Below are positions 1 through 64,000 of a stretch of DNA of 64,000 bases, piece by piece (positions within the stretch are counted from its first letter, which is position 1; every line of letters starts with the position of its first letter). The notes beneath the pieces are model-generated. The model was given only the letters and a program-made list of their open reading frames with translations, was not told where the DNA came from and did not search any database. The translations under genes were made by a program, and so were the position numbers. The stretch is from Candidatus Falkowbacteria bacterium (GTDB lineage: Bacteria > Patescibacteriota > Patescibacteriia > Patescibacteriales > WJLG01), in contig CAVVFV010000012.1 in assembly GCA_963747695.1 (NCBI GenBank), positions 26,659 to 90,658 on the forward strand, written 5' to 3'.

Positions 1-804
1 GACGATTGCCCTCAGGCGCTTAGCGACAACACCAAGGCGATTGCCTGGGGCGCGGGCAACAGCCTATTCTACGAGCAGCAATATCTGACCAATGGATTAA
101 CTTGTTTTGACCGCCTGCCGTTTGAGGATCAGCAAAAATTAAAGGATAATATGCTGCTGTATCTTGGTTGGCTGCCGGTGGATAAGTTTTTCGCTTTTGC
201 CGAGGTCAAAGCCAATGTCAGTGTGATGCTGGCCAGTTTTGATAAGATTTATTATCCGCAGGCCGAGGAAGATTTTGCCGCTCTAGCCAAAAAGTATCCG
301 ACGATCAGCATTATTTATCGCGATTGGGCGGACTTTGAATTGGCCAAGGGGGATTTTAGCCGGGCCATCGCGATCAGTAATCAGGGTTTAGGGACGTTGC
401 CGCTCAAGGAAATGGATCAACGGGGTTATTTCACTCATCGGCCGGTGATTGAATCCTGGCAGATCGATTTTTACGACATTATCGGCGATGCCTATGCAGG
501 CGAGCATGACTGGAATAACGCTTTGAGCTATTACGAAAACGGCGTCAAGCTCAATCCTTATTATCTTCCGGCCTATGGAAAGATTGCGGCGGTCTATGCG
601 GCGGAAAAGGATTGGGACAAGGCGATATGGTATAATAATAAGGCGTACCGGCTTAGCCCGAGTGACTATTCCTGGCCGCTCGCTATCGGGCATTTGGAAA
701 CCGAGAAGGGCGACAAAAAAACAGCCATTGATTATTTTAATCAAGTTTTGCAGTTGAATCCGGATAATAAGGATGCGCAGAGCGGCATTGCCAGCCTGCG
801 GTAG
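1..804 (+). CDS. TPR-repeat protein (5' end outside window; frame 1 open from base 1)
   Basis: Open frame from position 1 with no stop; TPR-like repeats (AYGEHDWNNALSYYENGVKLNP, AYGKIAAVYAAEKDWDKAIWYNNKAYRL); stop TAG 802-804 lies inside repeat family A. Confidence 0.6.
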   Translation, partial: DDCPQALSDNTKAIAWGAGNSLFYEQQYLTNGLTCFDRLPFEDQQKLKDNMLLYLGWLPVDKFFAFAEVKANVSVMLASFDKIYYPQAEEDFAALAKKYPTISIIYRDWADFELAKGDFSRAIAISNQGLGTLPLKEMDQRGYFTHRPVIESWQIDFYDIIGDAYAGEHDWNNALSYYENGVKLNPYYLPAYGKIAAVYAAEKDWDKAIWYNNKAYRLSPSDYSWPLAIGHLETEKGDKKTAIDYFNQVLQLNPDNKDAQSGIASLR

Positions 805-857
805 GAACGCAACACTTTGCGTTCTGATTGCGGGAAAGCAAGGTATTGCGTTCCTAT
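799..857. repeat. Repeat family A locus 1 (GTAGGAACGCAA..TTGCGTTCCTAC hairpin units, inverted pair)
   Basis: cggtaggaacgcaacactttgcgttc ... gcaaggtattgcgttcctat; same motif at 25115, 28599, 47678, 60233. Confidence 0.8.
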
Positions 858-1697
858 ATTGATTTATTTTTTATGTTTTATTATTTTACTTTTGTCGCTT
901 TTTTATTCGGCGCCGTAATCGGCAGTTTTACCAATTGTTTCGTCTGGCGGCTGTACGAAGATGAGACGCTTTGGGACAGGTCCTATTGTCCCAAATGCCG
1001 GAAGATGATCGCCTGGTACGACAATATCCCGATTTTGAGTTTTTTCTGCCTGGGCGGGCGCTGCCGGCAGTGCGGCAAACCGATCTCTTGGCAATATCCC
1101 TTAGTGGAATTCACCACGGCCTGCCTTTTTGCTTTATCTTTTTATCTTTCAGCCAAAGATATCATCGGGCCGGCGAGCCTGTCCGATTATCTTGATCTTC
1201 TTTCCGGCAACGCCTTTATCCTGGCACTCGCCAAGGATTGGTTGATGATCTTTGCTTTGACCGCACTCTTCATCTATGATTGGCGCTGGTATCTGATTCC
1301 CGATAAGATCGTGCTCCCCGCCGCGTTATTGGTTTTTTTACTTGACCTTTCCTTGGGCTATAATTGGCTGGTGCTATTGGTTTGCGCGCTGATCGGCGGC
1401 GGTTTTTTTCTGCTGCAATTTTTGGTTTCGCGCGGAAAATGGGTCGGCGGCGGCGACATCCGTCTGGGAATTCTCCTCGGTTTTTCTACCGGCCGTTACG
1501 CTGAATTGATCCTCGCGATCTTGCTGACATATTTTATCGGATCGATTATCGGCACGCTTTTGGTAATCTTTGGCAAAAAGCATTGGAGTTCCAAGGTGCC
1601 GCTGGGGGTTTTTATGGCGCCGGCTCTGTTAATTACTTTGTTTTGGGGCCCGGAAATCATCACTTGGTATCTGAATCTTTTCTGGATAATGCCCTAA
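828..1697 (+). CDS. pilD: Type IV prepilin peptidase (A24 family) with N-terminal Zn-binding CxxC..CxxC domain
   Basis: CPKCRKMIAWYDNIPILSFFCLGGRCRQCGKPISWQYPLVEF motif typical of PilD N-terminus; polytopic membrane protein; true start may be M at 873. Confidence 0.85.
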   Translation: MRESKVLRSYIDLFFMFYYFTFVAFLFGAVIGSFTNCFVWRLYEDETLWDRSYCPKCRKMIAWYDNIPILSFFCLGGRCRQCGKPISWQYPLVEFTTACLFALSFYLSAKDIIGPASLSDYLDLLSGNAFILALAKDWLMIFALTALFIYDWRWYLIPDKIVLPAALLVFLLDLSLGYNWLVLLVCALIGGGFFLLQFLVSRGKWVGGGDIRLGILLGFSTGRYAELILAILLTYFIGSIIGTLLVIFGKKHWSSKVPLGVFMAPALLITLFWGPEIITWYLNLFWIMP

Positions 1698-1746
1698 AAG
1701 ACGTGTTGGCAAGACAAGGAGGATATAGTATAATAGAGTAAGACCC

Positions 1747-1874
1747 GTGATGCGAATACTGCTAATTTTTCGCGAATACCGTGAACTATTTAGCGAATTA
1801 CTAAATATATTAAATAGATTATTTCGTTAAAGCTATTCGTAGTATTGGCGTATAATTCGTTGTATTCGCATTAT
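1747..1874. repeat. Repeat family C locus 1 (palindromic ~125 bp element, ATGCGAATAC...GTATTCGCAT)
   Basis: gtgatgcgaatactgctaatttttcgcgaataccgtgaactattta...ctattcgtagtattggcg...gtattcgcat; near-identical inverted copy at 9542-9648; relatives at 19862, 55091, 16361, 42345. Confidence 0.8.
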
Positions 1875-1909
1875 ATGATCAAGCTTATTAATTTCCAGAA
1901 AAGTTTTTT

Positions 1910-3172
1910 ATGAGAGAAGATTCAATTGTCGGCTTAGATATCGGTTCGACCGAAGTAAGATTGGTGGTCGGCCAAAGGAATGAGCAAAACGGCGGCCGAT
2001 TGCAGATAATCGGGGCGATCTCTTCGCCGTCCGAAGGCATCAATAAAGGAATGGTCAAAAGCATCGATGATACCACGTCTTCGATCTCTTCGCTTTTGGA
2101 AAAAGCTGAACGCTTGATCGGTTTGCCGATCAGCAATGTTTACGTCAGCGTCAACGATCCTTTTATCAGGTGTGAAAAAAGCAAAGGCGTGGTTGCGGTC
2201 GGCAAAAGCAATGGCGAAATCAGCCAGGAAGATGTGGAACGGGCGATCGAAGCGGCGCGGACTTTAAGTATGCCGCCTAACTATGAAATTCTCCACGTCA
2301 TTCCCATCAAATTCACGGTGGACAACCAGGAAGATATCAAAGATCCGATCGGGATGAGCGGCATCCGTCTGGAAGTCGAAGCTTTGATCGTTCAGGGGAT
2401 GACCAGCCAGATCAAGAATTTGACCAAGGCGATCTATCGCACCGGATTGAATATTGATGATTTGGTTTTATCGTCGCTCGCTTTGGGCGAGGCCGTGTTG
2501 AGCTCCAAGCAGAAAGATTTGGGAGTGGCTGTCGCCGGGATCGGCGCCTCCACGACGACGCTCGCGGTTTATGAAGAAGGTAAATTGATCCACGCCGCGG
2601 TCATTCCGATCGGCGCGGATCATATCACTTCCGACATCGCGATCGGTTTACGCTGCCCGATCAATCTGGCTGAACGGGTGAAGATCGAATATGGCAATGC
2701 CGTACCGAAAAATTTCTCCGGGAAGGAAGAAGTGGACATTTCCGAGCTGGCCAGGGAAGAAGAAGTGGAAGATGATATCAAGGAAATCTCCAAAAAATAC
2801 GTGGCGGAAATAATCGAGGCGCGCGCCGAAGAGATCTTTGACCGAATTGACGAACAATTGAAGAAAATCGACCGTTCCGGGTTGTTGCCGGCCGGTGTCG
2901 TTTTAGCCGGAGGCGGAGCTAAGCTGGCCGGTCTGGTCGAAGTGGCCAAGGATCGGCTGCGTTTGCCGGCCTCGGTGGGAATTTGCCGCAATGCCGAGAT
3001 TGTTTTTGACAAGGTTAACGATTCCAAATATCTAACCGCGCTGGGTCTGGTCATTTGGGGCAATACGTTCACCACCAAAAGAGTGGGCGGGGGAGCGATG
3101 GGCGGGATCAGCAATTTTTTTGACGATGCTAACAAGAAAATCAAAGAAATTTTTTCCCGATTCGCTCCGTGA
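1910..3172 (+). CDS. ftsA: Cell division protein FtsA (actin-like ATPase)
   Basis: IVGLDIGSTEVRLVVGQ N-terminus, actin-fold motifs, immediately upstream of ftsZ. Confidence 0.9.
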   Translation: MREDSIVGLDIGSTEVRLVVGQRNEQNGGRLQIIGAISSPSEGINKGMVKSIDDTTSSISSLLEKAERLIGLPISNVYVSVNDPFIRCEKSKGVVAVGKSNGEISQEDVERAIEAARTLSMPPNYEILHVIPIKFTVDNQEDIKDPIGMSGIRLEVEALIVQGMTSQIKNLTKAIYRTGLNIDDLVLSSLALGEAVLSSKQKDLGVAVAGIGASTTTLAVYEEGKLIHAAVIPIGADHITSDIAIGLRCPINLAERVKIEYGNAVPKNFSGKEEVDISELAREEEVEDDIKEISKKYVAEIIEARAEEIFDRIDEQLKKIDRSGLLPAGVVLAGGGAKLAGLVEVAKDRLRLPASVGICRNAEIVFDKVNDSKYLTALGLVIWGNTFTTKRVGGGAMGGISNFFDDANKKIKEIFSRFAP

Positions 3173-3301
3173 TTGAAATTGTCCGATTGTACAATTTTTT
3201 TATTCACCTGGCGGAACGATGATTTAGTAGGTTGATAAATAGGCTAAAATAAGCATAAATATCTGAAGATATTTAAGCCCCCCAAAGGCTTGATATTTTT
3301 T

Positions 3302-3329
3302 TTACAATAGGATAAACTTATAGTATAAT
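3302..3329 (+). promoter_or_regulatory. Putative sigma70-like promoter for ftsZ (TTACAA-16-TATAAT)
   Basis: ttacaa taggataaacttatag tataat in the 330-bp ftsA-ftsZ spacer. Confidence 0.35.
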
Positions 3330-3459
3330 ATTCTACTGTTCAATTAGTTTATACACTAAGGTTTAATTTGTAATATTTTTTGCGAGCGACGAGGTACACA
3401 TAATTGCGAGGGTCGGCCGGATAGTGGAGCGACCCGAGCCTCATTAGGAAGGGGGAGTC

Positions 3460-4695
3460 TTGAGGGGGAAACCCGTCAAGGGTTTCCCCCTCAAATTGCA
3501 TATGGCTGAAATAAAACCATTGGCTGAAACATTCGCCAAGATCAAAGTTGTCGGCGTGGGCGGCGGCGGCGGAAGCGCCATCCAAAGAATGATTGAAAAA
3601 GGAATTAGAGGCGTTGAATTTGTGGCCATCAATACTGATGTCCAGGCTTTGCATTACAATAAAGCCGGCGATAAATTGCATATCGGCAAATCGGTTACCC
3701 GCGGTTTGGGAGCCGGGATGAATCCGGAATTGGGCCGCCAGGCGGCGGAAGAATCACAGAATGAGATCAGGGACGTTTTGAAGGGTTCGGATATGGTGTT
3801 TATTACTTGCGGCTTAGGCGGCGGCACAGGCACGGGCGCGGCTCCGGTAGTCGCGGAAATTGCCCGCGATCTGGGCGCTTTGACTGTCGCGGTGGTAACC
3901 AGACCTTTTTCTTTTGAAGGCGGTCAGCGCAAGGCGATCGCCGAACGCGGTTTTGCCGAACTGGCCGACAAGTTGGATACGATCATCACTATCAATAATG
4001 ATAAGTTGTTACAAATTATCGATAAGAAAACTTCCTTGATGGAAGCTTTCTCGGTGGCGGATGATGTGCTGCGCCAGGGCGTGCAAGGCATTGCTGAAAT
4101 CATCACGATTCCCGGCTTGATCAACGTCGACTTCGCCGATGTGCGGGCGGTGATGCAGAATGCCGGTTCGGCTTTAATGGGCATCGGCCAGGCTTCCGGA
4201 GAAAATCGGGCGATCGAGGCGGCCAAAGCGGCAATCAATTCAACTCTGTTGGATATGTCAATCGATGGCGCCCGCGGCATCGTTTTCACGATCACCGGCG
4301 GACCGAGTTTGGGGATGACCGAAGTTTCCGAAGCGGCCAAGGTGATTACCGCCTCGGCGGATGCCGAAGCCAAGATTATTTTTGGCGCAGTCATTGACGA
4401 TAAATTGAAAGACGAAATAAAAGTTACGGTCGTGGCTACCGGTTTTGACGGCCAGGCCAGGGATATTACCAGCAAACAGATGCGGACGGCGTACACGCCG
4501 AACAGCTTTATCAGTTCGGCGGAAAAGGAAGATAAGAATCGCGGCTGGTTCGGCGGTAAATCCGATGCCTCATCCGACACAATCAAGAAAAGCAAGATTT
4601 CGCCGGTCAAAATGGCCCAGGAAGAATTGCCGGACGAAGAATCAGAAGAAGGCGAGCTCGGTATTCCGGCGTTTATTCGGAAAAAAATGAAATAG
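3460..4695 (+). CDS. ftsZ: Cell division GTPase FtsZ (start either TTG 3460 or ATG 3502)
   Basis: [30 protein letters not shown] tubulin signature; acidic/basic C-terminal tail. Confidence 0.95.
3462..3493 (+). promoter_or_regulatory. Perfect 13-bp-stem hairpin (GAGGGGGAAACCC gtcaag GGGTTTCCCCCTC) overlapping ftsZ translation start region
   Basis: Exact inverted repeat read directly; 5' arm contains SD-like GAGGGGG; ends 8 nt before ATG 3502. Confidence 0.6.
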
Positions 4696-4774
4696 CGTTA
4701 TCCCGCCGCGGCGGGACGGCACATCCGAATTAAGTTGAAAGTTGTAAAGTATTTTGGAAAATTTGCATAAAATA

Positions 4775-4807
4775 AAAAAGACGCGCTCAGTTGAGGCGTC
4801 TTTTTTG
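4775..4807. terminator. Bidirectional rho-independent terminator (ftsZ + / fba -)
   Basis: aaaaaa GACGCgctcagttgagGCGTC tttttt; A-run before, T-run after. Confidence 0.7.
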
Positions 4808-4820
4808 ATGGGATCAGGGC

Positions 4821-5804
4821 TTAAAACGATAGAGAGAGGAAGGATTTGAGTGATGAGCTTTTCGGCTTTGACTTGGTTTTCAGTTCCAGTTTGCCGAGAA
4901 AGATTTTGTAAGCGTTTTCGGCCGTGTAGTCGTAGAGAATGACCGCCGCAATGGCATTGGCCATGCGGATCGCTTCGGGAAGCGGACGCTGATAAATATT
5001 GCGCCCAACGGCGACTCCGCCGGTGCCGGAAATATGGATTTGATTGTGAAGTTGTTGGAGGAATTTTTTTTCCGCCATCTTGGTGCCGCCGATCGGAACT
5101 ACTTTGGATCGTCCGGCCGCTACCACGACTTCGCGGAATTTTTTGGCGGTTTCGACCGTCGGTTTGTCATAAGGATAGCTGATTTTGACGAAATCAGCGC
5201 CTAAACAGACAGCCACTCCGGCCCCGCCGGCCAATAAATGCAGATTGGTTTCATCCTTGACCGCTTTGCCGCGCGGGTACATCCAGATTACCGCGAGTAA
5301 TCCTTCCTGATGGGCATCGTAGATGATCCGAGCGGCCTGCCCGAAAGATTCCGACTCGAATTCGCTGCCGATATAAACCGTATAGCCGACGCCGATGATA
5401 TTCAAACCGGAATTTTTTTTGAATTTTATCACGTCATCCATCGGCAGCCAGCGGTTGGAAAATGGATCACGTTCCGCCTTGTTGATGAGATTAGTCTTGG
5501 AATTAGCTTTAATGAGGAACGGCACATTCGGGCAAATATCCGCGTATTTGGCAATCAAGCCTAATTGCGAGCCCAGGACTCCGATATGAGCTTGTTTGGC
5601 GATTTCAAAATAATGTTTGGGATCGGCTACCGAAGCATCCAGTCCCGGGCCGACAAAGTCATCGTTCAAATGCTCGACCTTCTGGTCGCAAGCATACATA
5701 AACAGCCTGCCGGTGCCGCGGGTGGCGATTTTCCAATTCTTCAAATATTCGGCGTGCTTGGCGCGAGGAACGTCGTAGGGAATGTGGATTTTTTGCATAG
5801 ACAT
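4821..5804 (-). CDS. Class I fructose-bisphosphate aldolase, archaeal type (DhnA/FbaB family)
   Basis: TIM-barrel aldolase pattern, Schiff-base lysine context GADFVKISYP, GRNIYQ motif; family assignment from recall. Confidence 0.65.
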   Translation of the reverse strand: MSMQKIHIPYDVPRAKHAEYLKNWKIATRGTGRLFMYACDQKVEHLNDDFVGPGLDASVADPKHYFEIAKQAHIGVLGSQLGLIAKYADICPNVPFLIKANSKTNLINKAERDPFSNRWLPMDDVIKFKKNSGLNIIGVGYTVYIGSEFESESFGQAARIIYDAHQEGLLAVIWMYPRGKAVKDETNLHLLAGGAGVAVCLGADFVKISYPYDKPTVETAKKFREVVVAAGRSKVVPIGGTKMAEKKFLQQLHNQIHISGTGGVAVGRNIYQRPLPEAIRMANAIAAVILYDYTAENAYKIFLGKLELKTKSKPKSSSLKSFLSLSF

Positions 5805-5883
5805 TTTTAAATAAAGGCGTTATATGATAAAATGTAATATAAATCAGTAATTATATTATACCATAAAAATTAAGATTGTTTAA

Positions 5884-5964
5884 TTGTTATATTGTCATAT
5901 TGCTATATTGTTAAAATGTATTGAATTGTTGTCTAGCAATATAACAATATGACAATATGGCAAT
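5884..5964. repeat. Repeat family B locus 1 (TTGTCATATTGCTATATTGTTA inverted pair)
   Basis: attgttatattgtcatattgctatattgtta ...spacer... tagcaatataacaatatgacaatatggcaat in divergent fba/gpmI spacer. Confidence 0.8.
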
Positions 5965-5978
5965 TTTAACGATAATGA

Positions 5979-7607
5979 TTGAAGTATCTTTTGTTTATGA
6001 CTGATATTAAGAAGAAAAAACCCATTGTTCTGGTAATCTTGGACGGCTGGGGTGAATGGGATATCGAGAAGGGCAACCCGATCGTGAAGTCCAAATTGCC
6101 GCTGATCGATAAATTAAACTCCCACTATCCCAAAACTTATCTGCAGGCGTCGGGCATGGCAGTTGGTTTGCCTTGGGGCGTTAGAGGCAATTCGGAAGTC
6201 GGCCACCAGACCATCGGTTCGGGCCAGATCGTCTTTCAGTTTTTGCCGACAATTTCCACGGCGATCACCGAAGGATCTTTTTTCAAGAACGAGGCGATCC
6301 TCGGCGCTTTTGACTGGGCGAAAAAAAATAATTCCAATCTGCACGTCCTGGGATTGCTTTCTGATGGATCAGTCCATTCCCACATCGAACATCTGTTCGC
6401 GCTTTTGGAGATGGCCAAGAACCGGGAAGTCAAAGAAGTTTATATCCATGCCGTGACCGATGGGCGTGACACGCACCCGCAAAGCGCTAAGCGATTTATT
6501 GAGCAGCTGGAAAATAAAATTAAAGAAATCGGCATCGGGAAAATTGCCACGCTAAGCGGCCGCTATTTCACCATGGATCGGAATAACAATTGGGACAGAG
6601 TGGAGAAAGCCTTCCTGGCAATCACCTCAGGCATCGGCATTCGAGAAAAAAATCCTCACCAGGCGGTGGATAACCAGTACGCCCGGAATATTTTTGATGA
6701 ATATTTGGAACCGGTCGTTTTAGAAGGGGATAACGGCGAACCGGTCGCGCTGATCAAGGATAACGACGCCGTGATTTGTTTCAACTTCCGCAAGGACCGT
6801 TCCCGCCAGATCACCAAGGCTTTCGTGCTGCCTAGTTTTAAAGAATTCAAACAAGCCAAGCCGCCGGCCAATCTCAAATATGTCTGCTTCGCGCCTTACG
6901 AAGAAGGACTTCCGGTTGACGTGGCTTTTCACGAGCAGCAGATCACTGTTCGTTTGGGTGAAATATTGGCCAAGAATTGGAAAAGGCAATTGCGCATTTC
7001 CGAAACGGAAAAATACGCGCACGTCACTTATTTTTTCAACGGCGGATTGGAAGAGCCGTATTTTTACGAGGACCGGATTTTGATCCCCTCCAAACGCGTG
7101 ACCACTTATGCGGATGCGCCGGAAATGAGCGCTACGGAAATCACCGATAAATTGCTGGAAGCGATGGAAAAAAATAATTATGATTTTATTTTGGTTAATT
7201 ATGCCAATTCCGATATGGTCGGCCACACGGGAAATTATCCGGCGGCCGTCAAAGCCCTGGAACACGTGGACGGTTGTCTGGCTCGATTGATTGAAGCCGT
7301 ATTTGCCAAAGGCGGAGAATTGATCATCACCGCCGATCACGGCAATGTCGAAGAGATGTTGAATATCTATACCGGCGAGCCGGACACCCAGCATTCCAAA
7401 AATGTGGTGCCCTGCTGGTATGTCAGCCCGGACAGCTGGATTGAAAGCTCGGAAAAACCCAAGAAGATCGAAGCCGGCGGTCTGCTGGTCGATCTGGCCC
7501 CGACCGTTCTGGATCTTCTCGGTTTTGAAAAACATCCGGCGATGGTCGGCTCAAGTTTGATCCGGCAATTCAAAAAGATGATGCCGGAAGAGGAAGAGGA
7601 AGAATGA
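5979..7607 (+). CDS. gpmI: 2,3-bisphosphoglycerate-independent phosphoglycerate mutase (iPGM)
   Basis: ILDGWG...RGNSEVGHQTIGSG N-terminal phosphatase-domain motifs, 542 aa. Confidence 0.9.
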   Translation: MKYLLFMTDIKKKKPIVLVILDGWGEWDIEKGNPIVKSKLPLIDKLNSHYPKTYLQASGMAVGLPWGVRGNSEVGHQTIGSGQIVFQFLPTISTAITEGSFFKNEAILGAFDWAKKNNSNLHVLGLLSDGSVHSHIEHLFALLEMAKNREVKEVYIHAVTDGRDTHPQSAKRFIEQLENKIKEIGIGKIATLSGRYFTMDRNNNWDRVEKAFLAITSGIGIREKNPHQAVDNQYARNIFDEYLEPVVLEGDNGEPVALIKDNDAVICFNFRKDRSRQITKAFVLPSFKEFKQAKPPANLKYVCFAPYEEGLPVDVAFHEQQITVRLGEILAKNWKRQLRISETEKYAHVTYFFNGGLEEPYFYEDRILIPSKRVTTYADAPEMSATEITDKLLEAMEKNNYDFILVNYANSDMVGHTGNYPAAVKALEHVDGCLARLIEAVFAKGGELIITADHGNVEEMLNIYTGEPDTQHSKNVVPCWYVSPDSWIESSEKPKKIEAGGLLVDLAPTVLDLLGFEKHPAMVGSSLIRQFKKMMPEEEEEE

Positions 7608-7610
7608 TTT

Positions 7611-7722
7611 TATTGCTATATTGTCATATTGTTATATTGATGCGCAACGATTTTAATCGATTAAGTTGTTTAATTCCGTTGCATAACAATATAACAATTT
7701 AGCAATATAATAATATGATAAT
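7611..7722. repeat. Repeat family B locus 2
   Basis: tattgctatattgtcatattgttatattg ...gcgcaacg..cgttgc... caatataacaatttagcaatataataat. Confidence 0.75.
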
Positions 7723-7735
7723 TAAACAATAAAAA

Positions 7736-7766
7736 ACGCCTTCTTTACGAAGACGTTTTTTAAAAT
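7736..7766. terminator. Bidirectional terminator-like hairpin (gpmI + / ferredoxin -)
   Basis: aaaaaacgccttctttacgaagacgtttttt; 8/9 bp stem, A-run and T-run flanks. Confidence 0.5.
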
Positions 7767-7773
7767 TCGACGG

Positions 7774-7950
7774 TTATTCCTCCACAAATATCGCTTCCAC
7801 CGGGCACTGGTCGGCAGCGGACATCGCACAGTCGTGATTGGCGCCGATGACGGTTGATTTTCCCATCTCATCAAGCTTAAAAGTATCGGGACAGACTTCG
7901 GTGCAGCGGCCGCAGCCGATGCATTTTTCTCGGTCAACTTTGATAAGCAT
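7774..7950 (-). CDS. Ferredoxin, single 4Fe-4S/3Fe-4S cluster type (58 aa; missed by ORF track, <60 aa)
   Basis: Translated by hand: MLIKVDREKCIGCGRCTEVCPDTFKLDEMGKSTVIGANHDCAMSAADQCPVEAIFVEE; CxxCxxC...CP motif. Confidence 0.75.
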   Translation of the reverse strand: MLIKVDREKCIGCGRCTEVCPDTFKLDEMGKSTVIGANHDCAMSAADQCPVEAIFVEE

Positions 7951-7979
7951 AAGATTGTTGATTAATTTTTTCTAGAAAA

Positions 7980-8156
7980 TTATTCGCTAATCGTGATGGC
8001 CGATACCGGGCATTGGTCGGCGGCTGACTGGGCGCAATCCGGATTGGCGCCGATGACGGTGGATTTGCCCATCTCGTCTAATTTAAAAGTATCCGGGCAA
8101 ACTTCGGTGCAACGGCCGCAGCCGATGCAAGTATCGCGGTCAATGTTGATGGTCAT
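7980..8156 (-). CDS. Ferredoxin paralog (58 aa), tandem duplicate
   Basis: MTININRDTCIGCGRCTEVCPDTFKLDEMGKSTVIGANPDCAQSAADQCPVSAITISE; ~75% identical to downstream copy. Confidence 0.75.
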   Translation of the reverse strand: MTINIDRDTCIGCGRCTEVCPDTFKLDEMGKSTVIGANPDCAQSAADQCPVSAITISE

Positions 8157-8346
8157 AATTTGTTGATTGGTTAATTTGTTAATTAGGTGATTGGTTTTAA
8201 TTATAGCATATCTTTTTTGTAGTATGTAGTAAGTAGTAGGCAGTATGGTTTTTGATAAAAAATTGATCGGTTGACAAAGTAATTTGATCGTGGTAATTTA
8301 TAATGTTCTTTTAAAAATCATAACATTAACCGAAAAGAGGTAAAAA

Positions 8347-8682
8347 ATGTTTAACAAAAACGGCCAAGAGGTTAAGCTTAAAGATGGTTGCTCTTTAGCC
8401 TTTAAAGAAGTTAATAAGGATGGAGTAATGGTTGTTTTACCGACACAACACACGCCTTTCTTGGAAGGCTACTATTGGGCGAAAGGTAATTTTAACAAGG
8501 CCCGTGTCGTGCTTAAGAATCGAGGAAGAGAAGTGGAGTATGGACATCCTACCATTTTATTAATATCTGAATCAATGGCTGCTATGGTGGGCATGGAAAT
8601 TGAAAAAAGAGATGATGGTCGGCCAAATCAATTCATAAGGGGTGATGATACCATCGTGGTGGTGTTGCAGAAGATCAAATAG
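8347..8682 (+). CDS. Hypothetical protein (111 aa), cargo of IR-bounded cassette
   Basis: RBS agagg 8 nt upstream; no recognisable domain. Confidence 0.5.
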   Translation: MFNKNGQEVKLKDGCSLAFKEVNKDGVMVVLPTQHTPFLEGYYWAKGNFNKARVVLKNRGREVEYGHPTILLISESMAAMVGMEIEKRDDGRPNQFIRGDDTIVVVLQKIK

Positions 8683-8705
8683 TGAAACATAGCTTGATTA
8701 TCTTA

Positions 8706-8730
8706 GGGGAGCAAGAGCTCCCCTTTTTTA
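8706..8730 (+). terminator. Rho-independent terminator
   Basis: GGGGAGC aag AGCTCCCC ttttttta. Confidence 0.8.
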
Positions 8731-9007
8731 TTCGATATACCATACTACATACTGCATACTACATCGATGCTCTTGACGAATTTTTTATATATGTTATTAT
8801 TGAATCAATCAAATAAAGCCATAGACAGTAGGCACAAACATAAGACCTACCGAGGCAAAAACATAGCTTAATCAATAAGCTTTTTGCAGTCTGTGGTTTC
8901 GGCCAGAGATTTTTTGTTTATAATGACAAATTACAAATTAGGAATTACAAATTTAGAAGATAAAATAATTTGTAATCCGTAATTTTTAATTTGTAATTGA
9001 TAAGAAT

Positions 9008-9535
9008 ATGCCTAAAACAAGAGCACAAAAGCAGGTGATCCTGGAAGGTTTGGCTGAGAAGGTGAAAGGTGCCAAGTCGGTTGTTTTCGCGAAGTTCGCC
9101 AAATTGGGCGCCAAGGAAAACGAAGATTTGCGCAAACGCCTCAAGGCCGAGGGCGGCGAATATTATGTCGCCAAAAAAACTTTGCTGAATCTGGCTTTCA
9201 AAAACAACAACCAAGAAGTGGATTTTAAGAATATGGATGGCCAAGTCGCCGCCGTGTTCGGCTACCAGGACGAAGTGGCTCCGGCCAAGATCGTCGATAC
9301 TTTCCGCAAGGAAATGGAAGAGCCGAAAATATTCTTCTTGGGCGGAATCTTGGAGAACAAGTTCATCTCCAAAGAAATGGTGGAAAGTCTGGCCAAACTT
9401 CCTTCGAAGAAGGAATTGTATGCCAAGCTGGTCGGTTCATTGAACGCTCCGGTTTCCGGATTCGTCAATGTCTTGGCCGGTAATCTCCGCGGATTGGTCA
9501 CCGTGCTAAAGGCGATTGGGGAGAAAAAAGTATAA
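9008..9535 (+). CDS. rplJ: 50S ribosomal protein L10
   Basis: L10 N-terminal pattern KQVILEGLAEKVKGAKSVVFAKF, precedes rplL. Confidence 0.9.
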   Translation: MPKTRAQKQVILEGLAEKVKGAKSVVFAKFAKLGAKENEDLRKRLKAEGGEYYVAKKTLLNLAFKNNNQEVDFKNMDGQVAAVFGYQDEVAPAKIVDTFRKEMEEPKIFFLGGILENKFISKEMVESLAKLPSKKELYAKLVGSLNAPVSGFVNVLAGNLRGLVTVLKAIGEKKV

Positions 9536-9541
9536 AATATA

Positions 9542-9648
9542 ATGCGAATACTACAAATTGTTCGCGAATACTACGAATAGATTTAACGAATTTAATTCGA
9601 TAAATAGTTCGCGGTATTCGCGAAAAATTCGCTGTATTCGCATCATGG
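9542..9648. repeat. Repeat family C locus 2 (inverted orientation relative to locus 1), inserted between rplJ and rplL
   Basis: atgcgaatactacaaattgttcgcgaatactacgaatag...cgcggtattcgcgaaaaattcgctgtattcgcatcatgg. Confidence 0.8.
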
Positions 9649-9725
9649 AATAAAGCTAATAAATCAAATATAAATAATTGGTTCATGATACATGATTCAT
9701 GTTACATGCTACCTGTAATAAAACT

Positions 9726-10121
9726 ATGGAAGACAAGAAAATTGAAGTTCCGGCCAAGTTTGAAAAATTGGTTTCGGAAATCGAAAAGATGAGCGTTCTG
9801 GATTTAGCCGAATTGGTTAAGATCCTCGAAGAGAAGTTCGGCGTTTCCGCCGCCGCCCCGATGATGGCCGCTGCCGCCGGTGCCGCTGCCGCAGCTCCGG
9901 AGGAAGAGAAGGATTCTTTCAATGTCGAATTGACTGAAGCCGGCCCCAACAAGATCGCCGTCATCAAGGCCGTCCGGACCGTTACCACTCTTGGTTTGAA
10001 GGAAGCCAAGGATTTGGTTGACGGAGCCCCGAAGATGGTGAAGGAAGGCGCCAAGAAAGACGAAGCCGAATCAATCAAGAAAACTCTGGAAACTGCCGGC
10101 GCGAAAGTCATCCTGAAGTAA
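9726..10121 (+). CDS. rplL: 50S ribosomal protein L7/L12 (start at ATG 9726 rather than track start 9699)
   Basis: Ala/Pro hinge [19 protein letters not shown] and C-terminal [27 protein letters not shown]. Confidence 0.9.
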
Positions 10122-10134
10122 ATACTTCTTCAAA

Positions 10135-10171
10135 TAAAAAAACGTCCTCGACTATGAGGACGTTTTTTTAT
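10135..10171 (+). terminator. Rho-independent terminator after rplL
   Basis: aaaaaACGTCCTCgactatGAGGACGTttttttt. Confidence 0.85.
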
Positions 10172-10189
10172 TAAAAATATAAATTACTT

Positions 10190-10443
10190 TATAGCGCGCA
10201 TTGGAAAATTTTGGATCAGACGCGCAGCGTGGAAACCGTGCAAAATTGCGTTGTCTGAGGAGGCGCCGCGCCGACGAGTATAGCAATTTTGCTAGGTTTC
10301 ATAGCGGAGCGTCCCAAAATTTGTCCAGCGCGCAGTTTTTTGCGCCACTTTTTTTAAAAAAAGTGGCAAAATACAGAATTAATAATGTTGGGAATGTACC
10401 CACCCGCCTCGCCGGGCTCGGCACCACTCCCGAGAGGGGATCC
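10190..10443 (+). ncRNA. Candidate structured ncRNA / complex repeat element, copy 1 (~255 nt; TATAAA-like box upstream, GC hairpin at 3' end)
   Basis: Homologous to 54220-54485 with compensatory substitutions in two helices; the 90-aa ORF across it is not conserved in copy 2. Confidence 0.4.
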
Positions 10444-10445
10444 TT

Positions 10446-12737
10446 CTATTTTATAACCGGAATAGGCATCTGATAAACCGAGTGATCGGCCAAGATATAA
10501 ATCTGCTTGTCCTTGTCGTTGACGGCAAAATCTTTGACATTATTAAGATCGGTGAAAATATATTGAGCCAGATAAGTGCCCTTGCTATTCCAGAGAATCA
10601 GCCGTTTGGCGGCGGGTTCGAACACGTAAAAATAATCGGCGGTGACGATCAGCCGGGTGGCGCCGGTAACGGGCGGATCGACCGCATCGAGAACCAGATC
10701 CTGTTTTTTGCCTTTGAGATATTTTTCAACCGTGCCGTTACTATATAAGACGTATAAATTTCCGTTATCATCGATATAAAGCGCGCTGGAAGAAGCAAGA
10801 TTGCCGGTCTGATTGAGCCATTTGGTGGGATTGACGAAAGCAGCGGCGCTGCGGGTGTAGCGGTAGATTTGCCCCAAGCTTTTATCCAGGACATACATCT
10901 TGTCGCTATAAGCTTCCAAACCGCCGATGTTTGCCGGCGTCGAAGGCAAGGCGATCGTCAGCAAGCTGGGTTGATCGGTTTTATCAAGTTGGAAGATATT
11001 ATTGCCGGATAAATAAAGAATATTATTATCCTGACCGGCCGAGGGGAGAGTGATTGGACCGGAAGTGGCGATACCCAGAGTATAATCCGCGGTTACGATG
11101 TTTTGTTTGACGTCGATTTTGAAGATCGCGTTATTCTGCGAATCCGCCGCGTAAACGATATTGTTGTTGAAAAAAATATTTTGCGGCTGAGCCGAGGCGG
11201 TCAGATTGGAAAAGTCGCCGATCTTATTCAAGCCGGAAATATTGTTGATGTTTTGGATTTTTAGCAATTGCTGTTTCTGTTTGTCGAAGAGAGCCTGGAC
11301 CGATTGCCTTTGGCTAGCTTCCGCGGCCGGTATTTGCGCCAGCAAGTCTTTATTTAAATTATAAAGTTGAGTGGCTTCCGTCTTGTTGCCGTAAACGAAA
11401 TCGGCATCGATCTTGTCCTGATTCTTGCCGATGGAAGCGACTAAGGCATTAAAATCGCGCAGCTTGGCGTCGGATTGATTTTTCTGATTAGTGAAGTATA
11501 AGCCGATAAAGAAGACGGCGATGCAGATGACAGCGACGACCAAGATTATTTTTATCTTCTTGCCGCTGATAACCAAAGGCTTTTTTTCCGCAGGCGTCGC
11601 CGGTTCGGCGGCCGGCATTTCGTCATCCGGCCGGCGTTGCAATATTTTGCCGATAAAGACGAAGAACGCCGCGATCAATTTACCTAATTTCTTGAAGAAA
11701 TCCTTGGTTTTTTCCGAAGAAATCAAACCATTCCTTTTTTTGAAGAAGATTTTTTCTTTCAAGAGGAACATTCCCCGCGACGATTTTGTTTCACGGGGTT
11801 CGGCTACGGTCGGCGACGGTTTGATTTTTTCGCTGATCGCTTTGGTCCATTTCTTCAGATTGACGATCCCGGCCGGAGTCATAATCTCCTCGGTTTTTTC
11901 TTCAGTGCGGACGATCTCCGGTTTATAATCATCGATTTTAATCTCTTCTTCCAGCCGACTTTTCAGTTCTTCGCCGGAAAGGGACATCGCCACCGTATTC
12001 TTAATGATAATTCCCAGAAAAGAAACATAAGAGTTGATCTGCTCGAGCAGATTGCGGATCTGTTCGGCGGCTCCGGTTGGGGAAAGCTTGGTAATGATCC
12101 TGATTAATTGCTTGTTGGACAGATATTCGGATAAAGCTTCGTTGATCACCAGAAAATATCCGCCGACCGGAATTTTGCCGCTCACCACATTGGAAAAGAG
12201 CTTGTTGATGTTCAAAGCTTCGCTTTCCGGAGCATCGCCGACATCAGAAATCTTGTATTCGATCTTTTCCGTTTCCGACGGCTCGCTTTCTTTTTGCTTG
12301 AGTGATGTTTTTTCCTTATAGATGAGGAGGGTCTTATTCTTGCCCGTGCCGGCAAAATATATTTCGTTTTTATAGAGTACGCAAATGCTGATATTGAAAG
12401 CGTAGGGGCTGATTTTCATCTTCTGCTGGGTGATGAATTCCGCCAAGTCCTTATTGGTTTTAGACAAGGCGCTTTCGAAGATGCTTTCCAGGGAGATCGA
12501 CTCGATTCTTTCCTTGAGGATGACTTTTTCGTTCTGGTAGTAGTTAAAGTTGATGTTATTTATCAAAAATTCCAGCAGTTTGGGAGCTTCCGAACCGGTT
12601 GACTGGATTTCCGCCAAAATAAAAAGCTTCCCGACCAGGGCTTCTTTCTGATTGTCAGGCTGGGCGATAAAAATGTCGCTGGCTGTGCCCGACTTCTGCT
12701 CATTATTCAATAAAATCGAAGCGATTTTGTAATACAT
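10446..12737 (-). CDS. Large membrane protein: cytoplasmic N-terminal domain, central TM helix, extracellular beta-propeller-like C-terminal repeats
   Basis: 763 aa; hydrophobic segment IILVVAVICIAVFFIGLYF; repeated NxxY/LYVL-type strands in C-terminus. Confidence 0.5.
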   Translation of the reverse strand: MYYKIASILLNNEQKSGTASDIFIAQPDNQKEALVGKLFILAEIQSTGSEAPKLLEFLINNINFNYYQNEKVILKERIESISLESIFESALSKTNKDLAEFITQQKMKISPYAFNISICVLYKNEIYFAGTGKNKTLLIYKEKTSLKQKESEPSETEKIEYKISDVGDAPESEALNINKLFSNVVSGKIPVGGYFLVINEALSEYLSNKQLIRIITKLSPTGAAEQIRNLLEQINSYVSFLGIIIKNTVAMSLSGEELKSRLEEEIKIDDYKPEIVRTEEKTEEIMTPAGIVNLKKWTKAISEKIKPSPTVAEPRETKSSRGMFLLKEKIFFKKRNGLISSEKTKDFFKKLGKLIAAFFVFIGKILQRRPDDEMPAAEPATPAEKKPLVISGKKIKIILVVAVICIAVFFIGLYFTNQKNQSDAKLRDFNALVASIGKNQDKIDADFVYGNKTEATQLYNLNKDLLAQIPAAEASQRQSVQALFDKQKQQLLKIQNINNISGLNKIGDFSNLTASAQPQNIFFNNNIVYAADSQNNAIFKIDVKQNIVTADYTLGIATSGPITLPSAGQDNNILYLSGNNIFQLDKTDQPSLLTIALPSTPANIGGLEAYSDKMYVLDKSLGQIYRYTRSAAAFVNPTKWLNQTGNLASSSALYIDDNGNLYVLYSNGTVEKYLKGKKQDLVLDAVDPPVTGATRLIVTADYFYVFEPAAKRLILWNSKGTYLAQYIFTDLNNVKDFAVNDKDKQIYILADHSVYQMPIPVIK

Positions 12738-12806
12738 TTTAACGAAAAATTAACCGCACAATGATTGACGGCTTCTCTATTATTATATTATACTATTGGT
12801 AAATAG

Positions 12807-12903
12807 GCAATTAGGTACTTAGGGATTAGGTGCTTAGGGGCCGTTTTAAATTGTTACGAGAAGGAATCAACAACCTAAGTACCTAGGCACCTAGGTTCCT
12901 AAT
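12807..12903. repeat. Repeat family F locus 1 (TTAGGTACTTAGG-based inverted repeat)
   Basis: ggcaattaggtacttagggattaggtgcttagggg ...35 bp... cctaagtacctaggcacctaggttcctaat. Confidence 0.8.
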
Positions 12904-12913
12904 AATCAATGTC

Positions 12914-13525
12914 ATGTTATCCAAATTATTCGGTTCAAATTCCCGGGTCAAGATCTTAAAAGCTTTTTTGTTCCACCCGGATGAAAGATATTATATCCGG
13001 CAGCTTAGCCGCGACCTTGCTTTGCAGGTAAATTCGGTGCGCCGTGAACTGGAAAATCTCGAAGATTTCGGCTTGTTGCTTTCGGAATCAAGCAGCGGCG
13101 CGGAAAATCCGGAGTCGCTCGAAGAAAAAAATTCCGACCGGCAGGAGAAAAAATATTTCCGCGTCAATAAGGATTTTCCGCTTTTCGAAGATGTCAAAGG
13201 CCTGATCGTTAAGTCGCAAATTTTGCATAAAGATGATTTTTCCCAGGATCTCTTGAAGGCCGGCAGCATTAAATTATTGGTCTTAACCGGAGTGTTTGTC
13301 AATGATTTCAAAGCGCCGACCGATATGCTGATCGTCGGCAAGATCAACAAGGACCGGCTTTTCAAGATTATCCGTGATCTGGAAAAGGAATTGGGCCGGG
13401 AAGTCAATTTCACTTTGTTAACAGCGGCGGAATTCAAATATCGCCGTGATATCGCCGACATATTTCTTTATGATCTTTTAGAAAAAGAAAAAATAATCGT
13501 CATTGATGAAATTGGAATAAGTTAA
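12914..13525 (+). CDS. Putative winged-helix (ArsR-like) transcriptional regulator with uncharacterised C-terminal domain
   Basis: KILKAFLFHPDERYYIRQLSRDLALQVNSVRRELENLEDFGLL HTH-like segment. Confidence 0.45.
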   Translation: MLSKLFGSNSRVKILKAFLFHPDERYYIRQLSRDLALQVNSVRRELENLEDFGLLLSESSSGAENPESLEEKNSDRQEKKYFRVNKDFPLFEDVKGLIVKSQILHKDDFSQDLLKAGSIKLLVLTGVFVNDFKAPTDMLIVGKINKDRLFKIIRDLEKELGREVNFTLLTAAEFKYRRDIADIFLYDLLEKEKIIVIDEIGIS

Positions 13526-13568
13526 TCAGATATTTTTTATTCCGTTCTTTCTATTTAAGGAGGTCGCA

Positions 13569-13760
13569 ATGTCAATTTTGGGAAATGACAAGCCAGCTGT
13601 TTATCCCTCGGCTTTTAAAAGAGTGTACGAGGGAATCTATGGTCGGCCAGTGACGCCGCTGCAATTATTGCGAGATAACTGCGTTCTTGCCCGGCGCGCG
13701 CTGGAAAAAAGGATCAGGGAACGGGCTTTGAAAAAGAGTGTGTCGAGGAGAAAGAATTGA
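13569..13760 (+). CDS. Small basic hypothetical protein (63 aa), starts MSIL
   Basis: Strong SD aaggaggt 7 nt upstream. Confidence 0.4.
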   Translation: MSILGNDKPAVYPSAFKRVYEGIYGRPVTPLQLLRDNCVLARRALEKRIRERALKKSVSRRKN

Positions 13761-13784
13761 AAAAACTTTTCCAGGAGGCTGGAT

Positions 13785-13979
13785 ATGTCGATTTTAACTG
13801 AAGAATGCGGATCGAATATTCCGCCTTGGTTCGGGAAGAACATCAAACCCCGACCAAGCGCTTTGGAACTAGTGATCAGTCATGCCAGGGAATTCCTAAA
13901 AGTCCATGAAACGGTAGTGATTCGGAGATATGGGAAGCGTCTGGCGGCCAAACCCAGAAAAAAAAGAAAAACAGGGTGA
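13785..13979 (+). CDS. Small basic hypothetical protein (64 aa), starts MSIL; tandem with previous
   Basis: SD caggaggc upstream; Lys/Arg-rich C-terminus. Confidence 0.4.
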   Translation: MSILTEECGSNIPPWFGKNIKPRPSALELVISHAREFLKVHETVVIRRYGKRLAAKPRKKRKTG

Positions 13980-14004
13980 CCGCCTAAGCCGGATCACCCT
14001 TTTA
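13974..14004 (+). terminator. Rho-independent terminator
   Basis: GGGTGAccgcctaagccggaTCACCCtttt overlapping stop codon. Confidence 0.6.
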
Positions 14005-14056
14005 TTTAAGCTTAATTCGACTATTCAGCTAGAAGTATGGCAAAAAATTTGGGTTA

Positions 14057-14085
14057 TTGACCAGTGTAAAAAAATTTGATAAAAT
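14057..14085 (+). promoter_or_regulatory. Putative sigma70-like promoter (TTGACC-17-TAAAAT) upstream of the atp operon
   Basis: ttgacc agtgtaaaaaaatttga taaaat. Confidence 0.4.
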
Positions 14086-14156
14086 GATTACTCAATGAAA
14101 ATAAATTAATCCGGCTCCGTTCGAGCAAAGGATTTTATTTTTGTTATAAAAAAAAT

Positions 14157-14447
14157 ATGGCAGTTGAAAAGACGGTCGTGGAAAAAGGCGCGAAAGATTT
14201 TGCCATCGGCATGGCCGTTTACAGCAGTGCTTCAGTCTTGGGACCGTTGATCATCTTCGGCGTCATCGGATATTTTTTAGACAAGGCTTATCATGGCCGG
14301 CATTTGATCCTGCTGATCTTTATCGGCATCGCTTTCATCATCAGCAATATTTTGATCTTCCGCAAAGCTTTCGCGATCACGGCCCAACTGAAAAATTTTA
14401 AAGGCAATGGCAAGAACGGATATGATGATGAAAATGACGATGATTGA
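14157..14447 (+). CDS. Small two-TM membrane protein, AtpZ/AtpI-like by position upstream of atpB
   Basis: Two hydrophobic helices, acidic tail; synteny only. Confidence 0.4.
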   Translation: MAVEKTVVEKGAKDFAIGMAVYSSASVLGPLIIFGVIGYFLDKAYHGRHLILLIFIGIAFIISNILIFRKAFAITAQLKNFKGNGKNGYDDENDDD

Positions 14448-14462
14448 TTACGCAGATAATCA

Positions 14463-14589
14463 TTTGTCATCCTGAGGCCCCTGGCCGAAGGATCTGATCC
14501 TTCCCGTGTAAAAAAAAGTTTGTTTTTAAGATAAATTTTGTGCGTCCTTGGAAGGAGCAGATCCTTCGCGCGGCGCTCAGGATGACAAA
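14463..14589. repeat. Repeat family K locus 1 (TTTGTCATCCTGAG...GAAGGATC / GATCCTTC...CTCAGGATGACAAA)
   Basis: Inverted arms at 14463-14494 and 14560-14589; relatives at 19925-20070 and 63091-63142. Confidence 0.8.
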
Positions 14590-14593
14590 ATAA

Positions 14594-15331
14594 ATGAAAT
14601 TAGAAATTTCCATATCTCCCGAAGCGGTATTTCACATCGGTTCCTTCCCAGTAACCAATTCTTTTTTATTGATGGTGATTGTAACCTTATTCTTGGTCGT
14701 CTGCGTGATTATTTTAAATAGAAAGATCAGAATGATCCCGAAAGGTTTTCAGAATCTGGTGGAAATGCTTTTTGAAGGCGCGCTGGATTTTGTCGACACG
14801 ATTATGCTGGATAAAGAGAAGTCGCGCAAGGTTTTCCCGTTTGTCTTTTCTTTGTTTATTTTTATTCTGATCGCCAATTTGGTTAATTTCATTCCCGGCC
14901 AGGCGGCCTTGACGATATATAACGGCGCGAAGTTCGTACCGGTTTTCCGCGGCGTGATGGCGGATTATGGCATGGTCTTCGTTCTGACGATGATTTCCTT
15001 TATCACTGTGCAGGTCGTCGGCGTGATGATGTGCGGTCCGTTCGGCTATTTGGGAAAATTTTTCAATTTCCATAGTCCGATCAAGCTTTTTGTCGGCATT
15101 CTGGAGTTGGTCGGCGAATTCGCCAAGATCCTTTCCTTGTCTTTCCGGTTGTTTGGAAATATCTTTGCTGGTGAAGTCTTGTTGTCAGTTTTCTTATTTT
15201 TATTTCCGTTTCTGCTGCCTTTGCCGTTCTTGGCCCTGGAATTGATCACCGCAGTCATTCAGGCGTTCGTCTTTGCCGTTTTGACCTTGGTATTCATCAA
15301 GATGGCGGGGGAGACGGCAGAAAGTCATTAA
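14594..15331 (+). CDS. atpB: F0F1 ATP synthase subunit a
   Basis: Polytopic; conserved Arg context LSLSFRLFGNIFAGEV. Confidence 0.9.
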   Translation: MKLEISISPEAVFHIGSFPVTNSFLLMVIVTLFLVVCVIILNRKIRMIPKGFQNLVEMLFEGALDFVDTIMLDKEKSRKVFPFVFSLFIFILIANLVNFIPGQAALTIYNGAKFVPVFRGVMADYGMVFVLTMISFITVQVVGVMMCGPFGYLGKFFNFHSPIKLFVGILELVGEFAKILSLSFRLFGNIFAGEVLLSVFLFLFPFLLPLPFLALELITAVIQAFVFAVLTLVFIKMAGETAESH

Positions 15332-15361
15332 GTAAAAAGTAATAAGTAAAAAGTAAAAAAT

Positions 15362-16033
15362 ATGGCAAACGTATTTAATGACGATGCCTATAAAAAAGAA
15401 ATCCAGACGAAAATTAAGCATGTTTTTGAAGAAAATGGCAAAATATGTGTCGATCTTGACGATAACATTTTTTATCCCAAGGGCGGAGGTCAGAAAGGCG
15501 ATAAGGGTGTTTTGATCTATGATGATAAACGGATAAAAGTTGTTGATACCATAAAAGATCAATATGATGAAGCTGGGGCAATATTGATAGTTGAAACAAA
15601 ACCAGAAGAGGGAATAATCGGAAAAGATATTACCGCCAAGATTGATTGGGAATTTAGGTACCGGCAAATGAAATTACACTCTGCACTTCATCTGTACCAT
15701 TGCTTGATTGAAAAAGTATTGGGTAAAAAGATTAATAATCCGATAACCGCTGATATTCAAGATTCATTTGCGTTTAGTCGTTATGAAAATCAAGATATTA
15801 CTGAAGAAGTTGTTAATTCTGCCACAAAGGAATTAGTTAATTTGATCAGTCCCGGGGCGGAAATAAAAACATATCCGGATCCGGAGAAAGCGGGTTGGCG
15901 ATGGTGGGAATGTCTGGGTTATAAAATTCCTTGCGGCGGAACGCACGTCAGAGATGCTAAAGAAATAGGTAATATTGAAGTAAAATTTTCAACGAAGAAA
16001 GGCAATCCCACGATAAATATTTCATTAATTTAA
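15362..16033 (+). CDS. AlaX-like tRNA editing domain protein (threonyl/alanyl-tRNA synthetase second additional domain), low-GC insertion in atp operon
   Basis: Zn-binding HxxxH (HSALHLYH) and CxxxH (CGGTHV) motifs; visibly AT-rich relative to neighbours. Confidence 0.6.
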   Translation: MANVFNDDAYKKEIQTKIKHVFEENGKICVDLDDNIFYPKGGGQKGDKGVLIYDDKRIKVVDTIKDQYDEAGAILIVETKPEEGIIGKDITAKIDWEFRYRQMKLHSALHLYHCLIEKVLGKKINNPITADIQDSFAFSRYENQDITEEVVNSATKELVNLISPGAEIKTYPDPEKAGWRWWECLGYKIPCGGTHVRDAKEIGNIEVKFSTKKGNPTINISLI

Positions 16034-16050
16034 TTTTATAAAATAATTAA

Positions 16051-16293
<243 letters not shown>

Positions 16294-16360
16294 AAAGCAG
16301 AGACGTTCAGCTCTCCGCTGAAAGCGCGAGGGCTGAATAACTTTATTTTTTAATTTTGAA

Positions 16361-16491
16361 AATGCTAATTAGTTATAATGCTAATTTTCGAATGATGCGA
16401 ATTTCGCGAATTCCCCTCTTGGGAGGGGTGCCGAGCCCGGCGAGGCGTGGTGGGTCATTCGTAGATTCGCATCATTCGTGAAATTAGCATT
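16361..16491. repeat. Family-C-like palindromic element with nested GC-rich hairpin module (16412-16454) identical to the 3' module of the 10190/54220 elements in reverse orientation
   Basis: aatgctaatt...gatgcgaatttcgcgaat TCCCCTCTTGGGAGGGGTGCCGAGCCCGGCGAGGCGTGGTGGGT cattcgtagattcgcatcattcgtgaaattagcatt. Confidence 0.7.
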
Positions 16492-16500
16492 GGAATTTAT

Positions 16501-16995
16501 ATGAAAATATTTTCCGCCTTTGGTTTGGATATCAAGATTTTGATCGCTCAGCTGATCAATTTTGCGATCCTGCTTTTTATCTTGTGGAAATTCGCCTATA
16601 AGCCGATGTTCAAGATTTTGGACGACCGCAAGAAGAAGATCGAAACCGGCATTGAGAATGCCGCTAAGGCTGAAGAAAAATTAAGAGAGATCGGCGAAGA
16701 AGAAAAGAAGATTTTGGTCGAAGCGAAAAGAGGGGCGGCGAAAATTCTGGATGATGCCCGTTTGATGGCCGAAGAAAGCCGCAAGAAGAATATTGACAAG
16801 ACCAAAGAAGAGATCGGCCAGCTGATCAATCAGGAAAAAGAAAGTATGCGTCAGGAAAAAGCGGAAATTCTGAAAAGCATCAACCGCGAAGTCGCGGATT
16901 TGGTGGTGGCGACGGTGGAGAAAGTTATCAATGAGAAAATGACCGGCGCTAAGGATGAAGAATTGATCAAAAAGGCGATTGGCAAATTAAAATAA
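16501..16995 (+). CDS. atpF: F0F1 ATP synthase subunit b
   Basis: N-terminal TM helix then long charged coiled coil; position in operon. Confidence 0.8.
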   Translation: MKIFSAFGLDIKILIAQLINFAILLFILWKFAYKPMFKILDDRKKKIETGIENAAKAEEKLREIGEEEKKILVEAKRGAAKILDDARLMAEESRKKNIDKTKEEIGQLINQEKESMRQEKAEILKSINREVADLVVATVEKVINEKMTGAKDEELIKKAIGKLK

Positions 16996-17003
16996 TTTTT
17001 TTA

Positions 17004-17408
17004 TTGTCATTCCCGCGCAGGCGGGAATCCAGTAACCTTGTCATTCCCGCGAAGGCGGGAATCCAGAAAATATGAAGGAGGGGAAAAGTTATTACGTTTA
17101 TATTTTAGCCGGCAATAGAAACGGCACGCTTTACACGGGCATTACCAATAGTTTGATTAGAAGAATTCAAGAACATAAAACAAAATACTTTAAAGGTTTT
17201 ACGGAAAAATATGGAGTTGATAAGTTAGTGTATTATGAAATTTATGGCAGTCCGAACGATGCGATTCATCGGGAGAAATGTATTAAAAAATGGAATAGAG
17301 ATTGGAAATTAAATTTAATAGAAAAGAATAATCCAACTTGGAAAGATTTATCAGTAGATTTATATTAACGTTTTTAATCTGGATTCCCGCCTTCGCGGGA
17401 ATGACGAA
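17004..17408. mobile_element. TIR-bounded mini-element carrying a GIY-YIG nuclease gene, inserted between atpF and atpH
   Basis: Two direct copies of TTGTCATTCCCGCG(C/A)AGGCGGGAATCCAG at 17004-17031 and 17038-17066; perfect inverted copy CTGGATTCCCGCCTTCGCGGGAATGACGAA at 17379-17408. Confidence 0.6.
17072..17368 (+). CDS. GIY-YIG nuclease family protein (YhbQ/UPF0213-like, 98 aa)
   Basis: SYYVYIL..GTLYTGITNSLIRRIQEH GIY-YIG core; low GC. Confidence 0.8.
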   Translation: MKEGKSYYVYILAGNRNGTLYTGITNSLIRRIQEHKTKYFKGFTEKYGVDKLVYYEIYGSPNDAIHREKCIKKWNRDWKLNLIEKNNPTWKDLSVDLY

Positions 17409-17413
17409 CTGTT

Positions 17414-17815
17414 ATGAAGATAACCGCTAAACAATATGCTACCGTCTTGCTGGAAAGTTTGGAAGGCAAGAACGAAAAACAAGCTGGTGTTACTATCAAG
17501 AAGTTCGCCGATGTTTTGCGTGCCAATAATCATTTGTCATTGCTCGGTGGCATCATCAGATTTTTCAATGAAGCTTGGGATAAGAAGAATAATACCGTGG
17601 AAGCGGAAATTGTGACGGCCAGAGCGATTAGTAAAGAAGCGATTGCTGAATTGGAAAAATTCATCAAAGCTCGTGCCGGTAGCGATAAGGTTGAAATGTC
17701 AGAAAAGATCGATCCCAGTTTGTTAGGCGGAGTAGTTTTAAGATATGGCAACAAATCACTGGATTTGAGTTTAAAAACGAAATTAGCGGATTTGAAGAGG
17801 CAGATTGTAAATTAA
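17414..17815 (+). CDS. atpH: F0F1 ATP synthase subunit delta (short OSCP form)
   Basis: 133 aa; C-terminal LLGGVVLRYGNKSLDLSLKTKL delta signature; operon position. Confidence 0.75.
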   Translation: MKITAKQYATVLLESLEGKNEKQAGVTIKKFADVLRANNHLSLLGGIIRFFNEAWDKKNNTVEAEIVTARAISKEAIAELEKFIKARAGSDKVEMSEKIDPSLLGGVVLRYGNKSLDLSLKTKLADLKRQIVN

Positions 17816-17850
17816 AAAAAGAGCGACTCAACCGGGGTGGTTAAGTCGCT
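17813..17850 (-). terminator. Rho-independent terminator for minus-strand gene 17864-18121
   Basis: Minus strand reads AGCGACTtaaccaccccggttgAGTCGCTctttttttaat. Confidence 0.65.
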
Positions 17851-17863
17851 AATGAGCTAGACT

Positions 17864-18121
17864 TTATTTCGCGGGGATTTCAGATATAGAGATGATGACG
17901 AAAATTATGAATGACATGAGAGTTATGATTGAAAATTTTTTCCGTTCAGCATCATTGCATATAATCGCTATGTAATTTAACGCAATAGTTGTTACTCCCG
18001 CGCTGAGGAGGGAGAGCATTATTATGCTGCGAGCATACTCGGGTTTGAAGTAACCAGCCATGGCTATTATGTAAACAGCAAGAGTGATTACTAAACCGGC
18101 AATGAAAGCTTTGCTGACCAT
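17864..18121 (-). CDS. Small hypothetical membrane protein (85 aa) on the opposite strand inside the atp operon
   Basis: Three hydrophobic helices; own terminator; AT-rich. Confidence 0.45.
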   Translation of the reverse strand: MVSKAFIAGLVITLAVYIIAMAGYFKPEYARSIIMLSLLSAGVTTIALNYIAIICNDAERKKFSIITLMSFIIFVIISISEIPAK

Positions 18122-18245
18122 GAATTTCTCCTAGGAAAAAGTTTATTGAAAAGGACGTTAGTTATTATCAAAATATCATATCATATTTTGTATATAATGT
18201 CAATAAGATTGAGATATAACCCAATAAAAAAGGCTTAAAATGTAT

Positions 18246-18320
18246 AATTAGTTCATTGGTCGATTAGTTAATTAGTTTTGTAGACTAAGTGACTAATCAA
18301 CTAATTAACTAATCAACTAA
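18246..18320. repeat. Repeat family E locus 1 (GATTAGTTAATTAGTT / AACTAATTAACTAATC inverted pair) with TATAAT boxes upstream of atpA
   Basis: Perfect 16-bp inverted arms; relatives at 44070-44190 and 37088-37121. Confidence 0.75.
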
Positions 18321-18326
18321 AAACAT

Positions 18327-19862
18327 ATGAGTAATACTAAAGATTTCATCATTGAAGAATTGAGAAAACGGATCGACGGTTTTAAATCCGAAGCCGGCGA
18401 AAAGACTTTCGGCCGCGTGATTTCCGTCGGCGACGGCATTGCCCGCGTATCCGGCTTAGGCGACGCGATGATGTCGGAAATGTTGGAATTCAAATCCGCT
18501 GCCGGTTCAAAGTTCGGCGTGGTTTTGAATCTTGAAGAGGACTCGGTCGGCGCGATTATTCTTGATGATACGGAAGGAATCAAGGAAGGGGATGAAGTCG
18601 TGGCTTTGAAGCGCATTTTGGAAGTTCCGGTTTCGGAAGCGATCATCGGCCGCGTTTTGAATCCGTTGGGTAAAGCTCTGGATGGCAAAGAAGAAATCAA
18701 AACAACTAAATTTTATCCGGTGGAAAAAGTCGCTCCGGGCGTTATCACCCGTGAATCCGTGAAAAAGCCGTTGCAGACCGGCATTAAAGCTATCGACGCG
18801 ATGATCCCGATCGGCCGCGGCCAGCGCGAACTAATCATTGGCGATCGTCAGATCGGTAAGACTGCTATCGCTATTGACACTATCATTAACCAGAAGGGCA
18901 AGAACGTTAAATGTATTTATGTTGCAATCGGTCAGAAGGAATCGAAGATCGCCGGCATCGTTGCCAAATTGAAAGAAGCAGGCGCGATGGAATATACCAC
19001 CGTTATTTTGGCGGGCGCTTCGGACCCAGCTTCTCTCTTATATATCGCTCCGTTTGCCGGTTCGGCTATGGCGGAATATTTCTTGGATAAAGGCGAGGAT
19101 GTTTTGATCGTTTATGATGACTTGACCAAGCACGCCGCGGCTTATCGCGAACTTTCTCTTTTGTTAAGAAGACCTCCGGGACGCGAGGCTTATCCGGGCG
19201 ACGTTTTTTATCTCCATTCTCGTTTATTGGAACGTGCTTGCAAATTGAACAAGGATTTTGGCGGCGGTTCCATTACCGCTTTGCCGGTTATTGAAACTCA
19301 GTCCGGCGACGTGTCCGCTTACATTCCGACCAATGTTATTTCCATTACCGACGGCCAGATTTATCTGGTTCCGGATTTATTTTATCAGGGCAATCGTCCG
19401 GCCGTGGATGCCGGTATTTCCGTTTCCCGTGTCGGTTCAGCCGCGCAGATCAAGGCGATGAAAAAAGTGGCCGGCAAGATGAGGTTGGAAGTGGCGCAAT
19501 ATCGCGAGCTGGCGGCTTTCGCCCAGTTCGGTTCGGATTTGGATGAAGATACAAAAAGAAAATTGGAACGCGGCAAGCGCATCGTGGAAATCTTGAAGCA
19601 AGGCCAGTATGTCCCGATGCCCGTGGAAGAGCAGGTGGCGATTTTCTTTGCCGTGACCAATGGCTTGATGGATAATGTGCCGGTGGAAAAGATCGTTGAA
19701 TTTGAACCGAAGATGGTTGAATATGTGAAGGCCCGCGGCGCAGATGTGTTGAAGGCGATCAAGACATCCGGTGAATTGACTGATGATACGAATGCAAAGT
19801 TGAAGAAGTTGATAGAGGATTTTAAGGACACATTAGAATATGTAGGGAAGTCGGGTATATAA
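18327..19862 (+). CDS. atpA: F0F1 ATP synthase subunit alpha
   Basis: P-loop [13 protein letters not shown] and alpha-specific motifs; 511 aa. Confidence 0.95.
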
Positions 19863-19915
19863 TGCGAATACTACGAATTGTACGCGAATACAACGAACAT
19901 TTATTTACGAAAGTT
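19862..19915. repeat. Partial family C copy
   Basis: aatgcgaatactacgaattgtacgcgaatacaacgaac. Confidence 0.6.
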
Positions 19916-19924
19916 TTTTAAATT

Positions 19925-20070
19925 TTTGTCATCCTGAGCGCCGCGCGAAGGATCTATTGTCCGAGAAGCTTTCAATTTATAGATAAAAAATTTTGATTGA
20001 ATAAAGTCGGCGTTCCTTCAATATAGATCCTTCGTCAGGGACTCCCTGGCCGGGCAGGCAGGATGACAAA
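19925..20070. repeat. Repeat family K locus 2
   Basis: tttgtcatcctgagcgccgcgcgaaggatc ... gatccttcgtcagggactccctggccgggcaggcaggatgacaaa. Confidence 0.8.
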
Positions 20071-20142
20071 AGAAAGAAGAATGGCAAAATAAAAAAAACG
20101 ACCCGTTGGAGATGAGCCGTTTTATAAAGACTTTTTTGTGGT

Positions 20143-20532
20143 TTAATAATTAGTAGATATGAGATGATAAATGATGTCAATTGAAAAAAATGCTACGATT
20201 ATTGCACCGATACCCAGAATATCCGCAATTTTTTTCCTTATCGGATAACATGCATCGATATTAGCCTGAAGCTCTAAGAAAAAATATATAATTCCGTTAA
20301 AGAGAGAAGCTGCCATTATGGAAATCAACAACGTAATGATCCAAAAATGAACCTTCTCGTATATAATAAGGGAATTGGCTGTTGTGCACTCTTCTCTGTA
20401 GACATACGACGAATTAGTCAGTTGAAGAAGGACAAAAAAGAAAAGCATGGAGATGGTGGATAAAATAATAGAACTTATAATCATGATATCATCCCGATAA
20501 TACCCCCAATACCAACGAATATTTTTGGTCAT
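20143..20532 (-). CDS. Hypothetical membrane protein (129 aa), AT-rich, opposite strand between atpA and atpG
   Basis: Three predicted TM helices; low GC vs flanks. Confidence 0.4.
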   Translation of the reverse strand: MTKNIRWYWGYYRDDIMIISSIILSTISMLFFFVLLQLTNSSYVYREECTTANSLIIYEKVHFWIITLLISIMAASLFNGIIYFFLELQANIDACYPIRKKIADILGIGAIIVAFFSIDIIYHLISTNY

Positions 20533-20608
20533 AATATCCCTCCAATTAAAATTTTTTTAAAGATCAATCAGTTTCAATTAAAATAAATAATTACATATTT
20601 AATAAGAG

Positions 20609-21606
20609 ATGTCAAGTACTAAGGAAATACAACGCAGAATAAAATCCATCGGCAATACTAAGAAAATCACCAAGGCGATGGAAATGGTCTCGGCCGCCAA
20701 GATGAGGAAAACCATCGAGGCGGTATTGAAGACGCGGTCATACGCCAATTTAAGCTGGATGACAGTTTTAAATATCGCTTCTTCGGTGCACGCCGGAAAA
20801 TATCTGCATCCGCTTTTGGCGACTCGCAAGGAAATAAAGCGCGAGGCGATAGTTCTTATCACTTCCAATCGCGGTCTTTGCGGCAGTTTCAATTCGGCCG
20901 TGATCGCCAAAGCGGTCAATTCGATCAAGAAACATCATGTTGAAGAAATAAAACTGACCGAGAGCGTAAGTGCTAAAGTTGATCGAGGAGTTGATTTTAT
21001 CTTGTTGGGCAAAAAAGGCATTTCGGTAAAATCCCGCTACAATTATAATATTGCCGCCGAATTCATCAAAGAAGACGTGGCCTATCAAGCTAAAGAAGTT
21101 GTGCCGGTCGCCAAGATGATCATCAATGATTTTCTTTCCGGAAAATATGATAAGGTGATGGTGGCTTATACCGATTTTGTCAGCCCGTCCAAGCAGATTC
21201 CCCGCGTCAAGCAGATCTTGCCGATCGATTTGGCAGCCAAGGATCATCATTTGGGAATCGTCGGTCAGGATCCGAAGATCGGCGCCGACGCTGAATTTAT
21301 CAAAGCCAAAGAAGAAAAATATTTGCACGATGAAAAGCACGAATCCTATGTTTTTACCTATGAACCGTCGGCCGAAGAAGTTTTGAATGAAATTTTGCCG
21401 AGATTGTTGGAAGTTCAGTTGTTCCAGGCTTTGTTGGAATCCAACGCCTCCGAGCATTCCGCCCGCATGGCCGCGATGCATAAAGCCACCGATGCCGCCA
21501 AAGATCTGGTCGCCGAGCTTACCTTATATTATAACAAGGCTAGGCAGGCGGCGATTACGAGAGAAATTTCAGAAATTAGTGCGGGCGTATCGGCCATGAA
21601 CAGTTA

Positions 21607-21607
<1 letters not shown>
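20609..21607 (+). CDS. atpG: F0F1 ATP synthase subunit gamma (long form, 332 aa)
   Basis: N-terminal KEIQRRIKSIGNTKKITKAMEMVSAAKMRK and C-terminal helix signature. Confidence 0.9.
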
Positions 21608-23416
<1,809 letters not shown>

Positions 23417-23518
23417 CCAATAAGAAATATCCAATAACCAAAAAATATTTAAATATTAAAATATTATAATATTTTTTTAAATATTGGTTATTAATTATTT
23501 GATATTATCAGATTTAGT

Positions 23519-23947
23519 ATGGATAAAGTTATAAAATTCGAAATAGTTACTCCCGAACGAACCGTCTTAAAAGAAGATGTGGTTGAGGTTACCATTCCGA
23601 CCTTGGAAGGGGAGGTGACGATCTTGCCGCATCACGCGCCGCTGGTCGCCACGCTCAAGGCGGGGGTTTTGGTTTTGAAGAAAGCGGATGGTAATGTCGA
23701 TGTCGCTTTTGTCGCCGGCGGATTTTTGGAAGTGCTCCGCAATAAAGTCGTGGTCTTGGCCGACACGGCCGAACGCGCCGAAGAAATTGATCTGGCCAAA
23801 GTCGAAGAAGCCAAAGCCAGAGCGGAAAAAGATATGAAGGAAGTCCGCCACGAGGATGCCGAAGAGTTCGCCCGGATCGCCGCCCAGCTGGAACATGAAC
23901 TCGCCAAAACCAGAGCGGTTAACCGCTGGCGCAACAGATCAAAATGA
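23519..23947 (+). CDS. atpC: F0F1 ATP synthase subunit epsilon
   Basis: Beta-sandwich N-terminus IVTPERTVLKEDVVEVTIPTLEGEVTILPHHAPLVATLK plus helical C-terminus. Confidence 0.85.
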   Translation: MDKVIKFEIVTPERTVLKEDVVEVTIPTLEGEVTILPHHAPLVATLKAGVLVLKKADGNVDVAFVAGGFLEVLRNKVVVLADTAERAEEIDLAKVEEAKARAEKDMKEVRHEDAEEFARIAAQLEHELAKTRAVNRWRNRSK

Positions 23948-24287
23948 ATGGTATCAAGCGCAGGGCAAGCCCTACGCCCATCTTTTTCAAAAGGTATCCC
24001 AGCCGCAAGCGGACGGGGTATTTTTTAATCGCTCGCTCGGAAATAATCGCAGCTTAGGCGCGGGATTATTTCGCTCGCTTCGCTTGAAAATAAACTAATT
24101 TTACATAAAAATAAGGCTCGAACGGCCTTGTTTTTTTGTTGGGCATTTCCTTAAGAATCGGGCAAAGCTTTTGGCGGCTGGAAATTGTTGACAAAAAATT
24201 GAATATATGCTATCTTAGTGAGTTAATTTATGTAGCCATTAAAAGCTTCAGTCTTTTCTAACAAGGAGGCTGACCGAAAATTACATT

Positions 24288-25112
24288 ATGAATATCCATC
24301 AATTTATAAGTTTGATCGGCAAAAAAAAGCAGACCATCGCGTCGATGCTGATTATTTTTTTAGCCGTGGCGGTAATTTTTTCCGCCGTGCAGCCGTTCAA
24401 ATATGACTCCAACATCCAGTTACTGACTATCATCAGTTTCAAGCAGGATGTTGATCCATATACGGCTTCCCGCTCCAATGAATATCTGAGCGGCTTGTTG
24501 GCGAACATCGTTTCTTCCGGATCTTTTTTCCAGCAGATCGAATCGTCCGGGTTTAACATTGATAAAAATTATTTTGCCGGCAGCGCCAAGCAACAGATGA
24601 AAAAATGGGACAAGACCGTCAAGGCGAAAAGCATCGCCGACACCGGTATAATTTCCATCGATGTTTATCACACTGATCGGGCGCAAGCCGAAGAGATCGC
24701 CAAAGCGGTCGCTTACACTTTGCAGACCACCAATTCGCAATACCACGGTTTCGGCGATGGCGTGCAGATCAAGATCATCGATCAGCCGATCACTTCTAAT
24801 TATCCGGTTCAGCCGAATTTACTTTTGAATTTGGGTTTGGCCGTGGCTTTCGCCTTGATCTTTTCCCTCTGCTATATTTATTTGTTCCCGGAAGAAAGAT
24901 ATGATTTGCGCCTGTGGCCGAAAAAAGCTAAGAATCAGGAATTTTCTTTTGCCGAGGAGCCGGCGGATGAAACTGCCAATGTTTTCTCTCCGGTAGTTGC
25001 TCAAGATGCGGAAACCGATTCTCCGCAAGATCAAGAACAAGATTTGACCAATGGCTACAATCCGGCTGATTATCAAGCTAACGGCAATATGAATAATATT
25101 TTGAAGAGATAA
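24288..25112 (+). CDS. Wzz/YveK-like chain-length determinant (polysaccharide co-polymerase) protein
   Basis: N- and C-terminal TM helices flanking a soluble domain; acidic tail. Confidence 0.45.
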   Translation: MNIHQFISLIGKKKQTIASMLIIFLAVAVIFSAVQPFKYDSNIQLLTIISFKQDVDPYTASRSNEYLSGLLANIVSSGSFFQQIESSGFNIDKNYFAGSAKQQMKKWDKTVKAKSIADTGIISIDVYHTDRAQAEEIAKAVAYTLQTTNSQYHGFGDGVQIKIIDQPITSNYPVQPNLLLNLGLAVAFALIFSLCYIYLFPEERYDLRLWPKKAKNQEFSFAEEPADETANVFSPVVAQDAETDSPQDQEQDLTNGYNPADYQANGNMNNILKR

Positions 25113-25114
25113 TT

Positions 25115-25176
25115 TCGTAGGAACGCAATATTTTGCGTTCCCGTTCGCCAGAACGCAAAATATTGCGCTCCTACGA
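25115..25176. repeat. Repeat family A locus 2 (inverted pair)
   Basis: tcgtaggaacgcaatattttgcgttc ... gaacgcaaaatattgcgctcctacga. Confidence 0.8.
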
Positions 25177-25314
25177 TGAAAATATATTTTGGGTTGTCTA
25201 ATCCGGGAGGTTGATCTCTAAAGCTCCCGGCATAGAGAATCTAATTTAATTGGATTCTTAATTAGGAAAGAACATTCACAATCAGATGCTCTAACGAGCA
25301 GAGAGGAGAAAACC

Positions 25315-27093
25315 ATGGGAAAGCAAAGCTTTTCCGCAATGCTGTTTTTGGTAGCCGTGTTTACGGTTGCCAGCGGCCAATGTGTCGACCCGTCTTATCA
25401 GCCGGGGCAGATAATCGTAATGGTACACAATACGACGATCTGCGACGAAGCCGTGAAGTGCGGCTTGGATTGTTCGGTGTTGGCCAAGTGTTTGGAAATG
25501 TTCCAGAACAAAAAAATTTCCGACCCGAACGCGTATGACACTTTGACTTTTTATGTACCCAAGCCTTATGAAGTAAAAGCCGCTGAAAAGGAATTGGGAA
25601 TAGGAACGGAGAAGACGATCGCAGTCGCGGTTGCACTCAAGAAGAAGTCGAAGCCGATTTCACATTTGTGGACGAAGAAATTCGCCGCCGCCAAGTACCA
25701 GGAAAAGTATTTGATGGAAAGGTACACGCTGCGGCCGGGAGAAAACATTTTTTCCGTCGGGCAAAGGTATCAGAAGAACCCGCAGGTGCTTGTTTGGTTC
25801 AATGGATTGAAAAATCCGGAGAGCCTGCACGCCGGCCAGACTATTAATATTCCCGATACGAGTAAAACGTATTGGATTAATCTGAGGGCCGCGCCTTTGG
25901 GTTCGTCGCTGATTCTCGATGCGCTAGCGGAATGCGATTTTCCTGATCCGGTGAAGGACACGATGGTGACCTTGATTCAAGCCGGAGTCAAAGAAGACGG
26001 ATGTATCGAGGATGGGCAGGAGCTTCAGACGATGGCTTCGGCGCCGCTCAATAAAAACGGTAAGCATCGGCTTAATACCGAGCGCCATGTCGTCGCGGTG
26101 TTCAATAACGGAGAGTGTTATCACTCGGAATTATACAAGGTTAGAGTTGGCGACCAGATTTTTGTCGGCGCCGACCCTGATGTCTGTGATAATTTCAGCA
26201 CCTGGACCGAATCGGTTCCGAAAATTCCGGATACGGTCCAAACCCCGCCTCCGCCGACCACTCCGCCTGTTTTGACGGAAAATCCGCCAGAGACTCCGCC
26301 GGTCGATACCGGTTGGGGCGCTCCGCCTGATACGTCCACCGCTTCGCCGGCAACGGAAGCCGCGGGAAGTCCGTTAATCAACAACCAGGAACTATTCGCC
26401 TGGGTCGGACATGCTTTCCCGCCGTACTTCGTTGACGGAGAAACCTATTATGGAGGAAGGTTCAATTACTTTTTCCGCGGAGTCTTCGGATTCAATCTGG
26501 AGGCTAACGGCTGGGACGGTTACGGTCCTCAGGTTTCCTGGTATCGCTATTTCGGATTCTGTCCCGCCATCGGGCCAAGTCTGCAGTGGGCGAACAATCG
26601 GATCAAGCTCACTCTGTTCGCGGACGTCGCCTGGCAGTATGATTACGGCTATAACAACAACTTCTACACCTCCAAGCAGTATTCCTGGTTTGTCTATCCC
26701 GGATTCACCTACCTGTTCGTGACCGGTAACGGCCATTGGCTGGAAGGTTATCTGGATTACAAGCAGGATGTCAGCCACCGGAGGGACGCTGAAGTCAGCG
26801 GCGCAGCGGTTGTCAATGCGCCGGTCGATAAGTCTTGCACTATTTTCGGAACCAGATGGTTTTTTATCTCTTTTCCGACCAAGACTCCGCTCGACGCCGG
26901 CCTGACCGCCAAAGCGATGTACCTCAACGAGGATCATCGAGTTGAAATGACAATCGGTCCGACGCTTTCGATCAACTATCATTTGAAGTTCGGGCTCGAG
27001 TACAAGCGCACGATCAATTCCAGCGATCCTTACAATAACGGGACTGTTTACGGCGCCTCGCTGGACGTCGATCTCTGGAACATTTTCCGTTGA
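25315..27093 (+). CDS. Secreted LysM-domain protein with Pro/Thr-rich linker and aromatic-rich beta C-terminal domain
   Basis: Signal peptide; LysM YTLRPGENIFSVGQRYQKNPQVLVWFNGLKNPESLHAGQTINIP; linker PPPPTTPPVLTENPPETPPVDT; C-terminus alternating aromatic strands. Confidence 0.55.
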   Translation: MGKQSFSAMLFLVAVFTVASGQCVDPSYQPGQIIVMVHNTTICDEAVKCGLDCSVLAKCLEMFQNKKISDPNAYDTLTFYVPKPYEVKAAEKELGIGTEKTIAVAVALKKKSKPISHLWTKKFAAAKYQEKYLMERYTLRPGENIFSVGQRYQKNPQVLVWFNGLKNPESLHAGQTINIPDTSKTYWINLRAAPLGSSLILDALAECDFPDPVKDTMVTLIQAGVKEDGCIEDGQELQTMASAPLNKNGKHRLNTERHVVAVFNNGECYHSELYKVRVGDQIFVGADPDVCDNFSTWTESVPKIPDTVQTPPPPTTPPVLTENPPETPPVDTGWGAPPDTSTASPATEAAGSPLINNQELFAWVGHAFPPYFVDGETYYGGRFNYFFRGVFGFNLEANGWDGYGPQVSWYRYFGFCPAIGPSLQWANNRIKLTLFADVAWQYDYGYNNNFYTSKQYSWFVYPGFTYLFVTGNGHWLEGYLDYKQDVSHRRDAEVSGAAVVNAPVDKSCTIFGTRWFFISFPTKTPLDAGLTAKAMYLNEDHRVEMTIGPTLSINYHLKFGLEYKRTINSSDPYNNGTVYGASLDVDLWNIFR

Positions 27094-27130
27094 TGATTTC
27101 AACCACCAACCTCAATAGAAAGGGGGAGTT

Positions 27131-27574
27131 ATGAAACTCTCCATCAAGTCAGGTGTTGTCGGTCTCATTCTGACCGCGATCGTCGCCTCTGCCTCCGCTT
27201 TCACTTCGCCCAACGGGGAACCTATGGGCGTTCTGTCGGACGGGACCTATTGGCTCGCCAAGAATCTCGTGGATCCGCTCGAAGGCAGCACGCCAAAACT
27301 CAAGTCCCTCGCGGATAACTGGGGTTTGCGCAAGATGACTCTTGACAATACCGGTAAGTATTACACCGTCAAGGGCAAACCGTGCAAAGCTGGCTTCACG
27401 ATGGATTACTGTTTTGACATCGGAGGGGATCATTTCATCCCTCACGCTCTGGTGCAGATCAGTGATCAGTCGCTGCTCGACAAGATCGGCGCGAATGAGA
27501 TCGTGCCCAATGGGAATGTGCAATTTCCCGGGTTCAATTTCCGAACAATCGTGGTAGCCGGAACGGGCAATTAG
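27131..27574 (+). CDS. Secreted hypothetical protein with conserved YCFDIGG..PH motif domain
   Basis: Signal peptide AIVASASA; motif YCFDIGGDHFIPHAL shared with 27742 paralog. Confidence 0.45.
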   Translation: MKLSIKSGVVGLILTAIVASASAFTSPNGEPMGVLSDGTYWLAKNLVDPLEGSTPKLKSLADNWGLRKMTLDNTGKYYTVKGKPCKAGFTMDYCFDIGGDHFIPHALVQISDQSLLDKIGANEIVPNGNVQFPGFNFRTIVVAGTGN

Positions 27575-27741
27575 AGCAAGCAAGTACGCAAGAGGAGGAG
27601 TGTTACAATAGCTTAGGCTGTTGTAACACTCCTCCAAATTCTTTATAATGAATAAGATTAAGCCTGGATCAAGATCTTGGTTTAAAGATTGTTCGTTATT
27701 TTTTAATCAATAAACAGTAAAACAATAAAACGGGAGGTATC

Positions 27742-28533
27742 ATGAAATCGATTTGGTTGATTGGTGTTTTTTTGTTGGCGGCGAATTTGTTCGCCAAAGA
27801 AAGCGGCAAGATCAATCTCGTTGAGCTTGACGTGGGCTATTTGATGAGTACCGCGGATTCGACCATCAGTTTCCGCTTTGCCGATGACCGTACTTGTACG
27901 ATCAGCACCAATTTTTTAAGGCAAGAGCTGAAAAAATCGACCAAGGTAGTCAAATTCAATGTCGATCGCGGTATTAAGTTCGTCGGATTCGATACGATAT
28001 CAGTCAAGCCGGCCGGTTGTGATCGGGCAAAAGTCGATTCAGTAGCCTGGGAAAGAGCCTGGGAAAAATCCGAAGCAGCGGCGCCGGATCGGGTTGTTCA
28101 ATGTTTTTCTCCCGAGCCTGATTATGCCTGGTTCACAGCTCCTTCGCCGGTGGCTGATTCTGCCGCGCCCGTGGCTGACACTGCTCTGCCATTGCACGGC
28201 GTTACCTTGAGCGGTATTTATTTCGTGGCGGTCGCTCTGGTGATGGCGGTCGATGGAAGCGCTCCGGCGGTTAAGTTCGAAACGAAGTGGGACCGGCATC
28301 CGATGACCAAGACAGGAGATTATTACGTCTTCAAGACTGGTCGACGGTTTATTCTACCGATGGCAAGCTATTGCTTCGATATCGGCGGCGGCGAATATCT
28401 GCCTCATGTTTTGAAAAAGGGCCGAGGCGGGGCCTACATTACTGCGGTCGATTCGCTGGCGATTATCGGAAACGGCGGACAAAACGGCTACAATTTCTAT
28501 ACCAAACCGATCAAAACCGATCGGTTCAAGTAG
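27742..28533 (+). CDS. Secreted hypothetical protein, paralog of 27131 (C-terminal YCFDIGG..PH domain)
   Basis: Signal peptide; TGDYYVFKTGRRFILPMASYCFDIGGGEYLPHVL aligns with TGKYYTVKGKPCKAGFTMDYCFDIGGDHFIPHAL. Confidence 0.45.
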   Translation: MKSIWLIGVFLLAANLFAKESGKINLVELDVGYLMSTADSTISFRFADDRTCTISTNFLRQELKKSTKVVKFNVDRGIKFVGFDTISVKPAGCDRAKVDSVAWERAWEKSEAAAPDRVVQCFSPEPDYAWFTAPSPVADSAAPVADTALPLHGVTLSGIYFVAVALVMAVDGSAPAVKFETKWDRHPMTKTGDYYVFKTGRRFILPMASYCFDIGGGEYLPHVLKKGRGGAYITAVDSLAIIGNGGQNGYNFYTKPIKTDRFK

Positions 28534-28554
28534 CCGGGATCTTCCGCAAAAAAC

Positions 28555-28595
28555 AAAGAGTCTTTTAACCTTACGGTTTCAAGACTCTTTTAATT
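28555..28595 (+). terminator. Rho-independent terminator
   Basis: AAAGAGTCTTttaaccttacggtttcAAGACTCTTTtaattt. Confidence 0.7.
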
Positions 28596-28598
28596 TGA

Positions 28599-28665
28599 GG
28601 TAGGAACGCAATACCTTGCGTTCTGATTCACGGCATTTATCGTAGGAACGCAATACCTTGCGTTC
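28599..28665. repeat. Repeat family A locus 3 (two direct units)
   Basis: ggtaggaacgcaataccttgcgttc ... cgtaggaacgcaataccttgcgttc. Confidence 0.8.
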
Positions 28666-28695
28666 TATCTTTGCAAGAATAATTCGAGAGTTAAT

Positions 28696-28724
28696 TTGAC
28701 AAATATCATTATTTTTGCTATAAT
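28696..28724 (+). promoter_or_regulatory. Consensus sigma70-like promoter (TTGACA-17-TATAAT) upstream of radical SAM gene
   Basis: ttgaca aatatcattatttttgc tataat. Confidence 0.6.
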
Positions 28725-28777
28725 TTTTAACGACTCAATTCAGATTAAAAATTGCTTTAAAGAATAATTTTTAAACA

Positions 28778-29887
28778 ATGTTCAGTTCTAATAAATTTAA
28801 GAAATATTTCCGTATCGCTCGGAAGAAGATCGGCAATCAGATTAAAGTCGGGATATTTTTGCGTACCGGATATTTCTTGCCGGTTCCGCAAAAAGTTTAT
28901 TATACCGTTTCCGACAAGTGCAATTTCCAGTGCCAGATGTGCGTCCAATGGCAGCGCGGCAAAAGTGAATCTTTAGCGACTCATATCAGTGAGGCGCGGA
29001 TGAAAGAACTGATCGACGAGATGGCCGAAGCGGGCGTCAGCGAATTCGGGATTTCCGGCGGCGAGCCGATGATCTTCCGGGAAAAGGTTTTCGAGCTTTT
29101 GGAATATGCCAACCGGAAAGGTTTATATACTCACTTCGTCACCAACGGCAGCCTCTTAACCCGCGAGCTGATGGATAAATATGAAAGCATCGGCGGCGGA
29201 CACATTTCGCTTTCGGTCGACGGCATCGGTGCGGCCCACGATAAGCTGCGCGGCGTTCCCGGCGCTTTTGCCGGCGTGGAAAAAGTTCTGCATAATTTCC
29301 GCGAGGGTAATTATCAGAATATCAATTTGAAGATCAATACGGTTTTATCAAATAAAAATTTGGACGAAGTCATTAATATCGCTAAACTGGCGATCGAAAA
29401 TAAGGCGCTGTTTTTCCTTCAGCCTTATGAGATTTACGACTTCGGTCATCAATATACTCCGGAAGAGAGAGAAGCGAATTTTTCTTTGTGGGTGAAGAAG
29501 GAAAATTATCCCAGGCTGAAAAACGTCTTGGCCGAATTGATCGCGCTCAAAGAAAAATATCCGGCGGTGATTTTGAATGAAAAAAAGCATTTAGAAGATA
29601 TGTATGATTATTTCACCGCTTACCTCGGCAAGCGGAAATGCTATGCCGGTTTGGATAATCTCTCCATCAACCAAGAGGGGAAAGTAACTTTCTGTAAATT
29701 CGGCGAACTGGCTGATTTAAAAGTTATGAGCTTGAAAGAATTTTTATCCAGCCCGAAAAGACTTTCGATCGTCAAGGCGAGCTTAGCTTGCCAGCACGGC
29801 TGCCTGATCGGCTGTATGTATCGCCCCGGATTGAAAGAAATGCTTATCAACGGCCCGAAACAGTTTTGGCGCTTGATCAAGAGTTAA
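28778..29887 (+). CDS. Radical SAM enzyme with C-terminal Cys-rich SPASM/twitch-like domain
   Basis: CNFQCQMC (Cx3Cx2C) near N-terminus; C-terminal Cys cluster CYAG..C..C..C..GC..C. Confidence 0.75.
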   Translation: MFSSNKFKKYFRIARKKIGNQIKVGIFLRTGYFLPVPQKVYYTVSDKCNFQCQMCVQWQRGKSESLATHISEARMKELIDEMAEAGVSEFGISGGEPMIFREKVFELLEYANRKGLYTHFVTNGSLLTRELMDKYESIGGGHISLSVDGIGAAHDKLRGVPGAFAGVEKVLHNFREGNYQNINLKINTVLSNKNLDEVINIAKLAIENKALFFLQPYEIYDFGHQYTPEEREANFSLWVKKENYPRLKNVLAELIALKEKYPAVILNEKKHLEDMYDYFTAYLGKRKCYAGLDNLSINQEGKVTFCKFGELADLKVMSLKEFLSSPKRLSIVKASLACQHGCLIGCMYRPGLKEMLINGPKQFWRLIKS

Positions 29888-29956
29888 TTCTAGCCAATTT
29901 TAAGGATATTAAATACCGCGATTTAATGAATAATTAAGCCGCGGTTTTAGTTTTTA

Positions 29957-29985
29957 TTGACAATTTATTTGAAATGTGATATAAT
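29957..29985 (+). promoter_or_regulatory. Consensus sigma70-like promoter (TTGACA-17-TATAAT)
   Basis: ttgaca atttatttgaaatgtga tataat, 60 nt before gene 30047. Confidence 0.65.
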
Positions 29986-30046
29986 GTTTTGTTGCTCTTT
30001 TTGATAATATTCTGTTAATTTTAAACCTTAGTGAGAGGAGTCTTGC

Positions 30047-30322
30047 ATGTTTTCACGTCTTTACCCTATCGCCATTGCCGTCTTTCTTTCCCTTTTTCTG
30101 ATTAGCTCCACTAATGCCGCAACGCCGGACAGCACAAAATCGGTCAAGACTTACTATCCGATTCAAAGAGCGGTACGCTTTCAGACCAACGATGTCGACG
30201 TAAAAATAAATAATTTTCTCGCTGACAATCCGATATACAAAAAAGTTGTTCTGATCGCCCGGTATGGAGGAGAGGTTAACTCTTCAGAGCATGAAACGTT
30301 AATCGTAATTTTTTCTAAGTAG
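30047..30322 (+). CDS. Small secreted hypothetical protein (91 aa) with own promoter and terminator
   Basis: RBS gaggag; signal peptide IAIAVFLSLFLISSTNA. Confidence 0.45.
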   Translation: MFSRLYPIAIAVFLSLFLISSTNAATPDSTKSVKTYYPIQRAVRFQTNDVDVKINNFLADNPIYKKVVLIARYGGEVNSSEHETLIVIFSK

Positions 30323-30361
30323 GTGGGCGATAACACTACCACAAAGGATCAATTACTCTGA

Positions 30362-30395
30362 GGCGCCGAAACCAATTCGGCGCCAATTTTTTTTG
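30362..30395 (+). terminator. Rho-independent terminator
   Basis: GGCGCCGAAaccaaTTCGGCGCCaatttttttt. Confidence 0.85.
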
Positions 30396-30531
30396 GCTAA
30401 ATCAACTAAAAAAAAAGGCGTAAAAAATTGCGTATTGACATTTTGTTTAATTTATGATAACGTGGTCTGTTCTGGTTTGATCATTATATATTGGAAAAAT
30501 CAATAATCATTTCTCTCAAGGAGGATCGAAA

Positions 30532-31647
30532 ATGCGCATTTTAAAGGCGGGAATCTTGATCTACGCGGCGTCGCTGATCGGCTGTTGCGGTCTGGCCCAA
30601 GTCAGGCTGCCGGAAAACCCGAAGATCGCGGCCTATTGGACTTCGCCGACGATGTCTCTGGAAGAAGCTGATTCGCTGGCCAAATTTCATCTGGTCATTG
30701 CCGATATGGAAAATATCGTCAACAATCGGCCAAGTCTGGTACAGTTGAAAAAGCGGAATCCCGAAGTGAAACTATTATGCTACTCCAATCCGATGGAGCT
30801 GTTCGAATTGAATGTCCTGGAAGCCGACCGGCCTTTGCAAAAAGAAGTTTATCAGGAGGTCGTCACCAACCGTTCCGGCTATTGGCTCTTGCAGCCATCC
30901 GGCGAACACGTGGTCTTCTGGAATCAGATGAAGATGATGAACTTGAGTACCAATTGCCCGGTCATCAACGGCGAAAAGTATAATCAGTTCATCGCGAAGT
31001 TTTTGCTGACCCGGGTTTTGAATGACAAGATCTGGGATGGCTACTTCGAAGACAACGCGACCGGGAATGTTTCCTGGATCGGTTCGCGCGGCGAGAACAA
31101 GGGCATTGATGCCGATAACGATAGCAGCAATGACGTTCCTGAAGTTCTTGATTCGGTTTGGTATGAAGGCGTGCACGAATTCATTTCGGCGATCCGCCAA
31201 GCCAAGGGTCCGAAATTTATTTTGATCGGGAACAAGGGTTCACGCGATTTCCTCGATGTCTTCGACGGGAAGATGTTCGAGGAGTTCCCTGATAATTATC
31301 TGGGAGATAAAAAGGCGAATGGCTGGTATCAGTGCGAAAGCAATTACCGCCAGACCGGACCATTTACGATCATCCAGGCCAAGCAGATCTGCAATGACCC
31401 GGCGCATCGGCTCTTCGTTCTGGCGAGCGCCTTGATGGGTGATGGTTATTACGCCTATGGCCAGGATTTATTCCGGTATTTTCCGGAATATAGCCGGGAC
31501 GTGGGCAAGCCGCTTGGTCCGCCGGAGGAAAAAGGATCATTTTGGGAGAGAAAATTCAGCAAAGCAAATGTGCGCGTGTTCCCCGAAGAAGAAAGGGGAG
31601 AAATAGAGTATCTGTCTGCTCCGCTGACCGATCTTTTCCAGAAGTAA
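30532..31647 (+). CDS. Putative lipoprotein (lipobox LIGC), hypothetical extracytoplasmic enzyme
   Basis: MRILKAGILIYAASLIGCCG signal/lipobox; 371 aa; no domain recognised. Confidence 0.45.
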   Translation: MRILKAGILIYAASLIGCCGLAQVRLPENPKIAAYWTSPTMSLEEADSLAKFHLVIADMENIVNNRPSLVQLKKRNPEVKLLCYSNPMELFELNVLEADRPLQKEVYQEVVTNRSGYWLLQPSGEHVVFWNQMKMMNLSTNCPVINGEKYNQFIAKFLLTRVLNDKIWDGYFEDNATGNVSWIGSRGENKGIDADNDSSNDVPEVLDSVWYEGVHEFISAIRQAKGPKFILIGNKGSRDFLDVFDGKMFEEFPDNYLGDKKANGWYQCESNYRQTGPFTIIQAKQICNDPAHRLFVLASALMGDGYYAYGQDLFRYFPEYSRDVGKPLGPPEEKGSFWERKFSKANVRVFPEEERGEIEYLSAPLTDLFQK

Positions 31648-31653
31648 TCTTCG

Positions 31654-31691
31654 GTGCCAGGCAGAGGAAATCCTCTGTCTGGCACTTTTTC
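31654..31691 (+). terminator. Rho-independent terminator
   Basis: GTGCCAGGCAGAGGAaatCCTCTGTCTGGCACttttt. Confidence 0.85.
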
Positions 31692-31744
31692 ATTTAAAAT
31701 TAGATATGTTATGATAATTAAAGCGGTCGTTTATTCATTAAAAA

Positions 31745-33160
31745 ATGCTTAATTTAAAATTACCAGAAAATAATAAAAATGTTGCCTGGCTGGTGATCGG
31801 CTGTTTGGCGGTTTTATTTTTGGCGGCGATGCTCTTGGCGCCCAGCCATCCGTCGCTGCTTTGGGTCATTGCCGTCCTCGGTTTTTTCGTCTTGCTTTGG
31901 AAAAAACCGCAATACGGTTTGTATCTGATGGCTTTTTTTCTGCCGGTTATCGGCTGGAATTTTAATTTTGTCGCGCTGAAAAATTTGGAAATTCCTTTCA
32001 TCGATCTGCTCTCGCTGGCCGTTTTCACCGCCTTTCTGCTCAAAACGCTTTATTTGTTGTTTTTCGACCGGAAAAAATTCCGTTTGAAATTTTCTTTATT
32101 GATCCCATTCTTATTTTTTTTCGCGAGCGTCACCGTTTCCAATCTTCTTTCCGATCAGGTGCTTTTGAACATCTGGTATTCGGTGCGCAATGTTTTGTTT
32201 TTTTATCTGATCTATCTGGTGATGCCGGTGAATATCATCAAGAATGAAAAGATTTTGAAAAATACTTTGCTCTGTTTCGCCGCTTCCGGCCTGGCTACCG
32301 CCGTGATGGGGGTGGTTTCCATCTTCGGCCAGGACTGGCATTATCAATTCGTCCGTTTTATGGATGTGCCGATTTTCGGGGTTTATCCGCTGGGCAATAA
32401 TCATAATCTCTTGGCGGAAGTTTTGATCGTGACGATATTTTTCACCCAAGCTTTGAAATATTGGTATCGCTCGGCTCGGGCCGGCCGCGTCATTAATCTC
32501 TTGTCGATATTTCAAGTTTTGGTTTTGTTGGGAACTTTTTCCCGCGCCGCCTGGATCGCCCTGGCCGCGCAGGTGATCCTTTTTCTGGCTTATACCGATA
32601 AAGCGACGCGCCGCCGCTGGCTGGTGGTTTTATTTTTTTGCGTCATCTTATTGTCGCCGCTGGCGCTTTATATGTACCGGCTGCAGAGTGAATTTTCGAT
32701 CGGCGGCAGCTCGACTGAGAATCGCCTGATTATGACGGAAATCGCTTGGGATAAATTCATTGAAAGGCCGATCTTCGGTTATGGGAGCGGCCAGTTCGTC
32801 AATCTGATCGGAGACGACATCCGCTTCATCGCCAAATACGGCGCGCCGCTTGATTCGCACGGCGTCTGGCAGAAGATCTTGGCTGAGAACGGTTTGTTCG
32901 GCGTTTTTACCTTTGCCTTATTTTTTGGCAGCATCCTGGTGGTCTTTCACCGGACGCTCCAGCGGAAATGGGCCGAGCGGGAATTGCTGCTGCCGATTTT
33001 TTTGGGCGGCGTGGGAATGTTCGTCATCCAATTTTTCAATACTTCTTATTATAAGGGAAAGTTATGGCTGCCCATCGCTTTAGGCTTGGCGGCGATCAGC
33101 CTGGCCCGCGAAAAAGCCCGGGCGAAAAATAAGAGCCAGCTTGATAAATTGCTTTCTTGA
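31745..33160 (+). CDS. O-antigen ligase / Wzy-like polytopic membrane protein
   Basis: About 10-12 TM helices; SRAAWIALAAQVILFLAY segment typical of Wzy_C/O-antigen ligase family. Confidence 0.55.
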   Translation: MLNLKLPENNKNVAWLVIGCLAVLFLAAMLLAPSHPSLLWVIAVLGFFVLLWKKPQYGLYLMAFFLPVIGWNFNFVALKNLEIPFIDLLSLAVFTAFLLKTLYLLFFDRKKFRLKFSLLIPFLFFFASVTVSNLLSDQVLLNIWYSVRNVLFFYLIYLVMPVNIIKNEKILKNTLLCFAASGLATAVMGVVSIFGQDWHYQFVRFMDVPIFGVYPLGNNHNLLAEVLIVTIFFTQALKYWYRSARAGRVINLLSIFQVLVLLGTFSRAAWIALAAQVILFLAYTDKATRRRWLVVLFFCVILLSPLALYMYRLQSEFSIGGSSTENRLIMTEIAWDKFIERPIFGYGSGQFVNLIGDDIRFIAKYGAPLDSHGVWQKILAENGLFGVFTFALFFGSILVVFHRTLQRKWAERELLLPIFLGGVGMFVIQFFNTSYYKGKLWLPIALGLAAISLAREKARAKNKSQLDKLLS

Positions 33161-33166
33161 GCTAAT

Positions 33167-34255
33167 ATGAATAAAGTTAAAGTTTTGCATATTATTCATG
33201 CTCTTCATGGCGGCGGCGCCGAAAGATTCGCCGTGGCTTTGGTGAAAAATTTGGATCGCGATAAATTCGAAGCCGAGGTGGTCTGCTTGCGCGATGAAGG
33301 TAATTGGCGGAAAGAATTAAATGACCGGGGAATAAAAATCACGGTGCTGGGCGGCATCCGCGGCTTATCTTTTTTGAGTTTTTTCAAATTATGGCGGGCG
33401 GTGAAAAATTCCGCTCCCGCCATCGTCCATACTCATCTTTTCTGGGGGGATTTTTTCGGCCGGATCGCGGCGAAACTGGCCGGCGTCAAAATCATCGTTT
33501 CCACCGAACAGAATCTTAATTATTCCGAAGGATTGCTGAAGCGGCTGGGTAAGATGATGACCGCCCGGTTAGCGAACGTTATTGTCGCTATTTCGCTCGC
33601 GGTAAAGAATTATGCTATGCAGAACGAAGGAGCGAAAGAAAAACAGATCGTCATAATCCCCAATGGCTTGGAAGTTGAAAAGTTTTTGAATAATTCCCGC
33701 GCTTACGATCAAGATAACCGCGAGTTGCTGATCGGTTCGATCGGCCGCCTGGTTCGGCAAAAAGGTTTTGATTGTTTGATCAGGGCGATGGCCGGAGTTT
33801 CCGGTCAAGTAAAATGCCTAATCGCCGGCGAGGGGGAAAAGAGAACTGAATTGCAAAAATTAATCGACCGATTAAAACTGGCCGAAAAAGCCAAGTTGGT
33901 CGGCTGGCAGGATGATGTCAAAAAATTCCTCGACGGATTGGATATTTTCGTTCTGCCGTCGCGCTGGGAAGGATTGGGAATGGTTATTTTGGAAGCCGGA
34001 CTGGCCGGGTTGCCGGTGATCGGCAGCAAGGTCGATGGCATTGCCGAAATCATCGCTGACGGCGAAGATGGATTATTGTTTGAGTCGGGAAATGCCGCTG
34101 AGCTGGCCGAAAAAATAAAAAGTTTGCGGGACGATCAATCGGAACGGATGCGCTTGGGGAAAAATCTTCAGAAAAAAGTCGCGGCGGATTATTCCATTGA
34201 GCGGATCACACGGCAGTATGAAGCGTTATATTTTAAGATTTTGGGCAGCCGATAA
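33167..34255 (+). CDS. Glycosyltransferase family 4 (GT-B)
   Basis: N-terminal VLHIIHALHGGGAE; C-terminal EGLGMVILEAGLAGLPVIGS. Confidence 0.8.
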   Translation: MNKVKVLHIIHALHGGGAERFAVALVKNLDRDKFEAEVVCLRDEGNWRKELNDRGIKITVLGGIRGLSFLSFFKLWRAVKNSAPAIVHTHLFWGDFFGRIAAKLAGVKIIVSTEQNLNYSEGLLKRLGKMMTARLANVIVAISLAVKNYAMQNEGAKEKQIVIIPNGLEVEKFLNNSRAYDQDNRELLIGSIGRLVRQKGFDCLIRAMAGVSGQVKCLIAGEGEKRTELQKLIDRLKLAEKAKLVGWQDDVKKFLDGLDIFVLPSRWEGLGMVILEAGLAGLPVIGSKVDGIAEIIADGEDGLLFESGNAAELAEKIKSLRDDQSERMRLGKNLQKKVAADYSIERITRQYEALYFKILGSR

Positions 34256-34261
34256 TCATTT

Positions 34262-35494
34262 ATGAAAATTCTCTTGATAAATAAATTTCATTATTGCCGC
34301 GGCGGAGCCGAGCGGGCGTATTTTGATCTGGCCAAAATTTTAACCGATCACGGCCACGAAGTCGCATTTTTTTCGATGCGGCACCCGTTGAACCTGCCGA
34401 CCAAATGGTCAAAATATTTCATTGACAACGTCGATTATTTCGACCAGAAGTTGAGTTGGGGAAAAAAGATAATCGCCGTATTTAATTTTTGGTATAATTT
34501 CCAGGCGGCGCGAAGACTGCGCGCCTTATTGAAAGAATTCCGGCCCGACGTCGCCCATCTCCATAACATCTATCATCAGCTTTCGCCTTCGATAATCGAC
34601 GTGCTCGCCCGCGAGAAGATCCCGATGGTCATGACTTTGCACGATTATAAGCTGGTCAGCCCTAACTATAAATTGCTGGCGCGGGGCGAAGTTTGGGAAA
34701 GAAGCAAGCCGGATAAGTTTTATCGCTGCCTGATTGATAAGTGCGTGGAAGACAGCTATGCCTGGAGTTTGATCTGCACGATTGAAGCTTATCTGCACCG
34801 GCTGCTGAAGATTTATCAAAAAATCAACCTGTTTATTTCACCAAGCAAATTTTTACAGGATAAATTCAAAGAATACCGGTTCCGGTCCGAGATCGTTTAT
34901 CTGCCCAATCCGATTTTTTTGGATCAGTCGACGTTAAGCGGCGGCCAACCGGACGGAGATAAATATATTTTATATTTTGGACGATTGAGCCGCGAAAAGG
35001 GGATCGTCGATCTGTTGCGCGCCCACAGCCGGCTGGAGACAAAAATCAAGCTGAAGATCGTCGGCGCCGGTCCGCAAATGGCGGAGCTGCAAAAAATAGT
35101 CGCTGAGGAAAAATTTTCCCACGTCGAATTATTAGGATATCAGGCCGGCGACGAACTTTGGCGGCAAGTCCGCGGCGCTGAAACCGTGATCGTTCCGTCG
35201 CGCTGGTACGAGAACGCGCCTTATAGCGTGATCGAAGCTATGGCGATGGGGAAGGTTGTCATCGCCTCCAATTTTGGCGGACTGACCGAATTGATCGACG
35301 ACGGGACAACCGGTTTTCTTTTTAAGCCGGGCGATGTCGCTGATTTGCAAACTAAAATAGATTTTATTTTATCTCATCCGGAATTGAAAGAATCGATCGG
35401 CGCCCGCGCGGCGGCGGCGGTCAAAGCGAAAAATGATCCGGAAATATTCTATCAAGCCGTCTTGGCTCTCTATCAGCGGCTCGCCAAAGTGTAA
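34262..35494 (+). CDS. Glycosyltransferase family 4 (GT-B)
   Basis: ENAPYSVIEAMAMGKVVIASNFGGLTELIDDGTTGFLF. Confidence 0.8.
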   Translation: MKILLINKFHYCRGGAERAYFDLAKILTDHGHEVAFFSMRHPLNLPTKWSKYFIDNVDYFDQKLSWGKKIIAVFNFWYNFQAARRLRALLKEFRPDVAHLHNIYHQLSPSIIDVLAREKIPMVMTLHDYKLVSPNYKLLARGEVWERSKPDKFYRCLIDKCVEDSYAWSLICTIEAYLHRLLKIYQKINLFISPSKFLQDKFKEYRFRSEIVYLPNPIFLDQSTLSGGQPDGDKYILYFGRLSREKGIVDLLRAHSRLETKIKLKIVGAGPQMAELQKIVAEEKFSHVELLGYQAGDELWRQVRGAETVIVPSRWYENAPYSVIEAMAMGKVVIASNFGGLTELIDDGTTGFLFKPGDVADLQTKIDFILSHPELKESIGARAAAAVKAKNDPEIFYQAVLALYQRLAKV

Positions 35495-35628
35495 TTTTTA
35501 TAATTTTTTGCCGTTTAAGTTAAGGGTTGGCAGTGCGGCGAAGAGTTGGTAAAGAAGCTTTAAAATGTTGTTAAATTTGGCTAATCAAGGCCAATTTTTT
35601 GGAGTATTAATCCAACGCCCAAAAAGCA

Positions 35629-35657
35629 TTGACATTTATTATCATTTATGCTACTAT
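35629..35657 (+). promoter_or_regulatory. Putative sigma70-like promoter (TTGACA-17-TACTAT)
   Basis: ttgaca tttattatcatttatgc tactat. Confidence 0.45.
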
Positions 35658-35705
35658 CATAGGATTATCTAATTTATATTTATTATTTAAAAGACCATAC
35701 AATCT

Positions 35706-36974
35706 ATGAAAAAAGTTTTGATTATCGCTGTTTTGTTCGCCGTTTTGGGTGCTGCGCTTTTGATGCAGCCGACTGCCGGCAAAACCAAACCTTATTACTC
35801 CGGCAAGACCGTGAGTTATAACGGAACGTTTTATGTCGGTACCGTCAACACCGGCAACTTTGAGCTGTTCGCTTTAACCAATGGCCAGCTCGCTAAGGTG
35901 ACTTCCATTCAATCGCTCGATATGGGCTACCAGAATTTTGGCGATCTGCTTTTTGATCAAGCCGACGGCAATCTTTACGTCTATCTGGTCAATGGCCGTT
36001 ACTTGTACAAGTATGACATTTCCAATCCGGAAATTCCGGCGGTTTTGTTCAAGATCAAAGACAATTCCGGAGATTGGTTCGCCCGCGTCGAAATGGTCAA
36101 TGGTAATCTGGTTACCATCGGCAGCAAGGGCATCAAGGTCTGGAACCAGAATATGCAGGTCATCAATGCTTACGCGATGATCAACAATATGTCTTCCGGA
36201 GATTCCCAATTCGTCGATAATGGACAAATGCTTATCTCGATGAACGATAAATTGGATGTTTACAATACCGCTTCCCGCCAAAAAGTTTCCGAGTATTCCA
36301 TCGCTACGACTGATGCCAACACCACCCGGGCGATCACCAGCGATGATAATCTGATCTATCTGGTCGATGACCAGTCCTTGAAGGCGGTTAATTTTTCGGG
36401 ACAGGTCGTGAATCAATTCACCCATGCCGGGACGACCGGCTATGACGTGATCGATTCGACCGACCCCAATTATCTTTATTTCTCCGACGGTCTCGGTATC
36501 GTCAAAGTCGATAAGGAAACCCTTAAGCCCGTTAGCTGGGATTGGACCACGAACTCCGGTCCGGCCGGAAGCTGGGCGATGGGAATCAGCTCCGCCAATG
36601 ATACCACTGGCGAAAAGATCGCGATCTTCAACGGTTCGAATATCATGGTACTTGATCAAAATATGAAGACCGTCGCCACTTACCAATCAGTGGAAAAAGA
36701 TACCCGTCCTGCTGCTCCGTTAAGCTTGAACATCGACCGGAATTTCGCCGCGGCTAATTCACAGGTCAATATCAGCGGCACCGGTTTCGCCCTGGGTGAA
36801 GCTTTGCAGGTCAAATTCGACAAGATAGTAGTTGCTGAAGTCAAAGCCGACGATAGCGGCAGTTTTACCGCCGTGATCACGGTTCCGAATGTTAAAGGTC
36901 CGCTCAATACTGATATCAAGGTCACGGGTGAAAGCTCCAAACTGACCTACAGCACTTCATTCAAAATTGAATAA
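35706..36974 (+). CDS. Secreted beta-propeller-like protein with C-terminal Ig-like domain
   Basis: Signal peptide; repeated LYVYLVNGRYLYKYD-type blades; C-terminal beta-sandwich. Confidence 0.45.
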   Translation: MKKVLIIAVLFAVLGAALLMQPTAGKTKPYYSGKTVSYNGTFYVGTVNTGNFELFALTNGQLAKVTSIQSLDMGYQNFGDLLFDQADGNLYVYLVNGRYLYKYDISNPEIPAVLFKIKDNSGDWFARVEMVNGNLVTIGSKGIKVWNQNMQVINAYAMINNMSSGDSQFVDNGQMLISMNDKLDVYNTASRQKVSEYSIATTDANTTRAITSDDNLIYLVDDQSLKAVNFSGQVVNQFTHAGTTGYDVIDSTDPNYLYFSDGLGIVKVDKETLKPVSWDWTTNSGPAGSWAMGISSANDTTGEKIAIFNGSNIMVLDQNMKTVATYQSVEKDTRPAAPLSLNIDRNFAAANSQVNISGTGFALGEALQVKFDKIVVAEVKADDSGSFTAVITVPNVKGPLNTDIKVTGESSKLTYSTSFKIE

Positions 36975-37121
36975 TATTTTTCAAGTTCTTATAAATTTCT
37001 CATCTGTCCGCGGACAGGTGGGAAATAATAAGAAAATTGAATAATAGTTACTTAGTTGTCTTGCTGGCCAAGATAAATCGAATCCCAAACTAATTAACCA
37101 ATTAACTAATTCACTAATATA

Positions 37122-38294
37122 ATGAAAATCGCCATAATCGGACAAAAAGGAATTCCCAGCCGTTCGGGCGGGATCGAAAAACACGTGGAAGATCTGTCGG
37201 TCCGCTTGGTTAAGGCTGGTCATGAAGTTTATGTCTATACCCGTCCCAATTATACCGATAAAAATTTGCAAGAATTCCAAGGCGTGAAATTAGTGTCATT
37301 GCCTTCGATCGCTACCAAGCATTTGGACGCGATCTCTCATACTTTTCTGGCTTGTCTCGATGTTGCCAAACGGGATGTCGATGTGATCCATTTCCATTCC
37401 ATCGGTCCGTCGTCCTTAATTTGGCTGATGAAAATTTTGAAACCGGGCGTGCCGATTGTCGCGACTTATCACAGCCCTTGCTATAAGCATCAGAAATGGG
37501 GACTGTTCGCCAAAGCTTATCTTAAATTCGGCGAATTTTTCGCTTGCCGCGTGGCCGATAAGACCATCGCTGTCTCTAAAGTTTTGAAAGAATTCGCCGC
37601 CAAGCAATACGGCCGCGTTCCCGAATATATTCCCAATGGCGTGGTGGAAGGAAACAATACCGCGGCTAAGAATATCAAATATTTCGGTCTGAAGAAAGAC
37701 GGCTACATTCTCGCCGTGGGCCGGTTAGTGAAGCACAAGGGTTTTGAATATTTAATTAAAGCTTTCCGCAACGTGAAAACCGACAAGAAATTGGTCATCG
37801 CCGGCGGCAGCGCTTTCACGGATAAATATGTTCGCCGTCTGCAGGATTTGGCGGCCGGCGATAAGCGGATCGTTTTTACCGGCGCGCAGACCGGCCGGAC
37901 TTTGGCGGAACTTTTTTCCAACGCCTATCTTTTCGTCCAGCCGTCCGAATCGGAAGGCTTGTCGATCGCTTTGCTGGAAGCGATGGCTTACGGCAAGGCC
38001 ACTTTGGTTTCGGATATCCCGGCCAACCGCGAGGCGATTTCTTACACCGGTTATACTTTCCGCAATATGAATGTCGCCGATCTGACCGGCAAATTGAACG
38101 GCTTGTTGCGCAATCCGGAAATCGTCAGCGCCATGGGTGAGATGCAGAAAAAAAGAGTGTTGAAAGAGTATGATTGGGAAGCGATCGTTCGGAGTACTGA
38201 AAAAGTTTATCATGCCGCGCTGCAGAAAAAACCGGTAGTGATCAAAGTCCGCAAGCTGAAATTCGCGCAAAGATTTTTGAATATATTCTTTTAA
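37122..38294 (+). CDS. Glycosyltransferase family 4 (GT-B)
   Basis: MKIAIIGQKGIPSRSGGIEKHVEDL; ESEGLSIALLEAMAYGKATLVSDIPANRE. Confidence 0.8.
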   Translation: MKIAIIGQKGIPSRSGGIEKHVEDLSVRLVKAGHEVYVYTRPNYTDKNLQEFQGVKLVSLPSIATKHLDAISHTFLACLDVAKRDVDVIHFHSIGPSSLIWLMKILKPGVPIVATYHSPCYKHQKWGLFAKAYLKFGEFFACRVADKTIAVSKVLKEFAAKQYGRVPEYIPNGVVEGNNTAAKNIKYFGLKKDGYILAVGRLVKHKGFEYLIKAFRNVKTDKKLVIAGGSAFTDKYVRRLQDLAAGDKRIVFTGAQTGRTLAELFSNAYLFVQPSESEGLSIALLEAMAYGKATLVSDIPANREAISYTGYTFRNMNVADLTGKLNGLLRNPEIVSAMGEMQKKRVLKEYDWEAIVRSTEKVYHAALQKKPVVIKVRKLKFAQRFLNIFF

Positions 38295-38446
38295 TATCGT
38301 CACTCATTCTCAACCGCCGGTAAAACGGTTGAAAGATGAGCCGGAGATGTTTTCAGCGTAAAATATTTCCGGCCCATCTTCCCGAAACCAAAGGGATCAA
38401 TGGATGTCCTTATTCAACTTATCCACCTTTTAGAAAGGGGGGCTCA

Positions 38447-39772
38447 ATGAGCTCCAAGCGCGTTTTGTTTCTGTTGTCGGCTTTTGCCGTGATGGTCATG
38501 TGGGGATGCTCAAGCATGCCCGCTCCGACCCAAGTGAAATCCCAGGATGGGAATTCCGGCTTCGTGATGTCCGCCGCCCTGACTCCGGGCGCGGCTCTCA
38601 CTCCCGCCAGCGCCACCGACACTTTTCCCGTCGGCGCGATGGTCAACTACGGAATCATCGATCAGCGACCCGATTCCGTTAAGATCAAGAATCCCGTGGT
38701 AAGCACTACGTGGTATTACTACGGCATCACGACGATGAACACCGATAGCTCGAAATTCGGGCCCGGTCTCACCGAAGGAATGCACCGGTATCTGATCGCG
38801 GAAACCATCAATGTCACCGCTTTCGTCGCTCTGCAATCCGGCCAGTCGGTTCCCGTGTACCATGAGATAGTTTTCATCATGGGCGTGGGCGTAATTACGC
38901 TGAGCCAGGACTCATTGCTTGTCGTCAATCAGGGAACTCCCGTCGCCGGCCAAACGAATACCTATTCGGTGCCGCTGATGGTGGAGATGGCCAATGTTTC
39001 GAACATTGCCAGCCCCAGTCCCTTCATGTGCGGACCGACGAACTATCTCTGGCAGTGGGCGAATACTACGCTCCTTGCCGGCGCCAGCAAGACCGCGAAT
39101 GGAAAATTTGCCATCGTGACCAGCAATCTGGTCGGCGGACAAATTTACGTCGTCGATCTCGGCAAGAAGTTCATTCTGGCTGACAAAGGCGGCTCCACCT
39201 GGATGCTCCCGTCGGAAATGATGTACAACCGTTACTATGTCGATACGCTGCATCAGAAAGACGGATCAATCGCGACTCATCTGCTCGCCTTCTATCTCGG
39301 TTACAATGGAACATCGTATCGCGTGGATTCGATTCCCGCCGATTCCGGAGTAGCGCCGGTCATTGTGGACACGACGATCGTCGGTGTCTATGGCGACCCC
39401 TATCCCAACTGGCGGAACCGGTTCACGGACATTGGAACCGACAGTGCGATCGAGTACTGCAATTTCAACGGCCTCGCGGACACGACGTCGGTGATGAACC
39501 TGAATTCCAATATTTCGGGTAAAGCCACCGTCGCGTTGACCCAGGTTGCCGGCAAGAAGATCGGTTGGACCAAAGTGGCTAAGAGCGATATTCCGGCCAT
39601 CGGCTATCTTTGGACTTACGGACGCGGGGCAGTGGTTGACACGGCCTTTATGTCGGTAAGTACCTACTGGTCATCGACTCAGGGCGCCGACTGGGCTGTC
39701 TGGAAGACGATCGGCCTTTCCAAAAAGCTGGCCGGTTCTGTCTCCGGTTCGCTCAAGCCCGCCGGTAGGTGA
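38447..39772 (+). CDS. Putative lipoprotein, paralog family ending ...PAGR (start at ATG 38447 after SD AAAGGGGGG)
   Basis: Signal/lipobox VMVMWGCSS; C-terminal ~150 aa align with 40002 protein. Confidence 0.45.
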   Translation: MSSKRVLFLLSAFAVMVMWGCSSMPAPTQVKSQDGNSGFVMSAALTPGAALTPASATDTFPVGAMVNYGIIDQRPDSVKIKNPVVSTTWYYYGITTMNTDSSKFGPGLTEGMHRYLIAETINVTAFVALQSGQSVPVYHEIVFIMGVGVITLSQDSLLVVNQGTPVAGQTNTYSVPLMVEMANVSNIASPSPFMCGPTNYLWQWANTTLLAGASKTANGKFAIVTSNLVGGQIYVVDLGKKFILADKGGSTWMLPSEMMYNRYYVDTLHQKDGSIATHLLAFYLGYNGTSYRVDSIPADSGVAPVIVDTTIVGVYGDPYPNWRNRFTDIGTDSAIEYCNFNGLADTTSVMNLNSNISGKATVALTQVAGKKIGWTKVAKSDIPAIGYLWTYGRGAVVDTAFMSVSTYWSSTQGADWAVWKTIGLSKKLAGSVSGSLKPAGR

Positions 39773-39795
39773 TTCAAGAAGTCAAGTAAGCACAC

Positions 39796-39837
39796 ATACC
39801 CTTTTTTCAGATTTTTCTGAAACGAGGGTATTTTTTT
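39796..39837 (+). terminator. Terminator-like hairpin with T-run
   Basis: ATACCCttttttcagatttttctgaaacgaGGGTATttttttt. Confidence 0.45.
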
Positions 39838-40001
39838 AATATTAAATTAATTTTATCTCATAATTGACAAAAAAATCAGGCAATGCGATAATTGCCTGTT
39901 AATCGATTTTAAAGAATGAATTCGTTATTTATCAGTAATTTCATTATTGTTTTTAAAAATAAGCGGTACATTCACACTAACATTTTTCCCAAGGAGGCCT
40001 T

Positions 40002-40925
40002 ATGAGGTCGACGTTGTTCATCTCGTCGGTTCTGGTACTACTGGTCGGTTCCTTGCTGCTTTGTTCCAAAAAACCGGCGCCGACGCAACCGGCCGGAACC
40101 GAGCCGCAGGATTCATTGCTCCTAGTGTTCAATGGCACGCCCATTCCCGGTGACGACAGTCTTTTTTTAGTGCCGATCTGGGTGAGAATCGCCAATGTGG
40201 CAGGCAAGGATCCGTTTATGAAGGGGCCGACGTCAAGCGATTGGTCGGGGCATATTTCTCTGTTCGCGGTGGACAAGAATTCGAGCGGCAGCCATTATGT
40301 CGTTTACCGTACTTTGCCGCCCGGGGATTACCAGGTTGATTTGGGCAAAGACTGGGGAGCCAACGATTGGCTCGACACGGTCGAACAAGCCGGCTGCCAA
40401 TATTATGATTCGCTGGGCAACGGGATGAAGTGGCGGGTGATGTCTGACGGTTCGGTGCTAACTTGGAGAAATGCCATTCCGTCGTTTGACACCGGTCATC
40501 TGGTTCCCCCTTATCCCGACTCGCTTTATCCGGCGGGGTATGGCGATGCGGGCATAAACTGGCGGACTCGTTTCCGCGACATCATTCACGGCAACGGTCG
40601 GGACAGCGAGATGATTTTTGGCAATTTTGCCGGCTTAGGCAATGAAAATTTGCCGATGCGGATGCAGACTAATATCACCGGCAAGCCGCTGATCAATCTG
40701 TCGGCCTATTCTTCGTCGGTGGGCTACACGATCATCGCCGTCGCGGATATTCCCGATCTTGGTTTGATCTGGACCTATGGCCGGGGAAATATTATCAATA
40801 ATGATTTCCTCTCCCTCGGCAAATACTGGTCAACAAGTCAAAACGCTTTCTGGGCGGTTTGGAAATTCGTCAGCCTGGCAAAGATGACAGCGGCTGGAAA
40901 TCATTTCGCTCCGGCTGGCCGATAA
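40002..40925 (+). CDS. Secreted hypothetical protein, paralog of 38447 (shared C-terminal domain ending PAGR)
   Basis: SD aaggagg; LIWTYGRGNIIN...YWSTSQNAFWAVWKF...APAGR vs YLWTYGRGAVVD...YWSSTQGADWAVWKT...KPAGR. Confidence 0.45.
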   Translation: MRSTLFISSVLVLLVGSLLLCSKKPAPTQPAGTEPQDSLLLVFNGTPIPGDDSLFLVPIWVRIANVAGKDPFMKGPTSSDWSGHISLFAVDKNSSGSHYVVYRTLPPGDYQVDLGKDWGANDWLDTVEQAGCQYYDSLGNGMKWRVMSDGSVLTWRNAIPSFDTGHLVPPYPDSLYPAGYGDAGINWRTRFRDIIHGNGRDSEMIFGNFAGLGNENLPMRMQTNITGKPLINLSAYSSSVGYTIIAVADIPDLGLIWTYGRGNIINNDFLSLGKYWSTSQNAFWAVWKFVSLAKMTAAGNHFAPAGR

Positions 40926-40948
40926 AAGATCTTTTTTTGTAGTAAGCG

Positions 40949-40980
40949 GCTCCGTTGGACTTAGGTTCAACGGAGTTTTT
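40949..40980 (+). terminator. Rho-independent terminator
   Basis: CTCCGTTGgacttaggttCAACGGAGtttttc. Confidence 0.8.
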
Positions 40981-41063
40981 CTTTACAAAAAAATCCAATC
41001 TTGTTATATTGCTATATTGTAAGATTGCCGGGCTATGGAAAGAAGCGGAGTAAAATATTATTT

Positions 41064-41420
41064 ATGATTTTGTCTATCAATACGATTGGTCAACCGGGGA
41101 TCGAGATCGGCCTGAAAGAAGCGGATAAATTTATCGCGCAAAAAAAGATTGAACCTGGACGAGTGCAGGCGGAAAAATTATTAGCGGCGGTCGAGGCTGT
41201 TTTAAAAATGAAAAAGATCAAGCTGAAGGATATCGAAGCGATCGAGGTAGAAAATAGGGGAGGCAGTTTCACTTCTCTGCGCATCGGCGTGGCCGTGGCT
41301 AATGCCCTCGGGTTTGCCTTGGGAATACCGGTCAAGGGAACGGCCGGACCGGCCAAGATGGTCGAACAGATCAGTATTGTTGAGCCGATGTATGATCGGG
41401 AGCCTGATATCGGGATTTAG
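41064..41420 (+). CDS. TsaB-like (inactive Kae1/YeaZ-type) N-terminal domain protein, short form
   Basis: ILSINTIGQPGIEIGL...GGSFTSLRIGVAVANALGFALGIPV resembles TsaB N-terminus. Confidence 0.5.
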   Translation: MILSINTIGQPGIEIGLKEADKFIAQKKIEPGRVQAEKLLAAVEAVLKMKKIKLKDIEAIEVENRGGSFTSLRIGVAVANALGFALGIPVKGTAGPAKMVEQISIVEPMYDREPDIGI

Positions 41421-41525
41421 TATTTCGTATTTGGTATATCGTATTTCGTATATTTTTTAAAATTTAGGTAATTTGTTAAATTTTTTGGGCGAAATACCAA
41501 ATACGAGATACGAAATACGAATCGC
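41419..41525. repeat. Repeat family D locus 1 (TATTTCGTATTTGGTAT-based inverted repeat)
   Basis: tagtatttcgtatttggtatatcgtatttcgtata ... gaaataccaaatacgagatacgaaatacgaatcgc. Confidence 0.8.
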
Positions 41526-41649
41526 TGTGCATTACCTGTTAATAACACTTATCCACCTTAAATTTATTTATCAATCGTCCCGTGAGGGCGGTTTTTTTAT
41601 TGGCTAATTTTAAATAACAACCTGCTTGGGGAAAATTAGTCCAAAGTGT

Positions 41650-41678
41650 TTGACGATGGCGGTTTAGTGGTGTACAAT
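41650..41678 (+). promoter_or_regulatory. Putative sigma70-like promoter (TTGACG-17-TACAAT) for mraZ operon
   Basis: ttgacg atggcggtttagtggtg tacaat. Confidence 0.5.
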
Positions 41679-41718
41679 TATAGTATGTTGGTGAAAAGTG
41701 GGGAAAGGAGGTGAAATT

Positions 41719-41896
41719 GGTATTTCGTATCCCGTATTTAGTATTTCGTAATATTACGAAAGAACGCAGAAAAAAATACTACGCATTTTGCGGGGGTATC
41801 TTTTAAAAAAGATGAGGCGAGTGCCTGCGCCGCTGTTGAATCGCATTTATTTGTTTCGAAGTTTTAAAGTATATACGAAATACCAAATACGAAATT
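41719..41896. repeat. Repeat family D locus 2 enclosing the mraZ 5' leader
   Basis: ggtatttcgtatcccgtatttagtatttcgtaatattacgaaag ... tatacgaaataccaaatacgaaattt, ending 1 nt before mraZ ATG. Confidence 0.7.
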
Positions 41897-41897
41897 T

Positions 41898-42329
41898 ATG
41901 TTTATTGGCGAATATAGCCACAATTTGGATAGCAAAGGCAGAATTGCCGTACCGGCTAAATTTAGGAATATGCTGGAAAAAGGGGCAGTTGTCACGAAAG
42001 GACTGGATAACTGTCTTTTTCTGTATCCAAAAACCAAATGGGAAGAGATAGCGCAAAAATTCGCCAATTTGCCGGTTAGCCAGGCCAAGGCCAGAGCTTT
42101 TGCCCGCCATATGCTGGCCGGGGCGATGAATGTTGAGTTTGATAACCAGGGCCGAATAAATTTACCTGAATATTTAAGAAAATTTGCTAATTTGAAAAAG
42201 GAAACCATCATTGCCGGCTTGTTCGATCGGCTCGAGATCTGGGATGAAGCGGCCTGGAATAAATATAAAACAGCGACTGATAAAGATTCTGGCCAGATTG
42301 CTGAAGCTTTAGGGGAACTTGGGGTATAG
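41898..42329 (+). CDS. mraZ: Transcriptional regulator MraZ
   Basis: MFIGEYSHNLDSKGRIAVPAKFR and second DxxxR repeat. Confidence 0.9.
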   Translation: MFIGEYSHNLDSKGRIAVPAKFRNMLEKGAVVTKGLDNCLFLYPKTKWEEIAQKFANLPVSQAKARAFARHMLAGAMNVEFDNQGRINLPEYLRKFANLKKETIIAGLFDRLEIWDEAAWNKYKTATDKDSGQIAEALGELGV

Positions 42330-42344
42330 AAGATCTGTGAATAT

Positions 42345-42463
42345 AATCCGAATGCTACGAATGTCAATCCGAATCTACAAATGACATCCGAATTATCCGA
42401 ATAGGTTTATTATCCATTCGGATGATATTCGTAGATTCGCCGAAAATTCGTAGATTCGAATTA
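42345..42463. repeat. Family-C-related inverted repeat (CCGAATCTACAAAT / ATTCGTAGATTCG) between mraZ and rsmH
   Basis: aatccgaatgctacgaatgtcaatccgaatctacaaatgacatccgaatta...ccattcggatgatattcgtagattcgccgaaaattcgtagattcgaatta. Confidence 0.7.
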
Positions 42464-42469
42464 AATTTT

Positions 42470-43405
42470 ATGGAGTATCAACACACCCCGGTAATGCTAA
42501 AAGAGGTAACGGAATATCTGAAACCCGAACCAGGAGGATATTTCATTGATGGCACGCTGGGCGGCGGCGGATATACCGAGGCATTGTCGAAAATTATCGG
42601 GGCGGACGGAAAAATTTTGGCAATCGATCTGGATCAACAAGCTATTGATAATACCGCCCGAAAAAAATTAAGCAACGTAGTTTTAGTTAAAGATAATTTT
42701 GCTAATTTATCGGCGATCATTGCCGAAACCGTGGAACCGGGAAAATTATTCGACGGGTTTGTTCTGGATTTGGGCCTTTCCTCGTTTCAGCTGGCCGATC
42801 TGCGACGCGGTTTTTCTTTCCGAGAAGATTCTCCGCTGGATATGGCTTTCGCTTCCGATGGCGGCGATCACAAAACTCGGGACCTCGTAAATAACTGGCG
42901 CGAAGAGGATCTCCAAAGGATAATTTTCGCTTACGGCGAAGAAAAAAATGCGCGGCGGATCGCCAAGGGGATCGTGGAACGCCGGAAATCCGGCCGGATC
43001 GAAACGACCGGGGATCTGGTGGAGATCATAAAAAAAGCTATTCCGCGCCGTTTGTGGAGCGCTAAAGTCCATCCGGCCACCAAAACATTCCAGGCCTTGC
43101 GGATCGCCGTCAACCATGAATTGGAAAGTTTAGAGAAGGTTTTGCCACAGGCAACGGCGGCCTTAAAAAGCGGCGGCCGTCTAGTGATAATTTCCTTTCA
43201 CAGTCTCGAAGACCGGATCGTTAAAGACTACTTCAGACAGGAAAGCCGTGATTGCCTTTGCCCGCCGGAAATTCCAATCTGCCGTTGCGGCCATCTTGCC
43301 TCGATCAGAATAATCACCAAAAAACCCGTCCCGCCGAGCGAGGGAGAAATTGAGCTCAATCCGCGCAGTCGCAGCGCGAAGATGAGGGTGGCAGAGAAGA
43401 TATAA
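42470..43405 (+). CDS. rsmH: 16S rRNA (cytosine1402-N4)-methyltransferase RsmH (start ATG 42470)
   Basis: HTPVMLKEV...DGTLGGGGYTEAL...GFVLDLGLSSFQL motifs. Confidence 0.9.
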   Translation: MEYQHTPVMLKEVTEYLKPEPGGYFIDGTLGGGGYTEALSKIIGADGKILAIDLDQQAIDNTARKKLSNVVLVKDNFANLSAIIAETVEPGKLFDGFVLDLGLSSFQLADLRRGFSFREDSPLDMAFASDGGDHKTRDLVNNWREEDLQRIIFAYGEEKNARRIAKGIVERRKSGRIETTGDLVEIIKKAIPRRLWSAKVHPATKTFQALRIAVNHELESLEKVLPQATAALKSGGRLVIISFHSLEDRIVKDYFRQESRDCLCPPEIPICRCGHLASIRIITKKPVPPSEGEIELNPRSRSAKMRVAEKI

Positions 43406-43451
43406 AAAATTTTTGCATTGAAAAAAAACTTAAGATCATTCGTCGAACTTT

Positions 43452-43587
43452 AAAATCCGAAGCACAAAATCCTAAATCCTAAACAAATCCAAAGGTTCAA
43501 AATCCTAAATCTGAAACAATTTTTAATTTTTGACATTTGAATTTTTAATTTGTTTCGGATTTCGTGCTTAGAATTTCGGATTTAGCC
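43452..43587. repeat. Repeat family H (AATCCTAAATCCTAA / GATTTCGTGCTTAGAATTTCGGATTTAG inverted pair)
   Basis: Read directly in rsmH-ftsL spacer. Confidence 0.7.
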
Positions 43588-43663
43588 ATAGCCCTTGCAT
43601 GCAAGTATTCCAAGGATTTAAGCAAATTTAATAATATATTTAAATAAAAACAAAAATAAAACC

Positions 43664-44005
43664 ATGACACAAAAGTACGACGGGGTTTACTCCCAAAAAA
43701 TCGAAAAGAACCAGCCGCAATGGATGAATATCAGAACCGTGAATTTTTTGTTGCTGACTTTAATTATCGCGGGCGCTTTGTATTATGTAACCGGAATCAA
43801 TGATTTGGTGGTAAAGGGCTTCACCTTGCAGGAGTTGAAAGCAAAAGTCAACCTACTCCAGGAGGAAAACCAGAACTTAACGGTGCAAACCGCGTCTTTG
43901 CAGTCATACAATGATTTGGCTAAAAGGATTGCCGATTTAAAGATGGTGGCCGTTGACAATGTCGATTATCTAAAAGTCGGTTCCGGAGTGGCTATGGCAC
44001 GATAG
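43664..44005 (+). CDS. FtsL-like cell division protein (TM helix + coiled coil)
   Basis: TM LLLTLIIAGALYYV then heptad-rich LQELKAKVNLLQEENQNL; position between rsmH and ftsI. Confidence 0.55.
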   Translation: MTQKYDGVYSQKIEKNQPQWMNIRTVNFLLLTLIIAGALYYVTGINDLVVKGFTLQELKAKVNLLQEENQNLTVQTASLQSYNDLAKRIADLKMVAVDNVDYLKVGSGVAMAR

Positions 44006-44069
44006 CAGAGAGCAGAGGAACAAAGAGCATAGAGCAGGGTTAATATTCGAGCCCGACATTACAAGCAAG

Positions 44070-44190
44070 CTTAATTAGTCGATTAGTTAATTGGTTAATT
44101 AGTTTTATTGCAAAAAAGTTTCGGCTAATTTTATTATCGAAGCCTAATTTTACTAAAACTAAGCACCTAATTAACTAAGCAACTAATGAC
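44070..44190. repeat. Repeat family E locus 2
   Basis: cttaattagtcgattagttaattggttaattagtttt ... aactaagcacctaattaactaagcaactaatgac. Confidence 0.75.
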
Positions 44191-44223
44191 ATTGTTTATT
44201 GTTGAAAATCAAAAATTCGGACA

Positions 44224-46302
44224 ATGCTAAAAAACAGGCGCGACAATCGAAATTCTGCCCACAATAATCGCATTAATATTTTAATCGCGATTGTTTTTTT
44301 ATTCGGCGCTGCCATCGTCGGCCGGCTGTTTTATCTGCAGGTTTTAAAGCACGGGTTCTATCTGGCCGAAGCAAACAGCCAGCAGCAGACCGAAACCACT
44401 CTGATTCCGGATCGGGGAAAAATTTACCTTGAAGACCAGCCCAGTAAAACGACCGGCGAAGTTTTATATCCCTTGGCCACCAATAAGCAATTCGCCTTGC
44501 TTTATGCGATTCCCCGCGACATCAAGAGCCAGGCGGAAGCCGCGGATATCGCCGGCAAACTTTTTTTTGTCTTTGACGAGGCCAACGCGGGAAAACAAGT
44601 CGATGATAGCTTCGTCCAAACCGATCAGGCCGAGCTGGCGGCTGAGTTGGCGCCGACTGCTTCGCTGCCGGCGGACCAAAAGAAGATCCAGGCCGCCGAG
44701 ATCACTCACCAATATAATTTGCTTCACGCCGATAAGACTTGGCTCGCTAACCGGGCCAAGAAACGCGATGAAGCGATCCAGAATATCAAAGACGCGGATA
44801 TCGCCGCCTACCTGGCAATTTTAAGCCGGAGCGATTCGCAATACGCGCCTTTGGAAAAAAAAGTCAGCGAGGATGATTTGAAAAGATTCTACTCGCTATT
44901 CCTTGATCCGGACGGCCAACAGATAGTTTATGACAAATTAGAAATCAATAACGGCAAGGTCGAGGAAATACTTGCCGATAACAGCCAAAGAGAAATCCAT
45001 CCCAACGGCATCTATCATTCAATGCAGACTTATCGTTTTTATCCGGAAAATGACGTCGGCTCGCAGCTCTTGGGTTTCGTGCGTTCGGATAATAATACGC
45101 TCACCGGAAATTACGGCTTGGAAGGTTTTTTTGACAAAGAGTTAGCCGGCGTCAACGGCTATATCAAATCGGATATCGGAGCCGGATCGGATGTCGGCAT
45201 CCTTAACGGGCAGGAATACGTCAAACCGACCAATGGCTCCGACTTGATCCTGACGATCGATCGCTCGATTGAATTTTATGCCTGCGAACAATTGAAAGAA
45301 GCGGCGCAGCTGCATCAATCGGATTCGGCCAGCCTGGTGGCGGTCGATCCCAAAACAGGAGCGATCATCGCTATGTGCAACTGGCCGGATTTTGATCCGA
45401 ACAATTATCAGTCAGTAACCGATATGAATGTGTTTAACGATCCGATCGTCTTCCAGCAGTACGAACCCGGTTCGGTTTTTAAAGCGGTTACCATGGCGGC
45501 TGCCTTGAACGAAGGCAAGGTCACCCCGGATACGACTTATGAGGATAAGGGATTTGTAATGGAAAAAGGTTGGAAACAGCCGATCAAAAATGCTGAAGCC
45601 GGCGCGCACGGAGTAGTAACTATGACTTACGTCTTGGAGGAATCTTTGAATACTGGCGCGATTTTCGCCATGCAGCAGATCGGCGCCCCGACCTTTGCCA
45701 AATACGTGCAAGCCTTCGGGTTTGGCGTGCGTTCCGGAGTGGAACTGGAATCGGAAAGTCCCGGCAATATCAACAATCTGCTGGTGAAGAAAATCAATGA
45801 TCTGGACGCGGATACTGCTTCTTTCGGGCAGGGTTTGAGCACTACGCCCTTGCAAATGCTCATGGCATACGCGGCGATCGCCAATGGCGGCATGTTAATG
45901 AAGCCTTATGTGGTCAAAGACATTGTCGATCCTGCCGGTAACCGCGCGGAAACCAAGCCGGTTACAGTCCGACAAGTAATCTCTGAACAAACCGCCAATC
46001 TTTTAACGGGAATGCTGATCTCCGACGTCGAGAGCGGTAATTCGCAAAAAACCAAGATCTCCGGTTATTATGTGGCCGGTAAGACCGGCACGGCGCAGAT
46101 CCCTGATAAGGGCGGCTATCTGCTTAATCAGACGATTCATACTTTTATCGGTTTTGCTCCGGCGGACGATCCGAAATTCGTTATGCTGGTCAAATTTGAT
46201 AATCCCAAAGATTTCCCGTATGCTGATTATACGGCCACCCCGTTATTCAAAACAGTCGCCGATTTTATGCTGCAGTATTACCAAGTGCCTAAGGAGCGGT
46301 AA
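44224..46302 (+). CDS. ftsI: Penicillin-binding protein 2 / FtsI transpeptidase (with insertion in N-terminal domain)
   Basis: N-terminal TM; transpeptidase motifs SVFK, SLNT, KTGTA. Confidence 0.85.
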   Translation: MLKNRRDNRNSAHNNRINILIAIVFLFGAAIVGRLFYLQVLKHGFYLAEANSQQQTETTLIPDRGKIYLEDQPSKTTGEVLYPLATNKQFALLYAIPRDIKSQAEAADIAGKLFFVFDEANAGKQVDDSFVQTDQAELAAELAPTASLPADQKKIQAAEITHQYNLLHADKTWLANRAKKRDEAIQNIKDADIAAYLAILSRSDSQYAPLEKKVSEDDLKRFYSLFLDPDGQQIVYDKLEINNGKVEEILADNSQREIHPNGIYHSMQTYRFYPENDVGSQLLGFVRSDNNTLTGNYGLEGFFDKELAGVNGYIKSDIGAGSDVGILNGQEYVKPTNGSDLILTIDRSIEFYACEQLKEAAQLHQSDSASLVAVDPKTGAIIAMCNWPDFDPNNYQSVTDMNVFNDPIVFQQYEPGSVFKAVTMAAALNEGKVTPDTTYEDKGFVMEKGWKQPIKNAEAGAHGVVTMTYVLEESLNTGAIFAMQQIGAPTFAKYVQAFGFGVRSGVELESESPGNINNLLVKKINDLDADTASFGQGLSTTPLQMLMAYAAIANGGMLMKPYVVKDIVDPAGNRAETKPVTVRQVISEQTANLLTGMLISDVESGNSQKTKISGYYVAGKTGTAQIPDKGGYLLNQTIHTFIGFAPADDPKFVMLVKFDNPKDFPYADYTATPLFKTVADFMLQYYQVPKER

Positions 46303-46381
46303 GCAGAAGTAAGAAGTATGAAGTTAGAAGTAAGAAGTTTTTATAAGATTTCTTACTTCTAACTTTTTACTTCTAACTTTC
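46303..46381. repeat. Repeat family I (AGAAGTAAGAAGT / ACTTCTTACTTCT palindrome)
   Basis: gcagaagtaagaagtatgaagttagaagtaagaagt...atttcttacttctaactttttacttctaactttc. Confidence 0.8.
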
Positions 46382-46387
46382 TAATCT

Positions 46388-47683
46388 ATGTTTAAAAAAA
46401 TAATATTATTAAAATTGAAGTGGCTGGCTAAAATGATTTTAGCTAAATACAAGCCAAAAATAGTCGGCATTACCGGCAGCGTAGGAAAGACCAGCACCAA
46501 GGATGCGGTTTTTTGCGTGCTCAAAACCAAATTCCGCGTCCGGGCGAGCATTAAGAATTATAACAATGAATTCGGTTTGCCGTTGTCGGTGATCGGGTCT
46601 GATTCGCCCGGGAAAAATTTTTTCGGTTGGCTGGCGGTTTTTTGGCAAGCTTATTGGCTGATCCTTTTTTTCGCCAAGGATTATCCCGAAGTGTTGATTT
46701 TGGAAATGGGCGTCGATAAGGTCGGCGATATGGATTATCTGACCAGCATCGTCAAGTGCGATGTGGGGGTGATCACGGGGATCGGCGAAGCGCATTTGGA
46801 AGCTTTTGGTTCGGTTGATAAGATCCAACTGGAAAAAGGAAAGCTGTTGAAAAAATTGGCCAAGAATGGCTGGGCAATCCTCAATTTTGACGATGAGAAG
46901 ACTAAGGCGCTCGCCGCCGAAAGCAAAGTCCGGGTTTTGGGTTATGGATTCAATCCCGGCGCCGAAGTCAGCGGCAGTAATCTGCAATTCAAATTCGAAG
47001 AGTCGAGGAACTTGGATAATTTGCTCGGTCTGACTTTTAAAGTTAGTTATGAAGGTTCGATGGTTCCGGTGGTCTTACCCGAAGTCATCGGCGGCGGCGC
47101 AGTTTACGCGGCGCTGGCGGCGATCGCGGTCGGACTGACCTTCAAGATCAATCTGGTGGAGATTGCGGCGGCCTTGCAGAAATTCGTTTCACCCAAAGGT
47201 CGAATGAAATTGATCGACGGGATCAAGCATACTTTATTGATTGACGATTCTTATAATTCTTCGCCGCAATCTTCGCTCGCGGCGATTGATTTCATCAAGC
47301 GGATCGAAACCGACCAGCCCTTCCGCAAGATCGCCGTTATGGGCGATATGCTGGAATTAGGTACTTACTCTGAAGCCGGACATCGCGAAGTCGGCCGTGC
47401 CGTAGCTGTTGCCAAATTCGATTTGCTCGTCACGGTAGGCGAGCGGGCGAGAGAGATTAGCCATGGCGCCAAGGCGGCCGGGTTGGCTGATGATCAAATA
47501 TTCAGTTTTTCTCATAACGCCGAAGCCGGTTTGTTCGTCCAGGATCGTTTAAAAGCCGGCGACCTGGTCTTGATCAAAGGATCGCAAGGCGCCCGGATGG
47601 AACAGGTCGTCAAGGAACTGATGGCAAATCCGCTCGAGGCCGGCATTCTGCTGGTTCGCCAGGGAGCCGAGTGGAGCGCGTAG
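46388..47683 (+). CDS. murF: UDP-N-acetylmuramoyl-tripeptide--D-alanyl-D-alanine ligase
   Basis: Mur ligase P-loop GITGSVGKTSTKD; Mur ligase central/C-terminal domains. Confidence 0.85.
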   Translation: MFKKIILLKLKWLAKMILAKYKPKIVGITGSVGKTSTKDAVFCVLKTKFRVRASIKNYNNEFGLPLSVIGSDSPGKNFFGWLAVFWQAYWLILFFAKDYPEVLILEMGVDKVGDMDYLTSIVKCDVGVITGIGEAHLEAFGSVDKIQLEKGKLLKKLAKNGWAILNFDDEKTKALAAESKVRVLGYGFNPGAEVSGSNLQFKFEESRNLDNLLGLTFKVSYEGSMVPVVLPEVIGGGAVYAALAAIAVGLTFKINLVEIAAALQKFVSPKGRMKLIDGIKHTLLIDDSYNSSPQSSLAAIDFIKRIETDQPFRKIAVMGDMLELGTYSEAGHREVGRAVAVAKFDLLVTVGERAREISHGAKAAGLADDQIFSFSHNAEAGLFVQDRLKAGDLVLIKGSQGARMEQVVKELMANPLEAGILLVRQGAEWSA

Positions 47684-47743
47684 GAACGCAATATTTTGCG
47701 TTCAAAATAAATCGCAGGAACGCAAGATATTGCGTTCCTACAG
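47678..47743. repeat. Repeat family A locus 4; murF stop codon TAG is part of the repeat
   Basis: gcgtaggaacgcaatattttgcgttc ... gcaggaacgcaagatattgcgttcctacag. Confidence 0.8.
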
Positions 47744-47783
47744 TTTTATATGTCACAAAATTGAAGTAAAACCGTTAATATAT

Positions 47784-48353
47784 ATGAACGAAGAAATGAG
47801 TAAAATCGAGCCGAGCGTACTGATGCAAAGAGCTCAGAATGGCGATAAAGAAGCGTTTGGCTTGATTTATGAGTCTTATTTTAGCCATATTTATCGGTAT
47901 ATTTATTTCCGGGTGCAGAGCAAGGCAGTGGCGGAAGATATCACTCAGACAGTTTTCTTAAAAGTTTTTGAAAAATTATCTTCCTATCGGGAAAAATCGC
48001 GACCGCCCTTGGCTTATTTGTTCACTGTGGCGAGAAATAAAGTAATCGACTATTGGCGGAAAAATAAACAGACGGTTCAAGATCCGGAAAAGGATCTGAG
48101 CAAAATTCCCGAAACAGTCGATTCGGCTGCTGAAATAATTTCGCGGACCATCGCCATGGAAAAGATCAGCGCGGCTTTGGAAAATATTCCCGGAGATCAG
48201 CGCGATGTGATAATTTTTAAATATCTTAACCAGTTATCTTATCCGGAAATCGCCAAACTGCTAAAGAAAAAAGAAGCGGCAATCCGAAAATTGGCCAGCC
48301 GGGGATTAAATAGTTTACGAGAATATTTTAAAGGAATTGATCTATATGACTGA
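47784..48353 (+). CDS. ECF-type sigma-70 family RNA polymerase sigma factor
   Basis: Region 2 FGLIYESYFSHIYRYIYFRV...AEDITQTVFLKVF; region 4 LSYPEIAKLLKKKEAAIRKLASRGL. Confidence 0.8.
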   Translation: MNEEMSKIEPSVLMQRAQNGDKEAFGLIYESYFSHIYRYIYFRVQSKAVAEDITQTVFLKVFEKLSSYREKSRPPLAYLFTVARNKVIDYWRKNKQTVQDPEKDLSKIPETVDSAAEIISRTIAMEKISAALENIPGDQRDVIIFKYLNQLSYPEIAKLLKKKEAAIRKLASRGLNSLREYFKGIDLYD

Positions 48354-48861
48354 AGCGGGTTGGGAAAAATTAATTGCGGATAGTTTGCGGGAAGCGGATC
48401 GGAATATTGCGCCGCGCCGCGAATTGTTGTCGGAAATTATCAAGTCGGCCGGGAAGCCCGCGATTTTAAGGCCGTCGATTCGCGCTAACCAAGCTTGGAA
48501 AATCTTTTCAAGTTTTTCTTTAGGCCAGCAAATATTCGCGGCAGTCGGAGCAGTAATGATCATCGCCGCTGTCCTGGTGTCACTGCCCGGAAATTTAAAT
48601 AAGCTTAATCAATCTGCCACCAGTCAGCCCACGGTTAGCCAGGCTTCTCCGGCTCAACCTACGGTGATTGCGGCAGTTCAAGATATTAATAATGAAACGC
48701 CCACCAGCGATGATGTTGATGCGGCGGTGACCGCCATTTTAGCTTCCGTTTCCGATGAGGATTCAACGTTAACCAATGAGGTAAGCGATGAATCATTGTC
48801 TGATGACGACAGCGCGACGGTCAATAATTTAATCCAAAATTATGATCAAGATGAATTCTAG
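48346..48861 (+). CDS. Putative anti-sigma factor (single TM), translationally coupled to sigma gene (ATGA overlap)
   Basis: Start overlaps sigma stop; TM IFAAVGAVMIIAAVLVSL. Confidence 0.45.
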   Translation: MTEAGWEKLIADSLREADRNIAPRRELLSEIIKSAGKPAILRPSIRANQAWKIFSSFSLGQQIFAAVGAVMIIAAVLVSLPGNLNKLNQSATSQPTVSQASPAQPTVIAAVQDINNETPTSDDVDAAVTAILASVSDEDSTLTNEVSDESLSDDDSATVNNLIQNYDQDEF

Positions 48862-49636
48862 AGTGATCATTCCGGTCGTAGCCGGATTAGTGCTGGGAGT
48901 GTCGCTTTACGCTTCCGCGGCTCTCGCGGATACGGCCACCGGCACAAGCCCGGCATTGACCAAGCCGACTCCGCCGAAGACCACTTGTAACGTCTATTCG
49001 GACAAAGCGGCTAAAGCGGTGCAGAATCTGGCGAACAAACAAGCCAAGCTTGATTCCAATCGGGTAAAGCAGCTCTCCCGATTGAACATTAATCGCGCCA
49101 CCAATGATCAGAAATTAGCGGACAGCCGTTTGAACGCCGATCAGAAACGGGCCGATGCCATTGCCAAGCTGGAAGGCAAGAATTTGACGGACGCTCAAAA
49201 AGCCGCCGTGACCGCTTTTCAGACCGCGGTTACCCAGGCTGTCGCTACCCGCCAGGCCGCCGTTGATGCCGCCATCGCCGCTTATCGGACGGCGTTAGAT
49301 CAGGCGATCAGTTCTCAGGGAACCGGCATTAACACGGCGACGACCACTTACGCGGCTGCCGTGCAAGCGGCTTACGCCAAAGCCCTTTCCGATTGTCAAT
49401 CTAATGTCGCTCCCAAGACCGTCCGCGCGAATTTGAATGCGGCTCTCAAGGCTGCCAAGCAAGCATTTACTGCCAGCCGCCAAAGTGTCACCAAACTTTC
49501 GGCGACCATCAGTCCCTTGGCTAAAACCCGCCAGCAGGCGATCACCGCCGCTGAAACCGCTTTTAAAACCGCTATTACTTCGGCCACCGCTACTTTGAAA
49601 GCGGCTTTCCCGGCCAAAACGAAAACAACGAAATAA
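48842..49636 (+). CDS. Secreted Ala/Thr-rich helical protein
   Basis: Signal peptide; low-complexity AxxA/T repeats. Confidence 0.4.
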   Translation: MIKMNSRVIIPVVAGLVLGVSLYASAALADTATGTSPALTKPTPPKTTCNVYSDKAAKAVQNLANKQAKLDSNRVKQLSRLNINRATNDQKLADSRLNADQKRADAIAKLEGKNLTDAQKAAVTAFQTAVTQAVATRQAAVDAAIAAYRTALDQAISSQGTGINTATTTYAAAVQAAYAKALSDCQSNVAPKTVRANLNAALKAAKQAFTASRQSVTKLSATISPLAKTRQQAITAAETAFKTAITSATATLKAAFPAKTKTTK

Positions 49637-49654
49637 TAATTTAGAATAATCACG

Positions 49655-49682
49655 AAGAGGCCGCCCGGCCTCTTTTGTGTTG
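49655..49682. terminator. Bidirectional terminator hairpin
   Basis: AAGAGGCCGcccGGCCTCTTttgtgtt. Confidence 0.7.
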
Positions 49683-49742
49683 GAGATAAAAAAAGGAGTG
49701 TCGCTCTCGACACTCCGGCTATTTTGATTTGGGCAATGATTG

Positions 49743-50618
49743 TTATTCAGTTTTGGGAGCAGGCAATGCCTTGGCTATATCGATCATCGAGAAAACCTCG
49801 CCCTTTTTTCCGAGCTCCATCTGTTCACGGAGAAACAAGAAAGCCTGTTTTGCACCTTCGGCGTAAGGTTCGCGGCCATTGATGTTGTGAATGATTCGGA
49901 AGAACATGATGTCGCCGAGAGCCAGGATGTATGAATGCCATCCGTGGCCGTCAAGATATTTTTTCGCAACACCCATTTTGTATTGTTCATACTTATCACG
50001 AACCATCTCGATGCCTCCCTCGAGTATGGCGCCCAAAGCCTTGAAATATCCGACCATGGCTTTGGCCGTGCCGCTCGTTTCCTGACCCTTTGATTCCTGA
50101 TGACTTTCTTTGACCTTCAGAGAAAAATCTTTGAAGGCGTTGGGAAAAGTCTCGGCGCCGTATTTCATCATGGCTTGCAGTGCCACCACTTGTAGGCACA
50201 TATTCGGCGCGACAACCGCGCAGATTTCTGACCGCTTTACCAATTCCGTGATCTCGGCAAGATCGCCACCGACGGCTCCCAGGACAAAAGGGATTTTATA
50301 GGTACAGTAGAATTCCACATTGCTCCGGATGCTTTCCGCGCGCTTTTTAAGATCGGCTGACCGTGAAAAATCAATCACGTAAACATTCCATCCGCCGATT
50401 CTTTCTTGTTCCACGAACCAGGGCCATTTTTCGCGCTGAAGTAATCCGATCTTGGCGCCGCCGATCGTGACGGTTTTATCGGTTATTTCCGGCCCGGTAA
50501 AGGCGTTCCGCGAAAGGAGATAATTCTTCCAGCTGTCTTCCGCGGCCAATATTTTTTCTGCCGCCGCGGTCGGCATTTTCCCCGGCAAACCTGCGATAAT
50601 AACGATTGGCCTGCTCAT
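49743..50618 (-). CDS. DapB-like NAD(P)-dependent reductase (4-hydroxy-tetrahydrodipicolinate reductase family)
   Basis: N-terminal Rossmann IVIIAGLPGKM; ESHQESKGQETSGTA matches DapB E-HH-K-DAPSGTA motif. Confidence 0.5.
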   Translation of the reverse strand: MSRPIVIIAGLPGKMPTAAAEKILAAEDSWKNYLLSRNAFTGPEITDKTVTIGGAKIGLLQREKWPWFVEQERIGGWNVYVIDFSRSADLKKRAESIRSNVEFYCTYKIPFVLGAVGGDLAEITELVKRSEICAVVAPNMCLQVVALQAMMKYGAETFPNAFKDFSLKVKESHQESKGQETSGTAKAMVGYFKALGAILEGGIEMVRDKYEQYKMGVAKKYLDGHGWHSYILALGDIMFFRIIHNINGREPYAEGAKQAFLFLREQMELGKKGEVFSMIDIAKALPAPKTE

Positions 50619-50780
50619 AATTTAATCCGCCTTTCTGGTTAATATTATTGATTGGAATGTACTAAAGTTATGACTTCGTAATATACCACAAATAACGGTT
50701 ATGTCAAATGGCGGGGTGGATTTTATTTTTTGGCCGTGATATGATATTTTTAATGATTAGTATAAATATTTTTAACTAAT

Positions 50781-51503
50781 ATGAGAGGAATAATTCTTTC
50801 CGGAGGAGCGGGAACGCGTCTCCGACCATTGACCTATATCACTTCAAAACAACTTTTGCCGGTTTATAACAAACCGATGATTTATTATCCGCTTAATACT
50901 TTGCTTAAAGCGGGGATCAAGGAAATATTGATCATCGTGGCGCCGGAGCGGGCTGGCGATTATTCCAATCTGCTTGGTTCGGGCAAAGAATTCGGCGCGA
51001 AATTCACATATGAGGTCCAGGATGAGCCAAGGGGTTTGGCAGACGCGCTGATCATCGGCGATAATTTCATCGATCAGGAAAATATCGCCTTGATTTTAGG
51101 CGATAATATTTTTGAAGATGATTTTACCGACGAGATTAAGAAATTCAAAAGCGGCGGAAAAATTTTCGCCAAGCAAGTCAAAGATCCGGAACGTTTCGGC
51201 GTGGTGGAATTTGCCGGCAGCAAGGCCAAGCGAATCGTGGAAAAACCCAAGGAACCGGTCAGCGATTATGCTGTTACCGGATTGTACCTCTATGATTATC
51301 GCGCCGTTCAAGTTGCCAAGGACCTCAAGCCTTCGCCTCGGGGCGAATTGGAAATCACCGACGTGAATAATTGGTATTTGGAGAAAGGGGAGTTGGAAGT
51401 GGCCAAGATCAGCGGCGCCTGGCTGGATGCCGGAACCTTTGACAGCTTGCTGGAAGCGCAGAATCTGGCCAAGGAAAAATTGGCCGGAAAAATGGTGATA
51501 TAA
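50781..51503 (+). CDS. Sugar-phosphate nucleotidyltransferase, RmlA-like (glucose-1-phosphate thymidylyltransferase short form)
   Basis: MRGIILSGGAGTRLRPLTYITSKQLLPVYNKPMIYYPL. Confidence 0.75.
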   Translation: MRGIILSGGAGTRLRPLTYITSKQLLPVYNKPMIYYPLNTLLKAGIKEILIIVAPERAGDYSNLLGSGKEFGAKFTYEVQDEPRGLADALIIGDNFIDQENIALILGDNIFEDDFTDEIKKFKSGGKIFAKQVKDPERFGVVEFAGSKAKRIVEKPKEPVSDYAVTGLYLYDYRAVQVAKDLKPSPRGELEITDVNNWYLEKGELEVAKISGAWLDAGTFDSLLEAQNLAKEKLAGKMVI

Positions 51504-51611
51504 TTGTCATATTGTCATATTGTCATATTGCTATATTGTTACGCTACGAAATTAATTAGCTGTGTATTGAAAACGTTGCGCAACAATATAACAATATAGC
51601 AATATAACAAT
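51504..51611. repeat. Repeat family B locus 3 (three tandem TTGTCATA units in left arm)
   Basis: attgtcatattgtcatattgtcatattgctatattgtta ...ttgcgcaac... caatataacaatatagcaatataacaat. Confidence 0.8.
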
Positions 51612-51618
51612 AAATCCG

Positions 51619-52551
51619 ATGAGAACATTAATTGGTTTTATTATTTTCGGCGACACCACGGCAAAATATCTGCCGTTTTTTTTGCCGTCGCTTTCCAATC
51701 AGACGGCCAAGGATTTTAAGATAATCGCTTTTAACAACGGTGAGGCGGATGATGCCAACGTCAGATATTTAAGAGCCAATTTTCCCGAGATCGAAATTAT
51801 CGGCGGCGGCGTAAATCTCGGATTTGCCGCAGCTTATAACCGGATGATCGCCCGGGCTCAGCAAGATCGGGCTGATTATTTTTTAATGACTAATTCGGAT
51901 GTCATATTTGAGCCGGATGTTTTGGAAAAATTGGCGCGGCGATTGGATGCCGACCAAGAGCTTGGCTCGGTTTGCCCGAAGATACTTAAATGGGGCTTTA
52001 GCGATAATAAAAAAACGGATATCGTCGATTCTTACGGCATCGGCTTGAAAAGCGGTTTGCGTTTTTTCGATGTCGGCCAGGGGAAAAAAGATGCTCAGCA
52101 TTTTCGGTATTCGCGGATCATCGGTCCTTCCGGAGCTTGCGGATTATTCCGGATGGCGGCTTTGGAAAAAATCAAAGAGCAAGGAAAATATCTGGACGAG
52201 CGGATGTTTATGTACAAGGAAGATTGCGACCTGGATTACCGGCTGTATTTAATTCATCAGGAATCGGCTTGCTTTCCCGAGGCGGTGGTTTATCATGACC
52301 GCACGGCGGCCGGAATCGGCAGCGGCGATTTGGCGGCGATTCGATCAAGAAAAAATAAAAGCCGCGAGGTCAAGCGCCAGTCGCTCGCCAATCAGCAGTT
52401 GATTTTTAAGAAATATTGGCACTTGCAGAATTTTATTTCCCGGCTGAATATATTTTTTTATCTCCTTAAATCATTTTTATACAGTTTGTTTTTTGAGCAA
52501 TATCTTTTGTCCGTCAGCTTGACATTTTTTAAAAAAGGCAGTAAATTATAG
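51619..52551 (+). CDS. Glycosyltransferase family 2
   Basis: GT-A fold N-terminus; DxD-containing segment, CGLFRMAALEKI. Confidence 0.75.
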   Translation: MRTLIGFIIFGDTTAKYLPFFLPSLSNQTAKDFKIIAFNNGEADDANVRYLRANFPEIEIIGGGVNLGFAAAYNRMIARAQQDRADYFLMTNSDVIFEPDVLEKLARRLDADQELGSVCPKILKWGFSDNKKTDIVDSYGIGLKSGLRFFDVGQGKKDAQHFRYSRIIGPSGACGLFRMAALEKIKEQGKYLDERMFMYKEDCDLDYRLYLIHQESACFPEAVVYHDRTAAGIGSGDLAAIRSRKNKSREVKRQSLANQQLIFKKYWHLQNFISRLNIFFYLLKSFLYSLFFEQYLLSVSLTFFKKGSKL

Positions 52552-52592
52552 CAAAATTTAACAGTCCAACTTTTTATCATTGGGAGGTCGTA

Positions 52593-52946
52593 ATGGATTG
52601 TACCTTTAAGGCGGTTCCGCCGACGGACAATTTCTGTGTCAAACGGGAGACGGGAATCGATGAAAATTCGGTATTTATGAAATTAATCGAACCGATGGCT
52701 GTCGAGCCGGGCGAACGAATCCTCGCGATTGATACTGCTGGTAATGAATTGTATTTTGCCGCGCAAGGAGGCGAAGCGGTTAATGCTTTCGGTCCGGGAT
52801 TGGTGCTGGTTTCCTTCTCGGATGAAACTTTGGTCCAGACCCTGCCCGAATCGGAAGCTGATCTGCTCGCGAGCTTTTGCGATCTTTTCCTTAATGTGGA
52901 AAAGAAACCGAAATCGGTTAAAAAAGCTAGTAAGGTAACCAAATAG
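52593..52946 (+). CDS. Hypothetical protein (117 aa)
   Basis: ORF with plausible RBS gggagg; no domain recognised. Confidence 0.35.
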   Translation: MDCTFKAVPPTDNFCVKRETGIDENSVFMKLIEPMAVEPGERILAIDTAGNELYFAAQGGEAVNAFGPGLVLVSFSDETLVQTLPESEADLLASFCDLFLNVEKKPKSVKKASKVTK

Positions 52947-52949
52947 AGG

Positions 52950-53156
52950 AGGGTAGCAGTTTGACTTTTGAACGACGCAACCAGTGCAACAAGATATCAA
53001 ACAGAAAAGCTTTTTTAAGGCCAAAGGTGGTAGTCCGCAGCCGGCAAAATATCGGTCTATCTCCGGCCGGTATGAAAATGGCCGAGATTCCGGTCGATCG
53101 ATCTGCCAAAAAAAGTTGGCGTTAGCGACAGGGGCGATCAGTACGCCCCTTTTTTG
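52950..53156 (+). ncRNA. Candidate small RNA or long structured 3' UTR ending in a strong intrinsic terminator (53131-53156)
   Basis: GC-rich self-complementary segments; GGGGCGatcagtaCGCCCCtttttt. Confidence 0.3.
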
Positions 53157-53164
53157 TTGGCATC

Positions 53165-53192
53165 TTGACTTTTTCTTGATTTTTACTATAAT
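53165..53192 (+). promoter_or_regulatory. Putative sigma70-like promoter (TTGACT-16-TATAAT) for rplU
   Basis: ttgact ttttcttgatttttac tataat. Confidence 0.55.
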
Positions 53193-53242
53193 TATAATCT
53201 AGCTTATCAGAGCTATTTTTATTTAAATAAATTACATATTTT

Positions 53243-53551
53243 ATGGCTAAAATTGCCGTGATCAAGACTGGCGGAAAACAATATAAAGTTACCGATGGTC
53301 AGTTGCTAAACATTGAAAAATTGGAAAAAAAACAAGGCGATAAGGTTAAATTCGAAACCCTTTTGATCGCCGACGAAAAGGATTTGCAAATCGGCAAACC
53401 CGGTTTGGGCGAGAAAGTCGAAGCTGAAGTTATCGAGCAGGGCCGCCACGATAAGATTGCCGTGGTCAAGTTCAAGAACAAGACCCGCTATACCAGGAAC
53501 CGCGGCCATCGCCAACCGTTCACCAAAGTTAAAATTACTGCCATTGCCTAA
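53243..53551 (+). CDS. rplU: 50S ribosomal protein L21
   Basis: MAKIAVIKTGGKQYKV...HRQPFTKVKI. Confidence 0.9.
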   Translation: MAKIAVIKTGGKQYKVTDGQLLNIEKLEKKQGDKVKFETLLIADEKDLQIGKPGLGEKVEAEVIEQGRHDKIAVVKFKNKTRYTRNRGHRQPFTKVKITAIA

Positions 53552-53558
53552 ACAATAA

Positions 53559-53584
53559 AAGCAGGCCCTAGAGCCTGCTTTTTT
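53559..53584 (+). terminator. Rho-independent terminator
   Basis: AGCAGGCcctagaGCCTGCTttttt. Confidence 0.85.
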
Positions 53585-53634
53585 AAATGGAGGCAATGTG
53601 ATAAAATAAAAAAATAAATTATAAAAAGCGATAT

Positions 53635-54147
53635 ATGATTGAATTAGAAAAAACATATTTAGCAAAGTTTTTGCCACCCGACTTAGTCAACAGCGATTAT
53701 TCAGAAATGCTCGACGTATATTTGCCAATCTCAAGCAGCCATCCGCATTTAAGGTTGCGAAAGAAGGGGGATAAACTCGAAATTACTAAGAAGACGTTGG
53801 TTGATCGGGGAGATGCGTCTAAGCAGCTTGAGCAGACGATTATTTTAGAGCCAGAAGAGTTTAACGCTTTAGTGCAGGTAAAAGGCAAACGAGTGAGCAA
53901 AAAAAGGTATCGCCTTAAACGAGAAAATCGTATTATCGAAGTTGATGTATTTCAGGATGCTTTGGCTGGTTTGGTTTTGGTTGACGTGGAGTTCGATTCA
54001 GTTGAAGAAAAAGAAAAATTTCTCATGCCGGATTTTTGTCTGGTTGAAGTGACTCAAAAAGATTTTTTGGCAGGCGGAATGCTTTGTGGAAAAAGTTATG
54101 GCGACATTGAAGCGGAGCTGAATGAATGTGGTTACAGTCGGCTTTAA
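53635..54147 (+). CDS. CYTH-domain protein (triphosphate tunnel metalloenzyme)
   Basis: EIEKTYL N-terminal motif, alternating charged beta-strand pattern. Confidence 0.55.
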   Translation: MIELEKTYLAKFLPPDLVNSDYSEMLDVYLPISSSHPHLRLRKKGDKLEITKKTLVDRGDASKQLEQTIILEPEEFNALVQVKGKRVSKKRYRLKRENRIIEVDVFQDALAGLVLVDVEFDSVEEKEKFLMPDFCLVEVTQKDFLAGGMLCGKSYGDIEAELNECGYSRL

Positions 54148-54219
54148 TTTTCTGTTATATAGAATGCGAATTTTTTTAATTGGTTTTTTTGTTAATTTAT
54201 AATCTTCCTTATAGCGCGC

Positions 54220-54485
54220 ATTGGGAAATTTCCGTAATCACGCAGCGTAGAAGCCGTGCAAAAGTTGCGTTGTCCGAAGCCCGCTTCATTATTATAAAAA
54301 TTATAAATAAAGGCGGGCAAGAATAGCAATTTTGCTAGGCTTCCTAGCGGAGTGATAGGAAATTTTCCCTGCGCGCAGTTTTTTGCGCTACTTTTTCTAA
54401 AAAAAGTAGCAAAGATTTTGAAATAATGTCAGGAATATACCCACCCCGCCTCGCCGGGCTCGGCACCCCTCCCAAGAGGGGATTT
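54220..54485 (+). ncRNA. Candidate structured ncRNA / complex repeat element, copy 2 (~265 nt; TATAAT at 54198-54203; 3' GC hairpin + T-run)
   Basis: Homolog of 10190-10443; CCCCTCccaaGAGGGGattttt 3' end abuts recR stop. Confidence 0.4.
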
Positions 54486-55084
54486 TTAAACTTCATTTCT
54501 GTTCTTTAAGGCGTTATTCAAAGTTATTTCGTCCGCGTATTCGATATCCGAACCCATCGGCAGGCCGCGGGCTAGACGAGTCGTTTTTATTTTGAGCGGT
54601 TTGATTATTTTGGCCAGATACATCGAAGTCGTTTCGCCTTCCAGGGTGGGGGAGAGTGCTAAGATAACTTCTTTGATTTTTCCCTGCTTAAGGCGAGTTT
54701 CCAGCTTGGCAATGTTGGATGTTTCGACGCTGACGCCGGTTTGCGGGCGCAAGTTCCGGCCCAAAAGAAAATATAAGCCGTTATATTTTTTGGTCGTTTC
54801 GATGGCGAGCATTTCCGGTTGCGTGGCGATCACGCAGAGTGTCGAAGCATCGCGAGCCGGATCAGAGCAGAGCGGACACGGATCAGTCTCGGCGACTGCC
54901 AAACAAGTACTGCAAATCTTTAAATTTTTTTTCAGGCTGACGATGTCGGTGGCGATTTTAGTCAGAAATTCTTTGGGCTGTTTGAGCAGATAAAAAGCAT
55001 ACCGTTGCGCCGTTTTCGGCCCAACGGTAGGAATCTCCGACTTAGATCATCGATCAAATTTTGAATAGCCTGGGGGAATTTCAT
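54486..55084 (-). CDS. recR: Recombination protein RecR with apparent frameshift near 55030-55040
   Basis: C4 zinc finger CSTCLAVAETDPCPLC and Toprim domain in one frame; N-terminus MKFPQAIQNLIDDLSRR from ATG 55084 in another. Confidence 0.7.
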
Positions 55085-55090
55085 TAAAGT

Positions 55091-55206
55091 ATGCGAATAT
55101 CGCGAATTAATCGCGAATACTGCAAAAAATACGATATAATGACTCGAAGGAAATATGTTATTCGCGGTTTTCGTGGCATTCGCGTTTATTCGTAGATTCG
55201 CATCAT
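55091..55206. repeat. Repeat family C locus 3, fills recR-ybaB spacer
   Basis: atgcgaatatcgcgaattaatcgcgaatactgc...ttattcgcggttttcgtggcattcgcgtttattcgtagattcgcatcatt. Confidence 0.75.
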
Positions 55207-55208
55207 TA

Positions 55209-55481
55209 TTACATTCCGGGTAGTCCGCCCATCGCTCTCATTTTTTCCGCCATCACCCGCTGCGTTTTTTTGACCGCGTCATTAATGGCGTCGGGTAATT
55301 TTTTTTCCAATTCGTCCTTAGTCATTTCCTTTTCCAGGGTAACGGCCGAGACATTCATATTGCCGTCCATCACGATCTTGATTCCGTTCTTCTCGGCAGT
55401 AATCGTCTCCGCTCCCAAAGCATTTTGCAAAGTCTTGGCCTTGCTGCGCAAGTCTTTGAGTTGCTTTAATTTTTCAAACAT
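55209..55481 (-). CDS. ybaB: Nucleoid-associated protein YbaB/EbfC
   Basis: 90 aa; ending MRAMGGLPGM; synteny with recR. Confidence 0.85.
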   Translation of the reverse strand: MFEKLKQLKDLRSKAKTLQNALGAETITAEKNGIKIVMDGNMNVSAVTLEKEMTKDELEKKLPDAINDAVKKTQRVMAEKMRAMGGLPGM

Positions 55482-55483
55482 AA

Positions 55484-55637
55484 ATTAGGTACTTAGTTGA
55501 TTAGGTACTTAGGCCTACCTATTCAAGCTCATTTATTTTATAATCTTTACGCATTAAATTATGAGTTCGTTTATTAAAATAGAAGAAATTATCCATACTA
55601 CTACTAAGTACCTAATATACTAAGTGCCTAATTAACC
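55484..55637. repeat. Repeat family F locus 2
   Basis: aattaggtacttagttgattaggtacttaggcctacc ... ctactaagtacctaatatactaagtgcctaattaacc. Confidence 0.8.
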
Positions 55638-55640
55638 AAA

Positions 55641-57035
55641 CTAGAATTCCGGCACTGCTTCGCCGTAGTCCTGTTTTTGTAGATTTTTAAAGCTGACGGT
55701 ATCGTGGTCGAAGAAGAGATTGACCGAGCCGGTCGGGCCGTTGCGGTGTTTGGCCACGTAAATTTTCGCCGAATTCTTATCTTCCTCCGTCAAAGATTCG
55801 AAATCATAACCGCGGTCGGCGGCTTTGCGATAAACGAACATTACCACGTCGGCGTCCTGTTCGATCGAACCGGATTCGCGCAAGTGGGAAAGTTTCGGGA
55901 TGGCCGGTTTTTCCAACTCAACGGCGCGGGCTAATTGTGAAAGCGCCACCACCGGGACATTCAGCTCTCTGGCAATTCCCTTGAGACCGCGAGTGATTTC
56001 GGCGACTTCCTGGACGCGATTATCGCCGTATTTGCCCCGCCCTTCCATTAATTGCAGATAGTCGACAATGATCAAGCCCAAGCCTTTGTCCATCTTCAAG
56101 CGGCGGGCCTTGGCGCGGATTTCCATAATTGAGGTGGTGGCCGAGTCGTCGATGAAGATCGGCGCCTCGGACAATTGTCCCATCGCTTCGCCGATCCGGG
56201 CAAAATCATTGTCATCTTCACGATCGGACAATTTGCCGGTACGCATTTTCCATAAAGAAACTCCGGCCTGGGCGCAAAGCATTCTGTCGACCAATTGCTC
56301 TTTGCTCATTTCCAAAGAAAAAACTCCGACCGGTTCGCGGCTTTTAACCGCCACCTGCCGGGCAAAATCCATCGCCAAGGAAGTCTTGCCGACCGAAGGG
56401 CGCGCGGCCAGAATGATCAGATCGGATTTCTGCAAGCCGGCCAAAAGCTTGTCCAAGTCGGTGAAGCCGGTGGGCAAGCCGCGCAATTTTCCCGATTGTT
56501 TGTGCAATTCGTCGATGCGTTCGAAAGCTTCGGTCAGAAGATTATCGATTGAAACAAAAGCGGTCTTCGAATAATTCTGCGAGATCTGAAAGATCTTTTT
56601 TTCCGTTTCGTCCAAGATCAGATCGACATCCTCGTCTTCGTTGAAACTTAAGTCGGAAATTTCGCTGGCTGCTTGCTGCAAACGGCGCAAAGTCGCTTTA
56701 TGCTGGATGATCTTAGCATAATTTTCCACGTTGGAAGCGGTGGCGACGAAATTGGAAAGCTGGGCCAGATAAGTCCGGCCGCCGATCGCCGCCAGCTTCC
56801 CTTTGGCGTCGAGACGGTTGGACAATGTCAAAATATCGATCGGTTCCTGACGGGAAAATAATTCTTTGATCGTTTCGTAGATGATGAAGTGCGCGTCTTT
56901 GTAGAAATCTTTTTCCGAGAGCGTGTCGACGACCTTGACGATCGCGTTTTTTTCCAAAAGCAAACAAGAAAGCAGGCACTGTTCGGCCTCGATGTTTTGT
57001 GGCGGCAATTTACCGATGATATTCTGCTCCGGCAT
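55641..57035 (-). CDS. dnaB: Replicative DNA helicase DnaB
   Basis: Walker A ARPSVGKTSLAMD, Walker B LIIVDYLQLM, N-terminal DnaB domain. Confidence 0.9.
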   Translation of the reverse strand: MPEQNIIGKLPPQNIEAEQCLLSCLLLEKNAIVKVVDTLSEKDFYKDAHFIIYETIKELFSRQEPIDILTLSNRLDAKGKLAAIGGRTYLAQLSNFVATASNVENYAKIIQHKATLRRLQQAASEISDLSFNEDEDVDLILDETEKKIFQISQNYSKTAFVSIDNLLTEAFERIDELHKQSGKLRGLPTGFTDLDKLLAGLQKSDLIILAARPSVGKTSLAMDFARQVAVKSREPVGVFSLEMSKEQLVDRMLCAQAGVSLWKMRTGKLSDREDDNDFARIGEAMGQLSEAPIFIDDSATTSIMEIRAKARRLKMDKGLGLIIVDYLQLMEGRGKYGDNRVQEVAEITRGLKGIARELNVPVVALSQLARAVELEKPAIPKLSHLRESGSIEQDADVVMFVYRKAADRGYDFESLTEEDKNSAKIYVAKHRNGPTGSVNLFFDHDTVSFKNLQKQDYGEAVPEF

Positions 57036-57235
57036 AGATTCTCGCTCTTAAAATGATTAAATAATATTATCTCATTGCGGTTGATTTAGCAAGCGCGGAA
57101 AATGCACATTTAATCCACTGCTTCAGGCGATATTTTCCGGTATACTCGACCTCAATTCACGATTGACAGGATTAATGAGGAATGGTATAACGGTATTACT
57201 ATTTTGAATCTCGATCTTTAAAACAAGGGGGAAAT

Positions 57236-57505
57236 ATGGCGGGATCATACAAAGCCAAAAGATTGTTGAGAGATGACGATAATATGCTGGAACTGAAGGC
57301 CGAAGGCGCGCTGTTCTGCGTGAAAGATGAAAATGTGGGTCTGCTCGTCGCTGAAAATGCCAGCGGGATATCAGTAATGGCCGGAAGAAATGGCAAGATA
57401 ACGCTTTGCGGACAAAGTCAAAATTTACGTAATCTGCTAAACGCGATCGGTCCGCACCGCATCAATCTTGCGCCCCTGCAGACGTATACCGACAAGAGAA
57501 AATAA
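57236..57505 (+). CDS. Small hypothetical protein (89 aa)
   Basis: RBS aggggg; weak similarity to next ORF. Confidence 0.35.
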   Translation: MAGSYKAKRLLRDDDNMLELKAEGALFCVKDENVGLLVAENASGISVMAGRNGKITLCGQSQNLRNLLNAIGPHRINLAPLQTYTDKRK

Positions 57506-57544
57506 CCTCGAGCCGGGACGCCCATTTAAACAAGGAGAAAGAAA

Positions 57545-57826
57545 ATGGATCAAGCAACAAGCATAAAAGTCGAAAGTCTGAAAAGAATCAAAGGCACGCA
57601 TTATGGCCTGACCATCAACAAGCTGGAAGGCAAAGAGGAAGTTAAGGTCTGGGCAGGGTGGGACGGGATGGTTATCCTTAAGGTATTGGGGGATGCAGAA
57701 TCCGTTTTCGCCGCAATTCAGCCGGATAATTCGGTAATGCTTTGGGGGACGAAAGAGAAACTGCGCGATCTGCTTACCTCAATCGGTCACAATGTGATCG
57801 AGGATCTCGCGTTGTCGGATCACTAA
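57545..57826 (+). CDS. Small hypothetical protein (93 aa), tandem paralog of 57236
   Basis: RBS aaggag; shared C-terminal pattern with upstream ORF. Confidence 0.35.
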   Translation: MDQATSIKVESLKRIKGTHYGLTINKLEGKEEVKVWAGWDGMVILKVLGDAESVFAAIQPDNSVMLWGTKEKLRDLLTSIGHNVIEDLALSDH

Positions 57827-57963
57827 CGAGTTTCGATCGGATAGAACTGTTTGCCAAGACAGTTCTTTTTTTGCTTTTATAGTCCATCGATAGTATAATT
57901 TAAATGAAACATCGGCCTATGTTTCATTTTAAGATTGGCCAAAAAAACAATTCCTGCGAATCA

Positions 57964-59265
57964 ATGATAAATATATTTAAGAATAATACCTTTGCCAGAA
58001 ACAGCGTGATTTTGTTCGCCGGATCGATCGCCGCCAACTTGATGAATTATTTTTTTCATCTGGCGATCGGCCGGATGGTCAGCGCGGAAATTTACGGCCA
58101 GACCGAATCGCTTATTTCGCTGATCGCCATAATTTCCGTGCCAGCGGCTACGCTTGGCCTCGTCGCGACTAAATTCGCGGCGGCGAGCAAGGCGGAAAAT
58201 AATCCTTCCGGCAGCCTGGGGCTGATGAAATATCTTAACCGCCAAGTGGTCATTTTCGGTTTGCCGATTTTTTTGATTGCTTTGGCGCTCACGCCGCTCG
58301 TCGCCAATTTTTTAAAGATCGGCAGCCTTTGGCCTTTGGTGATAATATGGGCGCTGATGTTCTTGTCTTTTTTCAGCGCGATTAATCTGGGAATCTTGGG
58401 CGGCTGGCAAAAATTCGTCGCGGTCAGCTGGAACGGCGTCATCGGGACGCTGGGCAAACTGATCTTTGGCGTTGGTTTGGTCGGTTTAGGTTTCGCATTG
58501 AATAGTATCGTGGGCAGTTTCTTGATCGGCGGCGTGATCGCTTATGCCGCTTCTATCATAATGCTGAAATTTTTAAAAAAGGGAGCGGGTGAGGTTAAAG
58601 GCAGCGGGATCAGCGGCATTAATTTTTCATCGGTTAAAAGCTATGTCTTCCCGGCTTTTGCCGGCAGTCTGGCCATCAACCTGCTGGGTAATATCGATAT
58701 GATTTTAGCCAAACACAATCTTGACTCGGTCTTGGCGGGCGGTTACGGCGCGCTGAACGTGATTTCCAAGATAATTTTTTTCGTCACCGGCATCCTGGCT
58801 TCCGTGCTTTTCGCTATGGCCGCCGAGCATGCCCATAAAAAAACCGACTCCGCGCCGATTTTGAAAACAGCGATCTGGCTGACGGTTATTTTCTGTCTGG
58901 CAGCGACCGTTTTTTATTTTTTGTTTCCGCATTTGATTCTGGAGATATTTTTCGGCGCCAAATATTTGGGCGTCGCCGCCTATCTGGGCTGGTTCGCGAT
59001 CAGTGTTTCGTTATTTTCGTTGGCCAATCTGATCTTGCAATATCTGTTGTCGATCCATGAGACTAGGATCGCTTATTTTTTCCTGATTATTTCGGCCCTG
59101 GCCGCCGTTTTTATCTTATTGCTTGGCAAGACTATTTTTGCTATCTTGATTATGATCAGCCTGAGCAATCTGGCCGGTGTTTTGATTGGCGCGATTTTTC
59201 TGTATCGTAAGCGATTTTCCGCGATAGTCGAGGAAACTACGCCGATAATTAATTACATTGAATAA
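57964..59265 (+). CDS. Wzx-like polysaccharide flippase (MOP superfamily)
   Basis: About 12-14 TM helices, polysaccharide biosynthesis protein pattern; alternate start 57904. Confidence 0.55.
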   Translation: MINIFKNNTFARNSVILFAGSIAANLMNYFFHLAIGRMVSAEIYGQTESLISLIAIISVPAATLGLVATKFAAASKAENNPSGSLGLMKYLNRQVVIFGLPIFLIALALTPLVANFLKIGSLWPLVIIWALMFLSFFSAINLGILGGWQKFVAVSWNGVIGTLGKLIFGVGLVGLGFALNSIVGSFLIGGVIAYAASIIMLKFLKKGAGEVKGSGISGINFSSVKSYVFPAFAGSLAINLLGNIDMILAKHNLDSVLAGGYGALNVISKIIFFVTGILASVLFAMAAEHAHKKTDSAPILKTAIWLTVIFCLAATVFYFLFPHLILEIFFGAKYLGVAAYLGWFAISVSLFSLANLILQYLLSIHETRIAYFFLIISALAAVFILLLGKTIFAILIMISLSNLAGVLIGAIFLYRKRFSAIVEETTPIINYIE

Positions 59266-59267
59266 AC

Positions 59268-60224
59268 GTGAATTATATGAATGAGAAAAAGTTGATTTCT
59301 TTGGTTGTGCCGATCTATAACGAAGAAAAAAATATCAACCTTTTTTATCAAGCTTTGTCCGGAATTTTAAATAGTTCGGCGGCGAATTTTGATTGGGAAT
59401 TGATCCTGGTCAACGATGGTTCAACCGATCAAGGCGCGGTCTTGATCGAGCAATTGGCGCGGACCGATAAGCGGATAAAATATTTGGAATTCTCCCGCAA
59501 CTTCGGCAAAGAGATCGCGACGACCGCCGGTTTGAACAATGCCCGCGGCGCGGCGGCGATTATGATCGATGCCGACCTGCAGCATCCGGTCGAACTGATT
59601 CCGGAATTGATCGCCAAATGGCAGAGCGGCGCGGAAGTCGTGATCGGCGTGCGCAAAAGTAATCGGGGCGAGGGGATAGTTAAGAAACTCGGTTCGGGAC
59701 TTTTTTATCAGATCATCAATAATATCGCGGAGATAAAAATCATTCCCCAAGCCACCGATTTTCGGCTGATCGATCGCGCCGTGATCGATGAGTTCAACCG
59801 CTTCAGCGAAAATAACCGGATGACCCGGGCCTTGATCGATTGGCTCGGTTTTAAGCGTGATTATATTTATTTTGACGCCCGCGAACGGACCGACGGCCAG
59901 GCCAAGTATGGTTTTTGGAAACTTTTTCATCTGGCGGTTTCCAGTTTTGTCTCCTTAAGCCTGTTGCCTTTGAAATTGGCCGGTTATCTGGGCATCTTGA
60001 TCGTTTTTTTCTCCGGCATTTTAGGAATATATATCCTGTTCGGCAAATATGTTTTTCATCTGGCTAACCCTTCGAGTTTTTCCGGCACAGCCCAGCTCGG
60101 TATCTTGATCATCTTTCTGGTGGGCATAATTTTAATCTCCCTGGGCTTGATCGCTTTGTACATCGCCAACATCCACGGCGAAGTCACGCACCGGCCGCTT
60201 TATGTGATCAGAAAAAGAAAATAA
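59268..60224 (+). CDS. GT2 polyprenol-phosphate glycosyltransferase (DPM1/GtrB/ArnC-like) with C-terminal TM helices
   Basis: LISLVVPIYNEEKNI...LILVNDGSTDQ...IMIDADLQHP. Confidence 0.75.
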   Translation: MNYMNEKKLISLVVPIYNEEKNINLFYQALSGILNSSAANFDWELILVNDGSTDQGAVLIEQLARTDKRIKYLEFSRNFGKEIATTAGLNNARGAAAIMIDADLQHPVELIPELIAKWQSGAEVVIGVRKSNRGEGIVKKLGSGLFYQIINNIAEIKIIPQATDFRLIDRAVIDEFNRFSENNRMTRALIDWLGFKRDYIYFDARERTDGQAKYGFWKLFHLAVSSFVSLSLLPLKLAGYLGILIVFFSGILGIYILFGKYVFHLANPSSFSGTAQLGILIIFLVGIILISLGLIALYIANIHGEVTHRPLYVIRKRK

Positions 60225-60232
60225 AATTAGAT

Positions 60233-60290
60233 CGTAGGAACGCAATATTTTGCGTTCAAATCATTAGAACGCAAAGTATTGCGTTCCTAC
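60233..60290. repeat. Repeat family A locus 5 (inverted pair) immediately upstream of next gene
   Basis: cgtaggaacgcaatattttgcgttc ... gaacgcaaagtattgcgttcctac. Confidence 0.8.
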
Positions 60291-60294
60291 CATT

Positions 60295-61269
60295 ATGGTT
60301 AAATACAGTTTTATCATTCCGGTCAAAGAGATCAATGATTATATCCGCGAAGCGATTCCGAAAATTTTGGCGATCAAACGCGATGATTTTGAGCTGATCA
60401 TTTATCCCGATATGGTCAGCGTTGAAAAATGGGACAAGACCAAACAGATTCCGGTGGCGGGCGGACCGGCGGCGAAAAGAACGCACGCGATCAAAGACGC
60501 GGCCGGTGAGATAATTATTTTTATCGATGACGATGCTTATCCGGCGGAAAATTATCTGGCCGTCTTGGACGAAGATTTCAAGGATGAAAAAGTCAAAGCC
60601 GTCGGCGGACCGGCGATCACGCCACCCGAGGACGGTTTTTGGCAAAAGGTTTCCGGCGCGGTTTTCTTGAGTTTTTATTCGGGCGGCAATCCGGAACGCT
60701 ACGCTTCCCGGGGAGGAAAATGTTCCGTCGACGATTGGCCGAGCGTTAATTTTGCGATCCGGAAGGCGCCTTTTGCCGAATTGGGCGGATTTCAAAGCGA
60801 ATTCTGGCCAGGAGAAGATACCAAATTGTGCCACGATTTAAATAATAAGTATCCCCAAAGCATAATCTATGATCCGGCGCTTGTCGTTTATCACCACCGC
60901 CGTCCCGGCCTTTTGCAACATCTCCGGCAGGTCGGCGCCTATGGTTTGCACCGCGGTTATTTTGTCAAACATTATCCGGAAACCTCTTTAAAATTAAAAT
61001 ATTTTCTCCCAGCGTTATTTTTAATTTTCATCATCATTGGCGCTCTTTTAAGCCTGATTGATCCGTTTTTCCTGATGATTTATTTATTCGGCTGGCTGGC
61101 TTATTTCTTGGCTTTGGCCAAAGCCATCCGCGATATCCGTCGCTCCGAAAAAAATCCGCTGGTCATCGCCAACGCAGTTTATTATATTCTCCTAACCCAC
61201 TTGACTTACGGGTTTTATTTTATCAAAGGTTTGATATTTACGAAGGAGTTGAAAAGTAAATTACGATAA
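60295..61269 (+). CDS. Glycosyltransferase family 2 with C-terminal TM region
   Basis: FSFIIPVKEINDYI...IIFIDDDAYP...EDTKLCHDL. Confidence 0.65.
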   Translation: MVKYSFIIPVKEINDYIREAIPKILAIKRDDFELIIYPDMVSVEKWDKTKQIPVAGGPAAKRTHAIKDAAGEIIIFIDDDAYPAENYLAVLDEDFKDEKVKAVGGPAITPPEDGFWQKVSGAVFLSFYSGGNPERYASRGGKCSVDDWPSVNFAIRKAPFAELGGFQSEFWPGEDTKLCHDLNNKYPQSIIYDPALVVYHHRRPGLLQHLRQVGAYGLHRGYFVKHYPETSLKLKYFLPALFLIFIIIGALLSLIDPFFLMIYLFGWLAYFLALAKAIRDIRRSEKNPLVIANAVYYILLTHLTYGFYFIKGLIFTKELKSKLR

Positions 61270-61561
61270 AAAATCCCCCTCTCGAGATGGGTGTCCGCCC
61301 CGGTTTGTCCGCCTCGGACGGAGCCGAACGGGGAGGTTTAGAAAAAAAGTCCCCTCCACGGGAGGGGTGGACAGTCCCTGACTGGACGGGGAGGGTCTAT
61401 TCCTGACATTATTATATTATTTTAAATAAGTCGGAAGGAATAATAATTTTAATATATTTACGTTTGCCTAATGAAAAATAAAGAATCAGGAATAATAATA
61501 GACCCACCCCGCCCTCGCTAATCACTCGGGCACCCCTCCCGTGGAGGGGACAAATTTAATT
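61270..61561. repeat. GC-rich hairpin modules in inverted orientation around an AT-rich core
   Basis: GTCCCCTCCACGGGAGGGGTG at 61349-61369 and its exact reverse complement CACCCCTCCCGTGGAGGGGAC at 61531-61551; inner arms gggtctattcctgacattatt / aataataatagaccc. Confidence 0.7.
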
Positions 61562-63016
61562 ATGAAAATCGCTATTTCTTTTCCGCCGCTAGAATCGCCC
61601 AAGGGCACGCCGCTCTTGACGCAGAACCGCCAATTCCAATGGTTCAATAGCCCTACATATATCTATCCGGTCATTCCGGCTTATTTGGCGACTTTATTGA
61701 AGCAAAACGGTCAGGAAGTCATTTGGGACGACGCTATCGCCGAAGGTTTAAGCTACGAGCAATGGCAGAAGAGAATAATTGAGCAAAAGCCGGACGTCGT
61801 CGTTATGGAAACAAAAACCCCGGTCATAAAAAGGCACTGGCAGATTATCAATCAATTAAAAATTAAAAATGAAAAATTAAAAATTATTTTAGTTGGGGAT
61901 CATATTACCGCTTTGCCGGATGAAAGTTTTGCTAATTCTCAGGTTGATTATACGGTCGCGGGCGGGGATTATGATTTTATCGTTGCTTCGATCATCAAAA
62001 AATTAAATAATCAGGGCGAGATGGAAGGCGGAGTTTATTGGCGCGAAAACGGATTAATCAAAAATTCAGGTAGCTATGATCCGAAAAAGCATTCGCTCGA
62101 CGAATTGCCGCTGATTGACCGCGAGTTAACGAAATGGAAATTATACGCTTACAAAAATGGCAATTTTAAATACACGCCCGGAACTTATCTGATGTCCGGC
62201 CGGGATTGCTGGTGGGGAAAATGTACCTTCTGTTCCTGGACCACGATGTTTCCGGGAAATTGTTTCCGTGTCCGTTCGGCCAAATTGGCTCTTGATGAAG
62301 TCGGGCATTTGATTGATCTCGGCGTCAAAGAAATTATGGAAGATTCCGGCAGCTTGCCGATCGGCGCCTGGCTGGAAGAATTCTGCCAGGGTATGATCGA
62401 TCGTGGCTATAATAAGAAAATTACGTTAAGCTGCAATATGCGGCTCAATGGCATCAGGGATGAAAAAATCTGGCAATTGATGAAGCGCGCCGGTTTCCGC
62501 TTTGTCTTGTTCGGTTTGGAATCGGCCAATCAGGCCACGCTGGATAAAATAAATAAAGGTTTGAAAGTCGAAGAAATCGAACCTGGTTTAAGAATGTGTA
62601 AAGCCGCCGGACTGGAACCGCATATCACCGCGATGATCGGTTATCCCTGGGAAACTTATGCTGATGCCAAGCGAACCGTCGATCTGGCCAAAGATTTATT
62701 TAAAAAGGATCTGGTGGATACTCTGCAGGCGACAATTTTGATTCCCTATCCGGGCACGCCGCTGTATAATTATTGCCAAGAGAATGATTTGTTGAATTTC
62801 ACCGATTATGATAGGTTTGATCAGCGCGAGCAAGTGATGAAAAGCCCGCTCACCACCGAGCAGGTCAAAGAATTAACCCAAGGTTTATACAAATCTTTTC
62901 TATCTCCTAAATTCATTATCAATAAAATTTTATCAATCCGCAATTTCGATGACATAAAATTCCTCTGCCGCTCCGGCCTAAAAGTCCTTGGGCATTTAAC
63001 TGATTTTGGGAAATAA
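61562..63016 (+). CDS. B12-binding domain radical SAM protein (class B)
   Basis: N-terminal B12-binding-like domain; CWWGKCTFC (Cx4Cx2C) cluster motif; start ATG 61562. Confidence 0.75.
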   Translation: MKIAISFPPLESPKGTPLLTQNRQFQWFNSPTYIYPVIPAYLATLLKQNGQEVIWDDAIAEGLSYEQWQKRIIEQKPDVVVMETKTPVIKRHWQIINQLKIKNEKLKIILVGDHITALPDESFANSQVDYTVAGGDYDFIVASIIKKLNNQGEMEGGVYWRENGLIKNSGSYDPKKHSLDELPLIDRELTKWKLYAYKNGNFKYTPGTYLMSGRDCWWGKCTFCSWTTMFPGNCFRVRSAKLALDEVGHLIDLGVKEIMEDSGSLPIGAWLEEFCQGMIDRGYNKKITLSCNMRLNGIRDEKIWQLMKRAGFRFVLFGLESANQATLDKINKGLKVEEIEPGLRMCKAAGLEPHITAMIGYPWETYADAKRTVDLAKDLFKKDLVDTLQATILIPYPGTPLYNYCQENDLLNFTDYDRFDQREQVMKSPLTTEQVKELTQGLYKSFLSPKFIINKILSIRNFDDIKFLCRSGLKVLGHLTDFGK

Positions 63017-63090
63017 AAATTTTTCACCTCCTTTCTCCCACTCCTCTGGCGCTCCGAGGGACAGGCAAGGATAGGCGTAGGGACAGTTGC

Positions 63091-63142
63091 TTTTTTGTCA
63101 TCCCGAGTGCCGCGCGAGGGATCTATTTCCGAGGACAGGGAT
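63091..63142. repeat. Partial family K copy
   Basis: ttttttgtcatcccgagtgccgcgcgagggatctatttccgaggacagggat. Confidence 0.6.
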
Positions 63143-63212
63143 TATCTACGAAAAATCCTACCGTTGATTGCCGCAAATATTTTTGAGATTATTGTTTGAT
63201 AAATTGAAATAT

Positions 63213-64000
63213 ATGCCTAATCCTTCAGTAAGCATTGTCATTCCCACCAAAAACGAAGAAAAAAATATTGAGAACTGCCTGCAATCAATCCAGGCACAGA
63301 GTTATTCCAATCTTGAAATCATCGTTATTGATAATAATTCCGATGATAGAACCAAAGAAATCGTCTCTTCGTTTTGTCATTCTCGCGCCGGCGGCTTGCC
63401 TGCCGGTCAGGCAGGGAATCCAGGATGTCCGCCGGTAAGTTTTTTTAATTATGGTCCCGAGCGATCAGCGCAAAGGAATTACGGCCTGATTCAAAAGGCG
63501 AAAGGGGAGTATGCCATGTTCCTGGACGCCGATATGACTTTATCGCCCGATTTAATAAAATGTTGTGTGGAATTTATCACCAAGAGCAATTGCGTCGCCT
63601 TACATATCAGCGAAATAGTTTTAGGTAATAGTTTTTGGTCACGAGTCCGCCGGTTTGAAAGATCCTTTTACGATGGTACAGTGATTGACGGCGCCCGCTT
63701 TTTCCGGCGTGATGTTTTTGCTCAAGTTGGAGGATTTGATGAAACGATGAGCGGCCCGGAAGATTGGGATCTGGATAAGAAATTAAAACAAATCGGCACC
63801 ACCGGCCTGGTTCCGTCTAACAATAACCAAGCGGTAATCTATCACAACGAAGCTGAGTTTGATCTAAAAAAATATCTAAGCAAAAAAAGTTACTATGCCG
63901 CCAGTTTTGCCGCTTATATCGATAAATGGAGCAAGAATGATCCGGATGTGCGTAAACAATTTAGCTTCAGTTACCGTTATTTTGGCGTTTTTTGGGAAAA
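63213..64000 (+). CDS. Glycosyltransferase family 2 (3' end outside window; not in ORF track because no stop in window)
   Basis: Hand translation: MPNPSVSIVIPTKNEEKNIENCLQSIQAQSYSNLEIIVIDNNSDDRTKEIV...GEYAMFLDADM...; open to window end. Confidence 0.7.
   Translation, partial: MPNPSVSIVIPTKNEEKNIENCLQSIQAQSYSNLEIIVIDNNSDDRTKEIVSSFCHSRAGGLPAGQAGNPGCPPVSFFNYGPERSAQRNYGLIQKAKGEYAMFLDADMTLSPDLIKCCVEFITKSNCVALHISEIVLGNSFWSRVRRFERSFYDGTVIDGARFFRRDVFAQVGGFDETMSGPEDWDLDKKLKQIGTTGLVPSNNNQAVIYHNEAEFDLKKYLSKKSYYAASFAAYIDKWSKNDPDVRKQFSFSYRYFGVFWE
63374..63424 (+). repeat. Family-L-like element with internal palindromic expansion, embedded in frame within GT2 coding sequence
   Basis: ttgtcattctcgcgccggcggcttgcctgccggtcaggcagggaatccagg (51 bp = 17 codons, encodes CHSRAGGLPAGQAGNPG). 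Confidence 0.6.

Follow-up and report, generated by a model that had tools for sequence, protein, structure and literature searches.

Heptamer- and octamer-repeat hairpins in intergenic spacers of a Candidatus Falkowbacteria genome as candidate IVS-like selfish or neutral elements

Many intergenic spacers of this Candidatus Falkowbacteria genome are occupied by hairpins made of tandem units of seven or eight nucleotides, which we read, with a probability of roughly 55%, as IVS-like selfish or neutral elements generated at the DNA level. They are best explained as the counterpart, in Patescibacteria, of the intergenic heptanucleotide repeats of cyanobacteria, Xanthomonas and Beggiatoaceae/Bacteroidetes, with an architecture in common with the terminal stems of 23S rRNA IVS. 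In the window (the whole 64-kb stretch that was analysed), the best inverted repeat scored at least 28 in 24 of the 53 spacers that are 46 nt or longer (45%), a cut-off reached by 0.8% of 265 dinucleotide shuffles and 0% of 159 length-matched coding segments. This enrichment is far above chance and the elements are strongly non-random; for eight of them the RNA-fold z-scores ranged from -4.5 to -9.7, with an equally good fold in 0 of 200 shuffles. About 16 of the roughly 24 spacers with a long inverted repeat hold the tandem-sub-motif type. Of 28 tandem arrays, 25 lie between genes, although 84% of the window is coding. Assembly error does not account for the hairpins, since they are identical in L091, which was assembled independently from the same strain. 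An earlier note on this DNA had described inverted repeats made of short tandem sub-motifs, in distinct families, at about one element per spacer. The sub-motifs and families are supported (at least 12 families within 64 kb of a small genome), and every element that it listed from families D, E, F, H, I and J, together with an AT palindrome, was found in place. The density holds between 41.4 and 47.8 kb, where all six spacers carry an element, but not for the window as a whole; ordinary GC-rich terminators lie in other spacers (for example, 4774-4806, 7735-7760 and 10133-10172).

Each element is an inverted pair of arrays, each of three to six imperfect units of 7-8 nt. The arms, about 33 bp long and 26% GC, pair into an AT-rich stem with about one mismatch per unit. 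Array periods were sharply distributed, with 7 found in 74 cases, 8 in 36 and all others together in 17. Mismatches in the stems are in phase with the unit (45.6 observed versus 25.8 ± 4.3; reached by 0 of 2000 permutations), a pattern that fits independent amplification of a few unit variants in each arm. Between paralogous copies, both unit order and loop sequence vary.

In the dcw region, a family D hairpin of GTATTTC/GTATTTG heptamers (41417-41522; arms 41417-41451 and 41490-41522; RNA fold -33.4 kcal/mol, z = -6.0) begins at the stop codon of a tsaB-like gene, with a canonical GC-rich terminator downstream of it (41578-41606). L001 carries an orthologous copy, and paralogous copies in other spacers. 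A second family D hairpin (41716-41896; arms 41716-41748 and 41868-41896) occupies the mraZ 5' leader up to 1 nt before the mraZ ATG (41898). The earlier note had reported this element at 41719-41896; it is indeed present, but as a hairpin with another, unrelated repeat nested in its loop (about 41755-41865), and the nested segment is homologous to the loop insert of a family E hairpin in L090 (L090 9839-9890). A hairpin of TCCGAAT/TACGAAT units between mraZ and rsmH (42340-42467; fold -42.7 kcal/mol, z = -5.2), absent from the earlier list, ends 2 nt before the rsmH ATG (42470) and has a homologous element in the matching spacer of L088. The rsmH-ftsL spacer holds a family H hairpin of AATCCTA heptamers (43453-43583; z = -4.6) upstream of a conserved A-rich leader, and the ftsL-ftsI spacer a family E hairpin of AATTAGTT octamers (44074-44187; z = -4.6), which is also found in L090 with a loop insert of about 190 nt. 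Between ftsI and murF, a family I hairpin of AGAAGTA heptamers (46307-46379; fold -39.1 kcal/mol, z = -9.7) fills the spacer, beginning 4 nt past the stop codon and ending 8 nt short of the ATG. The murF-sigma spacer hairpin (47680-47741) is a nested palindrome of the GTAGGAACGCAATATTTTGCGTTC family, not of the heptamer type, with further copies at 25115-25176, 28610-28665 and 60231-60293.

Similar elements are found elsewhere in the window. A family E copy (18247-18313; z = -5.2) stops 13 nt short of a start codon (ATG, gene at 18327), and a one-armed AATTAGTT-type tandem array of the same family (37086-37123), whose best inverted partner scores only 16-19, abuts the ATG at 37122. Family F is represented by a hairpin of TTAGGTAC-type units (12810-12903; z = -4.5) and by one with a 91-nt loop (55483-55633) that fills the gap between two minus-strand genes, 7 nt from a stop and 1 nt from a start. 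A family B hairpin of TATTGYYA octamers (51510-51612; z = -5.8), in which each unit carries a 1x1 mismatch, has further copies at 5882-5965 and 7604-7714. Between rplJ and rplL, both identified by Pfam, lies a TGCGAATAC-type family A element (9539-9646; further copies at 1750-1871 and 19857-19897), and an ACAAATT heptamer hairpin (8922-8998) is found directly upstream of rplJ. The AT-rich palindrome (23419-23506) sits between atpD and atpC and has a homologue in L090.

We compared seven distinct related genomes (nine assemblies) with 80-85% FtsI identity (15-20% diverged). The elements turn over quickly: relatives usually carry a hairpin in the matching spacer but with a different motif, and some spacers are empty; the presence/absence polymorphism that the earlier note had proposed to look for in sister genomes was thus found. 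The rsmH-ftsL spacer is empty in three genomes and holds three unrelated families in the other four: family H is present in L001 and missing from L088, L002 and L004 (spacers of about 40 nt), and L085 and L090 carry families unrelated to H. The ftsI-murF spacer contains a hairpin in 7 of 7 distinct genomes (all nine assemblies), with at least five different motifs. Among orthologous arm pairs, just 12% can be recognised as related. Between strains that are 96.6% identical every indel of more than 1 nt lies in one spacer, and these indels include a heptamer array. Dispersed families occur in more than one spacer (in both L004 and L090, for example, family E sits in the murF-sigma spacer), and loops accept nested insertions, a PF05635 gene among them.

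That gene belongs to family J (21599-22029, plus strand), which the earlier note had treated as a spacer element. Its inverted ATTATAA heptamer arms (21599-21644 and 21984-22029) instead form a stem around a whole open reading frame that the note did not mention, a gene (21642-22001) for a PF05635/TIGR02436 'four helix bundle' (23S rRNA IVS protein) wedged between atpG and atpD. The profile matches are strong (Pfam, 1.6e-28; TIGR02436, 7e-31), and the MFE fold encloses the ORF in a long-range stem of about 36 bp. We found a PF05635 gene between inverted tandem-heptamer arms in 17 of 19 contexts (the window and 16 of 18 others) from at least five phyla, and the median flank score was 36 for PF05635 genes versus 16 for other genes (p = 2e-9). 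The enclosure of this gene by heptamer arms is a new lead. The Coxiella 23S rRNA IVS has an S23p ORF, a 28-bp terminal stem and strain-variable GACAGAT heptamers; its stem is cleaved by RNase III in vitro, and the IVS is considered selfish (Warrier et al. 2016, PMC4990558). In the ORF-bearing IVS of the Coxiella/Leptospira type, as in family J, an S23p/PF05635 ORF lies inside a terminal inverted-repeat stem (about 28 bp compared with about 36 bp), and the tandem heptamers that adjoin the ORF in Coxiella have a counterpart in the heptamers of which the family J stem is built. However, IVS are located in rRNA helices 25 or 45, whereas the window elements lie in mRNA spacers between protein genes, mostly lack an ORF and are putative RNase III substrates. 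No PF05635 remnants were found in the loops of ORF-less hairpins, so a derivation of these hairpins from ORF-bearing elements is no more than putative.

The IVS-like reading would work as follows. Arrays would be made and remodelled in the DNA, with polymerase slippage of heptamer units altering each arm independently, and copying or recombination would carry families between neighbouring spacers. The products may persist as selfish or neutral inserts because, in the transcript, their self-complementary arms would fold the insert aside. By analogy with the heptamer-bearing Coxiella IVS stem, as cleaved in vitro, the double-stranded RNA stem of about 30 bp would most likely be an RNase III substrate; cleavage there would separate the cistrons of a polycistronic mRNA and leave the coding sequence unharmed. 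A signature motif of RNase III was not present in the 64-kb window, and the gene may lie elsewhere in the genome. We infer that the elements are neither selected sequence-specific regulatory RNAs nor terminators.

The position of the hairpins could also suggest selected functional intercistronic stem-loops, which we consider unlikely. Hairpins often span the whole gap from stop to next start within operons, many of them beginning 0-18 nt past the stop and ending 0-13 nt short of the start, and by eye no Shine-Dalgarno sequence is present in between. Such a stem might couple translation, by juxtaposing the upstream stop and the downstream start or by hiding the start until a terminating ribosome melts it, or might protect cistron ends from exonucleases, so that mRNA stability would differ along an operon. 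Both stability and coupling functions have been put forward for the STRR hairpins of cyanobacteria, and the Anabaena nifH1 transcript is stabilised by a stem-loop at a processing site. Furthermore, the ftsI-murF, murF-sigma and tsaB-mraZ spacers are occupied in every genome examined despite complete sequence turnover, and this constancy could reflect selection for the presence of a hairpin rather than neutrality. However, inspection by eye shows no Shine-Dalgarno sequence in empty spacers either, which means that a hairpin is not required to stand in for one, and some close relatives with unchanged gene order have empty spacers (21-44 nt) where others have hairpins. Hairpins also occur in divergent spacers, and some arrays are one-armed. 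Arms have no fixed or preferred direction, and the sense-strand stem mismatches, with no excess of G.U over A.C (25 G.U, 33 A.C and 81 other), give no sign of RNA-level selection, although with only 58 informative mismatches this is a weak test if the hairpins are young.

One-armed arrays also fit the view that the elements are purely local mutational by-products, quasi-palindromes formed by heptamer slippage and intrastrand template switching, with no mobility or function and with similar motifs arising convergently. The sharp period-7 peak matches the slippage bias of bacterial heptanucleotide repeats (Mrazek 2007, as cited in PMC4679880; see also PMC4692102), the phase-locked mismatches and the permuted unit order among copies point the same way, and orthologous ftsI-murF motifs are often, by eye, only 1-2 substitutions apart (GAAGTTA, AAAGTTA, GAAATTA, GAGATTA). 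Nevertheless, the family A element at 9539-9646 has a homologous copy, with termini and loop in common, in a different spacer (rsmH-ftsL) of L085, and three strong arm matches (scores 44-53) join non-orthologous spacers of different genomes. These data indicate copying between sites and not independent origin, and make a purely local process improbable.

The IVS-like reading accommodates copying between spacers; so, in principle, would movement in trans by a hairpin-recognising transposase (RAYT, IS200/IS605-type), as for classical MITEs or REPIN-like elements. Dispersed families with defined ends, such as ATAATGCGAATAC...GTATTCGCATCAT, presence/absence polymorphism and elements inserted into one another are in keeping with this, and the dispersal and relocation of some families makes the MITE label of the earlier note loosely apt. 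Several points count against it: each of the 12 or more unrelated families within 64 kb of a small genome would need a sequence-specific enzyme of its own, no target-site duplication stood out by eye at three family A copies, loops are unconserved between copies, and no linked transposase was seen among about 12 window ORFs searched against Pfam/NCBIfam or, for the loci, in precomputed Pfam tables. We therefore regard mobilization of this kind as very improbable. The target-site and transposase results also count against the relocation of families that the IVS-like reading assumes. Ordinary Rho-independent terminators without family structure, the outcome that the earlier note had set against its own view, are effectively refuted, since the hairpins do sit downstream of genes but a T-run of at least 4 follows the 3' arm in only 2 of 28, the stems are long and GC-poor, they are positioned within the atp, rplJL and dcw operons, between cistrons, and separate canonical GC-rich terminators, including that at 41578-41606, are present in the genome.

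The phenomenon has precedents: heptamer-repeat hairpins have already been described in cyanobacteria, Xanthomonas and the Coxiella IVS. Cyanobacterial STRR are 7-bp tandem heptamers that form hairpins in intergenic regions of operons, such as the nif cluster and the spacer between hupS and hupL (PMC2670836; Mazel 1990 and Jackman & Mulligan 1995, as cited in PMC2670836 and PMC4284476), and the title of the latter study describes spacers as 'highly variable but structured' between close relatives. They share with the window elements the 7-bp units, the operon spacers, the hairpins and, in the citing accounts, the proposed roles. They differ in host (cyanobacteria rather than a small-genome Patescibacteria bacterium) and, as usually described, comprise a few named motifs, whereas the window elements are nearly all complete inverted pairs with their own motif per spacer. 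The GGGAATC repeats of Xanthomonas and GGGGAYT repeats of Nostoc are 89-93% intergenic, mostly between co-oriented ORFs, and differ in length and sequence among close species; at 70-75 sites per Xanthomonas genome GGGAATC forms convergent inverted pairs capable of stem-loops (Rehm et al. 2015, PMC4692102). Intergenic arrays, inverted pairs and variation between close relatives are thus common to both, but a single G-rich motif dominates there and has been studied as a G-quadruplex former, whereas the CPR arms are AT-rich and have many motifs. TAACTGA heptamers of marine Beggiatoaceae, Cyanobacteria and Bacteroidetes, whose patchy phylogenetic distribution suggests horizontal spread (MacGregor 2015, PMC4679880), likewise form intergenic arrays that end a few nucleotides from start codons, but as direct repeats of one motif with only one inverted case reported. 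Palindromic repeats in Volvox mtDNA and ptDNA (PMC2670323) and repetitive hairpin-forming elements in sponge mitochondria (PMC2800124) similarly occupy many spacers of compact genomes and are read as selfish DNA; they are organellar, and their abstracts report no heptamer sub-structure.

In the heptamer-repeat genomes known so far, one motif or a handful of motifs usually predominates, and the motif diversity of the window counts, in this respect, against the best explanation. Elements of the same kind are also present in other lineages (L005, L015, L018, L024, L026, L036, L047 and L056), including hairpins of the GGGGAATC type in L056, which is labelled Anaerolineae.

The earlier note had claimed that nearly every spacer in the window carries its own inverted-repeat element built from short tandem sub-motifs, amounting to about 12 families in 64 kb. 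For each of the 53 spacers of at least 46 nt, we took the score of the strongest inverted repeat; this was 28 or higher in 45% of them, compared with 0.8% of 265 dinucleotide-preserving shuffles and 0% of 159 length-matched coding segments. RNA folds of eight elements gave z-scores of −4.5 to −9.7, with none of 200 shuffles folding equally well. A detector for imperfect tandem arrays, which we ran on the window and on other loci, placed 25 of the 28 window arrays in intergenic DNA, although the window is 84% coding; across 127 arrays in 14 positive loci, the period distribution peaked sharply at 7 (74 arrays), followed by 8 (36 arrays). In a second, independent assembly of this strain from Logan (L091), the hairpins were identical. 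Spacer enrichment, RNA folds, intergenic arrays and the hairpins of the second assembly thus confirm the inverted-repeat observation: the spacer hairpins are a real and statistically robust feature.

The claim holds for the dcw cluster, the core region of the finding. Genes of the dcw stretch, identified from the Pfam families of syntenic genes, are a tsaB-like gene (41001–41420), mraZ (41898–42329), rsmH (42470–43405), an ftsL-like gene (43664–44005), ftsI (44224–46302), a murF-like gene (46388–47683) and, last, an ECF-type sigma factor gene. In each spacer of this stretch there is a long, imperfect inverted repeat with arms made up of tandem 7–8-nt units: a GTATTTC hairpin (41417–41522), a second GTATTTC hairpin (arms 41716–41748 and 41868–41896), a TCCGAAT/TACGAAT hairpin (42340–42467), an AATCCTA hairpin (43453–43583), a AATTAGTT hairpin (44074–44187) and an AGAAGTA hairpin (46307–46379). 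'Almost every spacer' therefore describes 41.4–47.8 kb well and the window as a whole poorly, where the share is about 45% and the remaining spacers often contain ordinary GC-rich terminators. Every other listed element was also recovered where it had been placed. In co-directional spacers, the 5′ arm typically starts 0–18 nt past the stop codon and the 3′ arm typically ends 0–13 nt ahead of the next start codon, so that the element fills the spacer. Stem mismatches recur in phase with the repeat unit (summed Rayleigh statistic of 45.6 versus 25.8 ± 4.3, a value reached in 0 of 2,000 permutations), which yields 6–7-bp helices split by 1 × 1 mismatches at a variable position in the unit. These elements also affect annotation, in which they create spurious ORFs, wrong start calls and sub-threshold 'miRNA precursor' matches in Rfam, and they may break short-read assemblies. 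In the over-extended rsmH, tsaB-like and rplL ORFs (listed starts 42422, 41001 and 9699), the first ATG, GTG or TTG lies inside or beside a repeat; the true start of rsmH is at 42470. A minus-strand ORF at 9683–10111 was discarded as spurious, rplL being on the plus strand.

To compare the same spacers across relatives, we used syntenic loci from six further genomes with 80–85% FtsI identity (L088/L089, L001, L002/L003, L085, L004 and L090); a metagenome scan yielded only three loci. The window derives from a Patescibacteria (CPR) bacterium, whose FtsI is 80–85% identical to several 'Patescibacteria group bacterium' proteins and approximately 45–50% identical to distant Falkowbacteria-labelled relatives; a genome-contig search with the FtsI alignment, in which relatives were at most 48% identical among the matches listed, was used for phylogenetic spread. 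The presence/absence polymorphism that the earlier note had suggested looking for in sister genomes was found. The rsmH–ftsL spacer is empty (approximately 40 nt) in L088, L002 and L004, and is occupied by three unrelated families in the window and L001, in L085 and in L090. A heptamer hairpin fills the ftsI–murF spacer in all compared genomes, with at least five motifs: AGAAGTA in the window, AAAGTTR in L088 and L004, GCAGGTA-like in L001 and L085, GAGATTT in L002 and GAAATTW in L090. The syntenic relatives are a natural experiment, because the same spacer holding a different motif, or none, separates structure from sequence and argues against a sequence-specific function. On the sense strand, the stem mismatches comprised 25 G·U, 33 A·C and 81 others, so the excess of G·U over A·C that would mark RNA-level selection on the stems was not found, and no arm orientation was preferred; we therefore see no footprint of selection for RNA pairing over DNA-level complementarity. 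Rfam returned nothing in the window at the gathering threshold except an L10 leader and, at relaxed E-values, plant miRNA-precursor look-alikes alone, far below threshold; an RNase III signature motif was not found within the 64-kb window. A selected role for the hairpins, such as translational coupling or mRNA stability, would be in keeping with the constant occupation of some spacers, and we regard it as unlikely.

The comparison also revealed movement among spacers. The rsmH–ftsL element of L085 and the rplJ–rplL element of the window (9539–9646) are homologous even in their loops, the mraZ–rsmH element of L090 matches the ftsL–ftsI element of L085, and L001 has the GTATTTC family in three different spacers. 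Because families are shared at non-orthologous sites and neighbouring spacers often share a motif, we conclude that copying between spacers occurs. Orthologous hairpins resemble each other little: recognisably related arm pairs made up only 12% of orthologous versus 3% of non-orthologous comparisons (p = 0.04), which is weakly informative on in-situ motif drift versus replacement. Two 96.6% identical strains (L094 and L095) differed by indels of more than 1 nt in one spacer only, a heptamer array among them. In L090, the AATTAGTT hairpin of the window carries an insert of approximately 190 nt in its loop, partly homologous to 41755–41865, which is nested in the second GTATTTC hairpin of the window; the loops thus tolerate, or attract, insertions. 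The sharp period-7 peak, the independent remodelling of the two arms, the permuted order of units between copies, the existence of one-armed arrays and the lack of a strand-specific signature are the reasons why the data favour an origin and turnover of the hairpins at the DNA level. What lets the hairpins persist is probably that, in the transcript, the paired arms loop the insert out, and RNase III would process the double-stranded stem as it does in IVSs (rRNA intervening sequences); such insertions could then sit between cistrons of essential operons. Like hairpins occur patchily elsewhere, in L005 (Falkowbacteria), L015, L018, L024, L026, L036, L047 and L056, the last labelled Anaerolineae and with GGGGAATC units, and most of the 80 loci in the sample lack heptamer-type hairpins.

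Several other readings were considered. A partial test gave no support to a classical-MITE reading: family A is dispersed and its copies have defined ends, inspection of three of them by eye showed no obvious target-site duplication, and no transposase was found among approximately 12 window ORFs searched or in the precomputed Pfam tables of the loci, which represent partial genomes. Ordinary terminators with no family structure, the reading against which the earlier note had set its claim, are effectively excluded: a Rho-independent terminator has a short GC-rich stem and a U-tract, whereas the stems here average approximately 33 bp, arm GC is 26% and a T-run follows the 3′ arm in only 2 of 28 elements. 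REP/REPIN systems have one GC-rich palindrome family per RAYT in many copies, whereas the families of the window are AT-rich, numerous and unrelated, each with few copies, and a non-systematic look at the data at hand showed no RAYT. A reading as integron attC sites was set aside, as the flanking genes are housekeeping operon genes in conserved order (dcw, atp and rplJL); no attC core-site ends (GTTRRRY) were noticed by eye in the arm sequences. The idea that heptamers supply stop codons in all frames fails on several motifs (GTATTTC/GAAATAC) that, by eye, contain no stop codon.

The hairpins belong to the heptamer-repeat class, with an architecture common to rRNA intervening sequence (IVS) stems. 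Cyanobacterial short tandemly repeated repetitive (STRR) sequences, with a unit of 7 bp, form hairpins in the hupS–hupL spacer and at other sites, and have been proposed to act in transcript stability or translational coupling (PMC2670836). Xanthomonas has approximately 186 GGGAATC arrays, of which 70–75 are convergent inverted pairs (PMC4692102), and TAACTGA arrays in Beggiatoaceae, Cyanobacteria and Bacteroidetes end a few nucleotides before start codons, where ribosome-binding sites are rare (PMC4679880). According to Mrazek (2007), as cited in PMC4679880 and PMC4692102, heptanucleotide repeats show the strongest over-representation of all long simple repeats in many bacteria. The window elements share with this class head-to-tail arrays of approximately 7 nt with at least three imperfect copies, a strong restriction to intergenic DNA (25 of 28 arrays) near gene ends and start codons, and variation in length and sequence between close relatives at conserved gene order. 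Their main departure is the number of motif families, with one or a few dominant motifs per genome in the known cases and at least 12 unrelated families in 64 kb here. Like rRNA IVSs, the elements have terminal inverted repeats that form a long stem around an insert (approximately 33 bp, and approximately 36 bp in family J) and, in family J only, an S23p/PF05635 ORF in the loop; unlike IVSs, which are inserted in helices of 23S or 16S rRNA, all of them lie between protein-coding genes, and the window contains no rRNA genes. In the Coxiella 23S IVS, the S23p ORF lies within a 28-bp terminal stem that RNase III cleaves in vitro, and strain-variable GACAGAT heptamers adjoin the ORF (PMC4990558); excision by RNase III has been shown for other IVSs as well. 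The hairpins are thus a known kind of bacterial repeat in a new phylum, with unusually high motif diversity. Such repeats have been described piecemeal for some 35 years (as STRRs, Xanthomonas GGGAATC, Beggiatoa TAACTGA and IVS stems), and here they pervade Patescibacteria/CPR genomes, in which non-coding DNA is scarce, occupying nearly half of the window spacers, core operons included.

The most interesting outcome is an association with the S23p/IVS four-helix-bundle gene. Family J had been listed as a spacer element and turned out not to be one: its inverted ATTATAA arms (21599–21644 and 21984–22029) surround a 360-nt ORF (21642–22001) wedged between atpG and atpD. This ORF matches Pfam PF05635 (1.6e-28), TIGR02436 (7e-31) and PDB 2rld (2e-34), and is by these matches a predicted PF05635/TIGR02436 four-helix-bundle (23S rRNA IVS protein) gene; in the predicted RNA fold, it is enclosed by a long-range stem of approximately 36 bp. 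We collected 19 PF05635 contexts, that of the window among them, from at least five phyla. They included Patescibacteria loci (L092, beside a DUF3467 gene and an unannotated ORF; L094, grpE/hsp20; L098; and L018), IMG/VR contigs (L105 and L106) and plasmid records from Nostoc punctiforme, Euhalothece, Treponema saccharophilum, Bernardetia, Dolichospermum, Candidatus Chlorohelix (two records), Monoglobus (hsdS/hsdR), Chondrinema (RND adaptor/permease) and Anabaena cylindrica (cas2/cas1). In 17 of the 19 contexts, inverted tandem-heptamer arrays directly flank the gene, and the heptamer differs from one context to the next (GTCGGAG, CAGTGAC, TAGTGAT, GTAATTC and others). PF05635 genes had a median flank-complementarity score of 36, compared with 16 for 66 other window genes (Mann–Whitney p = 1.7e-9). 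The two exceptions are the most divergent matches (40–44% identity), on unverified gut 'phage' scaffolds; as both of these phage-database matches lack two-sided heptamer arms, the association is not universal for the whole PF05635 family. Scans of viral contigs for the IVS protein gave only two distinct loci. The plasmid matches come mostly from heterocystous cyanobacteria, the classic STRR taxa, with Nostoc accounting for 16 of 31 records. A six-frame hmmsearch found no PF05635 remnants in the loops of ORF-less hairpins. A diversity-generating retroelement (DGR), whose Avd protein is a PF05635 member, was rejected for the window gene, which atpG and atpD flank directly; in the other contexts, no reverse transcriptase is listed among the called or annotated genes, the neighbours of PF05635 being grpE/hsp20, hsdS/hsdR, cas2/cas1 and the like. 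In the literature searched, PF05635 is tied to heptamer arrays only in the single Coxiella description and such hairpins are not described in Patescibacteria, although the absence of a report is no proof of novelty; in CPR rRNA genes, the IVP domain has been noted only as 'functionally uncharacterized'.

We give a probability of roughly one in four to the possibility that the PF05635/TIGR02436 protein and the heptamer-repeat hairpins together make up a single mobile system, widespread and so far unrecognised. The ORF-bearing hairpin would be the autonomous form, intruding into operons and rRNA genes and made harmless by a stem that RNase III could cleave. Heptamer hairpins without an ORF would represent either its non-autonomous or residual versions or its preferred targets, and would include the cyanobacterial STRRs, the Xanthomonas GGGAATC pairs and the CPR elements. 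In DGRs, the homologue Avd helps an enzyme that works on nucleic acid; in a similar manner, the PF05635 protein would act on nucleic acid with heptamer repeats. If true, the two-part mobile system would account for the long-noted excess and patchy distribution of bacterial heptanucleotide repeats. The PF05635 lead could connect rRNA intervening sequences to intergenic heptamer repeats, and can be tested directly.

We also noted further repeats and genes in the window. A 111-aa ORF (8347–8682) with no Pfam or NCBIfam match is flanked by inverted GTAGTAT heptamer arms (8211–8248 and 8733–8764); this unit seemingly has its own promoter-like and terminator-like sequences and could represent another type of cargo carried in a hairpin loop. 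On the minus strand, two small ORFs that resemble each other lie in tandem (7722–7937, without a Pfam match, and approximately 7990–8150); judged by eye from DNA similarity alone, they may encode ferredoxin-like proteins. Upstream of rplJ is the L10 leader recognised by Rfam (8801–8924), which at 49 bits exceeds the gathering threshold, and an ACAAATT heptamer hairpin (8922–8998) lies between this leader and the start codon of rplJ. Two distinct heptamer hairpins, from two genomes, have nested in their loops a repeat of higher GC content (…gatgaggcgagtgcctgcgccgctgttgaatcgcatttatt…; window 41755–41865 and L090 9839–9890), with opposite-strand similarity, judged by eye only, at approximately 23990–24090 of the window. 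A long structured GC-rich family ending '…cccacccgcctcgccgggctcggcac…cctcccgagagggga' occurs at 10195–10445 and 54210–54483, with fragments at 16412–16447 and 61270–61545, and lies between the mraZ promoter and start codon in L001 and L090. The GTAGGAACGCAATATTTTGCGTTC family, a separate one that is not heptamer-based, consists of nested palindromes, hairpin within hairpin (25115–25176, 28610–28665, 47680–47741 and 60231–60293), and a TGTCATCCTGAG…CTCAGGATGACAA inverted-repeat family has loops of 45–120 nt (14463–14589, 19924–20071 and 63093–63124). Small-hairpin GTCATTCCCGCGnAGGCGGGAATCC repeats (16996–17071 and 17380–17405), to which a motif in L005 is similar, lie on both sides of a 98-aa ORF (17072–17368) whose flank-complementarity score of 56 is the highest among the control genes.

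Three blocks in the dcw stretch are conserved in all relatives. In the block at 41640–41715 upstream of mraZ (found in L001, L002, L004, L088 and L090), a promoter-like site (TTGAC-N17-TAnAAT) overlaps spaced boxes of GTGG type (gtggtgtacaattatagtatgttggtgaaaagtggggaaaggaggtga) that resemble MraZ operator repeats, and the variable hairpins are inserted downstream of this block. A 'ctgtgcattacctgttaataacacttatccac' block (41524–41556) sits between the tsaB-proximal hairpin and a canonical terminator (41578–41606). Just upstream of the ECF-type sigma gene, a 'gtcacaaaa…N…ccgttaat' block (47745–47786 and orthologous spacers) may be an autoregulated ECF promoter.

Follow-up and report, generated by a model that had tools for sequence, protein, structure and literature searches.

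In a 64-kb stretch of DNA (the window), what is the sequence that fills the spacer between a CYTH-type gene and the convergent recR gene, and how is it related to a similar sequence found near rplL in the same stretch? The original prediction, made from the letters of the DNA, was that both are copies of a structured non-coding element on the + strand that ends in a separable GC-rich module.

A composite element occurs twice in the window

Searches of the 64-kb window with nhmmer returned exactly two copies of the element (E 1e-22 to 1e-31 per half), at 10169-10440 (copy 1) and 54189-54487 (copy 2). When aligned, the copies have a mean column identity of 83% over ∼290 nt, so the claim that copy 2 is a second copy of the same sequence is borne out. 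Each is a composite of a core and a GC module. The element had been placed from 54220 onward; it is present there, but its true start lies upstream, with the flank beginning at ∼54189 and the rod at 54214. The features of the two copies (columns are those of alignment A2, which contains 30 distinct core copies) are as follows.

Copy 2
54189-54213 (+): conserved, A/T-rich 5' flank; A2 columns 1-25; family consensus AAAAAATAAATAAATTTCCTTATA
54198-54203 (+): -10-like TATAAT inside the flank, ending 11 nt before the rod
54214-54376 (+): rod helix of 163 nt with a subtype-B lower stem; GCGCGC (54214-54219) pairs with GCGCGC (54371-54376)
54279-54318 (+): variable apical hairpin, GCCCGC ... AT-rich ... 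GCGGGC
54377-54386 (+): linker AG + U6 + GC, directly 3' of the GC-closed rod base and intrinsic-terminator-like
54387-54410 (+): A/U hairpin, GCUACUUUUU-CU-AAAAAAAGUAGC; helix 6 of the family model, 100% paired
54411-54421 (+): conserved 3' tail, AAAGAUnUUUGA, at the end of core conservation
54422-54482 (+): GC module, with linker AATAATGTCAGGAATAnAC, C-box CCCACCCCG, variable inner hairpin (54448-54464), CA and last hairpin
54466-54481 (+): last hairpin of the module, CCCCTC-ccaa-GAGGGG, then ATTTTT
54483-54487 (+): T5 tract, completing the intrinsic-terminator signal and overlapping the recR stop codon at 54486-54488 (-)
Copy 1
10169-10380 (+): core of subtype A with a short apical hairpin; rod 10194-10333, A/U hairpin 10344-10367
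10381-10440 (+): GC module lacking a T-tract, with a mismatch in the last hairpin, adjoining the convergent stop at 10446

The tip of copy 2 is AT-rich and 24 nt longer than that of copy 1. Both copies abut the stops of convergent minus-strand ORFs, as originally described: one of 763 aa ending at 10446, the other encoding the C-terminal part of RecR and ending at 54486. On the other side, copy 1 is preceded by rplL's own canonical terminator (10140-10170), and copy 2 by a gene for a 170-aa protein that has no Pfam match itself and whose homologues are named CYTH or carry PF01928; look-ups of the exact protein of this gene returned no record.

Three further observations concern these neighborhoods. 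The window's recR is split on the minus strand into two ORFs, an N-terminal one of 40 aa (54962-55084) and one of 138 aa (54486-54902). The usual '...EIPTVGPKTAQRYAFYLL...' of RecR is recovered by shifting the frame 1 nt near 55035, and relatives have an intact 198-aa RecR; the split reflects a sequencing error or else a pseudogene. Upstream of rplJ-rplL, an Rfam ribosomal protein L10 leader is found at 8801-8924 (+) with 49 bits, above its gathering score, and a 154-nt tandem duplicate (7799-7952 and 8005-8158, 81% identical) lies upstream of this leader region.

The element belongs to a lineage-restricted, multicopy family

Relatives were obtained from two scans, of species-representative genomes and of metagenomes, which used different conserved blocks as patterns. 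These scans yielded ∼30 further distinct core copies, from two Patescibacteria-type metagenome-assembled genomes (MAGs) and from wetland or peat metagenomes: at least 3 copies in the MAG 'Patescibacteria group bacterium STD1_31', at least 6 in the MAG DATJQC01 and others on ∼20 wetland and peat contigs. By our counts, the core is ∼235 nt long, 5' flank included. DATJQC01 (loci L001-L003 and L008) is titled 'Candidatus Nanoarchaeia archaeon', yet it carries bacterial FtsH-type and acetyl-CoA-synthetase-type genes, and its element is the same as that of the Patescibacteria MAG; this label or binning looks wrong.

A scan of the whole window against Rfam 15 at gathering thresholds returned the L10 leader only. 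When both copies and a relative (L021) were compared with Rfam at E values up to 10, the matches on core or module were at chance level (18 bits or less); 25.6-bit matches near copy 1 fall on the rplL terminator. No tRNA or tmRNA was found in the window, a search of the window for antisense targets matched the GC modules alone, and viral contigs gave two chance 17-mer matches and none with a longer pattern. No description of the element turned up in the literature searched, whether by sequence string or by topic. Based on these results, the family is real and apparently undescribed; as found so far, it is lineage-restricted, multicopy and present in only a few Patescibacteria.

Evolution preserves the fold of the + strand

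The minimum free energy of each window copy is far below that of its shuffles (z = -6.6 for copy 2 and -5.4 for copy 1). In a 56-pair family model, 96.5% of the cells are paired, compared with 34-46% when the partners are slid by 1-3 columns; 11 pairs have changed on both sides, and none of 500 shuffles reaches the observed paired fraction or covariation score. The third pair of the A/U hairpin, for instance, is C-G in 27 copies, U-A in 2 and A-U in 1. The internal loops of the rod are also conserved and are non-canonical (GCA/GGA and GUA/CUA). At the center of the rod, a covarying 2-bp helix lies between 3x3 loops that can form G.A/C-G/A.G stacks. The fold is clearly preserved by evolution.

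Two subtypes of the lower stem, both present in every genome, differ by fully compensated changes: in subtype A, UUUUGG-AUAA-GACGC pairs with GCGUC-CCAAAA, and in subtype B, UUUCC-GUA-AUCAC pairs with GUGAU-A-GGAAA. Copy 1 of the window is of subtype A and copy 2 of subtype B. Because much of the covariation comes from these two subtypes, it represents fewer independent events than the cell counts suggest; pairs that vary independently of subtype are those at columns 87/240, 32/271, 60/247 and 341/361. The apical tips are of at least five interchangeable types, ranging from 12 to >130 nt across the family. In one relative (L028, 2402-2614), a subtype-A 5' arm is joined to a subtype-B 3' arm, which breaks the lower stem; this copy is a dead recombinant or else an artifact of metagenome assembly, a chimera formed across repeats.

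The pairs that depart from Watson-Crick geometry indicate which strand is functional. Cells of the model contain 36 G.U and 26 G.A pairs versus 14 A.C and 1 U.C when read on the + strand, the closing stem of 10 copies is GCGAGC/GCGAGC, whose tandem G.A pairs would be U.C/C.U on the opposite strand, and long apical extensions also contain U.G pairs. This asymmetry identifies the + strand as the functional single strand. It is no proof of RNA, since G.T and tandem G.A pairs are tolerated in single-stranded DNA too. Covariation, G.U pairs and tandem G.A pairs thus agree with the original description of a structured non-coding element on the + strand.

Two other candidate features were rejected. 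A small hairpin flagged by a terminator scan, GCGCAG-UUUU-UUGCGC, has a 5' arm that varies without compensation. The sole ORF common to copies, a TTG-started frame ('MENFG...') in copy 1 and L008, is interrupted by a stop in subtype B, which speaks against a coding role.

A structured RNA that combines a conserved scaffold with a variable hairpin in 200-270 nt is reminiscent of orphan guide-type or template RNAs (TnpB/IscB omega RNA, IS110 bridge RNA, retron or DRT ncRNA) and of a divergent 6S RNA, and Patescibacteria host unusual RNA-guided systems (PMC12045711), which we count in favor of the guide-type reading. We nevertheless regard a guide, template or 6S identity as very improbable: Rfam gave no match even at E up to 10, and a cognate protein gene was found beside none of the copies. 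For 6S RNA in particular, the central region of the element forms covarying pairs where 6S has a large open bubble, and at least 6 copies occur in one MAG, compared with one or two 6S genes per genome.

Promoter-like and terminator-like signals at the ends of the element

The TATAAT proposed as the promoter of copy 2 is present at 54198-54203, but the case for a promoter is weak. In 17 of 30 copies a TANNNT hexamer has its end 8-14 nt upstream of the rod, versus 12.6 ± 2.7 in shuffles (∼1.7 standard deviations), the constant distance of this -10-like hexamer is largely due to homology of the flank, and a scan for sigma-70-type promoters found none on the + strand.

At the other end, positions 54466-54487 (+) form a predicted intrinsic terminator, defined here by a GC-rich stem of at least 5 bp, a loop of 3-8 nt and a U-tract within 2 nt. 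The stem has 6 pairs, of which 5 are G-C, the loop is 4 nt and ATTTTT follows, so the terminator originally assigned to copy 2 is plausible. Across the family, a T-tract follows 16 of 36 modules. It follows 11 of 15 modules that are attached to a core in the sense orientation and 5 of 21 that are free (Fisher p = 0.006), indirect evidence for + strand transcription that passes through the core and probably stops at the attached module. Copy 2 fits this pattern and copy 1 does not; a T-run is likewise absent after the module at 16412. The rod base followed by AG-U6 is itself terminator-like, and a shorter RNA of ∼175 nt is therefore possible.

The suggestion that the hairpin of copy 2 could serve both strands is not supported. 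On the minus strand it reads ...UAAAAAUCCCCUCUUGGGAGGGG-UGCCGAG, and no U-tract follows. A syntenic relative (L049) terminates recR with a separate, canonical, bidirectional terminator consisting of an A-tract, a hairpin and a T-tract. In the absence of a minus-strand U-tract after the hairpins, canonical termination of recR by copy 2 is unsupported.

[quoted passage not shown] Three terminator-like signals follow one another, namely the rod base with its U6, the A/U hairpin and the GC hairpin with its T5; a convergent gene lies downstream of ∼17 of 28 copies, and in the window the convergent stops lie immediately next to both copies. On the other hand, copy 1 comes after a gene that already has its own canonical terminator, ∼9 copies lie directly upstream of co-oriented genes, and the hairpins lack the U-tract that the minus strand would need. 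Simple termination also leaves the conserved loops, the two subtypes and the 163-nt rod unexplained, and we consider the punctuation reading improbable.

The GC module is a separate dispersed palindrome

The GC module is a two-hairpin repeat family separate from the core. The window contains seven copies of it (one degenerate) in both orientations, and ∼30 distinct copies occur among the relative loci. Among those that stand apart from a core in the window are the following.

16412-16465 (-): free-standing GC module between two co-directional + strand ORFs, lacking a T-tract
61274-61340 (-): degenerate GC module with an enlarged inner hairpin, read from the sequence and missed by nhmmer
61352-61413 (-): GC module followed by a T7 tract on its own strand
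61493-61548 (+): GC module head-to-head with 61352-61413, forming a REPIN/BIME-like pair

The first of these confirms the lone, reverse-oriented module that had been noted at 16412-16454: its 43 nt on the minus strand match with 1 mismatch, and 0 such matches are expected by chance. The region 61349-61551 had been described as one variant of the module. Modules are indeed present there, but as three separate copies and not a single variant. All of these free modules, at 16412 and at 61274-61548, lie between co-directional genes.

That the 3' module is a separable unit, as proposed, is evident from copies that are free-standing, in both orientations, in tandem arrays or inserted inside other copies of the element; in L032, for example, a module sits in reverse orientation within the U loop of a core. 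One relative (L011, 3010-3203) carries four head-to-tail modules with a 50-nt period and zero spacers. The sequence of the inner hairpin varies freely and its complementarity is kept. Like REP and REPIN sequences, the module is a short, GC-rich, imperfect palindrome that is extragenic, occurs in both orientations and forms an inverted pair (61352/61493). The best reading of these sequences is that the module is a REP/SPRITE-like dispersed palindrome that may have been recruited as the terminator of the RNA.

Two other palindromes interrupt cores, CCTGCCTGCCGGCAGGCAGG and the GTCATTCCCGCG...GGGAATCCAG type, of which the latter is also found at 17004-17069 of the window. The foreign GC palindromes are confined to loops of the core (the GUA loop or the U loop, the U-loop cases being L032 and L046) or to its tip, a restriction to unpaired sites that agrees with selection on the structure. 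The window locus at 17004-17069 consists of two tandem GC palindromes, TTGTCATTCCCGCGnAGGCGGGAATCCAG, and the same family replaces the upper rod in L028 at 162-383.

Other repeats occur in the window. A 28-nt hairpin repeat, CGTAGGAACGCAAnnnTTTGCGTTC, has nine copies there, mostly in head-to-head pairs, and could serve as an operator-like site or form a further family of dispersed palindromes. Tandem repeats with an 8-nt period, of types ATTGTCAT/ATTGCTAT, ACTAATTA and GCGAATAC, fill spacers on both strands. A perfect 32-nt inverted pair, AGATCCTTCGCGCGGCGCTCAGGATGACAAAA, lies at 14559-14590 and 19924-19955, 5.3 kb apart, and its motif also occurs just upstream of the copy of the RNA element in L022.

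800-856, 25116-25173, 28599-28668, 47679-47740 and 60233-60289: sites of the 28-nt repeat CGTAGGAACGCAAnnnTTTGCGTTC
5875-5965, 7604-7723, 18245-18334, 37081-37131, 44072-44192 and 51499-51614: 8-nt-period repeats
1745-1876, 9537-9648, 19857-19897 and 55086-55126: further 8-nt-period repeats

The core is under purifying selection and its positions turn over

A locus of STD1_31 (L007) is syntenic with window positions 1892-12749, and its proteins have 89% amino-acid identity to those of the window. Between the window genome and STD1_31, cores of the same type share 84-89% identity, versus 78% for the two window copies. Four-fold degenerate sites of L007 and the window are 58% identical, and the spacers around the cores are unalignable between the two genomes. 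The much higher identity of the cores shows that they are under purifying selection. The copies do not keep their positions: in STD1_31 a copy is lacking after rplL, and the spacer in which its own copy is found contains none in the window.

The closest relative with the gene order L21-CYTH-recR-ybaB-dnaB (L049) has a 168-nt CYTH-recR spacer. In it, a rod-less remnant of the element is found at 4533-4600 (the same as in L050 and L051), on the strand opposite to that of copy 2, retaining the 5' flank, GCGC, the U-rich linker and the A/U hairpin. Its sequence is consistent with the palindromic rod having dropped out precisely between the two GCGCGC ends. The presence of this opposite-strand remnant in a relative implies that single copies are dispensable, a repeat-like behavior. 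Among the copies of alignment A2, variants of the closing stem, the subtype, the pair at columns 87/240 and the five apical types occur in many combinations, which points to recombination among copies.

The genes beside the copies are ordinary (FtsH, MnmA, Acs, adenylate kinase, EngA, RecO, DinB, pyruvate kinase and others), and no neighbor gene recurs across copies. Two DNA-element assignments were rejected. Where copies form divergent pairs (L008 and L033), the genes they enclose are ordinary accessory genes and not transposases, unlike those of a composite transposon. The base of the rod is GCGCGC/GCGCGC and not the RYYYAAC ... GTTRRRY of an integron attC site, and orientations are mixed in the L008 cluster, where attC sites would share one orientation relative to their cassettes.

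These findings must also be weighed against a non-autonomous mobile DNA, such as a foldback MITE or a PATE/REP-like element mobilized in trans (an HUH/Y1 transposase that acts on hairpins in single-stranded DNA is one candidate); the fold would then be kept because the transposition machinery needs it on one DNA strand, and any RNA would be incidental. Like MITEs, the copies are multiple and intergenic, and their insertion sites are polymorphic between related genomes, even at 89% amino-acid identity. The decayed copy in L049, the mosaic recombination of parts and the co-occurrence of several other dispersed GC palindromes speak for such an element, and the strand asymmetry is compatible with single-stranded DNA; the sense strand of both window copies is the G-rich, presumably lagging-template, strand. 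Several observations argue against it. No transposase, RT, TnpB or IS110 gene adjoins any of the ∼30 copies whose neighbors were examined. The ends offer only a weak A/U-rich match between 5' flank AAATTTCC and 3' tail GGCAAAGATTT in place of convincing terminal inverted repeats, and no target-site duplications are visible at the boundaries, filled and empty sites in relatives being too diverged to align. The entire 190-nt core, loops included, is conserved far above neutral sites, whereas MITEs normally need only their ends, and its architecture (flank, U6, A/U hairpin) is asymmetric. The T-tract bias of attached modules points in addition to transcription. We think it doubtful that the element is a mobile DNA whose RNA is incidental, while granting that reading, the main rival to the one favored below, appreciable weight.

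A dispersed structured small RNA as the favored explanation

On balance, and with modest confidence, we favor the view that the element is a dispersed, selected, independently transcribed and self-contained structured small-RNA unit of Patescibacteria. Transcription would be driven from the conserved A/T-rich flank and start at the GCGCGC base of the rod or slightly upstream of it. The + strand RNA is predicted to fold into a 163-nt irregular rod whose tip is a freely exchangeable variable hairpin and whose internal loops, conserved in sequence, are probably a protein-binding surface. The U6 tract, the A/U hairpin and the AU-rich tail would come 3' of the rod, and the transcript of copy 2 may end at the fused GC two-hairpin repeat plus T5, giving an RNA of ∼275 nt. 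Over time, copies would have been gained, lost and recombined among intergenic sites, with sequence and fold kept by purifying selection.

A more specific and speculative version, which we put forward only tentatively and think unlikely in its full form, is that the core represents an undescribed class of Patescibacteria RNA: a multicopy, trans-acting RNP scaffold with two subtypes, in which the rod loops bind a lineage-specific protein and the swappable apical hairpin provides specificity, and which spreads without a transposase, for example by recombination or through an RNA intermediate.

The genomes of Patescibacteria are tiny, and to our knowledge hardly any regulatory RNAs have been described from them. 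A selected fold of ∼200 nt that is present in several copies per genome and mobile among spacers is either an unrecognized functional RNA family or an unusually constrained mobile repeat, and either reading accounts for much of the GC-rich structure in otherwise AT-rich spacers. For annotators and assemblers, such repeats carry a risk of chimeric joins, the L028 copy resembling a chimera of both subtypes. The element also supplies a covariance-model seed for a survey of the phylum.

Comparison with known systems

In paralogous families of small RNAs (Qrr, 6S-1/6S-2, YrlA/B), the loci are normally syntenic and few. The element resembles these families in having several structured-RNA copies per genome, promoter-like and terminator-like signals, and subtypes conserved across species; it differs in that its positions turn over, its copies decay and exchange parts, and it has no similarity to an Rfam family.

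Among repeats, ERIC/IRU (enterobacterial repetitive intergenic consensus), Correia/NEMIS, RUP and pneumococcal BOX sequences are intergenic, imperfect-palindrome repeats of 100-250 nt that form rod-like RNA hairpins, and they can carry promoters or affect mRNA ends (PMC3184786; reportedly also Wilson and Sharp 2006). The core shares with them sequence conservation across species at differing chromosomal positions, larger variants that arise by insertions at fixed internal sites, and a modular or mosaic build like that of BOX. Unlike ERIC-type repeats, it lacks visible terminal inverted repeats or TA duplications, is asymmetric (a conserved 5' flank versus a 3' U6 and A/U hairpin), has two subtypes per genome, belongs to a different phylum (Patescibacteria) and has zero sequence similarity to them.

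REP, REPIN and SPRITE sequences are short, GC-rich palindromes that are extragenic, multicopy and found in both orientations (PMC3184786, PMC3116915, PMC8266576). [quoted passage not shown] It differs in that it has two hairpins and C-rich boxes at its flanks (CCCACCCCG ... CACCCCUCCC), in having no RAYT/TnpA(REP) gene that we have seen and in inserting inside another structured element. We do not assign the element to any of these families. Neither terminal repeats nor target duplications were seen, and a cognate transposase is not known. The closest kinds are the transcribed foldback repeats of the ERIC/BOX/Correia type for the core and REP/REPIN/SPRITE sequences for the module.

Follow-up and report, generated by a model that had tools for sequence, protein, structure and literature searches.

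The locus analysed here raises the question of how a glycosyltransferase gene comes to carry, within its reading frame, a sequence akin to hairpin repeats found elsewhere on the same DNA, and to which class of repeat this sequence belongs. The stretch that was analysed as a whole (the window, 64,000 nucleotides) ends within this gene, and the initial annotation had taken 51 nucleotides at 63374–63424 on the forward strand to be a MITE tolerated as an in-frame insertion. We consider it probable that the insert is a decayed copy of the repeat described as CGTC-1 REP, dRS3, NTS or SRM, likely a former dimer, that is tolerated in a loop of the enzyme.

The insert and its glycosyltransferase host

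The host gene encodes a GT2 glycosyltransferase of GT-A fold (63213–64000, forward strand, continuing past the window end); translation confirmed that its frame is free of stops from the ATG at 63213 to the end of the window, and the full-length product is a 295-residue protein (P0001) to which the window part is 100% identical. Membership of the GT2/GT-A group follows from a PF00535 domain (Pfam, E 1.4e-25), from a GT-A fold in the AF2 model (pLDDT 88.8, pTM 0.86), with which Foldseek retrieved the GT-A enzymes RmlT, TarP and WrtF (E ~1e-13 to 1e-14), and from a conserved acidic DxD-type motif: in the alignment, residues invariant among the orthologues are retained, including D105 and D107. 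The loop-bearing enzyme most likely still works.

The 51 nucleotides quoted for 63374–63424 match the window sequence exactly and represent a compound, degenerate SRM/CGTC-1 REP insert, with a G+C content of 66.7% compared to 41% in the remainder of the ORF. The insert encodes CHSRAGGLPAGQAGNPG in frame as had been proposed, although the 51-nucleotide span itself opens on the last base of codon 54 and the peptide corresponds to codons 55–71 (63375–63425). It is flanked by IVIDNNSDDRTKEIV and NYGPERSAQRNYG, which is where the initial annotation had placed it. The additional residues were likewise correctly described as being in frame, but their number needs to be corrected from 17: compared to orthologues that lack the insert, the gain is ~19 amino acids (57 nt). 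In the codon alignment with the syntenic orthologue L003, in which the site is empty, the whole extra stretch covers 63375–63437 (forward strand), that is codons 55–75, with 21 codons standing for 2 in L003 (net +19 amino acids). This stretch includes the residues CPPV (63426–63437), whose codons might represent one more decayed piece of the repeat, TGTCCGCCGG.

The AF2 model places the insert in a loop, as claimed, between a helix (residues 47–58) and a strand (residues 75–79), with residues 58–70 being the sole segment of the protein with pLDDT <50. The ~19 encoded residues are hence predicted to form a disordered excursion from a helix-to-strand surface loop, presumably on the face of the Rossmann-like sheet opposite the catalytic site. 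The intact ORF, the retention of the invariant residues and the disorder of the insert in the modelled loop all support the view that the insertion is tolerated. An identical insert is found in three database proteins encoded on separate contigs (P0001, P0274 and P0275), and identity extends over 983 nt in L005, an independent contig; at the level of these assemblies, no heterogeneity was seen at the insert site.

Canonical hairpins and the anatomy of the GT2 copy

Canonical copies of the repeat lie at 17 kb in the window, where the strict SRM pattern finds three matches against 0.1 expected from shuffles: a head-to-tail pair on the forward strand (17004–17032 and 17038–17066) and an inverted copy on the reverse strand (17379–17407). 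The repeat unit is a single hairpin of 28–29 nt with 8-bp arms, is free of stops in all but one of its six frames, and at 17 kb reads ATTCCCGC / GMAG / GCGGGAAT / CCA (arm, loop, arm, tail). This is the anatomy of the CGTC-1 REP, which comprises a TGTC or CGTC tag, an 8-bp stem starting with A-T pairs, a 4-nt loop and a CCA tail (PMC3733652); the same repeat is known as dRS3 or NTS in Neisseria and as the Ssn-related motif, SRM (Di Nocera et al. 2013, PMC3733652; Chenal et al. 2025, PMC11893778). The canonical copies equal the published NTS consensus CGTCATTCCCGCGMAVGCGGGAATCYRG save for T in place of C at base 1 of those at 17004 and 17038, and the terminal tag is present as TGTC at 17005, 17039 and, in the GT2 copy, 63375, and as CGTC at 17406 (minus strand). 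The "family L" of the initial annotation is therefore a repeat that has already been described (PMC3733652, PMC11893778) and not a new family. Against Rfam (gathering thresholds), the window yielded an L10 leader and nothing else, with the repeats covered by no family.

The head-to-tail pair lies upstream, and the inverted copy downstream, of a gene for a 98-residue single-domain GIY-YIG nuclease (17072–17368, forward strand; PF01541, E 3.2e-15, the only domain found), a homologue of ssnA. The SRM is the motif that is bound and cut by SsnA, a family of GIY-YIG nucleases acting on single-strand DNA (PMC11893778). A tblastn search of two gonococcal chromosomes with the 98-residue protein identified a single N. 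gonorrhoeae locus (49.5% identity, E 4e-25, 99% of the query), a 94-residue ORF whose 400-bp flanks hold six exact NTS copies in total; we call this ORF SsnA on the basis of its length and its NTS flanks rather than of an annotated name. The window ORF is thus a single-domain GIY-YIG protein in the range of ~94–100 residues typical of the Ssn family, its E value is below the 1e-10 used as homology threshold in PMC11893778, and motifs are present on both sides of this genome's ssnA homologue. Searching NCBIfam with the same ORF gave no match, and a sequence search of the PDB returned only weak matches to UPF0213 (1zg2, E 1.3e-4).

The GT2 copy is akin to these repeats, as the initial annotation had recognised: both ends are common to them, and the composite pattern TTGTCATTCYCGCG-N(0-30)-GGGAATCCAG has three matches in the window (17004, 17038 and 63374), whilst 100 dinucleotide-preserving shuffles gave 0.00 matches. 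The copy retains the tag, the outer bases of the arms and the CCA tail, but one C of its 5' arm is replaced by T, its 3' arm is longer by an A and its interior measures 21–24 nt; drawn as a simple hairpin it contains one G.T pair and a bulge. No match was obtained to the SRM pattern HGTCWYN(0-2)YYVSBRHN(0-5)WNVSBRGN(0-2)RNCYNB, because the interior exceeds the maximum of 5 nt that this pattern allows. In stem and loop the copy also departs from the CGTC-1 anatomy (8-bp stem with initial A-T pairs, 4-nt loop) and is thus a derivative rather than a canonical unit. The local RNA fold of 63360–63440 was not more stable than shuffles of the same composition (z = -1.05).

In order to describe the interior, two remnants can be distinguished in the dimer alignment and the MAFFT alignment (both forward strand): a first unit at 63374–63394 (TTGTCATTCTCGCGCCGGCGG), which matches the start of the SRM at 17004 in 19 of 21 nt, and a second unit at 63395–63423 (CTTGCCTGCCGGTCAGGCAGGGAATCCAG), which holds the small palindrome CCTGCC-GGTCA-GGCAGG together with an intact 3' end, GGGAATCCAG. 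Alignment of the insert with the tandem pair at 17004–17066 requires a 12-nt gap and scores 48, compared to 34.6 +/- 3.9 when the interior is shuffled (p = 0.003). This alignment, together with an orthologue (L001) in which a partial unit is followed by a full one, suggests that the interior is better explained as what is left of a second tandem unit after a 12-nt deletion. The palindrome that the initial annotation had termed an internal expansion is therefore present, but is better read as part of this degenerate second unit. A nested second small palindromic element, considered as a further possibility for the window copy, is unsupported, the dimer with a deletion giving the better fit. Nested palindromes do seem to be real in the homologous loci L002 (TCCCGTGTC-GG-GACACGGGA) and L015 (ACACCC-GTAA-GGGTG).

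Orthologues and the age of the insert

Alignment with orthologous proteins, the check that had been proposed for this site, reveals that most of them lack the ~19 residues at the exact point of the insert, such that the alternative of a comparable loop being common to the orthologues does not hold. The segment comprises 20 residues in 101 of 111 close homologues, compared to 39 in the window GT2, and an insert-independent scan of reference genomes, in which the best identity was 58%, found the 20-residue loop in 71 of 75 cases. Two orthologues share the junction of the window copy, with identical junction codons in all three (window, L001 and L002: TTT|TGT CAT ... AAT CCA) at a DNA identity of the gene of only 76%; in L001, whose full unit is canonical and matches the SRM pattern, the downstream sequence TGTCCGCC(R)GTAAG is also in common with the window. 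A further locus, L004, carries one exact unit at the same junction, again matching the SRM pattern and encoding CHSREGGNP. By neighbour joining, the window GT2, L001 and L002 group together in a single clade. As the insert is common to two orthologues of 79% identity at the same junction, it appears to be old and to have been remodelled since its arrival.

The two ends of the insert (TTTTGTCATTC and GGGAATCCAG) are 100% identical in the window, L001 and L002, whereas third codon positions of these genes are only 52–56% identical. Repeat ends far better conserved than the gene around them go beyond what is routine for such insertions. In their interiors the three inserts cannot be aligned to one another, and one ancestral event with later remodelling is hence something that we infer. 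In this scheme, the original insert would most likely have been a head-to-tail pair of units, which would have entered the helix-to-strand loop of the GT2 protein in a genome ancestral to a small Patescibacteria-like clade. It could be retained owing to the five open frames of the six in the unit, to a net length that is a multiple of three and to its position in a loop that presumably faces away from the catalytic site; its interior would later have been reshaped as parts were duplicated or deleted without loss of the frame, with both ends being kept. The perfect ends are also compatible with repeated insertion or with gene conversion. As to how the repeats spread, single-stranded DNA intermediates together with an SsnA-type nuclease would be the most plausible route; the data of PMC11893778 concern SsnA cleavage and its effect on transformation only.

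The same combination of unalignable interiors, perfect ends and diverged third positions could also arise were the loop a hot spot, in which each of the 79%-identical orthologues, as well as members of other clades, had acquired its hairpin separately and recently, so that the window copy would not be old. In the GT2 family this loop hosts hairpins of at least four sequence families across at least four clades, and independent hits in it therefore certainly occur. For the window copy, L001 and L002 we nevertheless regard separate acquisition as rather unlikely: they share identical junction codons and fall into one clade, the downstream sequence is common to the window and L001, and no conserved target motif was apparent at the 5' junctions of the inspected copies. 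These junctions were compared by eye in the window, L001, L002, L004 and L042, where neither a target-site duplication nor a shared 5' target motif was evident, nor any other footprint of the way in which the unit had entered, though old junctions may have decayed.

A second loop hosts hairpin repeats in the Moranbacteria-like orthologues L023, L026 and L042, in which the SRM is identical in 23–26 of 27 nt, compared to 65–74% identity for the genes and 40–49% for third positions; in L023 a paired change affects both arms such that the stem is preserved. The conservation of the GT2 ends far exceeds the neutral expectation and, like that in the second loop, would be accounted for if intragenic repeats were kept as working DNA or RNA elements, be it as SsnA sites, recombination boundaries or mRNA hairpins; in Neisseria, NTS cluster near variable genes and modulate transformation (PMC11893778). 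For the window copy, we consider this unlikely: its stem is disrupted, it does not match the SRM pattern, its folding shows no unusual stability and the insert is absent from most orthologues, whilst gene conversion from the many genomic copies would lead to the same conservation without any function. A broader proposal, namely that intragenic Ssn-type hairpins are actively maintained in Patescibacteria rather than being inert relics and that particular helix-to-strand loops of this GT2 enzyme are recurrent landing sites, is put forward here as a speculation with a fairly low chance of being correct. Upkeep under such maintenance could be through selection on the DNA hairpin or through continual gene conversion. 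If it were true, the repeats would provide a steady supply of new surface loops in the proteins of reduced genomes, and would constitute working nuclease or recombination sites within a cell-surface glycan locus. That embedded repeats are conserved so much more strongly than the surrounding genes is the one point of wider reach, as it could help, given genome-wide data, to distinguish maintenance by function from concerted evolution.

Relation to MITEs and other known repeats

A classical MITE would be derived from an insertion sequence and moved by a transposase via terminal inverted repeats, with generation of a target-site duplication, before being tolerated in the gene. Several arrangements resemble this: the palindromic repeats at 17.0–17.4 kb stand inverted on the two sides of a small gene, much as insertion sequence ends would, and at 14.5 and 20.0 kb hairpins of a related family form gene-free inverted pairs with 65–70 nt between the copies, which look like miniature elements. 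The first of these intergenic pairs spans 14466–14586 (GTCATCCTGAG..GAAGGATC) and the second, of the same related family, 19928–20067, with its right copy (20026–20067) having an expanded interior. Shortly before the GT2 gene, the intergenic DNA also contains a single hairpin (GTCATCCCGAG..CGAGGGATC) that belongs to a related family (63097–63123, forward strand). On another contig, a Y1 transposase gene (Y1_Tnp, PF01797) lies ~10 kb upstream of an orthologous GT2 gene, but is unlinked to the repeats. Against a MITE stand the size of the unit (28–29 nt; 51–57 nt for the compound) and its 8-bp arms, compared to 70–300 bp and terminal inverted repeats of 15–30 bp (PMC3733652), as well as the junctions, where no duplication was evident at any of those inspected, and the identity of the sole gene bracketed by repeats, which is an Ssn-family GIY-YIG nuclease rather than a transposase. 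We thus see the MITE label as inappropriate and a MITE origin as very unlikely. A native, lineage-specific loop that resembles the repeat by chance, a pseudogene or an assembly artefact can practically be dismissed, even if P0037 and L029 are among the homologues with longer loops that exhibit no recognisable repeat, given the absence of the composite pattern from shuffles, the occurrence of the canonical unit at this very site in orthologues that come from independent samples, the intact ORF with conserved catalytic residues and confident fold, and the identical insert on three contigs.

The CGTC-1 REPs/SRMs with their SsnA nucleases are among the closest known systems. The canonical window copies fit the NTS consensus and the SRM pattern and flank a 98-residue GIY-YIG gene; what differs is the host, which is Patescibacteria-like and as such unnamed in PMC3733652 and PMC11893778, and the GT2 copy itself, which is a degenerate compound within a glycosyltransferase gene. 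In-frame intragenic CGTC REPs, often dimers encoding 20–30 residues, have been reported before, mostly in genes of DNA replication and repair (PMC3733652). The Rickettsia RPEs (Ogata et al. 2000/2002), in the accounts of them given in PMC10969869 and PMC3733652, are palindromic and sit in frame at fold-compatible sites of functional genes, and the GT2 insert resembles them in being in frame at a structurally permissive position. The classic RPE-1 is described in these accounts as about 150 bp long with a conserved peptide of 35–50 residues, unlike the 28–29-nt unit and 51–57-nt compound seen here. PMC3733652 classes RPE-6 and RPE-4 themselves as CGTC-1 and CGTC-4 REPs, and it is through this paper that homology to RPE-6 is drawn. 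GTAG REPs or REPINs with their RAYT genes are comparable as short, often paired hairpins that flank one dedicated single-copy gene and for which a single-strand DNA mechanism is suspected; they differ in tag and stem sequence, and RAYT is an IS200/IS605-like Y1 transposase and not a GIY-YIG nuclease. Bacterial MITEs such as Correia/NEMIS, ERIC, RUP and Nezha are also small non-coding repeats that occur in genes, sometimes as in-frame fusions, but they are moved by insertion sequence transposases, and the greater length, long terminal inverted repeats and target-site duplications that characterise them are not seen here.

In-frame insertion of REPs and RPEs is therefore a known type of event (2000–2013), and it is the lineage and the gene that are new; our literature search for in-frame hairpin repeats in CPR/Patescibacteria found nothing relevant. 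The locus extends two published observations, in-frame REP/RPE insertion and the pairing of Ssn with its motif, to a Patescibacteria-like genome and a gene of glycan synthesis, with a hairpin that is nearly identical to the Neisseria version in spite of the very large phylogenetic distance. For annotation, the strings CHSREGGNP, VIPAxAGIQ, SFPRRRES, WIPAFAGMT and DSRLRGND should be taken as markers of repeat-derived loops and not as conserved protein motifs; an example of the peptide across the GT2 insert is AGGLPAGQAGNPGCPPVSFFNYGPER.

The insertion in the GT2 gene and its host protein

The GT2 gene starts with the ATG at 63213 and, as judged by translation of the window, remains stop-free to the window end; the complete protein from the public collections (P0001, 295 aa) is 100% identical to the window part and is assigned to GT2 through Pfam (PF00535, E 1.4e-25). 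The 51 nt at 63374-63424 read exactly as the initial annotation gave them and lie in frame, with the encoded peptide CHSRAGGLPAGQAGNPG forming codons 55-71 (63375-63425). In an alignment of 30 homologues most proteins exhibit EIALKYTD--KVFDKGPERS where the window GT2 has EIVSSFCHSRAGGLPAGQAGNPGCPPVSFFNYGPERS, and the segment from the VVDN motif to GPERS comprises 20 residues in 101 of the 111 parsable close homologues, versus 39 in the window GT2. The underlying list of 120 homologues was ranked by the insert-containing query and may be slightly enriched in insert-bearing proteins; a genome scan without this bias (one genome per species, using only the patterns GPERSAQRN and FERSFY[DN]G) returned the 20-residue loop in 71/75 cases, and a search amongst 50%-identity representatives did so in 65/73. 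The syntenic orthologue on contig L003 (72% identity) displays an empty site, with 2 codons versus 21 in the window. The segment is hence an insertion, as the proposed comparison with GT2 orthologues was meant to establish. Its G+C content is 66.7%, versus 41% in the remaining ORF. The 51 nt and their peptide are present as claimed, although the actual gain of 19 aa (57 nt) slightly exceeds the 17 codons originally counted.

The AlphaFold2 model of the GT2 (mean pLDDT 88.8, pTM 0.86), for which Foldseek retrieves GT-A glycosyltransferases such as RmlT, TarP and WrtF, drops below a pLDDT of 50 solely in residues 58-70. These lie between helix 47-58 and strand 75-79, confirming the proposed loop location. 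In Rossmann-like GT-A folds, substrates are found at the C-terminal edge of the parallel strands and helix-to-strand connections at the opposite edge. The window GT2 retains every residue that is invariant in the alignment of 30 homologues, D105 and D107 among them, and we infer that the insert-bearing enzyme is functional.

The gene belongs to a glycan-synthesis cluster with the order GT2, GT2, B12-binding radical SAM gene and insert-bearing GT2, which is also found on orthologous contigs. The spacer between the last two genes (63017-63212) contains another hairpin at 63097-63123 (GTCATCCCGAGTGCCGCGCGAGGGATC), whilst the orthologous spacers harbour different small genes: RhuM (L001), PNP_UDP_1 (L003) and a 23S_rRNA_IVP four-helix-bundle gene (L007). 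This spacer looks like a variable slot. P0001, P0274 and P0275, members of one 90% cluster, are identical through the insert and differ at their C-termini: P0001 ends in GGAYLFTIK, P0275 in GAAYLLKRND (as in P0003), and P0274 changes to another sequence past residue 186, which suggests that GT2 genes recombine between strains or, alternatively, that the assembly is chimeric.

Identity of the repeat and its nuclease neighbour

Three canonical copies of TTGTCATTCCCGCG[A/C]AGGCGGGAATCCAG are present in the window, two on the plus strand (17004-17032 and 17038-17066) and one on the minus strand (17379-17407). They agree with the consensus of the Neisseria Transformation Sequence (NTS), CGTCATTCCCGCGMAVGCGGGAATCYRG (PMC11893778), and the degenerate Ssn-related motif (SRM) search pattern from the same work matches the window three times, versus 0.1 times in dinucleotide-preserving shuffles. 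They also conform to the anatomy of CGTC-1 REPs, namely a CGTC/TGTC tag, an 8-bp stem opening with A-T pairs, a 4-nt loop and a CCA tail (PMC3733652), elements that were equated there with dRS3 of Neisseria and RPE-6 of Rickettsia. The 17-kb repeat is an already published hairpin and not a new "family L": NTS, SRM and CGTC-1 REP are three published accounts of the same element. Five of the six frames of the canonical unit lack a stop (LSFPRRRES, CHSREGGNP, VIPAKAGIQ, WIPAFAGMT and LDSRLRGND) and the sixth contains one, which would help a host gene to tolerate the repeat; copies observed inside genes are read in the CHS or the VIP frame.

The GT2 copy has both ends in common with the canonical units: the composite TTGTCATTCYCGCG-N(0-30)-GGGAATCCAG occurs only in the two plus-strand 17-kb copies and in the GT2 copy (0 in 100 shuffles). 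In the window scan it was not matched by the strict SRM pattern, because its interior spans 21-24 nt, whereas the pattern allows no more than 5. If the copy is folded as a simple hairpin, the stem includes one G.T pair and one bulge; the fold energy is unremarkable. The palindrome CCTGCC-GGTCA-GGCAGG is indeed present, as expected from the "internal palindromic expansion" first suggested, but we lean towards two head-to-tail units that have lost an internal stretch as the better account. Aligned to the tandem pair at 17004-17066, the insert requires a single gap of 12 nt and matches 19 of the first 21 nt, scoring 48 versus 34.6 +/- 3.9 with a shuffled interior (p = 0.003), and in L001 the same position clearly holds a partial unit and, after it, a full canonical one. 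Among REP inserts within genes, dimers or groups that encode 20-30 aa are reported to form the majority (PMC3733652). The term MITE should give way to "degenerate Ssn-type (CGTC-1) REP pair".

The three canonical copies bracket a single-domain GIY-YIG ORF of 98 aa (17072-17368). In two chromosomes of N. gonorrhoeae, tblastn matched it to one locus alone (49.5% identity, E 4e-25), an ORF of 94 aa whose flanks, over 400 bp to each side, contain six exact copies of the NTS. The gonococcal locus has both the NTS-ssnA-NTS layout and the protein size published for SsnA, a nuclease that cuts single-stranded DNA at specific sites (PMC11893778). On this basis, we have filed the 98-aa ORF as a putative Ssn-family member.

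The SRM-ssnA-SRM cassette (16996-17413) sits within the ATP synthase operon, between the genes for the b subunit (16501-16995, PF00430) on its 5' side and the delta subunit (17414-17815, PF00213) on its 3' side. The delta ORF has just 133 aa, its OSCP profile match begins at position 48 of 172, and an in-frame stop lies within the repeat, 10 nt upstream of the ATG; the cassette may thus have eliminated the N-terminal portion of delta, or a short delta may be typical of the lineage.

Inserts in related GT2 genes

An insert at the identical junction is also present in two orthologues of 79% identity: P0002 (L001), with TTGTCATTCC-TCGCTATC followed by an exact unit, and P0003 (L002), in which the unit ends enclose a different nested palindrome, TCCCGTGTC-GG-GACACGGGA. 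The more distant P0015 (L004, 60% identity) contains one exact unit encoding CHSREGGNP, and its relative P0041 has kept the 3' half alone (GNPASNH). Other hairpin families occupy the same loop, with GTCATCCCGAGTGAAGCCGAGAGATCT in L008, TGTCATCCCGACCGAAGTGGAAGGATCC in L009 and L015, and CCCCTCCTTGGATAAGGAGGGG in L006, as do composite inserts of 79 aa in P0088 and approximately 15 aa in P0096. Since insert-bearing proteins fall into at least four separate clades of a neighbour-joining tree, this loop has been struck repeatedly by hairpins. A second helix-to-strand loop contains the SRM in another frame in the Moranbacteria-like L023, L026 and L042, encoding VIPVEAGIQ, VIPAEAGIQ and VIPAQAGIQ, respectively.

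Several of these loci display further peculiarities. L042 (2501-3433; Candidatus Moraniibacteriota MAG JAPLXF010000063.1) has five separate short in-frame insertions versus its relatives: ARGFTQLNL, VIPAQAGIQ (exact SRM), ACPVASDSSATG, DNFQSDGIKAKI and LVPSDDSG. In L015 (CAYITZ010000042.1), two adjacent GT2 paralogues bear hairpin inserts in the same loop, one being a 30-aa array with three SRM-like starts, in whose last unit the 3' arm encloses the small palindrome ACACCC-GTAA-GGGTG; the label of this MAG, uncultured Gammaproteobacteria, looks doubtful, its content being Patescibacteria-like. L023 (3330-3800; Candidatus Moranbacteria GW2011_GWC2_37_8) contains an out-of-frame second copy of the last ~45 GT2 codons past the stop (KKQFSLYYRFLGVFIEKGKWKKMIMHPLLTFGMYFLRGLVGIKFLMR), apparently the result of a 3'-end duplication.

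Palindromic repeats lying in frame within functional genes were reported for Rickettsia in 2000, according to the summary in PMC10969869, and were extended to GTAG and CGTC REPs of several phyla in 2013 (PMC3733652); the nuclease partner of CGTC-1/NTS hairpins was characterised in 2025 (PMC11893778). Patescibacteria are mentioned in neither of the latter two papers, and a literature search for such repeats in this group returned nothing. The source contig is Patescibacteria-like: proteins sharing at least 90% identity with its AtpA carry the name Patescibacteria group bacterium. The GT2 insert is thus a genuine, well-supported case of an established phenomenon, extended to a new lineage and a new gene. 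Its wider import lies in the conservation of the embedded repeats and the recurrent use of the same loops, more than in the single instance.

Repeat conservation, origin and other repeats of the window

Outside the insert, the three insert-bearing genes (P0001-P0003) share 76% DNA identity, and their third codon positions agree in just 52-56% of cases. Nonetheless, TTTTGTCATTC and GGGAATCCAG occur unchanged in each of them, whilst the interiors are unalignable. The 27-nt SRM of the second loop is likewise identical at 23-26 of 27 positions among L023, L026 and L042, genes of 65-74% identity (40-49% at third positions), and the differences in L023 include one change per arm that keeps the stem pairing. 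In a disordered loop, a protein-level reason for this degree of conservation is not obvious. Three explanations remain: the DNA hairpin may be under selection, gene conversion from other copies in the genome may homogenise the repeats, or re-insertion may have occurred repeatedly.

For the P0001-P0003 clade, a single ancestral insertion followed by remodelling is the probable history; recurrent insertion appears unlikely. The insert would have originated as a tandem pair and may have been retained through neutrality in a permissive loop. Speculatively, spread could proceed via single-strand DNA intermediates, with SsnA nicking beside the hairpin, by analogy to REP/RAYT and IS200/IS605, an analogy raised but not demonstrated in the Ssn paper (PMC11893778). 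The inspected junctions revealed neither a target-site duplication nor a common target motif.

Intergenic repeats are unusually abundant in the window. An Rfam scan of it identified the ribosomal protein L10 leader (8801-8924; RF00557, 49 bits, gathering score 44) and no other family. Intergenic DNA of the atp region contains two inverted pairs of a related hairpin (GTCATCCTGAGCGCCGCGCGAAGGATC) that enclose no gene and have their arms spaced by 65-70 nt (14466-14586 and 19928-20067); in the copy at 20026-20067 the interior is expanded and rich in G+C, as in the GT2 copy. A G+C-rich repeat of 47-49 nt (AATTCCCCTCTTGGGAGGGGTGCCGAGCCCGGCGAGGCGTGGTGGGT) is present in three copies of mixed orientation (10392-10440, 16409-16460 and 54439-54485) that are 86-96% complementary to one another; it is related to the CCCCTCC..GGAGGGG hairpin encoding PSLDKEGLG-type loops in P0042 and P0007. 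The 28-nt hairpin CGTAGGAACGCAATATTTTGCGTTC occurs in nine copies, mainly as adjacent inverted pairs between genes (800-856, 25116-25173, 28599-28668, 47679-47740 and 60233-60289), and several A+T-rich families (ACTAATTAACTAAT, TATTGTCATATTGCTATATTG and GCGAATACTACGAAT) exhibit an 8-nt periodicity.
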